Source: Candidatus Merdivivens pullistercoris (GTDB lineage Bacteria; Bacteroidota; Bacteroidia; Bacteroidales; UBA932). From it: a stretch of DNA of 64,000 nucleotides. The notes under the pieces were generated by a model. The model saw only the letters and a program-made list of their open reading frames with translations. It did no database searches and was not told the DNA's origin. Of the stretch, positions 1 through 64,000 are shown piece after piece. The DNA is taken from the NCBI GenBank assembly GCA_017694935.1, contig JADIME010000044.1, forward strand, positions 10,961 to 74,960. Direction: 5' to 3'. The position numbers and the translations under genes were made by a program. Position 1 is the stretch's first letter. Every line of letters begins with the position of its first letter.

Positions 1-1
1 T

Positions 2-406
2 GCCCGTTGCATAATTCCGTGGAGCAGGGTGTTGTACCTGATTCATATAAGGGGCGGCAGCGCTTCACGTACATTTACCGTGGAGAGGCTCCGCGCCTGC
101 CGGTATAACCTTCAGGCCGCTCTCGGACTTGCCCGCAAGGTCGGGAGAGAGGTCCCCGAATCGTTGCCGATGATAGAGTTTTACCGTTACAGCATATTGC
201 TGCATTATATGAAATTGGCCATAAAGTACCGTATCCCTCATGCCATGAGGGTTTTCCGGGAGATTGTCCCCGAAGGCTATATTCCCTTGAAACGGGACGG
301 TGTCGTGCGTGAGCGTTGGAAGATGCGGGTGATGAACGGCTCTTTGGCTGCATTTTATTTTTTGCTTGAAATACAGAACCTTTTGACAGGAAAACGTATA
401 GGCTGA
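2..406 (+). CDS. 3' fragment of a gene entering from the left edge; possibly a family-2 glycosyltransferase C-terminus (polysaccharide locus)
   Basis: Frame is open from base 2 (no stop before the GTG at 29) to TGA at 404-406. '..YLIHIRGGSASRTF..' resembles the region after the GT2 catalytic domain, and the fragment sits directly upstream of a flippase. Function is weakly supported. Confidence 0.3.
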   Translation, partial: ARCIIPWSRVLYLIHIRGGSASRTFTVERLRACRYNLQAALGLARKVGREVPESLPMIEFYRYSILLHYMKLAIKYRIPHAMRVFREIVPEGYIPLKRDGVVRERWKMRVMNGSLAAFYFLLEIQNLLTGKRIG

Positions 407-466
407 CCCTGCCCCCCCCCGGCGATGTAGGGGCGGGAGGGGAAAATATTCAGAAAGTATGGAAGC

Positions 467-2002
467 ATGACGGAAGCGAAGAACATAGGAGGAGCAAGGG
501 AGCTCAAGGCCGGGGCGGTGTTGAATTATGCCGTCATCCTGCTGAACAACCTGCTGGGATTGCTTTACATGCCCTACATGCTGCGTATGCTCGGACAAAG
601 CGAATACGGGCTTTATTCCCTCGTGGCTTCGGTCATAGCATACCTGACTGTCCTCGATCTGGGTTTCACCAACGCCGTAATCAGATATACCGCGCGGTTC
701 AGGGCTGAGGGAAAGGTGCGGGAGCAGTACGAAATGTTCGGGATGTTCATCCTGATATATTCGGCGATAAGCCTTGTCGCCCTTGTCGCGGGAGGCTTGC
801 TATATGCCAATGTGGAACAGGTTTTCGGGGCGAAGATGACGGCGGAAGAGCTGCTGAAGATGAAGCCCATGCTGCTTCTGCTGCTGTTCAACCTCGTGGT
901 CACTTTCCCGCTGAGCGTTTTCAGTTCTATCGTAATAGCATACGAAAAGTTCATATTCCAGAAACTTCTTGTTCTCGGCAGGATACTTCTCAGCACGGCA
1001 GTGATGATTGTCCTGCTGAAGTTCGGCTACAAGGCCATGGCGTTAGTAGTGGTGCAGACGGTTTTCAATATAGTGCAGCTTGCGGCCAATTGGGCGTTTT
1101 GCCGGAGGAAGCTCAAAATCAAGGTGATTTTCGGAAAATTCAGATTCGGGTTTTTCAAGGAAGTCGCGCTGTATTCGTTTTGGATTTTGCTGAACACGTT
1201 GATGGACAGGATTTACTGGAGCACGGGACAATTCGTGCTCGGAGCAGTCTCGGGTACTGTGGCGATAGCTGTTTTTTCCGTTGCCGTAAGGTTGGAACAG
1301 ATGTACATGTCATTTTCCACCGCCATTTCATCGGTTTTCCTGCCCAAGGTGACTTCGATGGTGGCCAATGGCGAAGGTGACAGGGCGATTTCCGACCTGT
1401 TCATCCGCACGGGCAGGATACAGTACTGCGTGCTTGCCCTTGTGCTGACAGGCTTTATCGTTTTCGGGAAGCAGTTCATAGCCCTGTGGGCCGGTCCGGG
1501 GTATGAGTCGGCATACGCCGTTTCTCTGATATTTTTCGTGCCGATGACCGTTCCCCTCATTCAGAATCTCGGGATAACCATCCTTCAGGCCAAAGGGATG
1601 ATGCGTTTCCGTTCACTTATGTATGTGGGCGTGGCGGCGTTTTCCCTTGTCCTGCAGATCGTGCTTTCAAAACGTTACGGTGTCGAGGGCTGCGCATGGG
1701 CGATAGCTGCCGGGTTGGTGCTCGGGCAGATCATAATCATGAATATATATTACTATAAGGTGCAGCGGATAGACATCCCCCGGTTCTGGAAAGAGATCCT
1801 CCGCATGAGCCTGGCGCCTGCCTGCCTATGTGTCATAGCTTGTCTGGTATTCAAGGATATGCAGCTCGTTTCGGTGTGGAGGCTGCTGGCTGCAATCCTC
1901 GTCTATTGCGCGGTATACCTGCCTCTTTTCTGGTTCACGGCCATGAATCGGTACGAGAAAGGGCTGGTCCGGGAGTTTTTTTGTAAAATCTTTAGAAGAT
2001 AA
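467..2002 (+). CDS. Oligosaccharide/polysaccharide flippase (Wzx-like, MOP superfamily)
   Basis: 511 aa and very hydrophobic, with about 12-14 predicted TM segments. The N-terminal 'LNYAVILLNNLLGLLYMPYMLRMLGQSEYGLYSL' is typical of Polysacc_synt flippases. Context is a polysaccharide locus. Confidence 0.8.
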   Translation: MTEAKNIGGARELKAGAVLNYAVILLNNLLGLLYMPYMLRMLGQSEYGLYSLVASVIAYLTVLDLGFTNAVIRYTARFRAEGKVREQYEMFGMFILIYSAISLVALVAGGLLYANVEQVFGAKMTAEELLKMKPMLLLLLFNLVVTFPLSVFSSIVIAYEKFIFQKLLVLGRILLSTAVMIVLLKFGYKAMALVVVQTVFNIVQLAANWAFCRRKLKIKVIFGKFRFGFFKEVALYSFWILLNTLMDRIYWSTGQFVLGAVSGTVAIAVFSVAVRLEQMYMSFSTAISSVFLPKVTSMVANGEGDRAISDLFIRTGRIQYCVLALVLTGFIVFGKQFIALWAGPGYESAYAVSLIFFVPMTVPLIQNLGITILQAKGMMRFRSLMYVGVAAFSLVLQIVLSKRYGVEGCAWAIAAGLVLGQIIIMNIYYYKVQRIDIPRFWKEILRMSLAPACLCVIACLVFKDMQLVSVWRLLAAILVYCAVYLPLFWFTAMNRYEKGLVREFFCKIFRR

Positions 2003-2011
2003 TGACTGCGG

Positions 2012-3331
2012 ATGAAAAGGATTAAGATCTTTATAAGTAGCGTGCAAGAAGTGGAATTGTGTGATATTTATCTCGGGTTGTATGGCAATTCTTATGGATT
2101 TGAAGATGAGTATGGCGTTTCTCCTACGGAAAGAGAGTATGATTGCGCGGCTGCTTTGCATAAAACGAGATTGATTTATATAAGAAGCATAAATGAAGAG
2201 TCGAGACATCCTAAAGAATCGGCATTGATTCAGAAAGTGGAACGGGATATAGTCCGTAAGACTTTTGTTGATATTGAGGGATTGCGTACATCCGTCTATG
2301 CTTCTCTGATTCGTTATTTGGAAGAGAAGGAGTATATTCGTTGGCGTCCTTTTGACGCTTCTTATGATAATGGGGCTGCATTGGCTGATTTGGATGAGGG
2401 GAAAATGAGGAATTTTATATACATGGCGCGCCAGAAGCGTAATTTCCCGCTTTCAGTTGAAATCTTGCCCGAAACATTATTGGCACATTTGGATTTGATA
2501 GACGATAAAGGGCGATTGGCAAATGCGGCGTTGCTTTTATTCGGGAAAAAACCGCAAAAATATTTTATTGCTTCTGAAGTGAAATGCGTGCAGTTTTATG
2601 GAAATGTAGTTGAAAAGCCTATGCCTGCGTATCAGATATACAGAGGGGATGTATTCGAATTGATAGATCAGGCTACAAGCTTTGTGATGAGCCGTATAGA
2701 CAATTGGGTGGGAACACGTGATTACGGCACCGGCGCTGATGTGCCGACGCGTCCGGAATTGCCTGTGGAGGCTGTGAGAGAGGCGATAGTAAATGCTGTG
2801 TGTCATAGAGATTATACGAGTAATGCCAGTGTGCAGGTCATGCTTTTCAGGAATAGATTGGAGGTGTGGAACCCTGGAACATTGCCTTTCGGTCTTACCG
2901 TGCAAAAACTCCAAGGCCCTCATAAGTCGTTGCCGCCAAATCCTTTACTGGCCGACCCTATGTATTGGAACGGTTATATAGAAAAAATTGGAAGTGGTAC
3001 GGAGGATATTATCCGGAAATGCATTGAATATGGTTTGAAAAAGCCTGAATTTTATCAGGAAGAAGACTTCAAGGTAGTTATATGGAGATCCCGTTCAAGT
3101 GACGATCCAAAGGCGATCCAAAGTGATCCAGACTTGATCCAAGGCGATCCGAAGAATGAAACGAAATTAATGTCATTAATAGAAAACAATCCTTCTGTAT
3201 CAAGGGCTGAACTTTCCAGATTGTTGGGCATAAGCGAACGGCAAGTCCGGAAAATAATAGATATGTTGCGGAACAACGGCAAGATTGTAAGGGAAGGGGG
3301 AAAGACAGGGAGATGGATAATAATTAAATAA
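2012..3331 (+). CDS. ATP-binding protein with AlbA_2 (Schlafen-like) + HATPase_c_4 (RecG-C-like) domains, a C-terminal winged-HTH and a short DUF4062-like N-terminus
   Basis: Motifs 'AALLLFGKKPQKYF', 'EAIVNAVCHRDY', 'VQVMLFRNRLEVWNPG', 'YIEKIGSGTEDI' are typical of this family. The C-terminus 'SRAELSRLLGISERQVRKIIDMLRNNGKI' is a wHTH. The gene is visibly more AT-rich than its neighbours. Confidence 0.75.
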   Translation: MKRIKIFISSVQEVELCDIYLGLYGNSYGFEDEYGVSPTEREYDCAAALHKTRLIYIRSINEESRHPKESALIQKVERDIVRKTFVDIEGLRTSVYASLIRYLEEKEYIRWRPFDASYDNGAALADLDEGKMRNFIYMARQKRNFPLSVEILPETLLAHLDLIDDKGRLANAALLLFGKKPQKYFIASEVKCVQFYGNVVEKPMPAYQIYRGDVFELIDQATSFVMSRIDNWVGTRDYGTGADVPTRPELPVEAVREAIVNAVCHRDYTSNASVQVMLFRNRLEVWNPGTLPFGLTVQKLQGPHKSLPPNPLLADPMYWNGYIEKIGSGTEDIIRKCIEYGLKKPEFYQEEDFKVVIWRSRSSDDPKAIQSDPDLIQGDPKNETKLMSLIENNPSVSRAELSRLLGISERQVRKIIDMLRNNGKIVREGGKTGRWIIIK

Positions 3332-3338
3332 AATCATA

Positions 3339-4508
3339 ATGGCTACAGTGAATAACCCTTTTGTAGACGGCTGCTGCGGCTGCGGGGCGTGTCTGAATAT
3401 CTGTCCGAAAGATGCGATTTCGTTGCGGGAGGATGCGGAAGGCTTTGCCTGTCCTTCGGTGGACACGGAAAAATGCATCGATTGCTCGTTGTGCGTGAAA
3501 ACCTGTCCCGTGCTTTCCCCTTCCGATGAAAGGCTCCCGTTGAAGGTATATGCGGCCAAGAATACCGACCTGCAGGAACGTAAGGAGAGTTCTTCCGGAG
3601 GGATTTTCCTTCCTTTGGCACGCGAAATCATAAGGAGGGGCGGCAAGGTGTTCGGAGTGGAGTTCTCGGAGGATTTCCGGAGTGCCCGCCATGCCTGTGC
3701 TGCAGATGATGAAGGAGTCAGACGTTTCAGCGGCAGCAAATATATGCAGAGCGATACCGGCAGGACTTATTCCATGGCCAAATCTTTCCTTGAAGCCGGC
3801 CAGCCTGTGCTTTATTCCGGAACTCCCTGCCAGATAGCCGGTCTGAAAAGATTTCTGCGCAAGGATTACGAGGAACTCTATACCGTGGACCTTGTCTGCC
3901 ACGGCGTGCCGAGTCCTAAGATATGGCGCCGGTATCTGGACGAGACAGCCCCGGAGGGCATGGCTTCCGTGAACTTCAGGGACAAGGTGACGGGCTGGAA
4001 ACGTTTCAGCCTTGTCATGAAGGACACTTCGGGAAAAACCCTGTTTTCAGAGCGCGAGGATGCCAATGTCTTTATGGACGGTTTTCTGAAAAACCTGTAT
4101 CTCCGTCCTTCATGTTACCGTTGCCCCGCACGGAAAGGGCGAAGCGGAAGCGACATAACCATAGCCGATTACTGGCATTTGAAAAAGGTTCTTCCCGATT
4201 TTGACGACAATGTGGGCGTAGGGCTCGTGCTGGTGAATACAGACAAGGGCGCAAGGCTTTTCGGCTCGGTGGATTTCGAGAAAATGGAAACAGGATACGC
4301 TCCGGCATCGGCCGGCAATCCTGCGATGGAACATGATTTCAAGCCGTTGAAGGGGCGTGAGGAGTTTTTCAGGAAGGAAGCGCGTGCGAAAAAGATCGTT
4401 CCCCTTATCCGTAAATACGTCCGCGACCCGCTGAGTGTGCGGCTACGTAAAAGATTGAAAAAACTGAAGAAAACCCTTTCCGGGAAAAACAGGGGGACGG
4501 CGCGATGA
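3339..4508 (+). CDS. Coenzyme F420 hydrogenase/dehydrogenase beta-subunit-like Fe-S protein (polysaccharide-modification accessory)
   Basis: N-terminal 2x[4Fe-4S] motifs 'CCGCGACLNICP' and 'CIDCSLCVKTCP', followed by an FrhB/FdhB-like body. Overlaps the downstream pyruvyl transferase by 4 nt, which is the usual pairing. Confidence 0.75.
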   Translation: MATVNNPFVDGCCGCGACLNICPKDAISLREDAEGFACPSVDTEKCIDCSLCVKTCPVLSPSDERLPLKVYAAKNTDLQERKESSSGGIFLPLAREIIRRGGKVFGVEFSEDFRSARHACAADDEGVRRFSGSKYMQSDTGRTYSMAKSFLEAGQPVLYSGTPCQIAGLKRFLRKDYEELYTVDLVCHGVPSPKIWRRYLDETAPEGMASVNFRDKVTGWKRFSLVMKDTSGKTLFSEREDANVFMDGFLKNLYLRPSCYRCPARKGRSGSDITIADYWHLKKVLPDFDDNVGVGLVLVNTDKGARLFGSVDFEKMETGYAPASAGNPAMEHDFKPLKGREEFFRKEARAKKIVPLIRKYVRDPLSVRLRKRLKKLKKTLSGKNRGTAR

Positions 4509-5593
4509 AGATCGGGATAGTCACTTTCCATTGGGCTGTGAATTACGGGGCGGTGCTTCAGGCGTATGCCCTGCAGGACTATCTGCGCGGGCTCGGGCAC
4601 GATGCCTGCCTGATTGATTACAAGCCGTACAATAGAGACCACAATCTGAAAAATTTTGTCCTTAACCGTAAATTGCCCCACCCTTTCCAGTATGTCAGGG
4701 AGGCATTGAAAGACAGGTTGTTCGAGGATTTCCGCCGGGATTATCTTGTCCGCACAAAACGTTACGGCTCTTTGGAAGAGTTGCGGCAGGACCCTCCACT
4801 GTGCGACATTTACATTTCCGGCAGCGATCAGGTCCTGCATCCGCGTACCCTTATGCGCGGGGAACGCCGTCCCGCCCCGGTCTATATGCTCGATTTCGGC
4901 CCGGAAAATATCCTGAGGGCGGGGTATGCCGTAAGTTTCGGCTGTACGGCCTATCCGCCGGAAGCGGCGGAAGTGGCGCGGAAATACATAAACCGTTTCG
5001 ATTTGCTCTCCGTCCGTGAAAAGACGGGAGCTGGTGTGGCGGAATCCCTCGGCTACAATGGCCGCCTGTGGGTGGTGCCGGATCCCACGATACTTGCCGG
5101 GGCTTCTGTTTATGACAGGATTTTGTCCGGAGTTTCCGGCCTTTCGGGAAAATCAGGCGGCAGCGATGTTTCCGAAGGCGGAACGGCAACATATCTCCTT
5201 CACGGGAAGGATTCGCTCAATGCCGTAATAGAGAAAGATTTCGGCAAGACGGTCCCGTTGAACGGATGTTCCATCGCGCAATGGATTGCTGGCATCAGGA
5301 ACGCATCGCGCCTTGTGACCAACTCATTTCACGGAACAGTGTTCGCCCTGCTTTTCCATATTCCTTTTGTGGCTTTGCTGGAAACAGGCGCGGCGGCCGG
5401 AATGAACGACCGCTTTACGACATTGCTTTCCCGTCTCGGACTTGAGGGGCGTATATTGCCGGACTATGGCGGCCGCCGCGCCGTGAAAATCATCGGCAGT
5501 GAAATAGATTGGGCAAATACTGATTCGCTCATGGAGGATTATGCGCGGGAGGGGCGGGATTTCATCTCGATGCTCCTGTCTGCGAGGCAGTGA
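4505..5593 (+). CDS. Polysaccharide pyruvyl transferase family protein
   Basis: 'MKIGIVTFHWAVNYGAVLQAYALQDYL' is the characteristic PS_pyruv_trans N-terminus, and 'VTNSFHGTVFAL' lies near the C-terminus. ATGA overlap with the upstream gene. Confidence 0.8.
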   Translation: MKIGIVTFHWAVNYGAVLQAYALQDYLRGLGHDACLIDYKPYNRDHNLKNFVLNRKLPHPFQYVREALKDRLFEDFRRDYLVRTKRYGSLEELRQDPPLCDIYISGSDQVLHPRTLMRGERRPAPVYMLDFGPENILRAGYAVSFGCTAYPPEAAEVARKYINRFDLLSVREKTGAGVAESLGYNGRLWVVPDPTILAGASVYDRILSGVSGLSGKSGGSDVSEGGTATYLLHGKDSLNAVIEKDFGKTVPLNGCSIAQWIAGIRNASRLVTNSFHGTVFALLFHIPFVALLETGAAAGMNDRFTTLLSRLGLEGRILPDYGGRRAVKIIGSEIDWANTDSLMEDYAREGRDFISMLLSARQ

Positions 5594-5630
5594 CGGAAGA
5601 AACCGAGGGGCAATGACGGAAGAAACCGAG
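5591..5630. repeat. Tandem 23-bp duplication (17-nt core TGACGGAAGAAACCGAG x2) at the stop codon of the pyruvyl transferase gene
   Basis: Identical 17-mers at 5591-5607 and 5614-5630. The first includes the TGA stop. Confidence 0.8.
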
Positions 5631-5686
5631 TGTGCGCCGGCCTTGCTGTGTGTCCTGTCAGCGGAATAAAGTGTTAGTGCGGGATG

Positions 5687-6250
5687 TTATTCACACCCTG
5701 TGGTGTAGCCTTTGGGATGCAATCCGGTAAGGTGCATTTCTTCGTAAATGGACTGGATTTTTGCAAGGTCCGCAGCGGCATTGTCGGTGACTTCAAAGCG
5801 CGGCCCGTGTCCTACCCGTTTCGTTCCCCAGTCGAAATATCCCAAGTAAACAGGCACTCCGGCGGCACGTGCGATAGTGTGGAAACCGCTTTTCCATTTT
5901 TTCACGGCCTTGCGTGTCCCTTCGGGTGCTATGGCTAAGTGCAATCTGTCTTTTCTCTCGAATTCGTGTATTATGGAGCGTACGAGAAGTGCGGCCCCTT
6001 TGCCCCTGTCTACGGGTATCGCCCCCAATTTTCTCAGGATACTCCCCAACGGCCAGAAAAAAAATTCCTTTTTTATCATTATGTGCGGGTCTCCGCCGAT
6101 AGATTTGTAATAAAAATAGGAAACCAGAAAATCCCATATCGAAGTGTGCGGCACGCCTAACAATACGGCCTTTGGTTCAGGGACCGGTTCCTTGTCCACG
6201 GGTGTCCATCCCATCAGCCTGAGCATAAGTTTGCAAAATTTTCTCCACAT
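5687..6250 (-). CDS. 1-acyl-sn-glycerol-3-phosphate acyltransferase family protein (PlsC-like)
   Basis: 187 aa. 'GVPHTSIWDF' matches the H(X4)D acyltransferase block and 'IAPEGTR' is the conserved second block. Confidence 0.75.
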   Translation of the reverse strand: MWRKFCKLMLRLMGWTPVDKEPVPEPKAVLLGVPHTSIWDFLVSYFYYKSIGGDPHIMIKKEFFFWPLGSILRKLGAIPVDRGKGAALLVRSIIHEFERKDRLHLAIAPEGTRKAVKKWKSGFHTIARAAGVPVYLGYFDWGTKRVGHGPRFEVTDNAAADLAKIQSIYEEMHLTGLHPKGYTTGCE

Positions 6251-6287
6251 GGTTCTGACTGTTTATATTGCACTTCCCGGTACGGTT

Positions 6288-8132
6288 TTACATCACATCT
6301 TCCAGTTCGACTTCCGACCGGAGGTTGTTTTTTATGAACTGCTGGCGTTCCATGGTATTGTCTCCCATGTAAAACTCCATTATTTCCTGTATAGAGTCTT
6401 CATCGGCGATGCTTACTTTGTCAAGGCGTATGTCCTTGCCGATGAAGTGCTTGAATTCATGGTCGGATATTTCCCCGAGCCCTTTGAAACGGGTGATTTC
6501 CACTCCGTTTTTAAGACGTTTGGCCTCTGCCTCCTTTTCTTCTATCGAGTAGCAGTAGCTGGTTTCCTTTTTGTTTCTGACCCTGAAAAGGGGGGTCTGT
6601 AATATGTACACGTGGCCGCGCCTTATCACGTCCGGGAAAAATTTCAGGAAAAACGTTATGACCAGCAGCCTTATGTGCATTCCGTCATCATCGGCATCGG
6701 TGGCTATGACGACGTTGTTGTATCTTAGATTGTCCGAATCCTCCTCTATTCCGAGTGCCGACACAAGAAGATTGAACTCTTCATTTTCATAAATGACTTT
6801 TTTGCTCGCCTTGTAGCAGTTCAATGGCTTCCCTCTCAGGCTGAATACGGCCTGCGTGTTGGCATCGCGTATGCTCGTGATTGTGCCGCTGGCCGAGTCT
6901 CCCTCGGTTATGAATATGGAACTTTCCTCGCCGAGGGCGTTCTTGTCTCCGAGATGGTATCTGCAATCATATAGTTTTTTATTGTGGACGGCAGCCTTTT
7001 TAGCCCTTTCCTTGGCTTTTTTCTGTACGCCGCTCATCTCTTTCCGCTCTTTTTCGGAACTGAGTATCTTCTTTAGAAGAATGTCGGCGGTTTCCTTGTT
7101 GATATGCAGGTAATTGTCGAGGTTTGTCTTGATGAAGTTGTTTATGTAGTTCCTGATTGTAGGGCCGTCTTTCCGCATCTCGGTGGAACCCAGCTTGATT
7201 TTTGTCTGCGATTCGAAATTAGGCTCCTGTATCCTGATGCTTATTGCTCCGACTATGCCCTGCCTTATGTCTGACGGGTCAAAGTCCTTTTTGTAGAACT
7301 CCTTGACCGTCTTTGTGATTGCCTCTCTGAAAGCGGCAAGGTGCGTGCCTCCGTCACGGGTGTTCTGCCCGTTCACGAATGAGGCTATGTTCTCGCCGTA
7401 ACTGTTCCCGTGTGTCATGACGATTTCTATGTCATCGCCGCCAAGGTGTATCGGCGGATAGAGCGGTTCTTCGGAAATGGTATCGTTGACAAGGTCGAGA
7501 AGCCCGTTTTTGGATATGTGGTCCAGCCCGTTGAATTTGAGATTCAACCCCTTGTTGAGGTAGGAATAGTTTTTCATCATGGTTTCTATGAAATCCATGT
7601 TGAATCCGTAATTCCCGAAGATTTCCTTGTCCGGGGTGAATCTTACATATGTGCCGTCTTTCTCGTTCAGTCCCTCCTTAGAGCCGCTGTCGAGCAGCAC
7701 GCCTTTTGAAAATGCCGCGTATCTTGATTGCCCGTCGCGGAATGTCTCTATGTAAAATTCAGAAGACAATGCATTTACGGCTTTCAGTCCCACTCCGTTG
7801 AGTCCTACCGACTTGGTGTATACGGCATCATCGAATTTTGCTCCCGTGTTGAGCCTTGATACAACGGTGACAAGCGAATTGAAAGGGATTCCGTGTCCGA
7901 AGTCCCTTACGGAAGCGGTTTTTTCGTCCACATCTATGATGATGGCCTTTCCGTGTCCGGTGATGAACTCGTCTACGGAATTGTCCACGGTTTCTTTCAG
8001 CAAAACATATATTCCGTCCCCGGGATCATTGCCGTCTCCCAATCTCCCTATGTACATCCCTGCGCGCCTGCGGATGTGTTCGTTCCATTCAAGGGTGATG
8101 ATCTTGTCGTCAGTGTACTCGTTTGTGCTCAT
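6288..8132 (-). CDS. parE: DNA topoisomerase IV subunit B
   Basis: 614 aa. GHKL ATPase N-terminus 'LEWNEHIRRRAGMYIG', Toprim 'ITEGDSASG', 'SLRGKPLN', 'IATDADDDGMHI'. Length and N-terminus fit Bacteroidota ParE rather than GyrB. Confidence 0.85.
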   Translation of the reverse strand: MSTNEYTDDKIITLEWNEHIRRRAGMYIGRLGDGNDPGDGIYVLLKETVDNSVDEFITGHGKAIIIDVDEKTASVRDFGHGIPFNSLVTVVSRLNTGAKFDDAVYTKSVGLNGVGLKAVNALSSEFYIETFRDGQSRYAAFSKGVLLDSGSKEGLNEKDGTYVRFTPDKEIFGNYGFNMDFIETMMKNYSYLNKGLNLKFNGLDHISKNGLLDLVNDTISEEPLYPPIHLGGDDIEIVMTHGNSYGENIASFVNGQNTRDGGTHLAAFREAITKTVKEFYKKDFDPSDIRQGIVGAISIRIQEPNFESQTKIKLGSTEMRKDGPTIRNYINNFIKTNLDNYLHINKETADILLKKILSSEKERKEMSGVQKKAKERAKKAAVHNKKLYDCRYHLGDKNALGEESSIFITEGDSASGTITSIRDANTQAVFSLRGKPLNCYKASKKVIYENEEFNLLVSALGIEEDSDNLRYNNVVIATDADDDGMHIRLLVITFFLKFFPDVIRRGHVYILQTPLFRVRNKKETSYCYSIEEKEAEAKRLKNGVEITRFKGLGEISDHEFKHFIGKDIRLDKVSIADEDSIQEIMEFYMGDNTMERQQFIKNNLRSEVELEDVM

Positions 8133-8185
8133 CTGTTAATGACAATTTGTCCGCAAAGATACGGAATTTTTCGTAGTTTTGCAGA

Positions 8186-9208
8186 ATGAAGACAATGACA
8201 ATATCCACAGACAGCCGGCCCGTGCGCATTCCGTTGGTTGCGCTCGCGGTTTTGGGCTATGCGGTATTTTTGCGCCTGTGTTATTGTCTTTTAGTGCATG
8301 GCACAGTCCTTCTGTACGGCGGATGGAAAGAAGAAATCATCTACCATGTCGCCAACATACTGCCCATGGCGGCCATGGCCGGGGGATGCGCGTGCATAGT
8401 GTTCCTTGTGACCGACAGGGGCGTGTTGAGGGAAAGGTTTTTCCTGAAATCCTGTGTGGATGCCGTCCTGACCTTCATACTGACGTGGGCGGGCTATTTT
8501 GCCCTTCTGGCCATATACAGGCTGTTCCATCAAAGCTGGAACGTGGACTACGGCGGCATTATCGTGATATTTCTGGTTACCTGGCTTCTGACCGAGTGTT
8601 TTTACTACATGATACGCTCGCGGCGCGAATTGAAAAAAGCGGAATACCAGAAATTGAGGGCGGTACAGTATCAGTTCGACGCGTTCCGTGCCCAGGTCAA
8701 TCCGCATTTTCTCTTCAACTCCCTCAACATGCTGATGGACATCATCGAGACCGACACCAAAAAGGCCGGGCGTTTTACCGAGGCGCTTTCCGACATTTAC
8801 AGGTATGTATTGCAGACACATTCGAAATCGAGCGTGTGCCTTTCCGACGAGATGGCTTTCCTTGAATCGTACCTTCACATACTTGGATTGAAATACAACA
8901 ATTTCCTCAGTGTCCGCATGGAGGTTTCGGCGGATTGCGGCAAGAAACGGATCGTGCCGTTTACCATGCAGCTCCTGATTGAAAATGTAACGAAGCACAA
9001 TGTGATATCGGAAAAATGCCCGATGGAAGTGAAAATCGATATAAACGAAGAAAATATAATAATCGCAAACAGGATAGCAAGGAAGAAAAACGGCGTTTCG
9101 TCCGGTTTGGGGCTGAAATACCTGCAATCCCAGTACGAGGCGGCGGGGAAGGTTTTCTCGGTTACGGATGACGGGGAATATTTTACGGCATCCGTCCCGT
9201 ACGTGTGA
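8186..9208 (+). CDS. Sensor histidine kinase, LytS/YehU type (multi-TM N-terminus + His_kinase/HATPase)
   Basis: About 4 TM helices followed by 'QVNPHFLFNSLN' (LytS-type H-box), 'QLLIENVTKHN' and 'GLGLKY'. An alternative ATG lies at 8195. Confidence 0.85.
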   Translation: MKTMTISTDSRPVRIPLVALAVLGYAVFLRLCYCLLVHGTVLLYGGWKEEIIYHVANILPMAAMAGGCACIVFLVTDRGVLRERFFLKSCVDAVLTFILTWAGYFALLAIYRLFHQSWNVDYGGIIVIFLVTWLLTECFYYMIRSRRELKKAEYQKLRAVQYQFDAFRAQVNPHFLFNSLNMLMDIIETDTKKAGRFTEALSDIYRYVLQTHSKSSVCLSDEMAFLESYLHILGLKYNNFLSVRMEVSADCGKKRIVPFTMQLLIENVTKHNVISEKCPMEVKIDINEENIIIANRIARKKNGVSSGLGLKYLQSQYEAAGKVFSVTDDGEYFTASVPYV

Positions 9209-9269
9209 CTTCCCGCCAAGGTCTTCCGGCTTTGGAACTGCAAAACGATTGTGTCAGGCGAAATATGAG

Positions 9270-10034
9270 ATGCAGGATATAAGATACATGATAATCGAGG
9301 ACGAGCATATCCTCGGTAAAAGGCTGGAACGTCTGGTGTCCGAGTTGAGGCCGTCATATACGATGGTCGAAAGGACGGCGGGCGTGGAGGAAACGTGCGA
9401 ACTCCTGCCGGGTCTGGATTTGGATCTGATATTCATGGACATAGAACTTGCGGACGGGAACTGTTTCGAAATCTTCGACTCCATAGATGTGAAGACCCCT
9501 GTCATTTTTACGACGGCATACGATGAATACGCGCTCCAGGCTTTCAGGGTGAACAGCGTGGACTATCTGCTTAAGCCTGTAAACAAGGAAAACCTTCTCC
9601 GTGCCATAGAGAAATTCGAGGCCAATCATCTTGCCGGACATGCCTCGCAGCTCGATTACAAGGCCCTTGCCGAAGAGCTGAGACCCAAGCAGTCCCGGGA
9701 ACGTCTTATAGTATCCCGGGGGAACAGTTTCATGTTCGTGCCTCTGACAGAGGTGGCCTGGTTTTTCTCGGACGGTAAATATTGCGAGCTGTCCACCTTT
9801 TCAGGGAAAAGCTACATCATAGACGATGCTTTGGGCAAATTGGAGGAGGAACTGGACGGAAAACGCTTTTTCCGCGTCTCGCGTTCATGCATACTGAACA
9901 TAGATGCCATAGTGTCGATCGAAAGGCACAGCGCCGGCCGTTTGAAGGTGACGGCAAATCCCGCCCCCGGGCATCCCGTCATAGTAAGCCAGGCGCGGAG
10001 GGAGCATTTCCTGAAATGGCTGGAAGGAGTGTGA
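9270..10034 (+). CDS. LytTR-family response regulator
   Basis: The receiver domain is 'MIIEDEHILGKRL...DLIFMDIELADG' and the C-terminal LytTR domain is 'RFFRVSRSCILNIDAI'. The track ORF starts at 9168; the ATG at 9270 (or 9288) fits the receiver N-terminus. Confidence 0.85.
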   Translation: MQDIRYMIIEDEHILGKRLERLVSELRPSYTMVERTAGVEETCELLPGLDLDLIFMDIELADGNCFEIFDSIDVKTPVIFTTAYDEYALQAFRVNSVDYLLKPVNKENLLRAIEKFEANHLAGHASQLDYKALAEELRPKQSRERLIVSRGNSFMFVPLTEVAWFFSDGKYCELSTFSGKSYIIDDALGKLEEELDGKRFFRVSRSCILNIDAIVSIERHSAGRLKVTANPAPGHPVIVSQARREHFLKWLEGV

Positions 10035-10197
10035 GAAGCTGTCCTGAATTCATTCCCGTTTTTTTCGATTTCGCGACCCGAAAATCAGATTCCGTTTTTT
10101 TACTTCCCCTTTTATCCGGCGTAAATCCCGGTTTTGTCGATATTTGTGTCCGTGACATGGAGCTTCCGTAACGGCTTCATGAAGATTGGGATTAAAA

Positions 10198-11238
10198 ATG
10201 AGGCAAAGGACACACATACATTCTTCGGTGCAGGACTGCCCGCCAAAAGGAAGGCGTTGGCCGTTGATTGCGGTTGCCATTTTGTGTTATGCGATGTTTC
10301 TGCGCATGTGTTATTGCCTGCTGAAAGAAGGGAGCGTTTTCCTGTACGACAACTGGAAAGATGAACTGTTTTACCATGCGGCAAACATTATCCCGATGGC
10401 GGTCATGGCCGCGAGTTGCTTTGCCATAGTCTTTTTCGTAACCGACAGAGGCATACTTGCCCGGAAATTCATGCTGAAATCATTTGTCGATCTCTTGTCC
10501 ACGGCCGCGCTTACCTTTATCGGATATTCCGTACTGGTGATGTTCTATAGGATATTCATGCCCATAAACGTGGATTTCGGCGGAATACTCGTGACATGGA
10601 TAGTCACTTTCCTCGTGGTGGAACTGTTCTATTATATGTACCGTTCCCGCCGTGAACTTAAAAAGGCCGAGTATGCCAAACTCCGTGCGGTCCAGTACCA
10701 GTTCAACGCTTTCCGTTCCAAGGTGAACCCGCATTTCCTCTTCAATTCGCTTAACATGCTGATGGAGATTATCGAGACGGACAAGCGGAAGGCAGTGGAG
10801 TTCACCCAGTCCCTTTCGGACATTTACCGTTACACCCTCGACATTTACGGGAAATCTTCGGTCAGCCTTTCAGACGAGATTTCTTTCCTGCGTTCGTACC
10901 TGCATGTGCTGAGCCTGAAATACAATGATTTTCTGAAAGTGAATATTTCGGAAAACACGTCCCTCAAAGGGAAAAGCATAGTGCCATTTACGATGCAGCT
11001 GCTTCTGGAAAACGTGACAAAACACAATGTCATATCGGACAGGCATCCGGTCTCGGTGGATATAAACATAAATGACGACTGCATAACCATGACGAACGGG
11101 ATAAAAAGGAAAGAAAGCCGTACCGACCTGTCGGGGCTCGGGCTGAAATATATTTATTCGCAATATGAGATAAAGGGCAAGTCATTCATGGTAAAGGATG
11201 ACGGAAAAATTTTCACGGCGATAGTGCCGTATTTATAA
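10198..11238 (+). CDS. Second LytS-type sensor histidine kinase, paralog of 8186-9208
   Basis: Same architecture and motifs ('KVNPHFLFNSLN', 'QLLLENVTKHN', 'GLGLKY'). Aligns end-to-end with the first kinase. The track start at 10186 is TTG; the first ATG is at 10198. Confidence 0.85.
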   Translation: MRQRTHIHSSVQDCPPKGRRWPLIAVAILCYAMFLRMCYCLLKEGSVFLYDNWKDELFYHAANIIPMAVMAASCFAIVFFVTDRGILARKFMLKSFVDLLSTAALTFIGYSVLVMFYRIFMPINVDFGGILVTWIVTFLVVELFYYMYRSRRELKKAEYAKLRAVQYQFNAFRSKVNPHFLFNSLNMLMEIIETDKRKAVEFTQSLSDIYRYTLDIYGKSSVSLSDEISFLRSYLHVLSLKYNDFLKVNISENTSLKGKSIVPFTMQLLLENVTKHNVISDRHPVSVDININDDCITMTNGIKRKESRTDLSGLGLKYIYSQYEIKGKSFMVKDDGKIFTAIVPYL

Positions 11239-11264
11239 TGTAACATTTATTAAAATCAGGTTAT

Positions 11265-13169
11265 ATGAAACGATCTATTTTATTTTTATTGGTAATGCCG
11301 TTGGCTCTGTCCTGTGTGAAGGAGCAGGCCGGTCAGAAAATCCCGGCGGGCGGCGGTATTGTTTTCGATGTCAGTGTCGAGCAGACGAAAGTGTTCACCG
11401 ACATGTCATTGAACACTGTTTTCGAGGAAGGGGACGCCATCGGCGTGTTTGCCGTGCAGCGTCCGGTAATGGCCGAGCAGGCTTATCCTGCAGCGGACGG
11501 CAATTATGCTCAGAACGTCAAGTACGTGCGCGATGCCAGCGGGGCATGGGTGCCTGAAACAGAAGAAGATGTCATTTATTGCCCGCATGACGGGATACTC
11601 GATGTTTATGCTTATTATCCGTATCAGGAAGGGGCCGATCCTACCAATATAGAGTACGATGCTTCGGAAGGCTCTTACGACCTGATGACAGCCCGCGCCG
11701 TGGCCGTTTTCGACACAGACAAACCTGTTTCGCTCGTTTTCGAGCACAAGCTGGCATTGGTGCAGGCCGAGGTGATAGCGTTGGAGTCGTTGCTTTCGGA
11801 AGTCTCCGTAAACATGGTGAATGTCCTTACCGGTGCTTCTTTGGATCTGAGCGCGGAAGAACAGGACGCGGAGCTTGAAGTGGTCGGCAACTCGAAAGGC
11901 GAAGTCGAAATGCCTGTGGATTCCAAGGCTGCAGTGATGCGCTGCTATGTCCCGGCGCAGGAAATACCTTACAATACCATCATGTTCAATGTCACCGACA
12001 AAGAGGGAGAATACGCATACCAGACAGAGGGCGTGACACTTTCGGCGGGTGAAGCCAGGAGCTATTCCATAACGACTTATGGCAATGCTTCTTCCGTCAG
12101 TCCGCTCGAATTGTCCAACTGCTATATCGTTCCTCCTGGAGACGCCATAATGATTTCGGCTGAAAAGGCGTTTGCGGTATGGGCCGACAATGAACTCCTT
12201 GCTTCGCAGGGTGCGGACATGTCGGGAGAACTCTCCGCCGATCTTGTATGGCAGGACGAGCAAGGGCTGATCCCTACCGTGGAAATCATAGACAACGGTT
12301 CCGTAAGAGGCATCAAGGTAGGCACGAATCCCGCTTCGGAGGGAGGCAACGCGGTAGTGGCGCTTTATGTAGACGGCATCATCCGCTGGAGCTGGCATAT
12401 CTGGGTGACGGATTTCAACCCTGATGCAGGCAGCAACCAATCCTCCAACAACGGTTTTGTCATCATGAACAGGAACCTCGGAGCCGTTACTGACGACCGT
12501 GCCGATGTGCGTTCTGTCGGCATGTATTACCAGTTCGGCCGCAAGGATCCGTTTACCGGCGTGGCTTCTTTCGAAGATCTCGGCCTGAGGCCTTGGTACA
12601 ATATACGTAATGTCGAGGTACCGCTGTCACGCTCGTCAAACCAGACGGCGGCAGTGGACAATCTCGTGTATTCCATAAACAACCCGCAGATATTCATTGC
12701 CGGTCAGGATACAGATGTAGGGACTAACGACAATACCCTCGACTGGTGGTCCAACAATACGGAAGAACTCGGCGAGGACCGCTGGATTGCCGAAGACGGG
12801 GGCAAGACCATCTTCGACCCTTGTCCTGAAGGATGGCGCGTGCCTGCATTCACGGATGCCGAGTCTTCCCCATGGTACGGCGCGGAAGCGACTGTCGTGG
12901 AAGAAGGCACCGGAGTCGAATTTTCCGGTCTCGGGTTCTATCCTTTCGGCTCAATGAGGCACTCGAATGACGGACTGATATACTATTTCAGCAAATCTTC
13001 AGCCCATTTCTGGAGCGCGAACCTTATCGTTCCTGAAGACCCGTCCCAGATGCACAGGTATTCATATAATACGGAAATCAGCAATTTTACGGGTTTCAGC
13101 ATTAATCTGGCCGCTACCGGCACTCCGTCGGGAACAGGCTGCAACATCCGTTGCGTGAAGGATTTGTAA
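11265..13169 (+). CDS. Surface lipoprotein: fimbrillin-like N-terminal region + C-type-lectin-like (FISUMP/Fib_succ_major-like) C-terminal domain
   Basis: Lipoprotein signal 'LLVMPLALSC'. C-terminal motifs are 'SWHIWVTDFNP', 'MNRNLGA', 'GMYYQFGRKDPF', 'DPCPEGWRVP', 'IRCVKD'. Domain naming is from memory of the families and was not searched. Confidence 0.6.
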   Translation: MKRSILFLLVMPLALSCVKEQAGQKIPAGGGIVFDVSVEQTKVFTDMSLNTVFEEGDAIGVFAVQRPVMAEQAYPAADGNYAQNVKYVRDASGAWVPETEEDVIYCPHDGILDVYAYYPYQEGADPTNIEYDASEGSYDLMTARAVAVFDTDKPVSLVFEHKLALVQAEVIALESLLSEVSVNMVNVLTGASLDLSAEEQDAELEVVGNSKGEVEMPVDSKAAVMRCYVPAQEIPYNTIMFNVTDKEGEYAYQTEGVTLSAGEARSYSITTYGNASSVSPLELSNCYIVPPGDAIMISAEKAFAVWADNELLASQGADMSGELSADLVWQDEQGLIPTVEIIDNGSVRGIKVGTNPASEGGNAVVALYVDGIIRWSWHIWVTDFNPDAGSNQSSNNGFVIMNRNLGAVTDDRADVRSVGMYYQFGRKDPFTGVASFEDLGLRPWYNIRNVEVPLSRSSNQTAAVDNLVYSINNPQIFIAGQDTDVGTNDNTLDWWSNNTEELGEDRWIAEDGGKTIFDPCPEGWRVPAFTDAESSPWYGAEATVVEEGTGVEFSGLGFYPFGSMRHSNDGLIYYFSKSSAHFWSANLIVPEDPSQMHRYSYNTEISNFTGFSINLAATGTPSGTGCNIRCVKDL

Positions 13170-13228
13170 AATGCGTATACGGCATTTTTGCGGCGGTTAT
13201 CACATTAAGCCAATCATAATGAATTTTA

Positions 13229-15211
13229 ATGAAAACAAGTAAAAACAGAACAATCATGATACGAAAATATATTTTCCCTTTGGCATGTCTGGCGTTGATC
13301 GCCTCATGCGAGAAACCGGAAACGGATAATCCGTCAAGGCCGGTGGAAGACCCCGAAGCGGTAATGGCTGTTTTCTCTGCATGGACGGGCAATCTCCCGA
13401 TGACCATGGAAAACGGCGGCAGCGTGGGACTGTTCATGGTCGGCGAAGACTATTCCCTTTCGGGAGGAGCCATACTGGACGGTGCCGACAATATCCGTTA
13501 CGATTTTGTTTCCGGAACTGAAAATCTTGAGGCCGCATACGGCTCTGAGGCCATATACTTCCCGGTGGACAGCAGCATGGCGCGTTTCGTGGCCTATTAT
13601 CCATACGCTTCTGATCTTTCCGGCTATGTCTATCCTGTGGACCTGACAGCTGGCGATGCTCCTGATTTACGTTATGGCGAAGCTACCGGCTCCGCTGCCA
13701 ATGAAGGCGGCAACGTGGAGCTTTCTTTCCGCCGCGTGATGTCGCAGATCGAATTGCGCATTTCGGCAGGCTCCGGGGTTACCGAAGCTGATCTGGAAAA
13801 CATGACGGTTACCATTACCGGAATGCCTGTCAAGGCAGATTTCTTTTTGTCGGAAGGCATGTTCGCGGGCTATTCGGATGCCACGGCCGAGATAGAAGTG
13901 CCGAAAGGCTCTGATGGCGGATATTTGGCTACTGTGCTGCCTCAGGCCGCAAATGTGTATTCCGGCAGGACCGTTTACATCGATGTGCCTCCGTTCGGGC
14001 GTTTCGAGTGGACTTTCCCGATGGATGCCGAGTTCCCTGAAGGCCGCGCGGTGGCTTATGATGTTACAGTGAACTACAATAGCGTGTCTTTCTCCGATCC
14101 TGAGATCGTGGCCTGGAAGGGCGGCGATGTAGAGAATATTACCGTATATCCTCCGGAATTTTACGAGGAAACACCTAACTGCTATATAGTCGCTCCGGGT
14201 TCTACGGTGCATATACCTGTAATCAAGGCGTATGACATGTGGCGCGATGCTCCGGAACTTCAGGAGTTCGATGCCGACCTTTCAGGCGAATTGACGGCGG
14301 AGGTCGTATGGCAGGATGTGGACGGGCTTGTCTCCGTAAGCCTTGAAAAGGCCGCCTCTCCGGAACAGTCGGCGATGATTGTAAGCACGGACGGCTCCAA
14401 GGGCAGCGGCAATGCCGTGGTAGCGGTCCGTATCGGCGGCGTTATACGCTGGAGCTGGCATATCTGGGTGACCGACTATGATCCGGCGGCACAGAGCGTT
14501 TCGCATTACAACGGGTTCAAGACCATCGAATTCATGGATCGCAACCTCGGCGCGACATCCAATACCCCTGACGATCTTTCGAGCATGGGCATGTATTACC
14601 AATGGGGACGTAAAGACCCGTTCCCTGCACCTAATGTGATTTATTTGGGAACAGGGTTCTTCTATGATATCGAGCAATATGACAGGCCGGTTTACGGTAC
14701 CCCTATCGTGCGCGAACAGAGGGGAGACGGCCAGAACCTTGCCAACGCCATTGCAAACCCTAACGTGTTCTACCTTTCTTTAGTCACTTTTGACTGGTAC
14801 ACATCTTCCGAGGACGGGCGCAATCCGTATCTCTGGAACGATGAATATGACAGGAAGACCCAATGGGATCCGTGTCCTGAAGGATGGAGGGTGCCGAAAG
14901 GAGGTGCCAAAGGTACAGAGGACTTCCCTCTGAATGAGATAGAAGCCTCCCAGTGGACTTGGAAGGAAAGCGGATTCGACCATCCGAATATCGGTTGGTG
15001 GCCGGCAGTAGGATATGCGGCAAACCATGATGAAGTGTTGGTTAATGTGGGCAAAACCGGATACTATTGGATGGCTACCCCAGCCCTTACTTGGGACGGA
15101 TCCGGCTTCTCCGGACAAAGCCAGGTGATAATGTTCGATGGCGGCGCCGTGATAGAGTTCGACTACAACCGTGCCCTCGGAATGTCCGTAAGATGCGTGA
15201 AAGACAATTAA
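13229..15211 (+). CDS. Paralogous surface lipoprotein (fimbrillin-like N-terminus + FISUMP-like C-terminus)
   Basis: Lipobox 'LALIASC'. Same C-terminal motif set as the upstream paralog ('SWHIWVTDYDP', 'MDRNLGA', 'GMYYQWGRKDPF', 'DPCPEGWRVP', 'VRCVKD'). Alternative start at 13256. Confidence 0.6.
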   Translation: MKTSKNRTIMIRKYIFPLACLALIASCEKPETDNPSRPVEDPEAVMAVFSAWTGNLPMTMENGGSVGLFMVGEDYSLSGGAILDGADNIRYDFVSGTENLEAAYGSEAIYFPVDSSMARFVAYYPYASDLSGYVYPVDLTAGDAPDLRYGEATGSAANEGGNVELSFRRVMSQIELRISAGSGVTEADLENMTVTITGMPVKADFFLSEGMFAGYSDATAEIEVPKGSDGGYLATVLPQAANVYSGRTVYIDVPPFGRFEWTFPMDAEFPEGRAVAYDVTVNYNSVSFSDPEIVAWKGGDVENITVYPPEFYEETPNCYIVAPGSTVHIPVIKAYDMWRDAPELQEFDADLSGELTAEVVWQDVDGLVSVSLEKAASPEQSAMIVSTDGSKGSGNAVVAVRIGGVIRWSWHIWVTDYDPAAQSVSHYNGFKTIEFMDRNLGATSNTPDDLSSMGMYYQWGRKDPFPAPNVIYLGTGFFYDIEQYDRPVYGTPIVREQRGDGQNLANAIANPNVFYLSLVTFDWYTSSEDGRNPYLWNDEYDRKTQWDPCPEGWRVPKGGAKGTEDFPLNEIEASQWTWKESGFDHPNIGWWPAVGYAANHDEVLVNVGKTGYYWMATPALTWDGSGFSGQSQVIMFDGGAVIEFDYNRALGMSVRCVKDN

Positions 15212-15258
15212 TTAATCGATTAACGTTTCATTGGATAAATAGATAGAGTAAACTTTGC

Positions 15259-15295
15259 AAAAGAAGGATGTGCCGCATGGCATGTCCTTCTTTTG
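15259..15295 (+). terminator. Rho-independent terminator of the kinase/lipoprotein operon
   Basis: Imperfect hairpin 'aaagaaggatgtgcc gca tggcatgtccttcttt' followed by a T-run. Confidence 0.6.
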
Positions 15296-15310
15296 CGTGT
15301 ATCAAGGCCA

Positions 15311-15426
15311 GTGAAAAACAAAATTTGCTGGAGCAAGCCGACTTAACTCGTAGCTCTGTGATGTGCTGATTTACAAGGTCTTGCATAAATTCGACAATTT
15401 GCAGTTGCTCCGGCAGTTTTCATAAA
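15311..15426. repeat. Single MITE-like unit bounded by the inverted repeat TGCTGGAGCA / TGCTCC(g)GCA
   Basis: 'gtgaaaaacaaaatttgctggagcaagccgacttaac...gacaatttgcagttgctccggcagttttcataaa'. Same family as the units at 23325-23556 and 37264-37487. Confidence 0.75.
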
Positions 15427-15504
15427 TGGCTCCTGTCGTGGCCTGTAATACGAACCGGTCTGCGTGGCGACAACGTACCTGCAGGGCAGGCAGGGAAATC
15501 GGGG

Positions 15505-15527
15505 GGGGTAATTTTGCGGAGAATCAT
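15505..15527 (+). repeat. Solo copy of the arm of the 46240-46409 palindrome; contains TAATTTTG
   Basis: 'ggggtaattttgcggaGaatcat' matches 46389-46411 'ggggtaattttgcggaTaatcat' with one mismatch. Confidence 0.6.
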
Positions 15528-15581
15528 ATTATAATTTATCTCAGGTTTTGCGAAAGCGACAACGTTTTTCAAAAAAATCAT

Positions 15582-15589
15582 TACCTTTG
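15582..15589 (+). promoter_or_regulatory. Candidate -7 box (TAccTTTG) for the DUF4493 operon
   Basis: Matches the Bacteroides TAnnTTTG consensus, 37 nt upstream of the ATG at 15626. Confidence 0.4.
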
Positions 15590-15625
15590 CCCTCTTGACG
15601 AAGTTTAATTTTAACGTATTTTAGA

Positions 15626-16813
15626 ATGAAAAAACTTTTTTATTTGCTTGTCATGGCTGCTTTTGCGGCCGTTTCATGCCAGGAGAAGATTACTGATGGA
15701 GTAAAAGGTACATTGTCATGCACATTAGGATATGACGGCAACGATTATATCGAAATATCCACAAAGGCTACGGATTTCGACCTTTCTTCGATGAGCGTGG
15801 TCATCGAGAATGCGGACGGTGCCGAAGTCGAGTCTTATGCGGATGCGACTGCCATGCCTGCCGAAATAGAACTTGCCCCGGGACAGTACAAGGTAAGGGC
15901 CTATACGTCGGGAGCTTCACAGGCGGCTTTCGACACCCCTTCTTTTTCCGGTGAGAAGGAATTTACCATAACCGAGGGTGAACAGACTTCCGTGGAACTG
16001 ACATGCAGCCTCGACAATGTGAAGGTTTCCGTAAAACTGGACAAGTCTTTTACCGACCAGATCAAGGATTACAGCGTGACCGTTACGGCTACGGAATATG
16101 ACAAGTCGCTGGTTTTCACCCAAGAGTACATAGAAGAAGGCAAGGCTGCCTATTTTGCCGTGTCTCCTTTGCAGGTGAATGTGATAGGAAAGCGTATCGC
16201 CGATGACGAGAGTGTCAATATCACAAGCACCATAGAGGACGTGAACCCTCGCGACCATTTCATATTGAATATCGCAGTCAAGGATGTCCCTGATACCGGC
16301 GGCTCGGGTGCCATAAAGATTTCCGTGGACGGCAGCACCAACGACCGCAATGTGGACATTACAGTGCCGGGCGTGCCGGAAGAACCTGTAGGAGCCGCTC
16401 CCGAGATTGCTTTTTCATGCGATGAGGATGTGACATTCACCAATGCCGAGGCGCAGGATGCGGTTGTCGATATTACCGTAAAGGCCGAGAACGGCATAGA
16501 AAACCTGTTCGTGAAGATTGAGTCTCAAGAGCTTCTTTTTATGCTTTCCATGCTGCCGATGAGCGATGCTGTCAAATCCGGCAATTGGGACATAGCGAAT
16601 ATTACGGATAGCGGTTTGGCGCAATTCTTGGGAGGCCTCGGCCTTTACGATTCCGAAGACCCTGTCAAAGGCAAGACCGAGCATACGTTTTCCATAGGTG
16701 CCTTCATGACTTTGATGCCCGCATCTGAAAACCCTTATCCGTTTGCAATTCGCGTGGTGGATTCGAAAGGGCAGGAAACATCAAAGACCCTGACCGTGCA
16801 TAGGGTAGAATAA
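15626..16813 (+). CDS. DUF4493-like surface lipoprotein
   Basis: Lipobox 'AAFAAVSC'. Ig-like, Ser/Thr/Val-rich beta-repeat composition. Typical partner of PCMD-domain genes. Family assignment is from memory. Confidence 0.5.
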   Translation: MKKLFYLLVMAAFAAVSCQEKITDGVKGTLSCTLGYDGNDYIEISTKATDFDLSSMSVVIENADGAEVESYADATAMPAEIELAPGQYKVRAYTSGASQAAFDTPSFSGEKEFTITEGEQTSVELTCSLDNVKVSVKLDKSFTDQIKDYSVTVTATEYDKSLVFTQEYIEEGKAAYFAVSPLQVNVIGKRIADDESVNITSTIEDVNPRDHFILNIAVKDVPDTGGSGAIKISVDGSTNDRNVDITVPGVPEEPVGAAPEIAFSCDEDVTFTNAEAQDAVVDITVKAENGIENLFVKIESQELLFMLSMLPMSDAVKSGNWDIANITDSGLAQFLGGLGLYDSEDPVKGKTEHTFSIGAFMTLMPASENPYPFAIRVVDSKGQETSKTLTVHRVE

Positions 16814-16831
16814 CTGAAATTTTTGTAAATT

Positions 16832-17725
16832 ATGATTTTCAATAGGAACAGATTTTCCGTAGTGTTCCGTCTGTCGCTGCTTGTCGCGCTTCTTTCCGGC
16901 GTTCCGGACGTGGCCTTTGCTTCGGCTCCGGAGATAAACGGTTCTTGTCCGCAGGCGGATCTGGAAAAACGTATCGACAGGAGTGACGAGGAAGCACAGG
17001 ACGGGACGGCTTCGGAGTATTCGGGATTCGACCGTGGTTTGGGACGCAACAAATCCTTTGTGTTCGTGCCCAAGGGTACAGTGATGGCCGGATTGTCCGT
17101 GTCGTATGCCAATTATGATTTCAACAATTATAAGTTTCTTATGATTGACGGCCTTACTTTGTCCGGGACGACTTTCGGAATTGCGCCGCACGTATCGTAT
17201 TTTGTCCGTGACAACCTTTCCGTAGGTGCGCGTTTCGATTATGATACTTACAATCTCGGCATGGGAGGGGCTTCGATAGATTTGTCCGACGATCTCGGGT
17301 TCGACATATCCGATTTTACCATGATAAACCGGAGTTATACCGCTTCCATAACGATGAGGAACTATTTTCCGATAGGGGTCAGCAAGAGGTTCGGCTTTTT
17401 TACCGAAGTAAGGCTGTCTGGCGGTTACGGCCAATCCAAGAATTACAAACAGGTCGCGGAGGACAAATACGGCACTTATCAGGAAATGGCCCAGCTGGGA
17501 CTCGGACTGACACCGGGAGTGGTGTTTTTCGTTACGAATGAAACCGCCCTTGAAGTGTCGGTAGGAGTTCTCGGATTCGACTACAAGCGCGTGACCCAAT
17601 ATACAAACCAGGTGTACGAAGGCACGTACGAAAAGAGCGGGGCGAATTTCAAGATCAATATCCTGAATATCAATTTCGGTCTGACGTTTTACATTCCTAC
17701 GGCAGTGAGCCGTGGACGTAAATAA
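16832..17725 (+). CDS. Outer-membrane beta-barrel protein (uncharacterised)
   Basis: Signal peptide 'LLVALLSGVPDVAFA' and alternating hydrophobic beta-strand pattern with Gly/Tyr/Phe-rich strands. Confidence 0.55.
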   Translation: MIFNRNRFSVVFRLSLLVALLSGVPDVAFASAPEINGSCPQADLEKRIDRSDEEAQDGTASEYSGFDRGLGRNKSFVFVPKGTVMAGLSVSYANYDFNNYKFLMIDGLTLSGTTFGIAPHVSYFVRDNLSVGARFDYDTYNLGMGGASIDLSDDLGFDISDFTMINRSYTASITMRNYFPIGVSKRFGFFTEVRLSGGYGQSKNYKQVAEDKYGTYQEMAQLGLGLTPGVVFFVTNETALEVSVGVLGFDYKRVTQYTNQVYEGTYEKSGANFKINILNINFGLTFYIPTAVSRGRK

Positions 17726-17742
17726 TGGAGGGATAACAGGTT

Positions 17743-19422
17743 ATGTTACGAAGATTTTATTCTGTCATTACATCCCTGCTTGCGTTCTGCGTTTTGGAAG
17801 GGTGCCTTGTAAATGACATGTCTTATCCCGACGTGAAGCCGGCCATAACTTCCATAAGATTCGAAGGCCAGGTGGGTGAAGCCGTGATAGACAATGACAA
17901 GCGGACTGTTACCGTGGAGATTTATGAGACGTATGATCTCGGCTCTGTCAGATTGTTGGAGATAGCGTCGAATTATGACTCTGTGATAACTTTCGGCAAA
18001 GGGACCACTTACAATGAAATGAATACCTATATGGATCTGCGTACGCCGGTCGAGGTTCAGGTGAGCGTTTATGAGTCGTTTACGTGGACTATTATAGCCA
18101 ACCAGCGGATAACCCGTCATTTCAAGATACGCAACCAGGCCGGGGAGGAAGATATCAACGAGACGGAAAAAATGGTTGTAGTGAAGGTGGCGGATACCAA
18201 TCCGTTGTCGGAAATAGAAGTACTGGATGCAAAACTGGGTATCGAAGGTTCCGAAATCTCGCCTGATTTCAAGGAAGTACATGATTTTACGGACATTGTT
18301 TATTTCAATGTCGCATATTCGGGGGAAACGGAGCGTTGGGGAGTGCGCGTGCTTCCGTGGGAAGTAAGCCTTGAAATAACTTCCGTAAATGCGTGGGCAT
18401 ACAGTGCCGATGTGACAGGCATGTTGGGCAAAGAACAGGACAACACCGCCGTGCTTGAATTCAGGAAGGCTTCAGATGAGGAGTGGCAGCGCTATGAGGG
18501 TGACCTTGTCATGGACGGCGTAAGGATGTCCGCTGTCATTACAGGCTTGGATGATGATACAGATTATACGGTACGTATTGTTTCGGGCGATGATGTGTCG
18601 GCAGAATTTGATTTCCATACGGAAGCGGCCGTGCAGATACCGAACAGTTCGTATGACGAATGGTTCCTGAGCAGCGGAGGCGCATGGTTCCCGCGTGCCG
18701 ATGAATCTGCCGAGACATGGTGGGATACGGCAAACATGGGGGCTAATACACTCAGTCCGGTGAATCCTACTACGCCTGAGGACAACTTTTTGGCTGTACG
18801 TGGTGAAGGAAAACGAGCGGCACGCCTTGAAACGAAATCCGTGTTGGGCGTAATGGCCGCGGGCAACCTGTACAGCGGACGGTATAAAGGTACGGAAGGA
18901 ATCTCGGCATTGCTCGAATTCGGAGTGCCTTTCGAGTCGCGCCCGGTAGGGCTGAGGGGCTATTATTCATACGAGCCTGCCACTATAAACAAGGTGGATA
19001 CCCCGTACGAGGACCTGATGGGGCGTACCGACATGTGCCAGATATACATCATGCTTACAGCATGGGACAAGCCGTTCGACGTGAACAGTACGAAACGCCA
19101 GTACATAGACATGGACGATCCGGACATCCTTGCATTCCGTGAACTCGTTTCGGATCAGAGTACCAATGGGGAATATGTCGAGTTTTTCATACACCTCGAC
19201 GATGAGGCATGGAGGGACAAATCCCGCAAGGCCACTCACATAGTCGTGATTTCGTGTGCGAGCCGTTATGGCAACTATTTTACCGGAGCGGTAGGCAGCG
19301 TGTTGTACGTGGATGAATTCCAGCTTGTTTACGATGAGTCCACAGTGCCGCGCGACGGTTCCGTGTTGATAGTGGACAAAGACCATGTAAACAGCAATGT
19401 GGATATAGGCGACAGGGAATGA
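17743..19422 (+). CDS. PCMD (putative carbohydrate metabolism domain)-containing lipoprotein
   Basis: Lipobox 'CVLEGC'. The C-terminal region 'YKGTEGISALLEFGVPFESRPVGLRGYYSYEP...MCQIYIMLTAWDKPF' resembles PF13201. Confidence 0.55.
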   Translation: MLRRFYSVITSLLAFCVLEGCLVNDMSYPDVKPAITSIRFEGQVGEAVIDNDKRTVTVEIYETYDLGSVRLLEIASNYDSVITFGKGTTYNEMNTYMDLRTPVEVQVSVYESFTWTIIANQRITRHFKIRNQAGEEDINETEKMVVVKVADTNPLSEIEVLDAKLGIEGSEISPDFKEVHDFTDIVYFNVAYSGETERWGVRVLPWEVSLEITSVNAWAYSADVTGMLGKEQDNTAVLEFRKASDEEWQRYEGDLVMDGVRMSAVITGLDDDTDYTVRIVSGDDVSAEFDFHTEAAVQIPNSSYDEWFLSSGGAWFPRADESAETWWDTANMGANTLSPVNPTTPEDNFLAVRGEGKRAARLETKSVLGVMAAGNLYSGRYKGTEGISALLEFGVPFESRPVGLRGYYSYEPATINKVDTPYEDLMGRTDMCQIYIMLTAWDKPFDVNSTKRQYIDMDDPDILAFRELVSDQSTNGEYVEFFIHLDDEAWRDKSRKATHIVVISCASRYGNYFTGAVGSVLYVDEFQLVYDESTVPRDGSVLIVDKDHVNSNVDIGDRE

Positions 19423-19429
19423 CCGGTAA

Positions 19430-20527
19430 TTATACCAGCCTTTCGATGAACATTGCGGCATAACCGCAGACAAGGGCTATGGCAGTATTGAGGAGCTTCG
19501 TTACCGCGAAGCTCTTTTTGTTTTCAGCAAGTAACGGTATGGACGAATGGCCGTCCTGTGAAATGGAATTGGCCAGCAGTACGGAGAAAGGTATGCTTCC
19601 GCTTGCAAACAGTGTCACGAATATCAGATTCGGGCCGGATTCGGGTATGATGCCTATGAGCGATGCCAGTAATATCATAAGCGGTATGTTGTTGCCTATC
19701 CAGTCGGCTATGTCTATGTGCTGCATGGTCAGATGCACCAGGGCAAGCGCTCCGGCAGTCCACAGGAATATGGGCAGTGCGTGCCGCTTTACTATGTGCA
19801 TTTCGATCTCCACGATTTTCCGGCTTCCGAATATGGATGCGGCAACCAGAGACAACGCCAATATTCCGAACAACGCATTCATCCATGCCTCGTCGAGCAG
19901 GGTCAGTCTTATCCCCTCGTCGTTTCCGTGGCTGTGTCCGATGCCTCCGCTTATCAGGGCGGCTATGAACAGCATGAAGCCGACGGCAAGTCCTGCCCGT
20001 TTCAGGCCGTATCTCCCGGCATGGCCGGCTGCCGTGTCATTATGCGGCGGGTTTCCCTCATTCTTGGTGCCTTCCCGTCTATCAGGGATTTTGTCGCAGG
20101 TCCTTTGATCCCCGTTATATCCGGCAATTCCGGTTCTCCCCGTTTTTCCGATGCCTTCCGGCAATGCCTTGTCTATGGCTGCCCCGCAGATTATCGCTAT
20201 TACTGCCAATACGGCCATGAGCAGCACGGCTTTCCCCGGAAACATCGCCAGCATGACAAAGGCTTCATCTCCCGACGATGCTATCATCATGGCTGTAAGT
20301 GCGCCGATGCTGATCATCCTCCTGCTGTAAAGCGATACGGTGGCAAACCCTCCGATGCATCCGGGTATGCAGCCGAGCAGGGTGGCGAATATGATTTGCC
20401 TCAGCCCGTTACCGCTGAAACGTTCGAAAAATTTTCCTTTTGTTTTTTCATTGACAAGCTCGATCATCGACATCATGCATATCACGATGCCGGTGATCAA
20501 TATGCTATTGGACAGGATGCTTGTCAT
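19430..20527 (-). CDS. Putative metal (manganese-type) transporter, ArsP_2/PF11449-like permease
   Basis: Real start is at 'MTSILSNSILITG..'. 'LLGCIPGCIGGFA' and 'SSGDEAFVMLAMFP' are family-like. A His-rich loop 'GHSHGNDEG' is present. The start ATG overlaps the meaB stop (ATGA at 20524-20527). The longer track ORF (to 20821) would overlap meaB. Confidence 0.6.
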   Translation of the reverse strand: MTSILSNSILITGIVICMMSMIELVNEKTKGKFFERFSGNGLRQIIFATLLGCIPGCIGGFATVSLYSRRMISIGALTAMMIASSGDEAFVMLAMFPGKAVLLMAVLAVIAIICGAAIDKALPEGIGKTGRTGIAGYNGDQRTCDKIPDRREGTKNEGNPPHNDTAAGHAGRYGLKRAGLAVGFMLFIAALISGGIGHSHGNDEGIRLTLLDEAWMNALFGILALSLVAASIFGSRKIVEIEMHIVKRHALPIFLWTAGALALVHLTMQHIDIADWIGNNIPLMILLASLIGIIPESGPNLIFVTLFASGSIPFSVLLANSISQDGHSSIPLLAENKKSFAVTKLLNTAIALVCGYAAMFIERLV

Positions 20528-21639
20528 TCTCCTTTGTACTTGGCGAGCAGTTCGCCGGCCGCGCTGAACGATTCCAGTTTCCCTTCCAGTACCGCTTCTT
20601 CGTAGTACGGAAGCAGCCTGGATATGTTCTCGTCTTCGTAAAACATTTCTTTCAGGCCGTCGTTGATGCTCTCGTACATCCAGAAACGGGCCTGTTCGCG
20701 CCTCTTTTTCAGATAATATCCGTTGCTCTTGACCAGTTCGAAATATTCTTTGATTTTCCTGAGTATGTCTTCCAGTCCGGCCTTTGTCACGGCCGATGAT
20801 GTCAGTGCCGTAGGTTTCCATCCCGACTCGGTCGGAGGGAAGAGGGCGAGGGCGTTACGGTAAAGAGCCATTGCCATGTTGGCCTTGTCCACATTGGTGC
20901 CGTCCGCCTTGGTTATGGCTATGAGGTCGGACATTTCCATTATGCCTCTTTTGATTCCCTGCAGTTCGTCTCCGGCTCCAGAGAGCATCAACAGCAGGAA
21001 GAAATCGCTCATCGAATGCACGGCGGTTTCGGATTGTCCCACTCCGACTGTCTCGATGAATACCACGTCGAATCCTGCGGCCTCGCAAAGCAGGATGGTT
21101 TCCCTCGTTTTCCTTGCTACTCCTCCCAAGGAACCCGCGCTCGGGCTCGGCCTTATGAATGCGTTCGGGTCGTTGCACAGTGTTTCCATCCTTGTCTTGT
21201 CCCCGAGTATGCTGCCTTTCGACCTTTCGCTGCTTGGGTCTATCGCAAGTACCGCCAGTCTGTGTCCCTGCGAAGTTATATAGCTTCCGAATGCTTCGAT
21301 GAATGTGCTTTTCCCTACTCCCGGAACCCCTGTTATGCCTATCCTCATGCTTTCTGTCTTGGATGAGTGTCTCTGGCAGGCCGCGATGATTTCATCCGCG
21401 ACGGCCCTGTGGCTGTGCAGTGAACTTTCAACCAGTGTTATGGCCTGGCTCAGTATGGTCCTGTCTCCTGAGAAAATCCCGTCTATGTAGTATGAAGCAG
21501 GCTGTATTTCGCGTTTTTTCTTTGGAACCCTGTCTAAATACGGGTTTACCGACGGCGGCTGTACTACTCCTCCCTGTATGTCAAGGGCACTGTCGTTATT
21601 GTGATAGTCTCCGAAGAAATCTCCTTGCTGCTGTTTCAT
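20524..21639 (-). CDS. meaB: Methylmalonyl-CoA mutase-associated G3E GTPase MeaB/ArgK
   Basis: The P-loop is 'GITGVPGVGKSTFIEAFG'. 'IETVGVGQSE' and 'ITKADG' complete the typical MeaB motif set. Confidence 0.85.
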   Translation of the reverse strand: MKQQQGDFFGDYHNNDSALDIQGGVVQPPSVNPYLDRVPKKKREIQPASYYIDGIFSGDRTILSQAITLVESSLHSHRAVADEIIAACQRHSSKTESMRIGITGVPGVGKSTFIEAFGSYITSQGHRLAVLAIDPSSERSKGSILGDKTRMETLCNDPNAFIRPSPSAGSLGGVARKTRETILLCEAAGFDVVFIETVGVGQSETAVHSMSDFFLLLMLSGAGDELQGIKRGIMEMSDLIAITKADGTNVDKANMAMALYRNALALFPPTESGWKPTALTSSAVTKAGLEDILRKIKEYFELVKSNGYYLKKRREQARFWMYESINDGLKEMFYEDENISRLLPYYEEAVLEGKLESFSAAGELLAKYKGE

Positions 21640-21648
21640 GTCGTATCG

Positions 21649-22740
21649 TTATTTTATGTATCCTTGTATGAATATGTTTATCATCGGCCTTGTCGGCGAA
21701 TTTGTTGTCAATGTGGTGATTATCAATACTTCTTCCCCCTGTGTCCTGTCCGAGGTGTCGAATGTGAACCTTATTTCGCGGCTTTCGCCCGGGGCTATGT
21801 CCTCAATGTCCGGAAAAACGACGTCGTCCGCGTCGCTTTCTATTTTATGTATCTTCAAGTCGCTGTGCCCCTGGTTTTTCAAGGTAAATGTGCCCTTTAC
21901 TGCCGTCCCTTTTGATACAGGGTCGAATGTGTAACTGCTGTTCCTGAAGATAGGCAGCGGGGCTTTTTTCAACTGTTCTTCGCTCATTTTGCTGAAGTCC
22001 TCTTTCACGAAGCACCTGACCGTGACCGGTTCCTGGTTGCCATACGTCTTCCCGTTTACCCTCGGGACGGCCGTGAATGCGGTCTTTCCCCACATTCCGG
22101 AAGCCGTGTTTGCCTTGAAAGTCATTTTTGCCGTGCTGTTTGCGGGAATGGGGTTGGGCGATACGGATATTTCCAGCCCCGGCGTGACGGATGTGAAATC
22201 CACTTTTACGGGCTGCCCGGAAGTGTTTGCAACGTATGCCTCGTCGCCTTTTGATTTTCCCTGGTCTATGTTTCCGATGGAATATTCGGTTTTCCTCATG
22301 GCGAAACTGCCGTAAGCGACGGTGTAGATTTCGGAAAGGCTTTTTTCCTTGTCTACGCATACCCCTCTTATCCTAAGCAGGATAGGGCGCGTGTAATTGG
22401 ACATGTAAACGGTGATAGTCTTGTCGAAAGGGTAAGGGCCTTCGTCGTTTGTGTACCTTACGCGGATTTCTCCCTTGCCGTTGGGCATTATCGGTTCTTT
22501 TGTATAGTCTATCGTCGCGCATCCGCATGATGTGACGACATTGTAGACGGCCATCGGGGAAGAAGAGATGTTTTCAAACCCGAAACTGCACTCCACGGCT
22601 CCCGAACCCAGTTTCAAAGTCCCGAAATCATGTACGGTCTTCTCGAACCGAACGGCGTCCCCGAAAGTTTCCCCGGTCTGGGCCAATCCGGGTATCGCTG
22701 TCAGTATTGTTATGATTATCAATAAAAAATAGCGTTTCAT
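21649..22740 (-). CDS. DUF1573 (ASH/HYDIN-like) repeat protein, secreted
   Basis: Start at 'MKRYFLLIIITILTAIPGLAQ' (signal peptide). Three repeats of the DUF1573 pattern ('FDFGTLK..G....F.F.N.G..PL.I'-like) are visible. Confidence 0.65.
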   Translation of the reverse strand: MKRYFLLIIITILTAIPGLAQTGETFGDAVRFEKTVHDFGTLKLGSGAVECSFGFENISSSPMAVYNVVTSCGCATIDYTKEPIMPNGKGEIRVRYTNDEGPYPFDKTITVYMSNYTRPILLRIRGVCVDKEKSLSEIYTVAYGSFAMRKTEYSIGNIDQGKSKGDEAYVANTSGQPVKVDFTSVTPGLEISVSPNPIPANSTAKMTFKANTASGMWGKTAFTAVPRVNGKTYGNQEPVTVRCFVKEDFSKMSEEQLKKAPLPIFRNSSYTFDPVSKGTAVKGTFTLKNQGHSDLKIHKIESDADDVVFPDIEDIAPGESREIRFTFDTSDRTQGEEVLIITTLTTNSPTRPMINIFIQGYIK

Positions 22741-22818
22741 GCAATCAAATAATATATTAAAATGAAAATTTCGGGAACAAATATAAGCCATATTCGGCTC
22801 GAATTGAAAAAAATGTGA

Positions 22819-22826
22819 TATATTTG
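22819..22826 (+). promoter_or_regulatory. Candidate -7 box (TAtaTTTG) for the ferredoxin gene
   Basis: TAnnTTTG match 38 nt upstream of the ATG at 22864. Confidence 0.4.
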
Positions 22827-22863
22827 CGGCCAATTATGGCAACTAACTTTTAAAATTTTTATA

Positions 22864-23034
22864 ATGGCTTACAAAATTTCAGAAAACTGTGCTGCTTGCG
22901 GCACATGCATCGATGAATGCCCTGTTGGGGCTATTTCCGCAGGCGATATTTACAAAATCGATCCGGACAAATGCATTGAATGCGGAGCATGTTCGGATGT
23001 CTGCCCTACCGGGGCCATCTCATTGGCAGAATAA
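22864..23034 (+). CDS. 2x[4Fe-4S] ferredoxin (56 aa; below the ORF-track size cut-off)
   Basis: Manual translation gives MAYKISENCAACGTCIDECPVGAISAGDIYKIDPDKCIECGACSDVCPTGAISLAE*, with two CxxCxxCxxxCP motifs. Confidence 0.85.
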   Translation: MAYKISENCAACGTCIDECPVGAISAGDIYKIDPDKCIECGACSDVCPTGAISLAE

Positions 23035-23064
23035 TTACCGGAAGGAAAGATATAGGTTTTATCA

Positions 23065-23105
23065 GAGGGGCTGTGTCAAAATGGCAAATTTTGGCGCAGC
23101 CCCTC
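23065..23105 (+). terminator. Long hairpin downstream of the ferredoxin gene (probable terminator/REP-like hairpin)
   Basis: 'gaggggctgtgtcaaaat ggc aattttggcgcagcccctc'. The two non-Watson-Crick positions are G.U on the + strand. No strong T-run follows. Confidence 0.45.
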
Positions 23106-23324
23106 AGGCGTGTCTGAATGGCATGCCCTCTTTTTTATGTATGCTTCTTGTACTTCATGAGAAGCTGTTTAAAATTTTTTCTCAGAACATTTGAGGCAGG
23201 CTTTCGTGCAGGTTTTTGCCATTTTTTGAGGAGAATAGCAGCGCTATTTTACAATAAAAACGGCGGAAACATGCCGGAATGGTGTCACAAAGAACTTTTG
23301 AAAAAAATTAAACAGCTTCTAAAT

Positions 23325-23556
23325 CAAGGCTTATGTAAAACAGAATTTGCTGGAGCACCCGGACTTAATTCACGGTGTTGTAACTTGGTGATAATGTGTG
23401 GGTTGTAAAATATTGACAATTTTCAGTCGCTCCAACAGCTATGCAAAAACATGCCTGCTGGAGCAAGCCGACTTAACTTATATTGGTGTGACGTGTTGAT
23501 TTACAAGGTTTTGTGTAAATTAGACAATTTGCGGTTGCTCCAGGAATTTTCATAAA
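23325..23556. repeat. Dimer of MITE-like units, each bounded by TGCTGGAGCA / TGCTCCA(g/a)CA inverted repeats
   Basis: Unit 1 spans about 23333-23438 and unit 2 about 23455-23556, joined by a 16-nt loop (23439-23454). Collinear with 37264-37487. Confidence 0.8.
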
Positions 23557-23588
23557 TAGCATCTGCCAGTGCAATGTGGTATTCTTGA

Positions 23589-23636
23589 GGGGGGGAAGTG
23601 AATCGATTTGTCGTGAAATCGTAGCACTTTCCCCCG
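23589..23636. repeat. Conserved 45-nt GC-stem hairpin, copy A1
   Basis: 'gggggaagtg aatcgatttgtcgtgaaatcgtag cactttccccc'. One of five copies in the window. Confidence 0.8.
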
Positions 23637-23697
23637 AGGGAGGAATCGCGCTCTCGGCTCTACGGCCATTCTGTCTGCATCTCTCGCCCGTCCTTCC

Positions 23698-23742
23698 GGG
23701 GAAAGTGAATCAATTTGCCGCGAAATCGTAGCACTTTCCCCC
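23698..23742. repeat. Conserved 45-nt GC-stem hairpin, copy A2
   Basis: 'ggggaaagtg aatcaatttgccgcgaaatcgtag cactttcccc', followed by 'cggtacaag' as in copies B2 and C. Confidence 0.8.
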
Positions 23743-23867
23743 GGTACAAGCCCAGGGCTCCCGTCGTGTCCGTGAGCCCGGGGCCTCCCGGCCCATCCGG
23801 GCGAAACAAGCCCTCTGCCTCGCGAAACAAGCCGTTGCACTTGATCGTTGACTCTGCCCGAAACAAG

Positions 23868-23912
23868 CAATGCAAATTCATTTGCATTGCTCTCGGCTTC
23901 TTAGTATATTTG
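23868..23912 (+). promoter_or_regulatory. Palindrome + consensus promoter cassette driving secA
   Basis: Palindrome caatgcaaat-tc-atttgcattg (23868-23889). -33 TTTG at 23881-23884, a 20-nt spacer 'cattgctctcggcttcttag', and -7 TATATTTG at 23905-23912. The ATG is at 23950. Confidence 0.6.
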
Positions 23913-23949
23913 CAAATTATTTGGATTTTAATTGATATAAAGAGGATAT

Positions 23950-26900
23950 ATGTCTTTTGCTGATATTTTGAAAAAGTTGTTCGGATCAAAGTCCGAACGT
24001 GATTTGAAAGCCGTAAGGCCTATTCTGGACAAGGTGCTGGCGGCATACGAAAGGATAGACAGGCTCACGGTGGACGAGCTGAGGGAGGCAAGTGCCGCGT
24101 TGAAGGAGCGTGTGGCTGCCGCCATAGCCTCCGATGAGGCAAGGATTGCCCAGATAAAGGAAGAGATGGACAAGGATCTCCCTGTCAAGGAAAAGGAAAA
24201 ACTGGCTTCGGAAGCCGATACCTTGGAAAAGAACATAGACGATACCATAGAAAAGGTGTTGAACGAGATTCTTCCCGATGCCTTTGCCATCATGAAATCC
24301 ACTGCACGCCGTTTTGCCGAGAACAGCAAGATAAGGGTGAAGGCGTCCGATTTCGACCGTAAACTGAGTTCGCAGAAAGATTTCGTGTCGATAGACGGAG
24401 ACGAGGCCGTCTGGAAAAACTCATGGATGGCCGGAGGCAATACCATCGTATGGGACATGGTGCATTATGATGTCCAGCTCATCGGCGGTATCGCCCTTCA
24501 TCAGGGAAAGATAGCCGAGATGGCCACCGGTGAGGGAAAAACCCTTGTGGCGACCCTTCCAGTCTTTCTGAATGCATTGGCAGGCAAGGGTGTGCATGTG
24601 GTAACCGTCAATGATTACCTGTCAAAGCGTGACTCTGAATGGATGGGTCCTCTTTATATGTTCCACGGGCTTTCGGTTGATTGCATAGACAAGCACCAGC
24701 CCAATTCGGACACAAGGAAGGCCGCATACAATGCCGACATAACATTCGGTACCAACAATGAATTCGGTTTCGACTACCTGAGGGACAACATGGCCATATC
24801 CACCAAGGATCTTGTGCAGCGCAAGCACCACTATGCGATAGTCGACGAGGTGGACTCTGTGTTGATAGACGATGCCCGTACCCCGTTGATTATTTCCGGA
24901 CCGGTTCCTAAGGGCGACGACCAGCAGTTCGGGGAGTACAAGCCATACGTTGAAAAACTTTACAATGCCCAGAGGCTCCTTGCGATCGGATACCTCAACG
25001 AGGCCAAGAAACTCATAGGCGAAGGCAAGACGGACGAAGGCGCGGTCGCATTGCTCAGGGCGCACAAGGCGCTTCCTAAGATGAACGCCCTGATCAAATT
25101 CCTCAGCGAGCCCGGCATGAAACAACTGCTTCTGAGCGTTGAAGGCCGCTATATGCAGGACAACAACCGCAACATGCACATAATCACCGATCCTCTGTAT
25201 TTCGTGATAGACGAGAAGCAGAAGACGGTGGATCTGACCGACAAGGGCCATGACCTCCTGAGCGAGAGATTCGAAGACAATAAGTTTTTCGTGTTGCCGG
25301 ACGTCGGCGAGGAGATTGCGGAACTTGAAAAGGACGCGTCATTGGACGAGGCGGCAAAGCAGCAGAAAAAAGACGAGATACTTTCGGATTACGCCCTGAA
25401 ATCGGAACGCGTGCATACCGTCCACCAGCTCCTGAAGGCATACGCCATGTTCGAAAAGGACGTTGAATACGTCGTTATGGACAACAAGGTGAAAATCGTG
25501 GACGAGCAGACAGGACGTATCCTCGAGGGCCGCCGTTATTCCGACGGGCTGCACCAGGCAATAGAGGCCAAGGAAAACGTGAAAGTCGAGGCGGCCACGC
25601 AGACATTCGCGACAATTACCCTCCAGAACTATTTCAGGATGTACCACAAGCTGGCCGGAATGACCGGTACCGCGGAGACGGAAGCCGGAGAGTTCTGGTC
25701 GATATACAAGATGGATGTAATGGTCATACCGACTAACAGGCCGGTGATAAGGGTGGACCAGGACGATATTATCTACAAGACCCGCACGGCGAAGTACAAG
25801 GCCGTCATAGACGAAATCGTCAGCCTCACCCAACAGGGCAGGCCGGTTCTTGTAGGTACTGTATCCGTCGAGGTTTCCGAGCTTATAAGCAGGATGCTCC
25901 GCATGAGGGGCATCAAGCACCAGGTATTGAATGCCAAGCAGCATGCACGTGAGGCCGAGGTAGTCGCACATGCCGGAGAGGCGGGCACGGTAACCATCGC
26001 GACAAACATGGCCGGGCGTGGTACCGATATCAAGCTGACCGACGAGGTACGCAAGGCCGGCGGTCTGGCGATAATCGGTACGGAAAGGCATGACAGCCGC
26101 CGTGTGGACAGGCAGTTGAGAGGACGTGCCGGAAGACAGGGAGACCCGGGATCTTCAGTTTTCTATGTTTCCCTTGAAGACAACCTGATGCGTCTGTTCG
26201 GTGCCGAGCGAGTTTCCCGCATCGTGGACAGGCTGGGGCTCAAAGACGATGAGGCACTGCACTCTTCAGCCCTTTCAGGAATGATAGAGCGTGCGCAGAA
26301 GAGGGTGGAGGAGAACAACTTCGGTATCCGTAAACGTCTGCTGGAGTACGATGACGTGATGAACGCCCAGCGTAAGGCCATATACGGGCGCAGGCGCAAT
26401 GCCCTCAACGGTGAGAGGATAGAAATCGATTTGGCCAACATGATTCAGGACATGGCGGACTTCTTCATTGACAAGTATGGCGAATATGACTATGGCTCGT
26501 TCTCATACGAATTGATGAAGGTTCTTTCGATAGAGCCTCCTTTCGATGAGAAGACGTTCGAGGATTCAAAGAAAGAGGAACTGTCCGGAAAATTGGTAGA
26601 GGCCATAACCGAGGCATACGACCGTCGTATGGAAACCATGATGACCCAGACATATCCTGTCATCAAGAACGTTTACGAAACCCAGGGCGCAATATATGAA
26701 AACATAGCCATTCCTATAAGCGACGGCATGAAGGCCTTGACGATAGCCGTAAACCTTAGGAAATCATACGAGACCGGAGGGAAGGAGATAGTACGTTCTT
26801 TGGCCAAGACCATCATGCTTTATCAGATAGACGAGCACTGGAAGCAGCATCTCAGAAACATGGATGACCTGAAACAGTCGGTACAGAACGCCACATACGA

Positions 26901-27222
26901 GCAGAAAGACCCGTTATTGATATATAAAGTCGAAAGTTACGGGCTTTTCAAGGAAACAGTCCAGGACATCACTTCGGATGTGCTGTCATTCCTGCTCAGG
27001 GCTTTCGTCCCGTTGCGCCAGAATCCTTCCGTAAGGGAGAGCGTACAGCGCCGGACGGACATGAGCCAGATGCAGACCAGCAGGAACGACCTGCACACGA
27101 ACGGCGGAGAGCCTAAGAGCAATGCCCCTATACGCGTGGAGAAGAAAGTGGGCAGAAACGACCCTTGCCCTTGCGGCAGCGGAAAGAAATACAAGAACTG
27201 CTGCGGAAAGAATGCGCAATAG
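23950..27222 (+). CDS. secA: Preprotein translocase ATPase SecA
   Basis: 1090 aa. Walker A 'MATGEGKT', '[19 protein letters not shown]', and the C-terminal zinc motif '[14 protein letters not shown]'. Confidence 0.97.
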
Positions 27223-27300
27223 GCCGGAATGCGTGGCGGACAGGCTATGATGATGGTTTTATATTAAATGTAAATCCGACAAGAAAATAAAACAACAGAT

Positions 27301-28701
27301 ATGGAAAAATTCGATATAATAGTAATAGGTGCCGGCCCCGGAGGATACGTGGCCGCCATACGTGCAGCCCAGCTGGGCATGAAATGCGCGGTCGTGGAAC
27401 GTGAATCATTGGGCGGGATATGCCTTAACTGGGGATGCATCCCTACGAAAGCCCTTCTTAAAAGCGCTGAAAGTTATTCTACGGCAATGAAAGGCGCTGA
27501 ATACGGCTTTTCGGCGGAGAATGTCAAAGCCGACATATCCTCGATCGTGGCGCGCAGCCGCAATGTCGCGGCCACAATGTCCAAAGGAATAGAATATCTG
27601 TTCAAGAAGAACGGCGTGACCGTGATTGCCGGAGAGGCGAAACTCCGCAAGGACGGCTCTCAGGCCGTGGTCGATGTTACTGCCGCCGACGGGGAGCAGA
27701 CTTCCTATTGCGCGACCCACACGGTCATCGCTACCGGAGCGAAAGCCGCATCGTTGCCTTTTGCCTCTATAGACGGGAAAAAGATACTCGGCTACCGTAA
27801 TGCCCTTGTGCCTGAATCGTTGCCTGCATCCATGGCTGTCATAGGCTCGGGCGCCATCGGCAGCGAACTCGCGTTTTTCTATGCGTCACTGGGTGTGGAC
27901 GTGACTATCATCGAATTTATGGACAGGCTCTTGCCTTTGGAGGATGATGAGGCATCGGCCCAACTCAGCCGCTCTTTCCGCAAACGCGGCATCAAGGTCA
28001 TGGTTTCCTCGGCAGTCAAATCGGTGGACACTTCAGGAGAAGGGGTTGCCTTGAAAGTAGATACCAAGAAAGGGGAAGTCGAGTTGAAAGCCGACGTGGT
28101 ACTGTCTGCTGTGGGAATAGTCCCGAATACGGGCGGAATAGGACTTGAAGATCTCGGGATAGAATGTGTAAGAGGACGTATCCCTGTTGATGCCCATTAC
28201 AAGACATCTTTCGAGGGCGTTTATGCGATAGGCGACGTAATTGCCACTCCGGCCCTTGCCCACGTGGCTTCTGCCGAGGCAATCAACTGCATAGAAAACA
28301 TAGCCGGTCTGAATCCTGAGCCTGTCGATTACGGTATCGTCCCTTCATGCACTTACACATGCCCGCAGGTGGCTTCCGTAGGTCTTAACGAACGCACGGC
28401 CAAGGAAAAAGGCGTTGCATACAAGGCAGGCAAATTCCCGTTCACGGCTTCCGGCAAGGCGACGGCTTCCGGCGAAAGGGAGGGCTTCGTAAAGATACTT
28501 GCCGATCCGGATACGGACAGGATACTGGGCGCAAGCATGGTCGGGGAAAATGTTACCGAGATGCTTTCAACAATTTCGGTCGCGATGAAGATGAAAGCCA
28601 CCGTGCGGGACATAATGTCCGTCATCTTCCCGCACCCTACGATGAGCGAGGCCATAATGGAGGCGGCTTCGGCAGTACACGGCGAGGCTGTACATATTTA
28701 A
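27301..28701 (+). CDS. lpdA: Dihydrolipoyl dehydrogenase (E3)
   Basis: FAD motif 'VIGAGPGGY', redox-active disulfide 'GGICLNWGCIPTK', NAD motif 'VIGSGAIGSE', and a C-terminal 'HPTMSE' interface motif. Confidence 0.92.
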   Translation: MEKFDIIVIGAGPGGYVAAIRAAQLGMKCAVVERESLGGICLNWGCIPTKALLKSAESYSTAMKGAEYGFSAENVKADISSIVARSRNVAATMSKGIEYLFKKNGVTVIAGEAKLRKDGSQAVVDVTAADGEQTSYCATHTVIATGAKAASLPFASIDGKKILGYRNALVPESLPASMAVIGSGAIGSELAFFYASLGVDVTIIEFMDRLLPLEDDEASAQLSRSFRKRGIKVMVSSAVKSVDTSGEGVALKVDTKKGEVELKADVVLSAVGIVPNTGGIGLEDLGIECVRGRIPVDAHYKTSFEGVYAIGDVIATPALAHVASAEAINCIENIAGLNPEPVDYGIVPSCTYTCPQVASVGLNERTAKEKGVAYKAGKFPFTASGKATASGEREGFVKILADPDTDRILGASMVGENVTEMLSTISVAMKMKATVRDIMSVIFPHPTMSEAIMEAASAVHGEAVHI

Positions 28702-28744
28702 GAGGCTACAGGTTTAACGGATATACAGGTTTTATGGACTATAC

Positions 28745-28780
28745 GGGCCGCCTGTGCCGGACAACATGGGCGGCTTTTGA
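28745..28780 (+). terminator. Rho-independent terminator after lpdA
   Basis: 'gggccgcc tgtgccggacaacat gggcggc' followed by 'ttttgattttt'. Confidence 0.5.
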
Positions 28781-28799
28781 TTTTTAAATAGACGAGTAT

Positions 28800-29246
28800 A
28801 TGGCAAAAAACGAACTTCATGTGGATTTCAATGAGATAAGCAGGCTTTCCGCCGGGACTTCCTTGAAAGGTACGATGGTATCGTCGTCGGATATCAGGAT
28901 AGACGGCCGTTTTGAAGGCAAGATCATTACCGAGGGCAAGATACTCATAGGCGAGTCTTCTGTGATAAAAGGAGATGTCATCGCGCGCAGTGCCGATGTG
29001 TGGGGTAAAATCGAAGGCGATCTGACGATAGGCGACGTACTCTCATTAAAGGACGGCTGCTCTCTTACCGGCAATGCCGAAGTGGTAAAACTGAGCGTCG
29101 AAATAGGCTCTTCGTTCAACGGAAGCTGCAAGATGATTTCCGCCGGCGACTTCGATGCAAAGCTCAAGGCCGGGAAAGAAGCCGAGGGAATGCCGAAACA
29201 GGGGCAGGATGCCGGCCAGCAGGCCGCCTCGCAGCATAGGAAATAG
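28800..29246 (+). CDS. Bactofilin family polymer-forming protein
   Basis: The repetitive beta-helix pattern is 'IRIDGRFEGKIITEGKILIGESSVIKGDVIARSADVWGKIEGDL'. The tail is disordered and Gln/Ala/Lys-rich. Confidence 0.8.
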   Translation: MAKNELHVDFNEISRLSAGTSLKGTMVSSSDIRIDGRFEGKIITEGKILIGESSVIKGDVIARSADVWGKIEGDLTIGDVLSLKDGCSLTGNAEVVKLSVEIGSSFNGSCKMISAGDFDAKLKAGKEAEGMPKQGQDAGQQAASQHRK

Positions 29247-29318
29247 AAAACTGTTCCGGGGCTTTTCTGAAAAACGGGCGGGGCCGCAGGCTTCTGCATG
29301 TCGGCATTATGCGGCTTC

Positions 29319-30281
29319 TTATTCCAGATTAAGCCGGTCTTTTATATTATAGGTGTTTCTCCCCTCGCTGTTGCGGGAGATCAGTTCTCCTATGAATCCG
29401 GTAAGGAAGAGCTGGGTGCCGATGATGATCGCGGTAAGCGAAAGATAGAAAAGCGGCTGTTCTGTGACGGCGCGGTAATCTATTCCATGTATCTGGTTGC
29501 TTACCTTTTCTATTATCACCCATATCACCATGATGCCTCCAATGATGAACAGCAACGAGCCGATGAGTCCGAAGAGGTGCATTGGCTTGCGGCCGAATGT
29601 CATCAGGAACCAAAGTGAAAGCAGGTCGAGGTAGCCGTTCACGAAGCGGTTTATTCCGAACTTGCTCTTGCCGAATTTCCTTTTGCGGTGTACGACTTCT
29701 TTTTCGCCTATCCGGGTAAAACCTGCATTCTTTGCAAGGTACGGTATGTAACGGTGCATTTCGCCGTACACTTCTATGTTCTTTACTACTTCATTGCGGT
29801 AGGCTTTTAGCCCGCAGTTCATGTCATGGAGCTTTATCCCGGTTATCCGGCGGGCGGTTGCGTTGTATATCTTTGAAGGGATGTTCTTGGTCAATTTGTT
29901 GTCCAGCCTGTGCCTTTTCCAGCCTGATACAAGGTCGTAGCCGTCTTCGCGTATCATCCTGTACAGTTCCGGTATTTCGTCCGGGGAATCCTGCAGGTCG
30001 GCATCCATGGTTATCACCACATCCCCTGTCGCGGCTGCAAAACCGCAATAAAGCGCGGCGGATTTTCCGTAATTGCGCCTGAACGAGATGCCTTTTATCT
30101 TTGAACCGTATTTTTCAGACAGCATGGATATTGTCTGCCATGACCCGTCCGTGCTTCCATCGTCTACCATTACGATTTCATAGTCCGGTATCTTGCCGTC
30201 TATTGCCCGGCCTATCCATTCCACAAGCTCCACTAACGATTCGTTTTCGTTGTATAGGGATATTACGATTGAAAGGTCCAT
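29319..30281 (-). CDS. Family-2 glycosyltransferase (polyprenol-phosphate glycosyltransferase, GtrB/DPM1-like, with 2 C-terminal TM helices)
   Basis: 'LSIVISLYNENES', 'VMVDDGSTDGS', 'ITMDADLQD'. An upstream ATG at 30317 would overlap the preceding gene by 20 nt. Confidence 0.85.
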   Translation of the reverse strand: MDLSIVISLYNENESLVELVEWIGRAIDGKIPDYEIVMVDDGSTDGSWQTISMLSEKYGSKIKGISFRRNYGKSAALYCGFAAATGDVVITMDADLQDSPDEIPELYRMIREDGYDLVSGWKRHRLDNKLTKNIPSKIYNATARRITGIKLHDMNCGLKAYRNEVVKNIEVYGEMHRYIPYLAKNAGFTRIGEKEVVHRKRKFGKSKFGINRFVNGYLDLLSLWFLMTFGRKPMHLFGLIGSLLFIIGGIMVIWVIIEKVSNQIHGIDYRAVTEQPLFYLSLTAIIIGTQLFLTGFIGELISRNSEGRNTYNIKDRLNLE

Positions 30282-30297
30282 GATTGAAGTTTTGTTG

Positions 30298-30894
30298 TTA
30301 TTGAATGTCGGAGACATTCCCGTTTTCCCTGCGGTCTTCCTGTTCCGGAGTGAACGGCATGTTCCTCCTTCCCGAAGAAGAAATGATCGCGCTGAATATT
30401 ATTCCGATCAAATACATCCAGATGAATTGTCCCACAGTGCTGTACACGGGCATGTATTCTTTTATGCTCTCGAGCATTTCAATGGAGTTGCTGTCCATCT
30501 GTCCGCTGTACATCTTCATGACCGTGTCCCATGCCGCCGACATGGTGTCGGCCGATATGTACAGGAGGTTTACGGCCACGAATGCGGAGCAGAGTATGGA
30601 TGAAAACAGGGTGACCTTCACTCCGTACCCGAAAAGCTTTCCGGGATTGCCTGCCGCGTTGCCGAAAGCGGCGAGCTGTCTTTTAAGGAGCAGGTAAGAA
30701 CCTCCGGTCTTCGCCACCCAGAGCAGCATGGACACTGCCATCATCAGTGCGGCGGTTATCGTGGATGTGCTTCCCGCTGTGATTTTGTCTATGACTATGC
30801 TGATTACGCTCGCCCCGATTGTGATGGACGAAAGTACGGCGCCGTCCTTCGCCGCCCTGTTCCACGCTTGCTGTTTTGTCAAGTTTGTATTCAT
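30298..30894 (-). CDS. DUF4199-like membrane protein
   Basis: 198 aa with about 4 TM helices. Small Bacteroidota-specific membrane protein found next to a GT2 gene, as is typical. Assignment is from memory. Confidence 0.5.
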   Translation of the reverse strand: MNTNLTKQQAWNRAAKDGAVLSSITIGASVISIVIDKITAGSTSTITAALMMAVSMLLWVAKTGGSYLLLKRQLAAFGNAAGNPGKLFGYGVKVTLFSSILCSAFVAVNLLYISADTMSAAWDTVMKMYSGQMDSNSIEMLESIKEYMPVYSTVGQFIWMYLIGIIFSAIISSSGRRNMPFTPEQEDRRENGNVSDIQ

Positions 30895-30931
30895 TTTAAT
30901 CGATTTGGGTGCAAATATACGGATTATTTCC

Positions 30932-30939
30932 TATCTTTG
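30932..30939 (+). promoter_or_regulatory. Candidate -7 box (TAtcTTTG) for thrS-infC-rpmI-rplT
   Basis: TAnnTTTG match 30 nt upstream of the thrS ATG (30969). Confidence 0.4.
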
Positions 30940-30968
30940 CACGTTTGATTGGATTAAACATTTTTGAT

Positions 30969-32927
30969 ATGATAGACATTACTTTCCCGGATGGGAGCGT
31001 GCGCCAGTACCATGAGGGCGTGACGCCATACGAAATAGCCGAGGGAATAAGCCCGAGGCTCGCGGCCGAAGTGCTTGCCGCAACTGTCATTTTCCCCGAA
31101 GACAAGACAGGGAAAGGCATCATATATGATCTCGAAAGGCCTATAGAGAGGAGCGCGTCCATCAAGTTGCACAAATGGGAGGACCCTCAGGCAAAACAGG
31201 TGTTCTGGCATTCTTCGTCCCACCTTATGGCGGAGGCTCTCCAGCAACTGTACCCGGGTGTCAAGTTCGGCATCGGGCCTGCCATTGAAAACGGGTTCTA
31301 TTATGACATAGACCTCGGCGGCAGGACGCTCGGCGAGTCGGAATTGAAGAAGATCGAGGACAGGATGACGGAGCTTGCGCGGACCAAGGAAAAATTCGTA
31401 CGCAAGGATATTTCCAAGGACGAGGCCATGAAGGTCTATACAGAAAAGGGCGACGAATACAAGTGCGAGCTTATCAGGGATCTTCAGGACGGTACCATTA
31501 CATTTTATACCAACGGTTCGTTTACCGACCTGTGCCGCGGCCCGCATTTGAGGGATACTTCTGTCATCAAGGCCGTGAAACTGACCTCCATAGCGGGGGC
31601 ATACTGGCGCGGTGACGAGCACAGGCAGATGCTTACCCGTATATACGGTATCACTTTCCCTAAGAAATCGATGCTTGACGAATACCTCGCCCTTATGGAG
31701 GAAGCCAAGAAGAGGGATCACAGGAAGATAGGAAAGGAACTGGAGCTGTTCACATTCTCCCAGAAGGTAGGACAGGGACTCCCGTTGTGGCTGCCTAAGG
31801 GGGCGATGCTGCGCGAAAGGCTGGAAATGTTCCTCCGGAAGGTGCAGAAATCATACGGCTACCTGCCAGTAATAACTCCTCATATCGGACAGAAGCAGCT
31901 TTATGTCACATCCGGCCACTATGCAAAATACGGCAAGGATTCATTCCGCCCGATAACCACTCCACAGGAAGGGGAGGAATTCCTCCTGAAACCGATGAAC
32001 TGCCCTCACCACTGTGAGATATACCGTTCGAAGCCGAGGTCGTACAAGGATCTTCCGTTGAGGCTTGCCGAGTTCGGTACGGTCTACCGTTATGAGCAGA
32101 GCGGCGAGTTGCACGGGCTTACGCGAGTGAGGGGCTTTACGCAGGACGACGCCCATATCTTCTGCCGTCCAGATCAGCTGAAGGAAGAGTTCTGCAAGGT
32201 AATAGACATCGTGCTGTACATATTCAAGACATTGGATTTCAATGAATATGTGGCTCAGGTGTCGTTGAGGGACCCTGACGACAAGGACAAATACATAGGT
32301 TCGGATGAAAACTGGGAAAAGGCCGAGCGCGCCATTGTGGAAGCCGCTGATGAAAAAGGCCTGAAGACCGTGGTCGAATACGGCGAGGCCGCATTTTACG
32401 GACCGAAACTCGATTTCATGGTCAAGGATGCGATCGGCCGCAAATGGCAGTTGGGTACCATACAGGTAGACTACAACCTTCCTGAGCGTTTTGAGCTTGA
32501 ATACATAGGAAGCGATGACAAGAAGCACCGTCCTATCATGATACACCGTGCTCCTTTCGGTTCAATGGAAAGATTCGTGGCCGTGCTGTTGGAGCATACC
32601 GCCGGAAGGCTTCCGTTGTGGCTTACTCCGGATCAGGCCGTGATACTCCCTGTCAGCGAGAAATTTAACGATTATGCAAAAAAAGTTTGCGATTTGCTGA
32701 ATAATTCCGATATTCGCGCCTCAATTGATGACAGGAACGAGACGATAGGCAAGAAGATACGTGAAAACGAGCTGAAGAGGATACCGTACCTGCTTGTCGT
32801 GGGCGAGAAAGAGGCCCAGTCCGATGCGGTTTCCGTGCGCAGGCAAGGCGGGGAAGATTGCGGGCAGATGGGCATAGCCGATTTTGCGGCCCTCATCAAT
32901 GACGAGATTAAGAAACTGCTTGATTGA
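30969..32927 (+). CDS. thrS: Threonine--tRNA ligase
   Basis: TGS-domain start '[14 protein letters not shown]', '[11 protein letters not shown]', class-II motifs '[13 protein letters not shown]' and 'GFYGPKLDF', and an anticodon-binding C-terminus. The track ORF begins 60 nt upstream at an unlikely ATG. Confidence 0.95.
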
Positions 32928-32983
32928 ATTGATTAAAACATACAGGTTAAACCAGGCCTGCTCTGAACGGCGGGCTTAAAACA

Positions 32984-33610
32984 TTGGAGGATTTTTTTAT
33001 CGCTACCCCATTTAAAAAACCACTGCCGCGGAAGCCTATCAACGGCGCCGACAGGCAAAACGGCGAAAACGCCAGTAAAACCAATAAACGGGATCAAGAC
33101 GGTGAGGTCAGGATAAACGAGGAGATCACCGCCCCGAGGGTAAGATTAGTAGGTGACAATATACCCGAACCCGGGATATGTAACCTGTCGGCCGCAATGA
33201 GGCTGGCTGAAGAACTCCAATTGGATCTTGTGGAAATATCCGCAAAGGCGGATCCTCCGGTGTGCAAGATCATGGATTACCAGAAATTCCTTTATCAGCA
33301 GAAGAAAAAGGCCAAGGAGATGAAGGCCAATGCTGCAAAGGTGGTAATCAAGGAGATACGTTTCGGCCCCAATACGGACGAGCATGATTTTCAATTCAAA
33401 TTGAAACATGCGCAGGAGTTCCTTTCGGAAGGCGCGAAGGTAAAGGCCTACGTGTTTTTCAGGGGACGTTCGATCCTTTTTTCCGACCAGGGTGAAAAGC
33501 TGCTGCTCCGTTTTGCCGTCGAGCTTGAAGATTACGGACGAGCCGAGCAGATGCCGAAACTCGAAGGGAAGCGCATGATAATGATGATTGCGCCGCTGAA
33601 GAAGAAATAA
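32984..33610 (+). CDS. infC: Translation initiation factor IF-3 (start codon uncertain)
   Basis: '[17 protein letters not shown]', 'LDLVEIS', '[19 protein letters not shown]', '[17 protein letters not shown]'. The track start is TTG. IF-3 genes often use unusual starts, so the true start may lie downstream. Confidence 0.85.
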
Positions 33611-33699
33611 TGACCTGTAGCCCCGGAGGCGGGGCAATTGCAATGAGCTTGAAACTTATAAGTTCTGTTTTTTAGTAATAACAGTAAAATTTTTTAGAA

Positions 33700-33894
33700 A
33701 TGCCAAAAATGAAGACCAACTCCGGTGCCAAAAAGCGCTTTACGCTTACCGGAACGGGAAAAATCAAGAGAAAACACGCTTACAAAAGCCACATTCTCAC
33801 GAAAAAGACCAAAAAGCAAAAGAGGAACCTCACTCACGTTTCCATGATGGATCAATGTGATGCAAAGAGGATCAAGACTTTGCTCGGTTTCTAA
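33700..33894 (+). CDS. rpmI: 50S ribosomal protein L35
   Basis: '[36 protein letters not shown]'. Confidence 0.95.
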
Positions 33895-33994
33895 TCGTTC
33901 AGTTAGTTTTATTTATTTTTAAGTTTAACAAGGGATAAGCAGCAGGAAGACCCTTTGACAGTTGAAGGGCGCTGCCTCCAAAAAAATTAAAATT

Positions 33995-34339
33995 ATGCCA
34001 AGATCGGTAAATTCAGTCGCTTCAAGAGCGCGCCGCAAAAAGATTTTAAAACAGACTCGTGGTAACTTCCTTTCACGCAAGAATGTCTGGACAGTAGCAA
34101 AGAATACCTACGAGAAGGGGCTCACGTATGCATACCGTGACCGCAAGACCAAGAAACGCAACTTCCGTTCTCTTTGGATTCAGAGGATCAATGCCGCAGT
34201 AAGACAGTATGGCATGACTTATTCACAGTTCATGGGACGTCTTGCAAAGCAGAACATAGAGCTTGACCGTAAGGTTTTGGCTGACCTTGCCATGAATAAC
34301 CCTCAGGCGTTCGAGCAGATAGTAAATTCTGTAAAGTAA
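33995..34339 (+). CDS. rplT: 50S ribosomal protein L20
   Basis: '[23 protein letters not shown]...[22 protein letters not shown]'. The track ORF starts at an upstream TTG (33962). Confidence 0.95.
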
Positions 34340-34390
34340 ACCTCAGAGGCAATAAACGGGATTAAAATAGTTTAAATATCCGCAGTGACG

Positions 34391-35737
34391 ATGGATTTCA
34401 AACAATTGTACCATAACCGGTGGCTGAGGTTCGCCTTTTGGGCGGTCCTGTATACGGCATGGGTCGTATGGCTCGGGAACTATTGGTTCCTGTTCGGTCT
34501 GGCCGTAGTGTTTGATCTCAATGTCACGAAGAAAGTCAAGTGGGCGTTTTGGCGGAAGAAATACAAGGAGGGCGAAAAACACAATGTTTTTCTTGACTGG
34601 CTTGATGCCATAATATTCGCATTGGTTGCCGTCATCCTGATAAATATCTTCCTTCTTCAGGCATTCAAGATACCTTCCTCCTCGATGGAAAACTCTTTGA
34701 TGACAGGGGATTATCTTTTCGTAAGCAAGTTGTCTTACGGCCCGAAGATTCCGCAGACGCCATTGACCATCCCTTTTACCCATAATGTTCTTCCGTCCGG
34801 CAAGGAGTCATATTCTACGGCGGTCGAATGGAAATACAGAAGGCTGAAAGGCTTCGGCCATGTCGAGAGAGGGGATTACGTGGTATTCGGTTTCCCTCAC
34901 GGGGATACGGTATTGTCGCGTTACCCTTCCGAGGATTATTACACTCATGTCCGTCTGAGCGGCAGGCAATTCGTTCTGGACAATTACGGGCCTGTGAAGG
35001 TTCGTCCCGCAGACAAGAAGGACAATTATGTAAAACGCTGTGTGGCTGTTCCCGGAGACACTCTCTCCATTGTGGACGGCGTTGTCATGGTGAACGGCAG
35101 TCCTCTTCCGCAGTATGAGGGGGTCCAGAACACCTATACCGTGGTAACTTCCGGCCAGCGTCTTAATCCGAGGATTCTCGACGAGATGGGAGTCAATGTT
35201 TCCGAAACCCGTTACGATGCGTCATTGCCGGGTTACAGGATGATGCCTCTCACCGCAGAAGCCGCAGAGCGCATGAAAGGGCTTTCCGCAGTCGTTTCCG
35301 TTTCGCAGAACATACAGGCCAAAGGCAGTCCCGATTCGGACAACTATATGCTGATTTTCCCTTTCGACCCTGCCCTGGACTGGACAAGGGACAATTACGG
35401 ACCGCTTTGGATTCCTGAAAAGGGCGCGGAGGTCAGGCTCGACCTTGCTTCCCTGCCTCTTTACAGGCGTATAATCGAGGTCTATGAAGGGCATGACCTG
35501 GAAATAAAGGATGGCGAGATATACATCGACGGCCAGGCGGCCGAGACGTATGTTTTCGAGCAGGATTACTATTTTATGATCGGAGACAACCGTCACAATT
35601 CTTTGGATTCGCGTTATTGGGGATTCGTCCCTGAAGATCACATAGTGGGCAAGCCGGTAGTGGTATGGTTCTCTTCTGATCGCAATAAGCCTTTCCCAAA
35701 GAATATCAGATGGAACAGGATATTCAAATTTTTGTAG
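34391..35737 (+). CDS. lepB: Signal peptidase I (S26 family, long Bacteroidota form)
   Basis: Catalytic Ser box 'IPSSSMENSL', Lys box 'YVKRCVAVPGD', 'GDNRHNSLDSRYWGFVP'. A GTG at 34385 is an alternative start. Confidence 0.9.
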   Translation: MDFKQLYHNRWLRFAFWAVLYTAWVVWLGNYWFLFGLAVVFDLNVTKKVKWAFWRKKYKEGEKHNVFLDWLDAIIFALVAVILINIFLLQAFKIPSSSMENSLMTGDYLFVSKLSYGPKIPQTPLTIPFTHNVLPSGKESYSTAVEWKYRRLKGFGHVERGDYVVFGFPHGDTVLSRYPSEDYYTHVRLSGRQFVLDNYGPVKVRPADKKDNYVKRCVAVPGDTLSIVDGVVMVNGSPLPQYEGVQNTYTVVTSGQRLNPRILDEMGVNVSETRYDASLPGYRMMPLTAEAAERMKGLSAVVSVSQNIQAKGSPDSDNYMLIFPFDPALDWTRDNYGPLWIPEKGAEVRLDLASLPLYRRIIEVYEGHDLEIKDGEIYIDGQAAETYVFEQDYYFMIGDNRHNSLDSRYWGFVPEDHIVGKPVVVWFSSDRNKPFPKNIRWNRIFKFL

Positions 35738-35766
35738 TAAAATTTGTTTTTTAGTGAAAAAGGGGA

Positions 35767-35774
35767 TAATTTTG
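35767..35774 (+). promoter_or_regulatory. Candidate -7 box (TAatTTTG) for rpmB-rpmG-DUF4295
   Basis: TAnnTTTG match 40 nt upstream of the rpmB ATG. Confidence 0.4.
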
Positions 35775-35813
35775 CAGCCCCGAATTTTTGAATAATAAAT
35801 AAAAGATAATAAT

Positions 35814-36056
35814 ATGGCAAGAGTTTGTCAAATAACAGGAAGAAAGAGGATGATAGGAAACAACGTTTCCCACTCCAAAAGACGCACAAAGCGTGAGTTC
35901 GCCCTGAATCTCAGGACCAAGAAGTTCTGGTCGGAAGAAGAGCAGAGGTATATTACATTGAAAGTTTCCTGCAAGGGTCTCAGGACTATCTGCAAGAACG
36001 GTCTTGCAGTTTCTTTGAAGGAAGCTCAGAAGAAAGGTTATGTTAAAAACGTTTAA
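35814..36056 (+). CDS. rpmB: 50S ribosomal protein L28
   Basis: '[29 protein letters not shown]'. Confidence 0.95.
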
Positions 36057-36067
36057 TTTGGCGGGTT

Positions 36068-36256
36068 ATGGCAAAGAAAGCTAAAGGTAACAGGGTTCAG
36101 GTGATTTTGGAGTGCACTGAACAGAGGGCTTCCGGTGTTCCGGGGATCTCAAGGTATATTACTACCAAAAACAAGAAAAACACTACCGAGCGTTTGGAAC
36201 GTAGGAAATACAATCCGTTCTTGAAAAAAGTAACCGTTCATCGCGAGATTAAATAA
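36068..36256 (+). CDS. rpmG: 50S ribosomal protein L33
   Basis: '[18 protein letters not shown]...[21 protein letters not shown]'. Confidence 0.95.
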
Positions 36257-36281
36257 TTTATTTACGAATCGGAGATAAACT

Positions 36282-36437
36282 ATGGCAAAGAAAGCAGTCG
36301 CAACATTTGCGAAAGGGAGCACTAAGAATGTCATCAAGTGCATCCGTATGGACAAATCGCCGAAGACCGGCGCATACATGTTCAAAGAAGAGCTCGTGCC
36401 GACCGAGCAGGTAAAGGATTTTTTCGCTAAGAAATAA
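36282..36437 (+). CDS. DUF4295 family small protein (51 aa; below the ORF-track cut-off)
   Basis: Manual translation gives MAKKAVATFAKGSTKNVIKCIRMDKSPKTGAYMFKEELVPTEQVKDFFAKK*. It occupies the conserved position after rpmG in Bacteroidota. Confidence 0.8.
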   Translation: MAKKAVATFAKGSTKNVIKCIRMDKSPKTGAYMFKEELVPTEQVKDFFAKK

Positions 36438-36506
36438 TGAAGATGCAGCTGTCTGACGGCGCGAGCCTGAGGACAGTGATGATTTTCAAGACAATATCGA
36501 ACTGAC

Positions 36507-36540
36507 GGGATACGTTTTGCGGCGTATCCCATCGTTTGTA
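36507..36540 (+). terminator. Hairpin terminator after the DUF4295 gene
   Basis: 'gggatacg ttttgcgg cgtatccc' followed by a T-rich stretch. Confidence 0.5.
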
Positions 36541-36550
36541 TTCTAATAAA

Positions 36551-36948
36551 GGGGCTGTTTTGGTTTTGACAGCATTTGACATCGGAAAGTAAGCACGTCC
36601 GGCGTTGGAAGTTTGCCGGCAAACTCAACTTTCAAGCCTATAGTTGGCAACAATAACAATTATGCACTCGCTGCGTAGTCGAGCCTAAGGCTGACCGCTT
36701 AATCATCCGGACAAGGTCTGCGATGACGAGTATCCCGCCGCCCTTTTGGCCGGTTATGCGCGGCATACGGGGTATCATGGAAACCGGATGCGGGGACAGA
36801 CTCCTTTAAAGTCCCTTAAGTTCCAAAAGGATAAGGCTATGCCAACCTGTCCCCCGGCAGGTATGGCCCGACAATCAAAGAGGGAATAAACGTGTAGAAA
36901 GCTTTTGGGTGCGATGTTTGGACGGCGGTTCGAGTCCGCCCAGCTCCA
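36551..36948 (+). ncRNA. ssrA: tmRNA (SsrA), about 398 nt, 3' CCA not encoded
   Basis: The 5' end GGGGCUG pairs with the 3' CAGCUCC (G3.U), followed by discriminator A. The T-arm is 'ggcggttcgagtccgcc'. The tag reading frame at 36647-36679, 'ggc aac aat aac aat tat gca ctc gct gcg tag', encodes GNNNNYALAA*. Confidence 0.95.
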
Positions 36949-36955
36949 CAAATGA

Positions 36956-37007
36956 AAGGCCGCTCATGAAGTGCTTTGTGCAGCACGCATGACGGCCTTG
37001 TCTTTTT
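36956..37007 (+). terminator. Rho-independent terminator of ssrA
   Basis: Nested hairpin 'aaggccgctcatg..gtgct ttgtgc agcac..catgacggcctt' followed by 'gtcttttt'. Confidence 0.65.
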
Positions 37008-37058
37008 CTGGGCTCCGTTCTGGTACCTCCGTGATGCATTACGGGATCGTCGTACTGC

Positions 37059-37154
37059 CGTCATGATGCTGCCATACTGTCGTCATGGTACCGCCATGGC
37101 CGTCATGCAGAAGCTGTCGCCGTCATGGTGTCGCCATGCTGCTGCCATAGTACC
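37059..37154. repeat. Iteron-like direct repeats (4 units of 20-22 bp, core CGTCATG..GCCAT)
   Basis: CGTCATG occurs at 37059, 37081, 37101 and 37121. GCCAT occurs at 37071, 37093, 37133 and 37144. The array is followed by an AT-rich tract (37155-37215) containing the palindrome tgctgt-ctattaataaata-acagca. Confidence 0.6.
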
Positions 37155-37263
37155 ACTAAAAATTTTCACAATTGCATTAACTTGCTGTCTATTAATAAAT
37201 AACAGCATGTTATAATTAAGCCGGATGTGCCTCGGGGGTGCAGTGCAATCCGCAGAACAGCCT

Positions 37264-37487
37264 GTGAAAAACAGAATTTGCTGGAGCACCCGGATTTAAT
37301 TTGTTGTGATGTAACGTGATGATAATGTGTGAGTTGTGAAATATTGGCAATTTTCAGTTGCTCCAGCAGGTGTGTTTTTGCATGTCTGCTGGAGCATATC
37401 GACTTAACTTGCACCGATGCGATGTATTGATTTACAGGGTTTTGTGCAAATTTAACAATTTACGGCTGCTCCAGCAGTTTTCATAAA
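37264..37487. repeat. Dimer of MITE-like units (TGCTGGAGCA / TGCTCCAGCA), second locus
   Basis: Unit 1 spans about 37264-37369 and unit 2 about 37386-37487, separated by a loop at 37370-37385. Collinear with 23325-23556. Confidence 0.8.
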
Positions 37488-37565
37488 CAATTCCAGCTCG
37501 GCAACATGAAACACGAAACTGTGTTCTCGGTCATACTGGTCCGGCAGGCGTACATCTGTCTTCTT

Positions 37566-37610
37566 GGGGGAAAGTGAACTGATTTGTCGCGAAACCGTAG
37601 CACTTTTCCC
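37566..37610. repeat. Conserved 45-nt GC-stem hairpin, copy B1
   Basis: 'gggggaaagtg aactgatttgtcgcgaaaccgtag cacttttccc'. Confidence 0.8.
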
Positions 37611-37671
37611 GTGGTATAATCGCGCTCTCGGCTCTACGGCCATTCTGCCGGCATCCCTCTCCCGTTCTTCC

Positions 37672-37715
37672 GGGGAAAGTGAATCGATTTGCCGCGAAAC
37701 CGTAGCACTTTCCCC
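37672..37715. repeat. Conserved 45-nt GC-stem hairpin, copy B2
   Basis: 'ggggaaagtg aatcgatttgccgcgaaaccgtag cactttcccc', followed by 'cggtacaaac'. Confidence 0.8.
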
Positions 37716-37909
37716 CGGTACAAACCGGACACCCGTCCTCTTTTTGCGAGGCATGCCATGCCACTCTCGGCTTCTGCGATATTCGGCTTCGCCGGAAATA
37801 CGGTTCACGCCTCGGCAACGCAAGCCGTCAGGCTTGCATAGCATGTTTCGCCCGTCGTATTCGTGAGCCCGAGGTCTCCCGTCTCTTCCAGACGAAACAT
37901 GTCAATTGT

Positions 37910-37954
37910 CAATGCAAATGTATTTGCATTGCTCTCGGCTTCTGCGTATATTTG
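37910..37954 (+). promoter_or_regulatory. Palindrome + consensus promoter cassette (distal, upstream of ftsY)
   Basis: Palindrome caatgcaaat-gt-atttgcattg (37910-37931). -33 TTTG at 37923-37926, the 20-nt spacer 'cattgctctcggcttctgcg', and -7 TATATTTG at 37947-37954. Confidence 0.55.
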
Positions 37955-37985
37955 CCCTGTCGGGCAGAAATACTGTTGCGCCTCG

Positions 37986-38040
37986 GAAAAGGAAATTGAA
38001 CAAGTTCATTTCCTTTTCTCTCGGCTTCTGCGTATATTTG
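37986..38040 (+). promoter_or_regulatory. Second hairpin + promoter cassette (proximal) driving ftsY
   Basis: Palindrome 'gaaaaggaaattgaac aa gttcatttccttttc', then 'tctcggcttctgcg' and -7 TATATTTG at 38033-38040. The ATG is at 38066. Confidence 0.55.
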
Positions 38041-38065
38041 CAAATTGTTGTATAATTGTTGTATT

Positions 38066-39046
38066 ATGGGTATTTTCGATAAGGGGTTGAAGAAGACCAA
38101 AGAAGGCTTTTTCTCCAGATTGTCAAAAGCTATCCTCGGCAAATCGGTGATAGACGATGATGTGCTTGACGGGATTGAGGAGGCTTTGATTGCTTCCGAC
38201 ATGGGAGTGGACACGACTATGAAAGTCATAGACAGGTTGGAGGAGCGGGTACAGCGTGACAAGTATATGAACCTGAAAGAGCTCGGAGATCTTGTCAAGG
38301 AAGAGGTGATGGCTCTGTTGAATGTTTCGGATGGCGGTAAAGCAGGACATTCCGATGGTGGCAAGGCCGGTTTTTCCGGCAATGGAGCGGCAGAACCGTT
38401 CGACTTCTCGAAGAAACCGTATGTCATCATGGTCGTCGGAGTGAACGGGGTAGGCAAGACCACGACGATAGGCAAGATCGCTTCCATGCTCAGGGCACAG
38501 GGGAAGAAAGTGGTCCTTGGAGCGGCGGATACTTTCAGGGCGGCGGCTGTCGATCAGCTGACAATCTGGGCGGAACGTTCCGGAGCGGACATAGTCAAGC
38601 AAGGCATGGGGGCGGATCCGGCATCCGTCGCTTACGATACAGTCAGTTCGGCTGTAGCCAAAGGAGCCGATGTGGTTCTGATAGATACTGCCGGAAGGCT
38701 TCACAATAAGGTCAATCTCATGAACGAGCTTACCAAGATCCGCAACGTGATGCGGAAAGTGGTGCCGGATGCTCCTCACGAGGTGCTGCTTGTTCTGGAC
38801 GGCTCTACCGGGCAGAACGCGTACATGCAGGCTCAGGAATTTGCAAAAGCCACGGATATTACCGCCTTGGCTGTCACAAAATTGGACGGAACGGCGAAAG
38901 GCGGTGTGGTAATAGGAATCGTGGACCGTTTCAAGGTGCCTGTGAAATTCGTCGGCATCGGCGAAGGCGTGGATGATTTGAAGATTTTTGACAAACGCGA
39001 GTTTATCGATTCGATATTTTCGATCGATGATATAAATAACAATTAA
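38066..39046 (+). CDS. ftsY: Signal recognition particle receptor FtsY
   Basis: 'MGIFDKGLKKTKEGFFSRL', the G-domain motifs 'GVNGVGKTTTIGK', 'DTAGR' and 'TKLDGTAKGG'. The track ORF begins 21 nt upstream. Confidence 0.95.
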   Translation: MGIFDKGLKKTKEGFFSRLSKAILGKSVIDDDVLDGIEEALIASDMGVDTTMKVIDRLEERVQRDKYMNLKELGDLVKEEVMALLNVSDGGKAGHSDGGKAGFSGNGAAEPFDFSKKPYVIMVVGVNGVGKTTTIGKIASMLRAQGKKVVLGAADTFRAAAVDQLTIWAERSGADIVKQGMGADPASVAYDTVSSAVAKGADVVLIDTAGRLHNKVNLMNELTKIRNVMRKVVPDAPHEVLLVLDGSTGQNAYMQAQEFAKATDITALAVTKLDGTAKGGVVIGIVDRFKVPVKFVGIGEGVDDLKIFDKREFIDSIFSIDDINNN

Positions 39047-39050
39047 CGAT

Positions 39051-41513
39051 ATGAAGATTTCTTACAGTTGGCTGAAAGAATACATCGCTACGGATTTTAC
39101 TCCGGAGCAGATAGCGTCCGCCTTGACTTCTACAGGACTTGAAGTGGAGGCGATGGAGTATGTGGAACCGGTCAAAGGCGGCCTTGAAGGGGTTGTCGTT
39201 GCCGAAGTTACGGAGTGCGTGCCTCACCCGGATTCCGATCATCTGCATATAACAAAGGTAAATGCCGGCGGCGGCGAACTTTTGCAGGTAGTCTGCGGCG
39301 CATCCAATGTGGCTGCGGGACAAAAAGTGCTGCTCGCTACAGTGGGCTCGCGGCTTCCGGCCGAAGACGGTACTGAATTCAAGATTAAAAAATCCAAGAT
39401 CAGGGGAGTCGAGTCTTTCGGAATGATCTGCGCTGAAGATGAACTGGGGATAGGTTCGTCCCATGAAGGTATCATGGTGCTCGACCCGTCTGCCGTACCC
39501 GGTACGCCGGCCAAGGAGTACCTCGGCCTTGAAGGCGATGTGGTGTATGAAATCGGACTTACTCCAAACAGGATAGACGCGGCTTCGCATATCGGGGTGG
39601 CAAGGGATCTGTATGCATATCTTGTTACCCACGGCCATGAGGCTGTCATGACTTTGCCGGATGTGGGCGCATTCAGGCCGGGAAACGGCAAAGGCCCGCA
39701 AATAGAAGTCCTTGCGCCTGAAAAGGCTCCGCGTTACTCAGGCCTGACCATAAAAGACGTGAAGGTCGGAGAGTCTCCCGAATGGTTGAAGAAAAGGCTG
39801 CTTTCGGTGGGGCTGAGGCCGATAAACAACATAGTGGACATTACCAATTTCGTTATGCAGGAAGCCGGTTTGCCTCTCCATGCATTCGATTTGGGAAAAG
39901 TGGAAGGAGGAAAAATCGTGGTGCGCCCTGCCGCCGAAGGCGAAAAATTCGTCACTCTCGACGGTGTGGAACGTACGCTTTCTTCTGAAGACCTTATGAT
40001 CTGCGATGCTGTAAAGCCTATGTGCATGGCCGGTATTTTCGGCGGGGAATTTTCCGGAATAAGCAATACTACGACGGATATTTTCCTGGAAAGCGCATAC
40101 TTCAACCCTGTTACGGTGCGTAAAAGTTCCAAGAGGCACGGATTGAAGACGGATGCGTCCTTCCGTTATGAACGCGGAGTGGATCCTGCATTGACGGACT
40201 ATGCGGCCAAAAGGGCGGCTTTGCTGATTCTCGAATGTGCCGGAGGTTATATCGAAGGAGGTATCACGGAGTGTTTTTCACAGCCTGTAATCAAAAGCCG
40301 GGTAGAACTGGATTTTCCGAGGATAGATACTTTGATCGGCAAACACATCGGCGCGGAAAAAATGGTCTCCATCCTTGAAGCTCTTGAATTTTCAATCATC
40401 GGACGCTTATATGCGGCTGACGGTTCTTTGACGGGGGCTACAGTGGAAGTGCCTTCGTACAGGGTGGATGTTACCCGTGAATGCGATGTCATTGAAGAGA
40501 TCCTCAGGATATACGGTTATGACAATGTCGAATTTCCTTCCCGCGTGAGGATTTCGGCCAACGCTTCATCGGGGATAAATCCCGAAAGGGTGTCCGGCCT
40601 GCTTTCCGACCTGCTGTCCGCCAACGGTTTCAGCGAGATAATGAACAATTCGCTTACGAAAGGGGATTATTATTCGAAATTGTCGTCCTTCCCGGCAGAG
40701 CGGTCCGTATCGGTACTCAATCCTTTGAGCTCGGACCTGAATGTCATGCGTCAAACATTGCTGTTCAATGGCTTGGAGGTCATAGAACACAATATCAACC
40801 GTCAGGTATCGTCCATGAAACTTTATGAATACGGTTCCGTTTATGCGAAAAAAGGCACGGAGCTGGGAAAGGTTTCCGATATAGACGAGAGGAAAATGTT
40901 TTCCATGTTTGTCACGGGTTCTACTGAAAAATCGTGGAACCGTCAGCCCGGCAAAAGCGATTATTTCCTGCTGAAAGGGTATCTTGAAATGATTCTGAGA
41001 AGGGTAGGCGCCGACATATATTCTTTTGAGACTTCACCGGCACCGCAAGATATTTTCTCGGAAGGCATGGAATACTCTTTGCAGGGAAAGAAAGTGGCTG
41101 TAATCGGAGCGGTTGCCCCTGCCGTATTGAAGCAATTCGGCATAAAGCAGCCGGTGTTCGCGGCGGAAGTTTCCTTCGATGCGATTATGCGTTTTGCCGC
41201 ACGTAATGAAGTGAAATATTCTCCTCTCCCGAAATTCCCGGAGGTAAGGCGCGACCTGGCTTTGCTTATAGACGAGGGAGTGTCTTTTGCCGACATGCGC
41301 AAGGCCGCGTTCAAGGCAGGGCGCAAGCTTTTGAGGCAGGTATCCCTCTTCGATGTCTACCGAGGGGACAAGATTCCTCAGGGAAAGAAACAATATGCGT
41401 TGTCATTCGTTATCCGTGATTTGGACAAGACATTGACGGACAAGGATGTAGAACGGTTTATGGAAAATATGGTGAAAACGTTCCAGAATGAATTCGGCGC
41501 TCAATTGCGATGA
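39051..41513 (+). CDS. pheT: Phenylalanine--tRNA ligase beta subunit
   Basis: 820 aa. 'MKISYSWLKEYI' together with the tRNA-binding (OB) domain, then B3/4, B5 and FDX-ACB domains in the usual order. Confidence 0.93.
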   Translation: MKISYSWLKEYIATDFTPEQIASALTSTGLEVEAMEYVEPVKGGLEGVVVAEVTECVPHPDSDHLHITKVNAGGGELLQVVCGASNVAAGQKVLLATVGSRLPAEDGTEFKIKKSKIRGVESFGMICAEDELGIGSSHEGIMVLDPSAVPGTPAKEYLGLEGDVVYEIGLTPNRIDAASHIGVARDLYAYLVTHGHEAVMTLPDVGAFRPGNGKGPQIEVLAPEKAPRYSGLTIKDVKVGESPEWLKKRLLSVGLRPINNIVDITNFVMQEAGLPLHAFDLGKVEGGKIVVRPAAEGEKFVTLDGVERTLSSEDLMICDAVKPMCMAGIFGGEFSGISNTTTDIFLESAYFNPVTVRKSSKRHGLKTDASFRYERGVDPALTDYAAKRAALLILECAGGYIEGGITECFSQPVIKSRVELDFPRIDTLIGKHIGAEKMVSILEALEFSIIGRLYAADGSLTGATVEVPSYRVDVTRECDVIEEILRIYGYDNVEFPSRVRISANASSGINPERVSGLLSDLLSANGFSEIMNNSLTKGDYYSKLSSFPAERSVSVLNPLSSDLNVMRQTLLFNGLEVIEHNINRQVSSMKLYEYGSVYAKKGTELGKVSDIDERKMFSMFVTGSTEKSWNRQPGKSDYFLLKGYLEMILRRVGADIYSFETSPAPQDIFSEGMEYSLQGKKVAVIGAVAPAVLKQFGIKQPVFAAEVSFDAIMRFAARNEVKYSPLPKFPEVRRDLALLIDEGVSFADMRKAAFKAGRKLLRQVSLFDVYRGDKIPQGKKQYALSFVIRDLDKTLTDKDVERFMENMVKTFQNEFGAQLR

Positions 41514-42265
41514 GATATAAAAGATATATCGTCATACCGTTTTTGATTGTGTTTCTGCTGCTATCCTCCGGATGTTCGAGAAAAGACCGGATACCGAGAG
41601 CGAAAATGGCGGAAATCAATGCCGAATTGTTTATTGTGGACCAGTGGCTGGACAAGAACCAGATATATCTGACCGCTGCCGATACATCGCTGGTGTACGG
41701 GCAGGTTTTTGAGAAATACGGATATACCGGGGATGACTACATGAAAAGCCTCGAATACTATTCGCTTGATCCTGACCGCTATACAAGGATATTGAAAAAA
41801 AGCCGCATGATAATAGAGAAACGCCGCGAGGCCGTGATCGACCTTATTCTGGAAGATGACAGCGACAGGCGTTCGGGTGCGGTACTGGACAGCCTGATCA
41901 GGAACTTGCCTCCGGTGAGATATCTGGCATCAGTAGCGGACACCGCCAATATGTCAATAGTGGACACATCGGGAATGGCATGTGTCTTTGTCGATACGCT
42001 GTTCTTCCTTGAAGACACTTCCGCCTGTGCGGATACGCTGAGATTCATAGCGGACTCGACATTTTTGGCCAGGAGGGACAGCGCGGCGATGCAGGCAGTG
42101 GCCGATTCTCTGTTTGCCGCAGATACATCGGCGGCAGTGTGTACGGCAGTTTTTACAGAGCTATTGCAGATTGGCGGAGGTGATGTGACCGGGGAGTTTT
42201 CCTCCGACACGTCGGGGTTTCATCAGAATACATTGACAACAGATAAAAGTAACAAGATAAAATGA
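41510..42265 (+). CDS. DUF4296-like lipoprotein with a low-complexity Asp/Ser/Thr/Ala C-terminal half
   Basis: Lipobox 'LLLSSGC'. 'IPRAKMAEINAELFIVDQW...YGQVFEKYGYTGDDYMKSLEYY' fits the DUF4296 pattern (from memory). ATGA overlap with pheT. Confidence 0.55.
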   Translation: MRYKRYIVIPFLIVFLLLSSGCSRKDRIPRAKMAEINAELFIVDQWLDKNQIYLTAADTSLVYGQVFEKYGYTGDDYMKSLEYYSLDPDRYTRILKKSRMIIEKRREAVIDLILEDDSDRRSGAVLDSLIRNLPPVRYLASVADTANMSIVDTSGMACVFVDTLFFLEDTSACADTLRFIADSTFLARRDSAAMQAVADSLFAADTSAAVCTAVFTELLQIGGGDVTGEFSSDTSGFHQNTLTTDKSNKIK

Positions 42266-43461
42266 GGATATTTACTTCTGATTATATTTTCCCTGTCGTT
42301 TCCGACCCTGTCCGGGACGGTTATGTCATGACGGACGATGAGGGTTATGTGTTGAAGACAGGTGCGGCACGCGATCTCAACCCTTCGGCATTGTCGGTCG
42401 CGGAATATTATCCCGGAGCCATTGTCCCCGGTTTTGTGAATGCGCATTGCCATATAGAACTGTCCTATCTGAAAGGGGCTTTTACCAAAGGCAGCGGCAT
42501 GGCCGGTTTCATCGACCAGATCAACGCTTTGAGGGACTCGGTAGATAAAGACGGGCGTATAGATGCTTTGGAAACGGAGATGAGAAACCTTTACCGTCAG
42601 GGTGTTTCGGCAATGGCCGATATTTCCAACTGCGATGAAAGTTTCGATTGCAAGTCGCGTTCCCCTATGTACACACGTACGTTCGTAGAGCTTTTCGGCA
42701 CCGACCCTTCAGAGGCGGACATGATAGTGGAAGGCGCTTTGGAACTTTGCGCAAAAGCCAAAGAAATGGAGATAGACGCGGCTCCTACTCCGCATTCATG
42801 TTATACCATGTCTCCAGAATTGCTCAGGGCGGCATCGGCTGCAGGGCTTAAGAGCGGCTATCTTTCCTATCATTCACAGGAAAGCGGGCAGGAAGAAGAA
42901 CTGATAATGTCAGGAACGGGCGCACTTGCCGAGAATTACAAAGGCCGCGGCCTTCCTACGCCTCCTGTCACAGGCGGGACCGCCCTTGAATATTTCATAG
43001 ACAATCTCCGCAAGGTCATGCGTTCTCCGATCAGGGGACATATATTGCTCGTACACAATGTAGTGATAAATAAAAGGAGCATAGATTACGCAAAACAATG
43101 GCTAAAGTCTCCTTATTTTGCAATATGCCCGTTGTCCAATCTGTTTATCCACAATCAGTTGCCTCCTTTGAACCTTATGAGGGAGGAAGGATTGAAGATA
43201 ACGATAGGCACGGATTCGCTTTCCAGCAACGACCAGTTGTCCATCGTGGCGGAAATGAAATGCATTCAGGACAATTTCCCTGATATCCCGTTTGCCGAGA
43301 TACTCCGGTGGGCTACTGTAAACGGAGCCGAGTTCCTTGACAAGGATGATGACCTTGGGACTTTTGAGGCGGGGAAAAAGCCCGGTATCGTAAATATAGA
43401 GGGTTTCGATGCTGCTTCAATGCGGCTGACAGAAGCGGCCTCGTCTGTAAGGATACTTTAA
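42262..43461 (+). CDS. Amidohydrolase family protein (metal-dependent hydrolase/deaminase-like)
   Basis: 'PGFVNAHCHIELS' is the HxH metal site. 'LVHN' and 'GTDSLSSN' are additional amidohydrolase motifs. Confidence 0.7.
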   Translation: MRIFTSDYIFPVVSDPVRDGYVMTDDEGYVLKTGAARDLNPSALSVAEYYPGAIVPGFVNAHCHIELSYLKGAFTKGSGMAGFIDQINALRDSVDKDGRIDALETEMRNLYRQGVSAMADISNCDESFDCKSRSPMYTRTFVELFGTDPSEADMIVEGALELCAKAKEMEIDAAPTPHSCYTMSPELLRAASAAGLKSGYLSYHSQESGQEEELIMSGTGALAENYKGRGLPTPPVTGGTALEYFIDNLRKVMRSPIRGHILLVHNVVINKRSIDYAKQWLKSPYFAICPLSNLFIHNQLPPLNLMREEGLKITIGTDSLSSNDQLSIVAEMKCIQDNFPDIPFAEILRWATVNGAEFLDKDDDLGTFEAGKKPGIVNIEGFDAASMRLTEAASSVRIL

Positions 43462-43476
43462 AACAGATTTGAAGAC

Positions 43477-44241
43477 ATGTCTACGGCACTTTTTGAAAAT
43501 ATAATATTCGGTCCGGTTTCTTCCCGCAGATTAGGGGTTTCGCTCGGGGTCAATCTTTTGCCCCAGCATGGCAAACTGTGCGATTTCGACTGTATTTATT
43601 GCGAATGCGGATGGAACAGCCAGCACAGGGAAGACAACCGTCTGCCGTCTTCCGAAGAAGTCGCTTCCGCCCTTGAAGGCAGGCTGAAAGCATTTGCGGA
43701 GGAAGGCAAGCCTTTGGATACGATTACATTTTCCGGCAACGGCGAGCCTACGCTTCATCCCGATTTTCCGGAAATAATAGACAACACATTGCGGCTCAGA
43801 GACAAATATTGTCCGAAGGCAAAGGTGTCAGTGCTTTCGAATGCTACGATGATATGGAAGCCCCGGGTGCGCGAGGCGCTTTTGAAGGTGGACAATCCCA
43901 TCCTGAAACTGGACAGCCCGGACATAGAGGTGGTCCGCAGCGTGAACAGGCCTCAGGGCGAATACTCTATTGAGACAATTGTCGAAGGAATGGAGGCTTT
44001 CAAAGGCGATTTCATATTGCAGACCATATTTTTCAAGGGTTCAGGATATGATATGCTGGATCCTGAACGGGTGCGGAGGTGGTACGGTATCGTGAGGCGC
44101 GTACGTCCACGTGAGATAATGATGTATACCATCGACAGGGACACTCCCGAGCATGGTTTGGAGAAAGTTTCCGTGGAAGAAATGGCTAAGATCGCCGGAC
44201 CTCTTGAAAAAGAGGGCTTTATGGTACAGATCAGAGGTTAG
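43477..44241 (+). CDS. Radical SAM protein
   Basis: CxxxCxxC cluster 'CDFDCIYCECG' and the 'FSGNGEPTLHP' SAM-binding motif. Confidence 0.8.
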   Translation: MSTALFENIIFGPVSSRRLGVSLGVNLLPQHGKLCDFDCIYCECGWNSQHREDNRLPSSEEVASALEGRLKAFAEEGKPLDTITFSGNGEPTLHPDFPEIIDNTLRLRDKYCPKAKVSVLSNATMIWKPRVREALLKVDNPILKLDSPDIEVVRSVNRPQGEYSIETIVEGMEAFKGDFILQTIFFKGSGYDMLDPERVRRWYGIVRRVRPREIMMYTIDRDTPEHGLEKVSVEEMAKIAGPLEKEGFMVQIRG

Positions 44242-44244
44242 GGG

Positions 44245-44727
44245 ATGAGAGCGGTTTTACAGCGCGTCCTGTCTGCCGAGGTCAGGATTGCATCTGAAAA
44301 GGACATGGATCTGTCCGGAATGCCCGTATCCGGGAAGATAAGCAAAGGCCTGTTGGTACTTGCCGGTTTCGTGCCCGAGGATACGGACGGGGATTTGGAA
44401 TGGATAGCGAAAAAGATCCTGTCGATGCGGATTTTTGACGATGATGAAGGCGTGATGAACAAATCGCTTTTGGACATTTCTGGAGAAATACTTGTAGTAA
44501 GCCAGTTTACCTTGCTTGCTTCGACTAAAAAAGGGAACAGGCCGTCATACATCAGGGCCGCACGCGGCGAGATATCCTCTCCCTTGTATGACAGATTCCT
44601 GGATATGGTATCCGCCATGTCCGGAAAGAAGGCCGGACGGGGAGTTTTCGGGGCGGACATGAAAGTTTCGCTCGTAAACGACGGGCCTGTCACCATAATT
44701 TTGGATTCAAAAGAAAAGGATTTTTGA
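44245..44727 (+). CDS. dtd: D-aminoacyl-tRNA deacylase
   Basis: 'MRAVLQRV', 'SQFTLLAST', 'NDGPVTI'. Confidence 0.9.
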   Translation: MRAVLQRVLSAEVRIASEKDMDLSGMPVSGKISKGLLVLAGFVPEDTDGDLEWIAKKILSMRIFDDDEGVMNKSLLDISGEILVVSQFTLLASTKKGNRPSYIRAARGEISSPLYDRFLDMVSAMSGKKAGRGVFGADMKVSLVNDGPVTIILDSKEKDF

Positions 44728-44737
44728 TATTTTTTGT

Positions 44738-45634
44738 ATGATTGAACATTTTTCTCAAAAATACGGTTATGAACCGGATATGGATACCATTGACAGTCAG
44801 TTAAGTATCCTTGCCCGTGACATAGACGGGGCAATGACCCCGGAGATGCTGGCGGCCTGCTTCGGCATGATGGATCTTACTTCTTTGAAAAACAATGACA
44901 CCCCTTCTTCCATACGTCGTATGGTAGAGAAGGCGGATGCATTCAAAAAGTATTATCCTTCATATCCTAACCCGGCTTCGGTCTGTGTCTTTTCCAATTT
45001 CGCCCCGGTAGTCAAGGCTTGTAAAAAGAGCGAAGACATACATATTACCGTTGTCAGCGGCGTATTTCCGCATTCGCAAAGTTTCCTTGAAGTAAAATTG
45101 CTGGAATGCAGGATGGCTGTGGAAGCAGGAGCGGATGAAGTGGACGTGGTGATTGCACTGAACGCTTTTCTGGACGGGGATTATGAACGGGTATACGATG
45201 AATTGTCGGCAATCCGGAAGGCGGTGGACGAGGCCGCCGCATCGCAGGGACGGACTGTGATACTCAAAGCCATACTTGAGACGGGTTTGCTCGTCACTCC
45301 AGAAAACATAGCCGTGGCGTCTTTCATAGCGATGGAAGCCGGCGTGGATTTCATAAAGACTTCCACAGGCAAGACCGAAGTGTCGGCCACCCCGTCGGCG
45401 GCATATATAATGTGCGAGTGCATCCGCGCATTTTTCAAGGCGACCGGGAGGAAAGTCGGCTTTAAACCTGCCGGAGGGATGACTACCGGCAGGGATGCGG
45501 CATGTTATTACCTGATAGTCTCGTCCGTGCTCGGCAAGGAATGGCTTGACAAGAGCCTGTTCCGCTTCGGGGTAAGCCGTATGGCCAACAATCTGCTTTC
45601 CGACCTCGAGCAATGTAAGGTGAATTATTTTTAA
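44738..45634 (+). CDS. deoC: Deoxyribose-phosphate aldolase (long form)
   Basis: 'GADEVDVVI' and 'FIKTSTGK' (Schiff-base Lys), with a TIM-barrel pattern. Confidence 0.8.
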   Translation: MIEHFSQKYGYEPDMDTIDSQLSILARDIDGAMTPEMLAACFGMMDLTSLKNNDTPSSIRRMVEKADAFKKYYPSYPNPASVCVFSNFAPVVKACKKSEDIHITVVSGVFPHSQSFLEVKLLECRMAVEAGADEVDVVIALNAFLDGDYERVYDELSAIRKAVDEAAASQGRTVILKAILETGLLVTPENIAVASFIAMEAGVDFIKTSTGKTEVSATPSAAYIMCECIRAFFKATGRKVGFKPAGGMTTGRDAACYYLIVSSVLGKEWLDKSLFRFGVSRMANNLLSDLEQCKVNYF

Positions 45635-45644
45635 ACACGCATAT

Positions 45645-46232
45645 ATGAACAAGATACGTAATATGGCATTGCCTTTCATCTGCCTGCTCGCATTGCTTCC
45701 CCTGCAGTCCCGCGCACAAGGCTATTGGAGCGGCATAGGAGTGAAGATAGGCAACAATCTTGCTTTGGATTACAAGATATTCGTGACCGAAAGGCAGGCT
45801 CTGGATTTAAGTATAGGAATACTTGAGCCTTTTGACGGTATAGACAAAAGGGGGCCGCAGTTCGTCCTCTTCTCGCCGGATTATCTGTTCCATTTCCCTG
45901 TGTCCGAAGACGGTTTCAGTCTTTTCATCGGTCCGGGAGTCTCGCTCGGGGCCCAGTTCGGCATCATGGATGACAATGGGAACCTTGTCACGGAAGAAAG
46001 GAATTTCTATTTTTCGGTGGATGCGGCGATGGGCGTGGAGTACAAATTGCCGGATGTTCCTCTTGCCCTGGCGTTCGAATGGTCTCCGAAATTGCAGTTG
46101 GCAGGTGACGAGCGCAGGATAACGGTGGGTGAGAACGGGAAACCTTTGCGCCCTAAGGACTGGTATGACGAGAAAAGGCATGCCACTGCACGGCTCGGGG
46201 ATCTGACGATAGGAATAAGGTATACTTTTTAA
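45645..46232 (+). CDS. Hypothetical secreted/outer-membrane protein
   Basis: Signal peptide 'LALLPLQSRAQ', beta-strand-rich, aromatic C-terminal residue (..IRYTF). No recognisable family. Confidence 0.5.
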   Translation: MNKIRNMALPFICLLALLPLQSRAQGYWSGIGVKIGNNLALDYKIFVTERQALDLSIGILEPFDGIDKRGPQFVLFSPDYLFHFPVSEDGFSLFIGPGVSLGAQFGIMDDNGNLVTEERNFYFSVDAAMGVEYKLPDVPLALAFEWSPKLQLAGDERRITVGENGKPLRPKDWYDEKRHATARLGDLTIGIRYTF

Positions 46233-46239
46233 AAAAAAC

Positions 46240-46409
46240 GATTATCCGCAAAATTACCCTTATGAAGATGAAAGCAGTAATAGCCACGGACAGTACATCC
46301 CTCCTACCGCTTCGCGGCAGGCACCACCCGTTCACGAGGCCACGGGCGGCCACGCTGTCCGTGGCTATTACTGCATACACAATCATTTGGGGTAATTTTG
46401 CGGATAATC
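46240..46409. repeat. 170-bp nested palindrome (two 20-bp perfect inverted-repeat pairs)
   Basis: The outer arms are gattatccgcaaaattaccc (46240-46259) and gggtaattttgcggataatc (46390-46409). The inner arms are gcagtaatagccacggacag (46274-46293) and ctgtccgtggctattactgc (46355-46374). Confidence 0.9.
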
Positions 46410-46613
46410 ATAAAAAATAATTGTTACATTTTTTCATTTTAAGTTATATCTGAAAAATCCATGACCGGTGCGCCTCTATGGCGGCATTTGTTTGGAATCG
46501 ATTTTGTAAATGGTTGATTTATAACAGAAAAGCGAGGCGTATGCCCCGCTTTTCTGTTTTGCGGTTACATGAAAACCGCTTAATTTAGCAGTGCTAAACA
46601 TAAAATTCACGAT

Positions 46614-48329
46614 ATGAAAAACAGATTGATTTTACTGTTGGCACTGCCGCTTATTGTGCTGACGGCTTGTGAAAGAAAGCTTGCGGCTGATTTGGATGTT
46701 GGGAGTGGAGACGATGCGCTTTCCGTCCCTGAACAGTTACATGGGAAGATAGTACTCGGGAAACGTCTGGAAAATCCCTATTCCACCGAGAACATGCAGG
46801 CTGCCTATTCTTCCCTGTATTCTACCCGTTCTTCGCGGGATGTCGTTTCCACGACACACCTGTATGTGAGATTCCTGCCTGAAAACGAGGCCGATTTCCG
46901 ATTGCTGGAAAGCAGGGGTCTGGTTTTGTTCGACTATCCTTTGGATTATGAAATCCTGGTGGACGGGGACTATTATACCGACCCTGAACTGCCTGAAGGA
47001 AGCATCACCTGGCAATATTCCGTGGTGGAAAAGGATTTCGACTTTCCGGATATGCGGTATGAAATCATAGAAGAATGCTGTTTGGACGAAGGGGATGCCA
47101 TTACGCGTTCCGACGGGGTGGATTTCGCCATGCTGGAACGGGAGGCGTTCCGGCTTACGGGCAACGCGGGGATGCTCGGTGATGAAACCAAGGCCGCTAA
47201 GAATGTCCCGCAGGGCAGGCTTACCGTTTCCGACGCCAATTACAATGCCGGTGAAGGTTCCGGTGTCGCCGGTGTCAAAGTCGTGGCAAACTCTTTTGTT
47301 AAAGTGGCCAAAGGCTATACGGACGGGACAGGGCATTTCAAGCTCAACAAAAGCTTTTCTTCATCTAAGGTGAAGTACCGCATAGTCTTTGAAAACGAAC
47401 GGGGATTTGCACTCGGTTTCAATTTCATATTGGTGCCGGCATCTGTATCTTCGCTCGGCAAGCAGTCCTCGGAAGGGATTGACATGAACTTCACGTTCGG
47501 AAACGACCAGACAACCTGGCGCCGCTGCATTGTGAACAATGTACTGTATGAATATTTTGACATGTGCGGAGACGGCACCTCCGGTATACTCCCTCCTCCG
47601 TCCGGACTGAGGTTGTGGATGATGGATTCAATGACCGATGACTACACTTTGATGCTGCACCACGGTGCTGTATGGGACGATTCTTTCATTTCTGAGAAGT
47701 TCCCCAAGGTGATGTCGATATTGAAGTCCTTTCTGCCCGATGTGCTTTTGGGTACGGGAGACTGCGACTCTGCCTTTGATTTGTACAGGGAAGTCTATCA
47801 CGAAGCCGCCCATGCGAGCCATTATGCAGTTGTGGGAAATACTTATTGGAACCAGTACGCTCTTGCCACGGCAATAAACGGTGTCACGGGTAAAGGGCTT
47901 TATGGGACAGGAGGCCGTTCCTCTGACGGGTATATAGGGCTGACCGAGATGTGGGCGTATTATTACGGCTCGTATCTGTTTGATAAGAGGTACCGCATGG
48001 GGCTCACGCCAGGGGAGGAATATTGGTTCAAGCCTCAGATGTTGCGCGCATTGGAAGATGCCGGGCTTTCCCCTGAAGAAATATTCGCATTGTTTGACCG
48101 GGAAACCGTATCCATAGAAAAACTCGGGGAGAGGATAGAAGAATTGTATGGAAGCGGCTACAAGGATTGTTTTGACAAATTTTTCGGGAATCCGCAAGAC
48201 GATAGTCCGGATGATTCCGGCACTTCGGATGACAACTCCGATGACGTTCCGGGTGGCGGGAAGGACGATGAACAGGACAATGGCAAGGATGATCTTTTCG
48301 GTCGCCCTAAGGAATGGGGCGTGATTTAA
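46614..48329 (+). CDS. Lipoprotein with HEXXH zinc-metalloprotease motif and acidic C-terminal tail
   Basis: Lipobox 'LIVLTAC'. A CarboxypepD_reg-like segment 'VAGVKVVANSFVKVAKGYTDGTGHFKL', 'EVYHEAAHASHY' (HEAAH), and the tail 'DDSPDDSGTSDDNSDDVPGGGKDDEQDNGKDD'. Confidence 0.55.
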   Translation: MKNRLILLLALPLIVLTACERKLAADLDVGSGDDALSVPEQLHGKIVLGKRLENPYSTENMQAAYSSLYSTRSSRDVVSTTHLYVRFLPENEADFRLLESRGLVLFDYPLDYEILVDGDYYTDPELPEGSITWQYSVVEKDFDFPDMRYEIIEECCLDEGDAITRSDGVDFAMLEREAFRLTGNAGMLGDETKAAKNVPQGRLTVSDANYNAGEGSGVAGVKVVANSFVKVAKGYTDGTGHFKLNKSFSSSKVKYRIVFENERGFALGFNFILVPASVSSLGKQSSEGIDMNFTFGNDQTTWRRCIVNNVLYEYFDMCGDGTSGILPPPSGLRLWMMDSMTDDYTLMLHHGAVWDDSFISEKFPKVMSILKSFLPDVLLGTGDCDSAFDLYREVYHEAAHASHYAVVGNTYWNQYALATAINGVTGKGLYGTGGRSSDGYIGLTEMWAYYYGSYLFDKRYRMGLTPGEEYWFKPQMLRALEDAGLSPEEIFALFDRETVSIEKLGERIEELYGSGYKDCFDKFFGNPQDDSPDDSGTSDDNSDDVPGGGKDDEQDNGKDDLFGRPKEWGVI

Positions 48330-48363
48330 AAGCTGTTTGGGAAAAGTCCCGATTGCGGGTTAA

Positions 48364-49404
48364 TCACAAGAACCTGTATAAAAGTCTGGCCAGGCGCTCG
48401 TAAAGGCGCGAGCGTTTTGGCCTCTCCTTCCAGTCTTCTTCCGATTCCAAGTTCTGGCAGTATTTTAAATCTCTGAAAAACCTCTTCAACAAGAGGTCCA
48501 CGTACTTCGTATTGCCGATTTCGGACATGATTTCGTAATCTAAGCGCAGGCTCCGGTTGTCCATGTTTGCCGATCCTACGTATGCTATATTGTCATCGAC
48601 AATCAGTACTTTGGAATGGTTGAATCCGTTATAGAACAGGTGGAGGCGCATTCCCATGCCGAGACAGTGTTTCACCGAAGCCATGTTGCAATAGTGCAAT
48701 ATGTTGGAGTCAGTCCTGTAAGGTATCATCAGGTCGATTTCGACACCCCTCATGCACGCGGCCGCAAGTACCTTGTAAAGCTCTTTGGACGGGGCGAAGT
48801 ATGGAGTGAGGATTTTTACGGATTTCCGTGCGGATGAAAGTTTGGACATAAGCCATTCTTCTCCGATGAATCCTCCGGCTCTGTAGATATGGTTGAAGTC
48901 ATTGTAAAATATGGCGGAGAGCTTTTCTGCCGTGGCTTCTCCGCTTATGCGGCAGAACGTGTCGCGCCACAATGCGTATTTCCCTCCGGTAAAGTACCTG
49001 TCGGCGATATTCACACCGCCTACGAATGAGACTTTCTTGTCGATGACAGCAAGTTTGCGGTGGTTGCGGTGGTTCAGATGGGTTATGCCGTATGCGGAAA
49101 AGAACGGATTGAATTTGGATACGCGGACACCGGAATCAGCCATGCGCCTGAAAAATTTTCTTCCGGTGCCGGATGAACCGAAAGCATCGTAGCATACGAG
49201 AACTTTGACGCCTGCTTTTGATTTTGCGCATAGCAGTTTCTCGAACCGCTGCCCGATTTCGTCGTCTTCTATGATGAAAAATTCCAGCAGTACAGACGTT
49301 TCGGCTGCCTCTATCGTGCCGTAAAGGGCATTCAGGGCATCACGTCCCGTATAATAAAATTCCAACGCATCATCGATGCCTGTTTTTACTTCATGAAGCC
49401 TCAT
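48364..49404 (-). CDS. Phospholipase D-like / cardiolipin synthase family protein
   Basis: Two HKD motifs, 'HRKLAVIDKKVSFVGGVNIADRY' and 'HSKVLIVDDNIAYVGSANMDNRS'. The start was chosen at 'MRLHEV' because the longer track ORF runs through the tRNA-Leu gene. Confidence 0.8.
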   Translation of the reverse strand: MRLHEVKTGIDDALEFYYTGRDALNALYGTIEAAETSVLLEFFIIEDDEIGQRFEKLLCAKSKAGVKVLVCYDAFGSSGTGRKFFRRMADSGVRVSKFNPFFSAYGITHLNHRNHRKLAVIDKKVSFVGGVNIADRYFTGGKYALWRDTFCRISGEATAEKLSAIFYNDFNHIYRAGGFIGEEWLMSKLSSARKSVKILTPYFAPSKELYKVLAAACMRGVEIDLMIPYRTDSNILHYCNMASVKHCLGMGMRLHLFYNGFNHSKVLIVDDNIAYVGSANMDNRSLRLDYEIMSEIGNTKYVDLLLKRFFRDLKYCQNLESEEDWKERPKRSRLYERLARLLYRFL

Positions 49405-49459
49405 ACAATGAGTTTTTGCAAAGTTTGTAAAAAAAATTTTAAAAAACAGAAAAAGTTTA

Positions 49460-49467
49460 TACCTTTG
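49460..49467 (+). promoter_or_regulatory. Candidate -7 box (TAccTTTG) for tRNA-Leu
   Basis: TAnnTTTG match 17 nt upstream of the mature tRNA 5' end. Confidence 0.45.
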
Positions 49468-49483
49468 CAGTCCCAAAACAAGA

Positions 49484-49567
49484 GCGCAGGTGGTGAAATT
49501 GGTAGACACGCTACTTTGAGGGGGTAGTGCCGGCAACGGCGTGTCAGTTCGAGTCTGATCCTGCGCA
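49484..49567 (+). tRNA. tRNA-Leu (anticodon GAG), type II with long variable arm
   Basis: Acceptor stem GCGCAGG/CCTGCGC, anticodon loop 'ttGAGgg', variable arm 'tgccggcaacggcg', T-arm 'gtcagttcgagtctgat', discriminator A. CCA is not encoded. Confidence 0.9.
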
Positions 49568-49582
49568 CGATTTCTTAAGTCA

Positions 49583-49613
49583 AGAGCTTGTCGAATAGAC
49601 GGGCTCTTTTTTT
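49583..49613 (+). terminator. Rho-independent terminator after tRNA-Leu
   Basis: 'agagcttgtc gaata gacgggctct' (10-bp stem with 2 G.U pairs) followed by 'tttttt'. Confidence 0.65.
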
Positions 49614-49666
49614 GTGCCCGAAGATGAAAAATACTAATTTTGTATCCGTTATAAAACATTGCTTAT

Positions 49667-50617
49667 ATGAAAATAGTATTTCTTGACAGCGATACCATGG
49701 GGGACGTGTCTTTCGCTCCCATAGCAGAAAAAGGGGAACTGATCCTGTATCCGAGAAGCACACCTCAGCAGGCCATTGAGCGTGTTAAGGACTGTGAAGT
49801 GCTGATAGTGAACAAAATCATTGTAAACAAAGAACTTGTTGATGCCGCGCCTAAGCTGAGGCTTATATGCGAGGCCGCGACCGGGGTGAACAATATAGAT
49901 ATCGAATATGCCCGGAGCAAAGGCATCCCTGTCAGGAACGCGGCAGGGTATTCCACCGAATCGGTGGCCCAGGTCACTTTCATGCATATCCTGAACCTTG
50001 TGGGTCATGCCTCGTATTTCGACCGGAGGGTCAAGACCGGGGAATATTATGAAAACGGTATATTTTCCGACATGTCATGGCCGTTTTTCGAGTTGAAGGG
50101 CAAGAAACTCGGCATCATAGGCATGGGCAACATAGGGCAGAGAGTCGCCCGCATTGCTGTGGCTTTCGGTATGGAAGTGGCCTATTATTCTACTTCCGGG
50201 ACATCCCATTGCAAGGATTATCCTTCGCTGCCGTTGGAGGATTTATTGAGCGTCAGCGACATAGTCACAATCCATGCTCCTCTGAACGATGCTACCCGGA
50301 ATCTTGTCACTTACGACAGGCTGAAACTGATGAAGCCTTCCGCATATATACTGAACATGGGAAGGGGCGGGATAATAAACGAACAGGATCTTGCCGATGC
50401 ATTGTCGGACAATATCATAGCCGGAGCCGCGACGGATGTATATGCCAGGGAGCCGCTTGAACCCGGGCATCCGTATCTGAAGTTCAAGGATTATACGGAC
50501 AAGGACGGAAGGTGCCTGAAAGAAAAACTGTTGCTGACCCCGCACATAGCGTGGACCAGCGACGAAGCCCTGAAGACCCTCGTCGAAAAGATTGCAGAGA
50601 ATATATACCTGCAATAA
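49667..50617 (+). CDS. D-2-hydroxyacid dehydrogenase (glycerate dehydrogenase/hydroxypyruvate reductase-like)
   Basis: NAD-binding 'GIIGMGNIGQRVA', 'NMGRGGIINEQDL', and the catalytic His in 'LTPHIAW'. Confidence 0.8.
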   Translation: MKIVFLDSDTMGDVSFAPIAEKGELILYPRSTPQQAIERVKDCEVLIVNKIIVNKELVDAAPKLRLICEAATGVNNIDIEYARSKGIPVRNAAGYSTESVAQVTFMHILNLVGHASYFDRRVKTGEYYENGIFSDMSWPFFELKGKKLGIIGMGNIGQRVARIAVAFGMEVAYYSTSGTSHCKDYPSLPLEDLLSVSDIVTIHAPLNDATRNLVTYDRLKLMKPSAYILNMGRGGIINEQDLADALSDNIIAGAATDVYAREPLEPGHPYLKFKDYTDKDGRCLKEKLLLTPHIAWTSDEALKTLVEKIAENIYLQ

Positions 50618-50706
50618 AAATATAAAGGAGCTGTTTGGCGAAAAAAATCAAGCAGCTCCTTATATTAATGCAGGACTTCACAGGCTCCCCTGTTATTCCC
50701 GTTCCA

Positions 50707-52284
50707 CTATTCCCACTCTATCGTTGCAGGCGGTTTGGAACTGATGTCATAGACAACCCTGTTCACCCCGCGTACCTTGTTGATGATATCGTTGGAGGTC
50801 TTGGCCAAAAAACCGTAAGGAAGATGAACCCAGTCGGCTGTCATTCCGTCGGTGGAGATTACGGCCCTCAGGGCGATGGTGTATTCGTATGTCCTTTCGT
50901 CTCCCATGACCCCGACGCTCTTGACCGGCAGCAGTATTGTGCCTGCCTGCCATATCGTTTCGTAAAGCGTCTCGGCTTCCATCAAAGGGTCGGAAGCTGA
51001 TTTCAGGCCTTTTTCACATGGCGTGGAACGCAGTCCTCTTATAAATATGTCGTCCGCCTTGCGGAGTATGTCCAGTTTTTCCGGAGTGACTTCCCCCAAT
51101 ATTCTGATTCCCAAAGACGGTCCCGGGAAAGGATGCCTGTCGATCAGTTCCTTTTTTACGCCGAGCTGCCTTCCTACGCGCCTTACTTCGTCCTTGAAAA
51201 GCGCCCGCAGCGGTTCAACTATTTTAAGATTCATTTTTTCTGGAAGACCGCCAACGTTATGATGGGACTTGATGGTGGCGGACGGCCCTTTCACGGATGC
51301 CGATTCGATTACGTCGGGATATATGGTTCCCTGAGCCAGCCATTTCGCCCCTTCTATTTTCTGGGCTTCGGTGTCGAATACTTCTATGAAAGTCTTTCCT
51401 ATGGCCTTTCTCTTGGCTTCCGGGTCGGTTATCCCTTTCAGGGCGCCGAGGAACCGTTCGCTTGCATCCACTCCGATTACGTTCAGTCCCATGTCCTTGT
51501 ATGATGAAAGCACGTCTTTGGCTTCATCGAGGCGAAGCAGCCCGTTGTCCACGAAGATGCAATAAAGGTTTTTCCCGATGGCCTTGTTCAGCAGCACGCC
51601 GGCGACCGTAGAGTCCACGCCGCCCGAAAGCCCGAGGATGACCTTGTCTTCACCTATCTTTTCGCGCAGTTCCTTCACGGTGTTTTCGATAAAGGAGGCC
51701 GGTGTCCAGTCGCCCTTGCAGCCGCAGATGCGGATTGCGAAATTTTCAAGTATCTTCGGTCCCTGTTCCGTATGGAAGACTTCCGGATGGAACTGTACGG
51801 CGTAAGTTTCTTCTCCTTTTATGCGGTACGCAGCGTTTTCCACGTCTTCCGTCGAGGCTATGGTTTCGGCGTTTTCCGGGATTCGTGCTATCGTGTCACC
51901 GTGTGACATCCATACCTGTGAATTGTCGGGAACGCCTTCCAGCAACGGGCATTTTGAGACGACATGCAGGTGCGCACGTCCGTATTCCCTTGACAATGAA
52001 GCGTTCACGTCTCCACCGCAATGGTATGCCATGTATTGCGCCCCGTAGCATATCCCGAGGAGAGGAAATCTGCCTTTTATGCCTGACAAATCGATGCGCG
52101 GGGCTTCCTTGTCCCTGACAGAATAGGGACTTCCGGATAATATTATGCCTTTGACACTCTCGTCGAGGACCGGGATTTTGTTGAAAGGATAAATTTCGCA
52201 ATATACGTTCAGCTCGCGCAAACGCCTGCCTATGAGTTGGGTTACTTGCGACCCGAAGTCTAAAATGATGATTTTTTCTGTCAT
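50707..52284 (-). CDS. guaA: GMP synthase (glutamine-hydrolysing)
   Basis: GATase '[17 protein letters not shown]', the ATP-PPase 'SGGVDS', and the C-terminal '[16 protein letters not shown]'. Start is at 'MTEKII'; the track ORF is 29 codons longer. Confidence 0.95.
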
Positions 52285-52354
52285 AAAAACATTTCTTTTT
52301 GGCATAAAGAAGCACAAAAATACGAAAAATCCTTTAAAAAATGAATGAAAGTGG

Positions 52355-52362
52355 TAATTTTG
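52355..52362 (+). promoter_or_regulatory. Candidate -7 box (TAatTTTG) for typA
   Basis: 'gtggTAATTTTGcaggc', 20 nt upstream of the ATG at 52382. The same 'TTTGCAGGC' context occurs at 54241 and 61436. Confidence 0.45.
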
Positions 52363-52381
52363 CAGGCTCATTCAGACTTAT

Positions 52382-54187
52382 ATGCAAGAGATAAGGAATA
52401 TTGCAATCATCGCCCATGTCGACCACGGGAAAACCACATTGGTGGACAGGATGATATACCAATCGAAATTGGTGAGGGACAATGAGAAACTGGGCGAACT
52501 CATTCTGGACAATAATGATCTTGAACGTGAAAGGGGCATAACCATTCTGGCGAAGAACGTTTCCGTCCCTTACAAGGGCACCAAGATCAATATCATAGAC
52601 ACTCCGGGACACAGCGATTTCGGAGGTGAGGTAGAGCGCGTGCTCAATATGGCGGACGGCGTGCTGCTGCTCGTGGATGCATTCGAAGGATGCATGCCGC
52701 AGACACGTTTTGTCTTGCAGAAGGCAATCGAAATGCGAAAGAAGCCTGTAGTCGTCATAAACAAGGTGGACAAGCAGAATTGCCGTCCCGATGAAGTGAA
52801 CGAGGAGGTCTTCGACCTTATGTTTTCTTTGGGGGCTACCGAGGAACAGCTGGACTTCAAGACAGTGTACGGCAGCGCCAAGCAGGGTTGGATGTCTCTC
52901 GACTGGAGAAAGCCGGCGAATGACATAACGGCCTTGCTGGATGTGATATTGCAGGAAATCCCGGTTTCCCCTGTCGTCGAAGGGACACCGCAGATGCTTA
53001 TATCTTCGCTGGAATATTCTCCTTACGTGGGCCGTATAGCTGTCGGCAGGCTTACGCGCGGGGAACTTGCTTCCGGCATGAATGTGACACTGTGCAAACG
53101 CTATGATGTCCAGACCAAGTGCAAGATCAAAGAACTGATGGTTTTTGAGGGTTTGGAGAAGAAGAAGGTGGAAAGAGTCCCGTGCGGAGAAATTTGCGCG
53201 GTAGTCGGTGTAGAGGATTTCGAAATAGGCGATACGATAGCCGATTATGAAAACCCCGAGCCGCTTCCTCCTATTTCCGTCGATGAGCCGACGATGAGCA
53301 TGCTGTTCTGTGTAAATGATTCCCCGTTTTTCGGAAAGGATGGAAAATATGTGACGTCAAGGCATTTGAAAGAGCGTTTGGAGAGGGAGCTTGAAAAAAA
53401 CCTTGCCCTCAGGGTAAAGCCTGGTGCGACTGCCGACTCGTTCATAGTATACGGCCGCGGCGTGCTGCACCTTTCCATATTGATAGAGACCATGCGGCGC
53501 GAAGGCTTCGAGCTTCAGGTAGGGCAGCCCAAAGTGCTTGACAAGACCATAAACGGGGTAAGATGCGAGCCTGTCGAAAGCCTGACGATAGACCTTCCGG
53601 AGGAATTTGTCGGGAAAGCCATTGAAATGACTACGCGGAGAAAAGGAGCGTTGGTCAGGATGGAAAATAAAGGCGACCGCGTGCATCTCGACTTCGACAT
53701 TCCGTCCCGCGGGATAATAGGCTTGAGAAGCAATCTTCTGACGGCGACACAGGGAGAGGCCATAATCGCCCACCGTTTTAAGGATTACGAGCCGTACAAG
53801 GGAGAAATCGAAAAACGCAACAACGGCTCTTTGGTTTCGCTCGAAACGGGCGTGGCCGTGGCGTATGCAATGGACAAGCTGCAGGACAGGGGTCGTTTCT
53901 TCATCAATCCCGGTACTGAGATATATGCAGGACAGGTTGTAGGAGAGCATACACGTGAAAACGATTTGAATGTCAATGTATGCAAAACGAAGAAGCTGAC
54001 CAATATGCGTGCTTCAGGAAGCGACGACAAGGTGATGCTTCCGCCTCCAATCGTTTTCAGTCTTGAGGAATGCCTTGAATATATACAGTCCGACGAACTT
54101 GTGGAGGTCACTCCTCATGCCATGCGTATCAGGAAGATACTTCTTTCCGATGTAGACCGTAAACGCAAGGCGGACTCTGAAAAATAA
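52382..54187 (+). CDS. typA: Translational GTPase TypA/BipA
   Basis: 'IAIIAHVDHGKTTLVD', 'DTPGHSDFGGEV', 'NKVD', and an EF-G-like domain order over 601 aa. Confidence 0.95.
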   Translation: MQEIRNIAIIAHVDHGKTTLVDRMIYQSKLVRDNEKLGELILDNNDLERERGITILAKNVSVPYKGTKINIIDTPGHSDFGGEVERVLNMADGVLLLVDAFEGCMPQTRFVLQKAIEMRKKPVVVINKVDKQNCRPDEVNEEVFDLMFSLGATEEQLDFKTVYGSAKQGWMSLDWRKPANDITALLDVILQEIPVSPVVEGTPQMLISSLEYSPYVGRIAVGRLTRGELASGMNVTLCKRYDVQTKCKIKELMVFEGLEKKKVERVPCGEICAVVGVEDFEIGDTIADYENPEPLPPISVDEPTMSMLFCVNDSPFFGKDGKYVTSRHLKERLERELEKNLALRVKPGATADSFIVYGRGVLHLSILIETMRREGFELQVGQPKVLDKTINGVRCEPVESLTIDLPEEFVGKAIEMTTRRKGALVRMENKGDRVHLDFDIPSRGIIGLRSNLLTATQGEAIIAHRFKDYEPYKGEIEKRNNGSLVSLETGVAVAYAMDKLQDRGRFFINPGTEIYAGQVVGEHTRENDLNVNVCKTKKLTNMRASGSDDKVMLPPPIVFSLEECLEYIQSDELVEVTPHAMRIRKILLSDVDRKRKADSEK

Positions 54188-54240
54188 GAAGTTTTTTTGA
54201 AATATCGGGGTATTTCTCTTTGCATAATAAAAATTATTTC

Positions 54241-54248
54241 TAACTTTG
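54241..54248 (+). promoter_or_regulatory. Candidate -7 box (TAacTTTG) for yceD-rpmF
   Basis: 'TAACTTTGcaggc', 24 nt upstream of the ATG at 54272. Confidence 0.45.
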
Positions 54249-54271
54249 CAGGCTCAATTTGGGATTGAGTT

Positions 54272-54799
54272 ATGGACAAGAAAGATTTGGTCATTCCCTT
54301 GAATGATTTGGTCATTGGAAGCCATTGTTTCAGGAGCAAATTGGAAAAAGAGTTCTTTTCCGGATTTGACGAAGATGCCGTCATGGATGCCTCCGTGGAG
54401 GTGACGGTCAATGTGGACAAACGGTCTTCGGATTCGGTTTCGATAGTATGCGAAGTCAAAGGCGAAGTTGCCGTGCCTTGTGACCGTTGTCTGTGCAGGC
54501 TGTCGATGCCCGTGGACTTTAGAAAGTCCTTTTCCGTTAGTTTCTGCGATATGGCCGATGAGGACACGGAAGGGGAAGGTAGTGAAGACGTGGTCTTGTG
54601 CGGAAAAGACAGCGACCTCGATTTGAGCCAGTGGGTTTATGATTATGTCATGTTGTCCCTGCCGTTGAGGAAAGTCCATGATGAGAGCGAATGCGATCCG
54701 GCAGTATTGAGCCGGATTTATTCCGGAAAGACTGATGTTGAAGAAAAACACAATCCTTTTGCCGTACTGAAGAGTTTGTACGGCGCCGGGGATGAATAG
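54272..54799 (+). CDS. yceD: YceD/DUF177 family protein (large-subunit rRNA accumulation protein)
   Basis: 175 aa and acidic. 'CDRCL' together with the later 'CDP' cysteine motifs; conserved position upstream of rpmF. Confidence 0.75.
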   Translation: MDKKDLVIPLNDLVIGSHCFRSKLEKEFFSGFDEDAVMDASVEVTVNVDKRSSDSVSIVCEVKGEVAVPCDRCLCRLSMPVDFRKSFSVSFCDMADEDTEGEGSEDVVLCGKDSDLDLSQWVYDYVMLSLPLRKVHDESECDPAVLSRIYSGKTDVEEKHNPFAVLKSLYGAGDE

Positions 54800-54832
54800 A
54801 GAGAAATATAAACTAAAAAAATATTATTAGAG

Positions 54833-55015
54833 ATGGCACATCCAAAACACAAAATCTCCAAGCAGAGGAGAGACAAGAGGAGAACGCATTATAAGGCTGA
54901 ACTTCCAACCCTTGCGACTTGCTCTAATTGCGGTGCTACCGTGTTGTACCACAGGGTATGTCCGGAGTGCGGCTATTACCGTGGTCGTCAGATAATAGAG
55001 AAACATACCGCTTAA
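54833..55015 (+). CDS. rpmF: 50S ribosomal protein L32
   Basis: 'MAHPKHKISKQRRDKRRTHYK' and the zinc-ribbon 'CSNCG...CPECG'. Confidence 0.95.
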   Translation: MAHPKHKISKQRRDKRRTHYKAELPTLATCSNCGATVLYHRVCPECGYYRGRQIIEKHTA

Positions 55016-55031
55016 TCCGGCGGTATTCAAT

Positions 55032-55103
55032 GGCCCCGTAGTTCAACGGATAGAATGGAAGTTTCCTAAACTTTAGATAGCAGTTCGATTCTGCTCGGGG
55101 CTA
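55032..55103 (+). tRNA. tRNA-Arg (anticodon CCT)
   Basis: Acceptor stem GGCCCCG/CGGGGCT, D-arm 'gttcaacggatagaat', anticodon stem-loop 'gaagt ttCCTaa acttt', T-arm 'agcagttcgattctgct', discriminator A. Confidence 0.88.
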
Positions 55104-55110
55104 CGACAGT

Positions 55111-55136
55111 AAAGCGGCTTAATGGCCGCTTTTTTA
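55111..55136 (+). terminator. Rho-independent terminator after tRNA-Arg
   Basis: 'aaagcggc ttaatg gccgcttt' followed by 'tttt'. Confidence 0.7.
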
Positions 55137-55165
55137 TTTCAAAGGACGGGTGTTTTCTGTGTTGA

Positions 55166-55210
55166 GGGGGAAAGTGAACAGGTTTGCCGTGAAACCGTAG
55201 CACTTTCCCC
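55166..55210. repeat. Conserved 45-nt GC-stem hairpin, copy C
   Basis: 'gggggaaagtg aacaggtttgccgtgaaaccgtag cactttcccc', followed by 'ggtacaagtc' and 'cctcccgtctc' as at the secA/ftsY loci. Confidence 0.8.
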
Positions 55211-55250
55211 GGTACAAGTCCGATGCCTCCCGTCTCCTGCTGAAGATAGT

Positions 55251-55294
55251 CATGAAAAAATATTTGTCATGCACCCGGCTTTTGAGTATCTTTG
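55251..55294 (+). promoter_or_regulatory. Palindrome + promoter cassette upstream of ridA
   Basis: Palindrome 'catgaaaaaatatttgtcatg'. -33 TTTG at 55263-55266, a 20-nt spacer '..cacccggcttttgag', and -7 TATCTTTG at 55287-55294. Confidence 0.5.
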
Positions 55295-55376
55295 CCAGTC
55301 ATCCGGCGTATGTGAAGCGGATGCTAGTATATGAAAGCGGATGAGACAAGAGTTTATGTAATAAAAAGCAGATACA

Positions 55377-55751
55377 ATGAAAAAAGTAATTTCTTCACCA
55401 AAGGCTCCGGCAGCAGTGGGGCCTTATTCGCAGGCAATCGAGATTAACGGCATGTTGTTTGTTTCCGGCCAGCTTCCTACCAATCCGGCTACCGGCAAGG
55501 CTCCTGAAACCATAGAGGAGCAGACAAGGCAGTCGCTTGCAAATGCGGCCGCAATACTTGAGGAAGCAGGGTACAGTTTTGCCGATGTCGTAAAAACTAC
55601 AGTGCTCCTGACTGACATAAAGGACTTTGCAGCAATGAATGCCGTATATGCCGAGCATTTTTCCGGTGCATATCCTGCAAGAGTATGCTATCAGGTTGCA
55701 GCTCTACCGATGGGGGCGAAGGTTGAAATCGATATGATTGCAGGAAAGTAA
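55377..55751 (+). CDS. ridA: RidA family reactive-intermediate (enamine/imine) deaminase
   Basis: 124 aa. 'PKAPAAVGPYSQAI', 'FVSGQLP', 'ARVCYQVAALPMGAKVEI'. Confidence 0.9.
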   Translation: MKKVISSPKAPAAVGPYSQAIEINGMLFVSGQLPTNPATGKAPETIEEQTRQSLANAAAILEEAGYSFADVVKTTVLLTDIKDFAAMNAVYAEHFSGAYPARVCYQVAALPMGAKVEIDMIAGK

Positions 55752-55818
55752 GGAGAGTAAGGAGAGTGCCCCAAAAGGGTAACCATCCTAATAAGCAGTC
55801 AGACTATCTGAAAACCAT

Positions 55819-55846
55819 AAGGGCGGCGGGTGCCGTCCTTTTTTGT
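55819..55846 (+). terminator. Rho-independent terminator after ridA
   Basis: 'aagggcggc gggt gccgtcctt' (one G.U pair) followed by 'tttttg'. Confidence 0.65.
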
Positions 55847-55852
55847 TTATGC

Positions 55853-55900
55853 ATCCGCAAATCCGCAAATCCGTAAATCCGTAAATCCGTAAATCCGCAT
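55853..55900. repeat. 8-bp tandem repeat ATCCG(C/T)AA x6
   Basis: 'atccg' starts at 55853, 55861, 55869, 55877, 55885 and 55893. The array is followed by two 'caaattgcatc' direct repeats. Confidence 0.9.
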
Positions 55901-55928
55901 CGGCAAATTGCATCATCAAATTGCATCC

Positions 55929-55975
55929 GCAAATGCAAAAGCATTTGCATTACTTTCGGCTTCTGAGTATCTTTG
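55929..55975 (+). promoter_or_regulatory. Palindrome + promoter cassette driving the TPR-AraC regulator
   Basis: Palindrome gcaaatgc-aaaa-gcatttgc (55929-55948). -33 TTTG at 55944-55947, the 20-nt spacer 'cattactttcggcttctgag', and -7 TATCTTTG at 55968-55975. The ATG is at 55996. Confidence 0.55.
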
Positions 55976-55995
55976 CGAGGCTATATATAAGGTGT

Positions 55996-57684
55996 ATGAG
56001 GATTAATGATAAGTGGAAATACCTTATCCCGGTTTTGCTCATGGCGATTGTCATTATTGTCATGGACGGTTGTTCCGCATTCAGGGCGGAGCGTGAGAGG
56101 GTTCGTTCCCTGCGTTCTTCCATAAGGGCGGATTTCATAGCATACAGGTTTGATTCCGCAATCAGCAAGGCATACAGGCTGAACAGTATGACTTCGGAGT
56201 ATTTCTGCCGCGAGGATTATCTGGCTTCCTTGGCATATCTTGGACAGGGCTACCTGACGAAACGGGACAATGATTCGATAGATTACTATTTCGGACGTGT
56301 AAGGCAATTGGCTGAACAGTATTCGGACAACTGGTCAATGGCTACCATGTACAATTGCATGGGTATATATTACCGCAGGGATGAGGCGGATGCCGACAAA
56401 GCGATAAAATCCTTTCTTACCGGCCTCCCGTACGCCTACAGGGCACATGACGATATCCTGATTTCCAATCTGAAAGCCAACCTGGCCACAACGTATTATA
56501 TGCGTAATGACCCTGACGGTCTTGTGTATGCATTGGATATATATGACATAGGTGATAAGCGTGGGGACAAATATCTGAAATACAACGGGGCTTTCGCTGC
56601 ATCCTACATGTATTACATGCTCGGACGTTTTGACAGCGCGAGATACTATGTAGAGCAGGCTATTCCGTTTTTGGAGACCGGCGGTGACAAATACAGCATC
56701 TGGGTGCTTTACGGGGACATACTGACCGCATGCGGAGAAGACGACAAGGCGCTGGAATATTACAGCAAGGCTATGTCTGCCGTCCTCACGGAAAAAGACC
56801 CGGTCGGCATAGACGTTTTCCTCAGCTATGGAAGGTTCCTTAAAAAGAGGCAGATGTATGACTCGTCGCTTTTTGTCCTGCAGAGAGGGATACTTCTTGC
56901 GGACAGCACTTTTAACAACATTAACAGGTACCAGCTCTTCAAGGAGGCCGCAGATGTCTGTATGCTGATGGGCGATGAGGAAGGATATGAATATTACATG
57001 GAGAATTATGAGCGGTTCCGGGATGTCATATTCAATTATGAAAAAGAACGTGAGATTTCCGACATGGAACTGTCCTATCTCAAGAACGAGTATGAACAGT
57101 CGTTGCATCTTGCAGACAAGCGGCTTGTAAGGGTTTTGCTTGTTTCATTGTGCGTTATCGTGCTTTTGTGTTTAGGATGGTGGGGATGGCACCGCAGGAA
57201 AGAAAAGGCGCTCATGGACAGCCTTAAAAGCAGGAGGGAGGCTTTCCTTGCCCAGAATACGGCTTATCCGGTGAAGGCGGCGGAAAAACAGACAGACAGT
57301 CCTTCCGATGATGAGGATATGTCCGATCCGAAGATGGCGGCATTGTTCATGCAATTGGAAAGCCTTATGAAAGACCGTCGTGTCTATGCTGACCGTAATA
57401 TAACACGTGAAAAACTGGCCGAGCTCCTTTCTACCAACCGCACATACGTGACAAAGGCCGTGCATGCGTTCACGGGAATGAATCTGGCTGCATACATCAA
57501 CAAATTCAGGATCGAAGAGGCGGTGAGAGTGCTTTCCGACATTTCCGATACGCGCCAGAACAAGGAGATAGCCTCGGACCTTGGCTTCAGTTCCGTGTCC
57601 AATTTCTATAAACTGTTTTCAGCCGCGACGGGAATATCCCCGGCGCAGTTCAAGGCCCGGCAACAGTCCAAAGCCCGACAATAG
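55996..57684 (+). CDS. Membrane-anchored TPR-repeat sensor fused to an AraC-family HTH (one-component regulator)
   Basis: N-terminal TM/lipobox-like 'LLMAIVIIVMDGC', TPR-like repeats, a second TM 'VLLVSLCVIVLLCLGWWGW', and C-terminal HTH_18 'ITREKLAELLSTNRTYVTKAV...LGFSSVSNFYKLFSAATGISPAQF'. The track ORF starts inside the promoter (55921). Confidence 0.8.
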   Translation: MRINDKWKYLIPVLLMAIVIIVMDGCSAFRAERERVRSLRSSIRADFIAYRFDSAISKAYRLNSMTSEYFCREDYLASLAYLGQGYLTKRDNDSIDYYFGRVRQLAEQYSDNWSMATMYNCMGIYYRRDEADADKAIKSFLTGLPYAYRAHDDILISNLKANLATTYYMRNDPDGLVYALDIYDIGDKRGDKYLKYNGAFAASYMYYMLGRFDSARYYVEQAIPFLETGGDKYSIWVLYGDILTACGEDDKALEYYSKAMSAVLTEKDPVGIDVFLSYGRFLKKRQMYDSSLFVLQRGILLADSTFNNINRYQLFKEAADVCMLMGDEEGYEYYMENYERFRDVIFNYEKEREISDMELSYLKNEYEQSLHLADKRLVRVLLVSLCVIVLLCLGWWGWHRRKEKALMDSLKSRREAFLAQNTAYPVKAAEKQTDSPSDDEDMSDPKMAALFMQLESLMKDRRVYADRNITREKLAELLSTNRTYVTKAVHAFTGMNLAAYINKFRIEEAVRVLSDISDTRQNKEIASDLGFSSVSNFYKLFSAATGISPAQFKARQQSKARQ

Positions 57685-57895
57685 CCCGGAAGTCAGGCAA
57701 TGGTCCGAAACCCGGCAAGTGCCGGAGGTTTGATGGCAGCCAATCCTGTTAATTCGGTCCTTGACCGGCTCTACATGCTTTCAAAAAGGCAATTTGCTTT
57801 TCTACGAGGTGTTTTTCCTGTCATGCGCTTTCAATTTTAATAAATTTGTGAGCGTTTTCATTAGGGAATTTTATACAATTTAAACTTTAATATCT

Positions 57896-59218
57896 ATGAA
57901 ACATTTTGCATTTTTTTCACGATTGGCTGTAACGCCCGCGCTTCTTGCGGGGATGCTTCTTGCCGGTTGTACATCTCCTGTCGAGGTGACTTCGGTCGGT
58001 ATAGAAGAAGATGAACTCCGTCTTGTAATAGGTGAATCCGCCGCATTGACCGTAGAGGTTTCCCCGGCGGATGCAATCTCATTGCTGGAATGGGAAAGTT
58101 CCAATCCGGATGTGGCCATTGTCGATGACGGAGGCCTTGTGGTTTCTGTATCCCAAGGCGAGGCCGAGATTTCCGTAACGGCCGGTTCGTTTTCGGATGT
58201 CTGCAAGGTAATCGTCACGGGTGTCCCTGCAACGGGAATAACTCTGAATGCCGAAAATCTTCAACTGTTCACAGGCGAAACGGCTGCCCTGACAGCAGAG
58301 GTCTTTCCGGACGATACGGAAGACAAGACCGTATCATGGTCATCGTCAGCCCCGGAAGTGGCGACTGTGGATGAAAGCGGGCTTGTTACGGCTTTAACTG
58401 CAGGGGAGACCTTCATTACCGCTTCCTGCGGCGAGTATCAGGCGACATGCAATGTGTCAGTGGCCATGATGCCGGCGAAGATAGGGGACTACTATTATTC
58501 TGACGGCACTTATTCTACCGAACTGGATGGAAGCAAGGAAGTCATAGGAGTGGTCTTCTATGTGGGGGATCCGACCGTGAACGACCCTACGCTCGCGAGG
58601 GAACATCCTGACTGTGTGAACGGTCTCGTGCTTTCCATTACGGGAGACGAGCAGATGGCTTGGCAGGAAAACTATTGGGACTGGACATTGGCTTCCGATT
58701 ACGACCCTGACGCATACGTGGGCAAATGGATTGAGGAAAACGCTCCGGAATATCTGACTATCACGACATATACGGGTCTTAACGACAATGTGAACATGAT
58801 TCTCGGATACAACAACACCAAGGCGATAGAAGCATTCAACGCCGCTCCGGAAAACTCCGGCTGGCCTGTAAATGCGGTGGAGCATGTCGTTTCCTACAGA
58901 GACGAGGTTGCAGCTCCCGAAGCCTCGAGCGACTGGTACCTGCCGTCCCCTAAGGAATTGTCCCTGATATGCACGGGAGAATGGCTTGCCAATATCTATG
59001 AAATAACCGGTACCGAGGTGGATATGCGCAATGAACTGAACTCCGTCCTTGCCACCATAGACGGCGCGCAGCTCCTTTCCGAAACGGATACATACATGAC
59101 AAGTTCGGAAGATGAATGGGGATCCGGGACATTTATCGTATATTTCTGGGATGGCGGCGTTTCTTACAGCAGCAAAGGGGATACATCCTTACACGCGCGT
59201 CCTGTCCTCGCGTTTTAA
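57896..59218 (+). CDS. Lipoprotein with Big_2 Ig-like repeats and a DUF1566/C-type-lectin-like C-terminal domain
   Basis: Lipobox 'MLLAGC'. Two Big_2-type repeats ('..L.GE.A.LTA.V.P.DA....WSSS.P.VATVDE.GLVTA...GE..IT'). The C-terminal region carries 'WYLPSPKELSLIC'. Confidence 0.65.
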   Translation: MKHFAFFSRLAVTPALLAGMLLAGCTSPVEVTSVGIEEDELRLVIGESAALTVEVSPADAISLLEWESSNPDVAIVDDGGLVVSVSQGEAEISVTAGSFSDVCKVIVTGVPATGITLNAENLQLFTGETAALTAEVFPDDTEDKTVSWSSSAPEVATVDESGLVTALTAGETFITASCGEYQATCNVSVAMMPAKIGDYYYSDGTYSTELDGSKEVIGVVFYVGDPTVNDPTLAREHPDCVNGLVLSITGDEQMAWQENYWDWTLASDYDPDAYVGKWIEENAPEYLTITTYTGLNDNVNMILGYNNTKAIEAFNAAPENSGWPVNAVEHVVSYRDEVAAPEASSDWYLPSPKELSLICTGEWLANIYEITGTEVDMRNELNSVLATIDGAQLLSETDTYMTSSEDEWGSGTFIVYFWDGGVSYSSKGDTSLHARPVLAF

Positions 59219-59267
59219 TCCGGGTTTTTAATGAAAACAAGAATAACCAATTAAAATCATGATAATT

Positions 59268-60566
59268 ATGAAAACTGCAATAAATCATATAATTACTGTT
59301 TTGGGGCTGATTTTCCCGTTCATAGTGTTCACGGGGTGCGAAGAAAAACAGGCAGTGGACCCCGATTCGGTGCAGGAAATACAGGTGGAGCCTCTTACCA
59401 TGGACATGTATCATGGGAAAACCGCACGGATTTCATATACTGTCGTGCCTGAAACGGCTGTTTTCGACAAAGTGTATTTCGCTGTAGATGACCGTTCTGT
59501 GATAAGGGTGGACGAAACCGGAACGGTTACAGCCCTTGCTGTCGGCGAGGCTGTCGTTACGGTGACTGCCGGAGGGAAGACAGGGACATGCAACGTGACT
59601 GTACTGCCGGCGGTAGCGGAACAGGTGTTCATTGAAATGGAAGAGGCCGAACTGGAAATAGGGCAGACTCTTCAGATAGTCGGTTATGTGCTTCCGGACG
59701 AGGTCGAGGACAAGACTTTGGAATGGACTTCTTCTGCTCCGGAAGTGGCAAGTGTTGATGAGACCGGTCTGGTTACCGCCCTGTCGGAGGGAGAGTCTGT
59801 GATTAAGGCTTCTTCAGGGGATGTGTATGACGAGGTCAAGGTCACAGTGATCAAGCCGGTTCCCAAGATAGGCGATTTCTTCTACTCTGACGGGACGTTC
59901 TCGACCGAACTCGATGAAAGCAAGGAGGCGATAGGGCTTGTATTCTGGGTCGGGGATCCTGCAAAGGATGATGAGGCTTTGCGCAGAGAACACCCTGAAT
60001 GCGTGAACGGACTGGTAGTGGCTTTTGAGGATGCTGCAAAGGAAACGGCATGGCAGAGCTGGTACACCGATTACGGCAAGACGGTCGGAGAATGGATAGA
60101 GCAGAATACCGATTATGCCAGCATAACGACGAGCGAGGGGATAAACCAGCCTCTCAACAAGATGGTCGGTTACAACAACACGCAAGGAATGAAAGCATTC
60201 AATGCCGATGATGAACATTTCTACTACAGTCTTGACATAGTAGATGCGCTCTCATCGTGGACGGTCGCCGCTCCTGATAACACTTCTGGATGGTACATAC
60301 CATCGGCGAAAGAGCTGACCTTGCTTTGCTCGGGAGAATACAATGACGACATCATGTACATGCCGGGCGACATGCTCGAGATAATGAATCAGTTGAATGT
60401 AGTCCTTGCGAGTATAGGAAAACCTTCCATCGGAGGTTATTATTGGTCAAGCACGGAGATGGACTGGGAACTTGCCGTACTTAACAATTTCATTGCCGGC
60501 AATATATGGACTGAATACAAGGAAGAGTACTGGGGATGCAACCTGCGTCTGATCCTTGCCTTCTAA
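59268..60566 (+). CDS. Paralogous Big_2 + DUF1566-like lipoprotein
   Basis: Lipobox 'IVFTGC'. Shares with the upstream gene 'KIGDFFYSDGTFSTELDESKEAIGLVFWVGDP', 'REHPECVNGLV', 'WYIPSAKELTLLC', 'YYWSSTE' and the C-terminal 'ILAF'. An upstream ATG lies at 59259. Confidence 0.65.
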   Translation: MKTAINHIITVLGLIFPFIVFTGCEEKQAVDPDSVQEIQVEPLTMDMYHGKTARISYTVVPETAVFDKVYFAVDDRSVIRVDETGTVTALAVGEAVVTVTAGGKTGTCNVTVLPAVAEQVFIEMEEAELEIGQTLQIVGYVLPDEVEDKTLEWTSSAPEVASVDETGLVTALSEGESVIKASSGDVYDEVKVTVIKPVPKIGDFFYSDGTFSTELDESKEAIGLVFWVGDPAKDDEALRREHPECVNGLVVAFEDAAKETAWQSWYTDYGKTVGEWIEQNTDYASITTSEGINQPLNKMVGYNNTQGMKAFNADDEHFYYSLDIVDALSSWTVAAPDNTSGWYIPSAKELTLLCSGEYNDDIMYMPGDMLEIMNQLNVVLASIGKPSIGGYYWSSTEMDWELAVLNNFIAGNIWTEYKEEYWGCNLRLILAF

Positions 60567-60587
60567 AATAGTTATAAAAACATTGCA

Positions 60588-60647
60588 AAAAACAAGTGTG
60601 GATTTTGAGCGGTTTTGAAGCCGCGGAATCCACACTGTTCTTTTTTT
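60588..60647. terminator. Bidirectional terminator between convergent genes
   Basis: 'aaaaaacaagtgtggatt...aatccacactgttcttttttt': a long hairpin flanked by an A-run and a T-run. Confidence 0.65.
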
Positions 60648-60689
60648 GATATTTGATAATGAGTTTTTGAAATCTGAAAATGCAGGGTC

Positions 60690-61340
60690 TTACGGCAATA
60701 TGCTTTCGTGGAACAGCATCTCGTAAAGTCCTGCGCCGAACATTATGATGCCGATACCGGCGATTATCCATCCCGCCACCCTGTTTATCCATACGAGCGT
60801 CCTCATCTTGAAACGGCTGCGGAAACGGCTCAGCGACCAGCTTACGGTAAACCAATACACGAGACTTCCGATACTGAGCGCAATTATCACCATTACGACA
60901 TTCCACCATTTTCCTCCGGATAGATCTATGCCGAATGAGGCGAGCAGGCCGAACATAATCAGTATCGCTCCCGGGTTTGAAAGCGCCATGAGCAGGCCCT
61001 GGAAAAAATCCTTTGACGATACTTTGTCTACCTTGTCTATCTGGTCTGTCTTTCTGAACGGATTGGATACGGCGAGCAGTACGCCTATGATGGCGATGAC
61101 TATTCCCCCGGCAATCAGGATTTCGGCCGAATATTTTTCCATCAGGTCCTGTGCTATGGCGAGGAAGAACAGGGCGATCACGGCGTAGACCGTATCTGCA
61201 AGGCCTGCACCCGCACCGGTCATGAAGCCGGACTTCACTCCCTTGCCCAAAGACTTCTGGATTACCATTATGGCGATAGGCCCCAATGGCACAGAAGCGC
61301 ATATTCCTACACAGAAAGCCTTGACTATGTTCAGTATCAT
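60690..61340 (-). CDS. LysE/RhtB family amino-acid exporter
   Basis: 216 aa from 'MILNIVKAFCVGICASVPLGPIAIMVIQ', about 6 TM helices, 'NPGAILIMFGL'. The longer track ORF adds an implausible N-terminus. Confidence 0.75.
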   Translation of the reverse strand: MILNIVKAFCVGICASVPLGPIAIMVIQKSLGKGVKSGFMTGAGAGLADTVYAVIALFFLAIAQDLMEKYSAEILIAGGIVIAIIGVLLAVSNPFRKTDQIDKVDKVSSKDFFQGLLMALSNPGAILIMFGLLASFGIDLSGGKWWNVVMVIIALSIGSLVYWFTVSWSLSRFRSRFKMRTLVWINRVAGWIIAGIGIIMFGAGLYEMLFHESILP

Positions 61341-61435
61341 ACTTCTAACTAGACAAAATCGGGCAAAAACACGCACCGGTATTTCTGCCGGAGACAAAAA
61401 TACTAACAAATACTGAAAAATCGCGGAATTTTCCC

Positions 61436-61443
61436 TAAGTTTG
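61436..61443 (+). promoter_or_regulatory. Candidate -7 box (TAagTTTG) for lnt
   Basis: 'cccTAAGTTTGcaggc', 19 nt upstream of the ATG at 61462. Confidence 0.45.
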
Positions 61444-61461
61444 CAGGCGGTTAAAAAAAAT

Positions 61462-63084
61462 ATGATGAAAAATAAATACAGAAGGAGCCCCAAGGACGGA
61501 AAAACATCTTTATTGTTATGTGTCTTAGGGCTTCTATTCGCTATAATGGCTTCCATACCGTTCTTAGTGCCTCACTGTGGTTTCGTCTCGCTTTTCGCCT
61601 TTGTCCCGCTTCTGTGCATGGAAAGGGTAGCGGATCTTTCCGGCAGGAAGAGAGTATGGATTTACTATTACGGCGCGTTTGTGCTATGGAATGCCTTCAC
61701 TACCTTCTGGGTATGCAATGCCACTGTCGGGGGAGGGATTTTCGCCATACTTGCGAATGCTCTGCAGATGGCGGTGATTTTCGCGCTTTTCCGGTGGTTT
61801 AAAAGGAGGACGAAAGGCATCCTGCCGTATATTTTCCTTGCGGCAGCCTGGATTGCGTGGGAACATTTTTACTTCGATGCCGAAATATCGTGGCCATGGC
61901 TTGTCCTCGGCAACTCTTTCGCCCGCTCGGTAAAGAGCATCCAATGGTATGAGTTTACGGGAACGCTCGGAGGCAGTCTTTGGATATGGACGATGAACAT
62001 ATTCCTGTTTTCCATCATGGCTGCATTGTCGGACGGACGTGCGTTCAGGTGGAACATAAAGGCGAAGATAGCCGCGTACGGCGGATATGCAGTCCTGCTT
62101 GCGGGGCCGTTTGTCATTTCTCATGTAATGTTCGACCGTTATGAGGAAAAAAGCAATCCCGTGTCGGTCGTGGCCTTGCAGCCCAATATAGACCCGTATG
62201 ACAAATTCGGCGGCATGACCCAGAAAGAGCAGACTGCCCGGCTGTTGGATCTTGCTGACAGCGTGATGGACGCTTCTGTTACCCTGTTGGTCGCTCCCGA
62301 GACTTTCACTCCCGACATATACACGAATGACCCGCTCCAAAGTCCGACAATGCGGAGTTTCATCTATTATCTTCAGGATTATCCTCAGTGTACTTTGATT
62401 TTCGGAGCATCCACATATACCGTATACAAGGAAGGACAGCCACGTCCCTCGTATTGGGCGCGTCCATACGGCAAAGGGTGGTATGAATCCCACAATTCGG
62501 CGCTTACGGTGGACGGCAACGGGGAATATGATATTTACCATAAGATAAAACTTGTCCCGGGAGTCGAGTATATGCCATATCCGAAGATATTCGATCCTAT
62601 AGATAAAAAACTGGGAGGCGTGATGGGTCGCTGTGTCGGGCAGGAGAGGGCGGAGGCTCTTGTATGCGATGGCCTGAAAGTGGGATGCGCGATCTGCTAT
62701 GAATCGGTATACGGGGATTTTTACCGAGGTTATGTGCTTGATGGCGCGGAACTTATGACCATAATCACCAATGATGCATGGTGGGGGGATACTCCTGGGT
62801 ACAGACAGCATTTCAGCTATGCTTCGCTGCGCGCCATAGAGACACGAAGGAGTATCGTAAGGAGTGCCAATACCGGTATATCCGCTTTGATAGACCAGCG
62901 TGGGGTGCCTGTGCTTGAAAGCCGTTGGTGGGAACAGGAAGCTCTTAAAGGAACTGTGAATCTTAATGACAAGATAACTTTTTTCGTGGCCCATGGAGAT
63001 ATTTCCGGCAGGGTGGCCACGTTCATCTTCCTGTTGTTGCTCTTGCTCGGCATAGTACGCGGCCTAACGCGCCGGAGGGGCTAG
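61462..63084 (+). CDS. lnt: Apolipoprotein N-acyltransferase
   Basis: About 8 N-terminal TM helices followed by a CN-hydrolase domain ('VALQPNIDPYDKF', 'VAPET', 'CAICYESVYG', 'ITNDAWWGDTPG'). The track start is an upstream TTG. Confidence 0.88.
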   Translation: MMKNKYRRSPKDGKTSLLLCVLGLLFAIMASIPFLVPHCGFVSLFAFVPLLCMERVADLSGRKRVWIYYYGAFVLWNAFTTFWVCNATVGGGIFAILANALQMAVIFALFRWFKRRTKGILPYIFLAAAWIAWEHFYFDAEISWPWLVLGNSFARSVKSIQWYEFTGTLGGSLWIWTMNIFLFSIMAALSDGRAFRWNIKAKIAAYGGYAVLLAGPFVISHVMFDRYEEKSNPVSVVALQPNIDPYDKFGGMTQKEQTARLLDLADSVMDASVTLLVAPETFTPDIYTNDPLQSPTMRSFIYYLQDYPQCTLIFGASTYTVYKEGQPRPSYWARPYGKGWYESHNSALTVDGNGEYDIYHKIKLVPGVEYMPYPKIFDPIDKKLGGVMGRCVGQERAEALVCDGLKVGCAICYESVYGDFYRGYVLDGAELMTIITNDAWWGDTPGYRQHFSYASLRAIETRRSIVRSANTGISALIDQRGVPVLESRWWEQEALKGTVNLNDKITFFVAHGDISGRVATFIFLLLLLLGIVRGLTRRRG

Positions 63085-63197
63085 GCTCTATAAATAAGTT
63101 GTGCTCACGTCAGGGGGTGAGCACGCCAATGTGCCGCGTAGCGCGTTCTGGGGAGGGTGACCGTGCCTACGTCCCGAGGTGGGCACGCCCGCGTTAT

Positions 63198-63251
63198 GAG
63201 AATAGAAAAACTCCCGCCTTAGCGACAGGGCGGGAGTTTTTTTCTATTCTC
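63198..63251. terminator. Bidirectional terminator between lnt and rng
   Basis: 'gagaatagaaaaactcccgcc ttagcgacag ggcgggagtttttttctattctc'. Confidence 0.75.
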
Positions 63252-63262
63252 AGACTATGGTG

Positions 63263-64000
63263 TCAGTCCAGCTTTTCTCCTTTAGCGTCGAACCACTCTG
63301 CCTGAGTTATGTAGAACTCCGAGACGGGAGTGATTGTCAGGTCGCATCTGTATTTCTTCATCCATTTACGGCGGATGTTGAAAAACCCTTTTGTAAGGTA
63401 GGCTTCCAGTACCGGGTTTACTTTAAGGTTCAGTTTTCTGACTCCCCGTTCCTGTACGTAATATGCCAGTTGCCTTTCTATGCTTTCATCAAGAACGATT
63501 GTAGATGATATCTTTCCTGTACCTTTGCAGGCCGGGCAGACTTCCGTGGTGTTTATCTCGATCGCCGGCCTTACACGCTGCCTTGTAATCTGCATGAGGC
63601 CGAATTTGGTGAGCGGCAGTATGTTGTGTTTTGCACGGTCATTGGCCAGCAATGTCTGCATGTGCTTGAAAAGCATGTTTTTATGCTCATTGTTGTCCAT
63701 GTCTATGAAATCGACTATTACGATTCCGCCCATGTCCCTGAGCCTGAGTTGCCGTGCTATCTCGTCCGCCGCGTAGGTGTTCACGTCGAATGCGTTTTGC
63801 TCCTGTTGTTTGTTTTTGGAGCGTGTCCCGCTGTTTACATCAATTACGTGCATGGCCTCTGTGTGTTCTATCACGAGGTAGGCTCCTTGCCGTATCGGAA
63901 CGACTTTTCCGAAAGAACTTTTAATTTGGCGGGTGATGTCGAAGTGGTCGAATATCGGTTGTCCCCCTTTGTATAGCTTCACGATCTTCTCCTGTTCCGG
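63263..64000 (-). CDS. rng: Ribonuclease E/G family protein (RNase G), C-terminal part; the gene continues beyond the right edge
   Basis: 'GAYLVIEHTEAMHVIDVNSG', 'GGIVIVDFIDM', 'CPACKGTG'. The reading frame stays open from 63982 to base 64000. Confidence 0.85.
   Translation of the reverse strand, partial: PEQEKIVKLYKGGQPIFDHFDITRQIKSSFGKVVPIRQGAYLVIEHTEAMHVIDVNSGTRSKNKQQEQNAFDVNTYAADEIARQLRLRDMGGIVIVDFIDMDNNEHKNMLFKHMQTLLANDRAKHNILPLTKFGLMQITRQRVRPAIEINTTEVCPACKGTGKISSTIVLDESIERQLAYYVQERGVRKLNLKVNPVLEAYLTKGFFNIRRKWMKKYRCDLTITPVSEFYITQAEWFDAKGEKLD

Follow-up and report, generated by a model that had tools for sequence, protein, structure and literature searches.

The window analysed here is a stretch of 64,000 nucleotides from Candidatus Merdivivens pullistercoris, an uncultured gut species of the Bacteroidales, and contains the genes encoding the Sec motor, SecA, and the SRP receptor, FtsY. 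Both genes were identified by their Pfam domains, while the ssrA gene preceding ftsY is the tmRNA gene. The encoded FtsY is identical to a protein labelled with the name of this species. The intergenic region in front of each of them is long, about 0.9 kb from the end of a small ferredoxin gene to secA, and 1.1 kb between ssrA and ftsY. The first-pass annotation had pointed out these gaps and had described six modules as lying in the same order in both. The sizes are correct, and all six modules were found where, or close to where, it had placed them (Table 1). A full copy of the element is 0.6-1.1 kb long and is built as A1-A2, a junction module C, a variable number of units consisting of a hairpin and a linker, (B-Lk)n, a last B, a module D, and a terminal P, where P comprises one or two units matching the consensus sigma-ABfr promoter and D a decayed promoter unit. 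An unrelated 161-nt MITE-like element with inverted ends (23160-23320), flanked by a TAA/TA duplication, abuts the secA copy.

Table 1. Genes and repeat modules in the window. Positions are those of the window.
Feature	Position	Strand	Evidence and remarks
Solo A2-type unit	15316-15443	+	before DUF4493 lipoprotein operon; nhmmer E=3e-36; 83% identity to secA A2
A1 unit, secA copy	23339-23446	+	about 108 nt; inverted ends TGCTGGAGCA and CGCTCCAACA; nhmmer E=9e-33; alignment of 16 A units; pattern search
A2 unit, secA copy	23447-23573	+	nhmmer E=7e-36
Hairpin B, first copy, secA	23589-23643	+	covariance model R1, 71 bits; predicted fold -28.1 kcal/mol
Linker Lk, secA	23644-23697	+	forms a tandem unit of about 106 nt with B; B+Lk number varies between strains
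Hairpin B, second copy, secA	23696-23750	+	R1, 77.7 bits; followed by GGTACAA
Shortened D segment, secA	23751-23867	+	82% identity over 49 nt (23760-23808) to the ftsY D module
P module, secA	23868-23913	+	palindrome CAATGCAAAT-TC-ATTTGCATTG overlapping the -33 TTTG (23881-23884), spacer CTCTCGGCTTCT, -7 box TATATTTG (23905-23912)
secA	23950-27222	+	Pfam SecA_DEAD, SecA_PP_bind, SecA_SW, SEC-C
ssrA (tmRNA)	36551-36951		Rfam match
A1 unit, ftsY copy	37269-37379	+	nhmmer E=4e-31
A2 unit, ftsY copy	37380-37504	+	nhmmer E=1e-34
Junction module C, long form, ftsY	37488-37566	+	89-92% identity to L106, L107, L108 and L110
B-Lk-B array, ftsY	37565-37724	+	two hairpins (37565-37619 and 37670-37724); 1 to 5 in other strains
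D module, ftsY	37723-37905	+	putative decayed promoter unit P' (CTCGGCTTCTGCGATATTCG, 37766-37785); D copies at five other loci
P1 promoter module, ftsY	37910-37955	+	pattern and alignment
P2 promoter module, ftsY	37996-38041	+	86-nt tandem copy, different palindrome
ftsY	38066-39046	+	Pfam SRP54_N, SRP54
Short form B + P	55165-55295	+	B 55165-55218, P 55250-55295; before a RidA-family gene (55377-55751)
Solo P module	55931-55976	+	before an AraC/TPR regulator gene

The similarity between the secA and ftsY copies differs from module to module. The A units are 81% identical over 228 nt (23329-23556 and 37260-37487). They had been described as paired units, each bounded by inverted 10-mers; the tandem units of about 108 nt are there, but the 10-mers at secA are imperfect (CGCTCCAACA, TGCTCCAGGA). 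The pattern TGCTGGAGCA-N70-100-GCTCC is found seven times on the two strands of the window and the hairpin pattern five times, against an expected number of 0.00 in both cases. Each locus has two hairpins, as reported earlier, with predicted folding energies of -15 to -28 kcal/mol. The conserved linker and the second hairpin together are 93% identical over 109 nt, and the looser segment following them is also common to both loci. The P module, a palindrome joined to a promoter of the form TTTG-N20-TAnnTTTG, is 91% identical over 46 nt. It ends 36 nt before the ATG of secA and 24 nt before that of ftsY, where a second copy of the promoter is present. At secA the similarity between copies stops at 23913. 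The shortened D segment of the secA copy is, judging from its alignment, a remnant of the longer D module found at ftsY and at other loci. The tandem periods are 105 and 107 nt, which places successive units in different reading frames, and the earlier view that the element is non-coding was therefore right. The matching "proteins" are only spurious ORF calls, of which the repeat has given rise to 43 clusters in a public protein collection.

The element is not confined to genes for protein export. The first-pass annotation overlooked the single modules found elsewhere in the same window, namely the solo A2-type unit, the B and the P of the short form, and the solo P. Gene callers predict spurious ORFs on the repeat, and by way of these, five further loci could be retrieved. 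The loci L103-L110 were assigned to this species on the basis of five or six repeat families that they have in common with the window (80-94% identity) and that are absent from relatives, there being no overlapping unique sequence. Full composites with the same module order and orientation precede genes encoding a pepC-like peptidase, a TPR protein and an AraC/TPR regulator, as well as the sufS operon and an arginine-deiminase-family/ABC operon, while ridA and gcvH are preceded by short forms. Besides secA and ftsY, the composite is thus found before at least five unrelated genes. The P region of secA is 92% identical over 63 nt to another locus. Junction C occurs in two forms, a long one common to the ftsY, AraC, sufS and arginine-deiminase-family copies, and a short one found in the secA, pepC and TPR copies.

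In all seven full copies P adjoins the downstream start codon, and the genes on either side are co-directional. When the P-type matches were mapped against called or annotated genes, 15 of 15 faced a nearby start codon, and the distance was about 7-180 nt, mostly 20-80 nt, in the 14 cases measured. The strong hairpin matches (at least 44 bits) likewise all read in the direction of the downstream gene (20/20). There are also 18 hairpin matches on the opposite strand, none above 34 bits, but these fall on the same sites and only reflect the palindrome there. Taken together, the stretches upstream of secA and ftsY are probably copies of a lineage-specific, interspersed mosaic repeat which supplies a predicted promoter to the gene that follows. 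As the repeat family precedes many unrelated genes, it is not a switch joining the two export pathways. The earlier proposal of a promoter-carrying repeat that had landed twice is thus apt with respect to the kind of element, but not with respect to "twice", since the family appears to have many copies and, among the loci retrieved, shows no bias towards export genes. The occurrence at both secA and ftsY would then be due to chance, the family probably having tens of copies or more.

The closest comparison outside the species is a sister species whose SecA is 88% identical. The region is syntenic, and none of the modules is present before its secA or ftsY, the gap from the DUF4295 gene to ftsY being 153 bp. 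Nor was any module seen in the secA and ftsY upstream regions of other relatives. A covariance-model search of 1.41 Mb of relatives' DNA gave no matches, as compared to 20 on the forward strand in 166 kb of DNA from this species, and when 185,579 representative genomes were scanned for the exact hairpin pattern, there were no matches either. The NCBI collection holds a MAG with an identical FtsY, yet the scan of representative genomes found no hairpin; either this MAG is not the representative, or the repeat regions are unassembled in it. No module was detected by nhmmer in representative-genome loci anchored on thrS, where the best ThrRS identity among the matches listed was 82%. A relaxed pattern gave 11 matches in JGI metagenomes, which were discarded as chance matches lacking the stem. 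When the whole window was scanned with Rfam at gathering thresholds, only the tmRNA and one tRNA were reported, and E-value scans of the two gaps gave chance matches of at best about 21-24 bits where the thresholds are 60-100. That the element matches nothing described was therefore correct at the sequence level, but the kind of element to which it belongs is well described.

A dedicated cis-regulatory or small-RNA module co-regulating the Sec motor and the SRP receptor, as had been proposed earlier, would explain why both export genes bear full copies with the same module order, and the hairpins are indeed predicted to fold stably. Hairpin B shows no covariation of base pairs above that of shuffled alignments, however (0.090 versus 0.089), and its pair 22-36 cannot form in 16 of the 24 copies. 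The A unit, folded as RNA from either strand, gives only a terminal stem with one compensated pair among 16 copies. With neither covariation nor an Rfam match at gathering score, the element does not behave as a member of a structured or small RNA family. The modules also lie upstream of the predicted promoter and would thus be outside the mRNA made from P. The unrelated downstream genes, the copy-number differences between strains (see below) and the absence from the sister species and other relatives are observations of the kind that the first-pass annotation had named as speaking against its proposal, and such a Sec-SRP module now seems very improbable.

The P module was evaluated using the Bacteroidetes promoter consensus (PMC7366714) in the form of the pattern TTTG-N18-22-TAnnTTTG, while a sigma-70 scanner was left aside since the promoters of Bacteroidota differ. 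Sites with the exact arrangement TTTG-N20-TAnnTTTG are found only seven times in the 64 kb, and four of these are P modules. The copies are similar up to precisely the 3' border of the -7 box, and not beyond it. Below this box the 5'UTR resembles, by eye, that of the sister species, while everything upstream is repeat. From its match to the consensus, P appears to be the promoter of the downstream gene. Local alignment of D to P gives a score of 48, compared to 12.7 ± 2.2 for shuffled sequences, and none of 2000 shuffles reached 48; as far as alignment can tell, D is a decayed P unit. The linker was also considered as a decayed promoter unit, but it has only the 10-nt core GCTCTCGGCT in common with P, and with 19 of 2000 shuffles reaching its score this idea is suggestive only and was dropped.

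The spacer CTCTCGGCTTCT is conserved, and the arms of the -33 palindrome remain complementary although their sequences fall into several classes. These features could reflect a protein-binding or structural function that is not part of the main explanation. Another possibility is that the repeats act as a binding platform for a global regulator or nucleoid protein, so that a broad housekeeping regulon would have been assembled by the spread of the repeat. Such a protein might recognize the palindrome over -33, the arms of the A units, which are near-palindromic (TGCTnnAGCA), and hairpin B through its invariant 3' half (GAAACCGTAGCACTTTCCCC), which is far more conserved than the 5' half. The strict orientation towards the gene and the conservation of spacer and palindrome well beyond the -33 and -7 hexamers fit such a role, and IHF sites are known from both BIME and Correia elements (PMC3184786). 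The palindrome arms, however, vary in sequence from copy to copy and yet remain complementary (CAATGCAAAT, CAGAACAAAT and GGAAAT.GAA classes), which is better explained by a structure or a copying mechanism than by a single operator sequence. The number of supposed sites also varies freely between strains and no candidate regulator was identified, which makes a regulon of this type quite unlikely.

Strain comparisons show that the inner modules grow and shrink. Among ten strains with identical FtsY the number of B+Lk units at the ftsY locus ranges from 1 to 5 and the number of P units from 1 to 2, with strains L005 and L010 having only one P match. At sufS three hairpins are found in one strain and two in another, the strains being about 97-98% identical, and at ridA one or two are found, strain L118 having the arrangement B-Lk-B-P. 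At the site between parE and the DUF4493 gene a conspecific strain carries a different, divergent composite. No precise empty site for the whole composite was found in the strains compared, and the sister species, which lacks the composite, is only about 78% identical at the DNA level. L106 would have provided an empty site had it been the locus at 55.9-64 kb of the window, but the coding homology is absent and this identification was rejected in favour of a paralogous arrangement. Other small repeats with inverted ends occur in the genome, one of them with a clean filled versus empty site between strains.

Invertible, phase-variable promoter regions are common in the Bacteroidales. The inverted 10-mers flank segments of about 85 nt, and the arms of the A units might serve as sites for a recombinase. 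The 16-nt segment between the A1 right arm and the A2 left arm (approximately 23439-23454 at secA) does occur in both orientations, being opposite at secA and ftsY and differing between strains at sufS. This flipped segment, however, carries no promoter motif, and P itself is located beyond the inverted arms, with the same orientation in every copy and strain. None of the ten strains has an inverted A body at a given locus, and no recombinase is found among the Pfam domains recorded for the genes of the window and of the fetched loci. It is accordingly hard to believe that the element is a promoter switch of this kind.

A different explanation is that the composite does not move as a whole, but that similar arrays have arisen by local tandem duplication of promoter units at many promoters and are kept alike by gene conversion in a process of concerted evolution. 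Tandem growth and shrinkage are directly seen, D fits as a decayed P unit, and inversions of the hairpin loop, which distinguish paralogous copies and also strains at a single locus, show that recombination is active in these repeats. Nor does the composite have terminal inverted repeats or target duplications. This explanation nevertheless has difficulty with the modules other than the promoter: A1-A2, C, B, and Lk have identical junctions at unlinked loci, in two junction subfamilies, which implies that long segments have been copied between loci at least once. No precursor arrays were found in the relatives either. Concerted evolution alone is therefore considered unlikely.

The interspersed repeat remains the preferred explanation, and its mobility as a whole is inferred. 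The two subfamilies with identical junctions argue against independent assembly site by site, and the whole composite may have been copied as one unit into promoter-proximal positions. The incoming P, a consensus match, would replace or overlay the native -33 region and might now serve the downstream gene. Unequal recombination or slippage between the tandem units could later cause growth and shrinkage, while the upstream promoter units decay. The repeat might have spread by transposition in trans, or by recombination for which the -7 box and other repeats served as anchors.

Precedents exist for repeats that are modular or bear promoters (PMC4596501; PMC3184786; PMC3575422), and the element is comparable in kind to pneumococcal BOX, to BrickBuilt of Porphyromonas gingivalis, to Correia elements, and to the "putative mobile promoters". 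The similarity does not extend to all properties of any of these. Like BOX, the element is intergenic, has ordered modules with a variable number of inner ones, and occurs in many dispersed copies restricted to one lineage. BOX was reportedly described by Martin et al. in 1992 as boxA-boxB(n)-boxC, the internal module varying in copy number. It can influence the expression of neighbouring genes, but belongs to a different phylum, is found in both orientations and has no defining terminal promoter, while the element described here includes a pair of 108-nt units whose ends are inverted, and in every copy it terminates in a consensus promoter directed at the gene. The two show no relationship in sequence, nor would one be expected. 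BOX elements have been listed as MITE-like and 67-637 bp long (PMC3184786). BrickBuilt, a MITE with an internal minisatellite and about 19 copies per genome (PMC4596501), is also species-restricted, always intergenic and hosted by a member of the Bacteroidales. It has a leader and a tail around a variable tandem repeat, it has promoter-active segments, and its copy number is of an order of magnitude similar to that suggested here. As described, it is set apart by 23-nt repeats without spacers and by small inverted-repeat ends, while the present element has a tandem unit of about 106 nt (hairpin and linker), no terminal inverted repeats, and a unidirectional terminal promoter.

As in the mobile promoters and the Correia elements with outward promoters, highly similar DNA precedes non-homologous genes of one genome and the repeat supplies promoter elements to the adjacent gene. 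Correia elements are, however, true MITEs of 100-160 bp with TA duplications, inserted in either orientation. Putative mobile promoters (Matus-Garcia, Nijveen and van Passel, 2012; PMC3575422) are recognized within a genome as stretches of 50 nt or more which precede non-homologous genes and are at least 80% identical. The secA and ftsY copies exceed these values, with 93% over 109 nt and 81% over 228 nt, but the best segment only partly covers the -150 to -50 window of the original definition. This class is operational and without a defined anatomy, and the element described here is much longer and multi-modular.

The BIMEs of Escherichia coli are similarly intergenic mosaics of GC-rich imperfect palindromes and conserved linkers, with a variable number of units and an association with recombination. 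The REPs in BIMEs alternate in orientation, are located mainly behind genes, at their 3' ends, and are associated with RAYT transposases, while the hairpins found here are direct repeats upstream of genes, with all 20 strong ones directed towards the gene. A single A unit does have inverted ends, but the left (TGTGAAAAACAGAATTTGC) and right (GTATATTTGC) ends of the composite have only a direct A(A/T)ATTTGC in common and thus lack the terminal inverted repeats of a MITE. No target-site duplication was seen when the flanks of eight copies were inspected by eye. The promoter outside the inverted arms likewise sets it apart from the invertible promoters of the Bacteroidales. A CRISPR array was considered and dropped, as the 54-nt "spacer" (the linker) is 90-100% conserved between units and loci and no cas genes are found; an integron attC array was also dropped, as there are no cassettes. 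The repeat family of this uncultured gut species seems itself to be new, although of a known kind.

A bolder interpretation, which we regard as improbable, is that numerous housekeeping operons in one lineage of the Bacteroidales, including those of the essential genes secA, ftsY, and sufS, have had their native promoter regions exchanged for a portable cassette of about 1 kb. In that case the conserved A units, the invariant half of B and the -33 palindrome would have a function, either as sites recognized by a regulator or as nucleic-acid structures, and the copies would form a new regulon that can be tuned from strain to strain by the number of hairpins and promoters, rather than being merely selfish DNA.

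Recognizing the repeat removes a tempting but wrong inference, namely that some hidden regulation connects the Sec and SRP pathways. In its place stands a previously undescribed repeat family that appears to supply the promoters of essential genes in an uncultured gut member of the Bacteroidales. The number of units differs from strain to strain, which is a possible source of variation in expression as well as a cause of assembly breaks. If this repeat does deliver promoters, the Bacteroidota, whose promoters differ from the sigma-70 type, would offer a clear case of promoters being propagated in nature.

The gaps upstream of secA and ftsY (genes identified by Pfam domains; the RNA gene preceding the ftsY gap is tmRNA according to Rfam) contain the same composite, and the first-pass description of both was borne out by direct reading and by alignment of the two gaps. 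The full anatomy is A1-A2, C, (B-Lk)n-B, D(P'), P1(-P2), where A is a unit of ~108 nt with inverted ends, B a hairpin, Lk a linker, P a palindrome with a promoter and P' a decayed P. Pattern searches in the window gave five hairpins and seven A units, both strands counted (0.00 expected for each), and five extended promoters (0.01 expected). A repeat finder and profile search also revealed solo modules at further sites that had been overlooked earlier (see table). Directly 5' of the promoter module that precedes the AraC/TPR gene, a tandem octamer, ATCCGCAA, in about six copies grades into a 13-nt repeat (55853-55934). The neighbouring RidA-family protein (124 aa, 55377-55751) has the same sequence in other species (contigs L115-L122), where the gene is only ~84% identical in DNA and the flanks ~74%; it is present in 747 blocks of the protein collection, and its conservation is unusually strong.

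Positions of modules and related elements, in the window unless one of the fetched contigs (L103-L110) is named
Feature	Position	Downstream gene	Remark
Dimer of ~108-nt units	23329-23556 vs 37260-37487	secA; ftsY	81% identity over 228 nt (repeat finder)
Linker + second hairpin	23644-23752 vs 37618-37726	secA; ftsY	93% identity over 109 nt (repeat finder)
Palindrome + promoter	23868-23913 vs 37910-37955	secA; ftsY	91% identity over 46 nt (repeat finder)
A2-type unit	15316-15443	DUF4493 lipoprotein operon	
Hairpin B + promoter module	55165-55295	RidA-family gene	
Solo promoter module	55931-55976	AraC/TPR regulator	
Full composite	L103	Peptidase_C1_2 (pepC-like) gene	
Full composite	L104, L105	TPR protein	
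Composite with a single A unit	L106	AraC/TPR regulator	
Composite	L107, L108, L109	sufS-sufE operon	Hairpins 3 vs 2; strains ~97-98% identical
Full composite	L110	Arginine-deiminase-family gene + ABC transporter	
Short form B-D-P	L107, second site	gcvH	
-33 palindromes	23866-23891, 37910-37931, 37999-38018, 55253-55273, 55934-55953		Also P modules of L103-L110
16-nt loop	~23439-23454, ~37370-37385; L107 ~10548-10563 vs L108 ~10649-10664		
161-nt element, copies	L107 5249-5410 and 11613-11725; L108 11714-11825		
170-nt element, copies	L103 3542-3719; L110 11894-12046; remnant 15507-15527		

Other loci were sought with a spurious minus-strand ORF spanning B-Lk-B as query, and the contigs of six protein matches were fetched. 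L103-L110 have no unique sequence in common with the window, and were assigned to its species through five or six common repeat families (80-94% identity) that are absent from all relatives. Profile searches and the sequences themselves showed the same module order, with every copy directed at the downstream gene. Two additional modules are common to the loci, junction C, whose short and long forms define two subfamilies of copies, and segment D, which holds the decayed promoter unit (alignment score 48 vs 12.7 +/- 2.2 in shuffles). Identical junctions at unlinked loci indicate that long segments have been copied between loci rather than assembled independently. The suggestion that the element couples the Sec and SRP pathways is not supported, since the same composite lies upstream of pepC-like, TPR, AraC/TPR, sufS and arginine-deiminase-family genes; its joint presence at secA and ftsY is most simply a coincidence within a multi-copy family.

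An identical FtsY in the protein collection carries the label Candidatus Merdivivens pullistercoris, an uncultured member of the Bacteroidales that NCBI places in Muribaculaceae incertae sedis. The next-closest SecA is 88% identical, and the contigs of this sister species are syntenic over 23 kb at ~78% DNA identity. None of A, B, Lk or P was found in these contigs; ahead of secA the sister species has a gene for a small ferredoxin, a terminator and an ordinary promoter. Searched with a covariance model built for the hairpin, 166 kb of the window's species gave 20 forward-strand matches and 1.41 Mb of DNA from relatives gave none. No true copy came up in scans of the JGI and representative-genome collections. 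Only in the window's species does ssrA (36551-36951) lie between the DUF4295 gene and ftsY; 3' of it is a degenerate repeat of ~22 nt, rich in GCCGTCATG (~37040-37150). At nine loci, the sister species (153 bp) and eight further relatives, this gap lacks ssrA and measures 95-215 bp, which means that either ssrA was relocated or DNA was inserted there along with the repeats.

The promoter in P reads TTTG, 20 nt, TATATTTG, which is the sigma-ABfr consensus (PMC7366714). Only seven consensus sites were found in the window by pattern search, four of them P modules. The species yields 25 P-type matches over 170 kb, and all 15 that were mapped against called or annotated genes are directed at a nearby start codon; P presumably functions as a promoter. 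Similarity between copies ends with the C following TTTG, and past that C the 5'UTRs of secA and ftsY look, by eye, like those of the sister species; the end of the repeat therefore coincides, or is fused, with the native -7 box, and the repeat would contribute everything upstream of it. Each of these promoters has, as its -33 element, the right arm of a palindrome of 9-12 nt. The palindromes fall into several sequence classes (CAATGCAAAT, CAGAACAAAT and GGAAAT.GAA), the arms being complementary in each, for which structure or templated repair may be the reason.

When it comes to RNA, Rfam gave no match in either gap, even in permissive mode, in keeping with the earlier statement that no described element is matched. 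The hairpin is predicted to fold at -15 to -28 kcal/mol, with z-scores as low as -5. In an alignment of 24 distinct copies covariation was absent (0.090 vs 0.089 in the shuffled control), and in 16 of them the central pair of the inner stem is not formed. The terminal stem is the sole structure predicted for A units on either strand. No sign of selection at the RNA level is apparent from these alignments. The non-coding call also holds: with tandem periods of 105 and 107 nt, successive units fall in different reading frames, and the only database "proteins" similar to this DNA are spurious ORFs that run over the repeat, in 43 clusters. Such ORFs (80-205 aa; minus strand of 37452-37844 and equivalents elsewhere) are annotation artefacts, forming at least 43 clusters in the public protein collection, and they serve as handles for locating copies.

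Ten metagenome contigs with an FtsY identical to that of the window all retain A1-A2 unchanged, while the hairpin and linker unit is present 1, 2, 3, 4 or 5 times and the promoter unit once or twice. One array holds a scaffolding gap and assembly may affect some counts; the variation recurs in many independent assemblies. The G and C runs of the hairpin stem also vary in length. At ridA a conspecific strain has B-Lk-B vs the single B of the window, with flanks 97-99% identical. The 16-nt loop from the right arm of A1 to the left arm of A2 is found in both orientations, one at secA, sufS in L107 and the arginine-deiminase-family copy, the other at ftsY, pepC, TPR and sufS in L108/L109; orientation thus differs between conspecific strains at the sufS locus as well as between paralogous copies, a small hairpin-loop inversion.

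A strain-variable 7.4-kb segment (8174-15532) terminates in the solo A unit and encodes two histidine kinases, one LytTR response regulator and two Mfa-like fimbrillins (tandem paralogues). The conspecific strain L123 has 581 nt in its place, which contain a divergent composite of one A, one inverted A and two divergent hairpins.

Two separate MITE-like elements are also present. The first (161 nt, 23160-23320), a few bases 5' of the secA composite, has 20-nt terminal inverted repeats (AGAAGCTGTTTAAAATTTTT); a copy in L107 at a site that is precisely empty in L108 and L109, and a flanking duplication of TAA (or TA), indicate recent mobility. The second (170 nt, 46240-46409), with perfect 20-nt terminal inverted repeats (GATTATCCGCAAAATTACCC), is dispersed in the window's species and absent from relatives. 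The composite as a whole failed the formal tests for a MITE: neither inverted termini nor a target duplication were found. A -7-like AGAATTTGC, directly oriented, is present at its left end. The composite is probably mobile.

In its distribution, anatomy, variability and phylogenetic restriction, the composite fits a lineage-specific interspersed mosaic repeat whose gene-proximal end carries a promoter. The pneumococcal BOX element is similar in kind, having ordered modules with a variable internal one, and so is BrickBuilt of P. gingivalis, which is likewise a repeat of the Bacteroidales, contains an internal minisatellite and has promoter activity (PMC4596501). Alike in kind are also the Correia elements and what Matus-Garcia et al. 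call "putative mobile promoters" (PMC3575422), and more loosely BIMEs (PMC3184786). The repeat is a new family of an already known kind, and its interest would be higher if the cassette sets or tunes the expression of essential genes.
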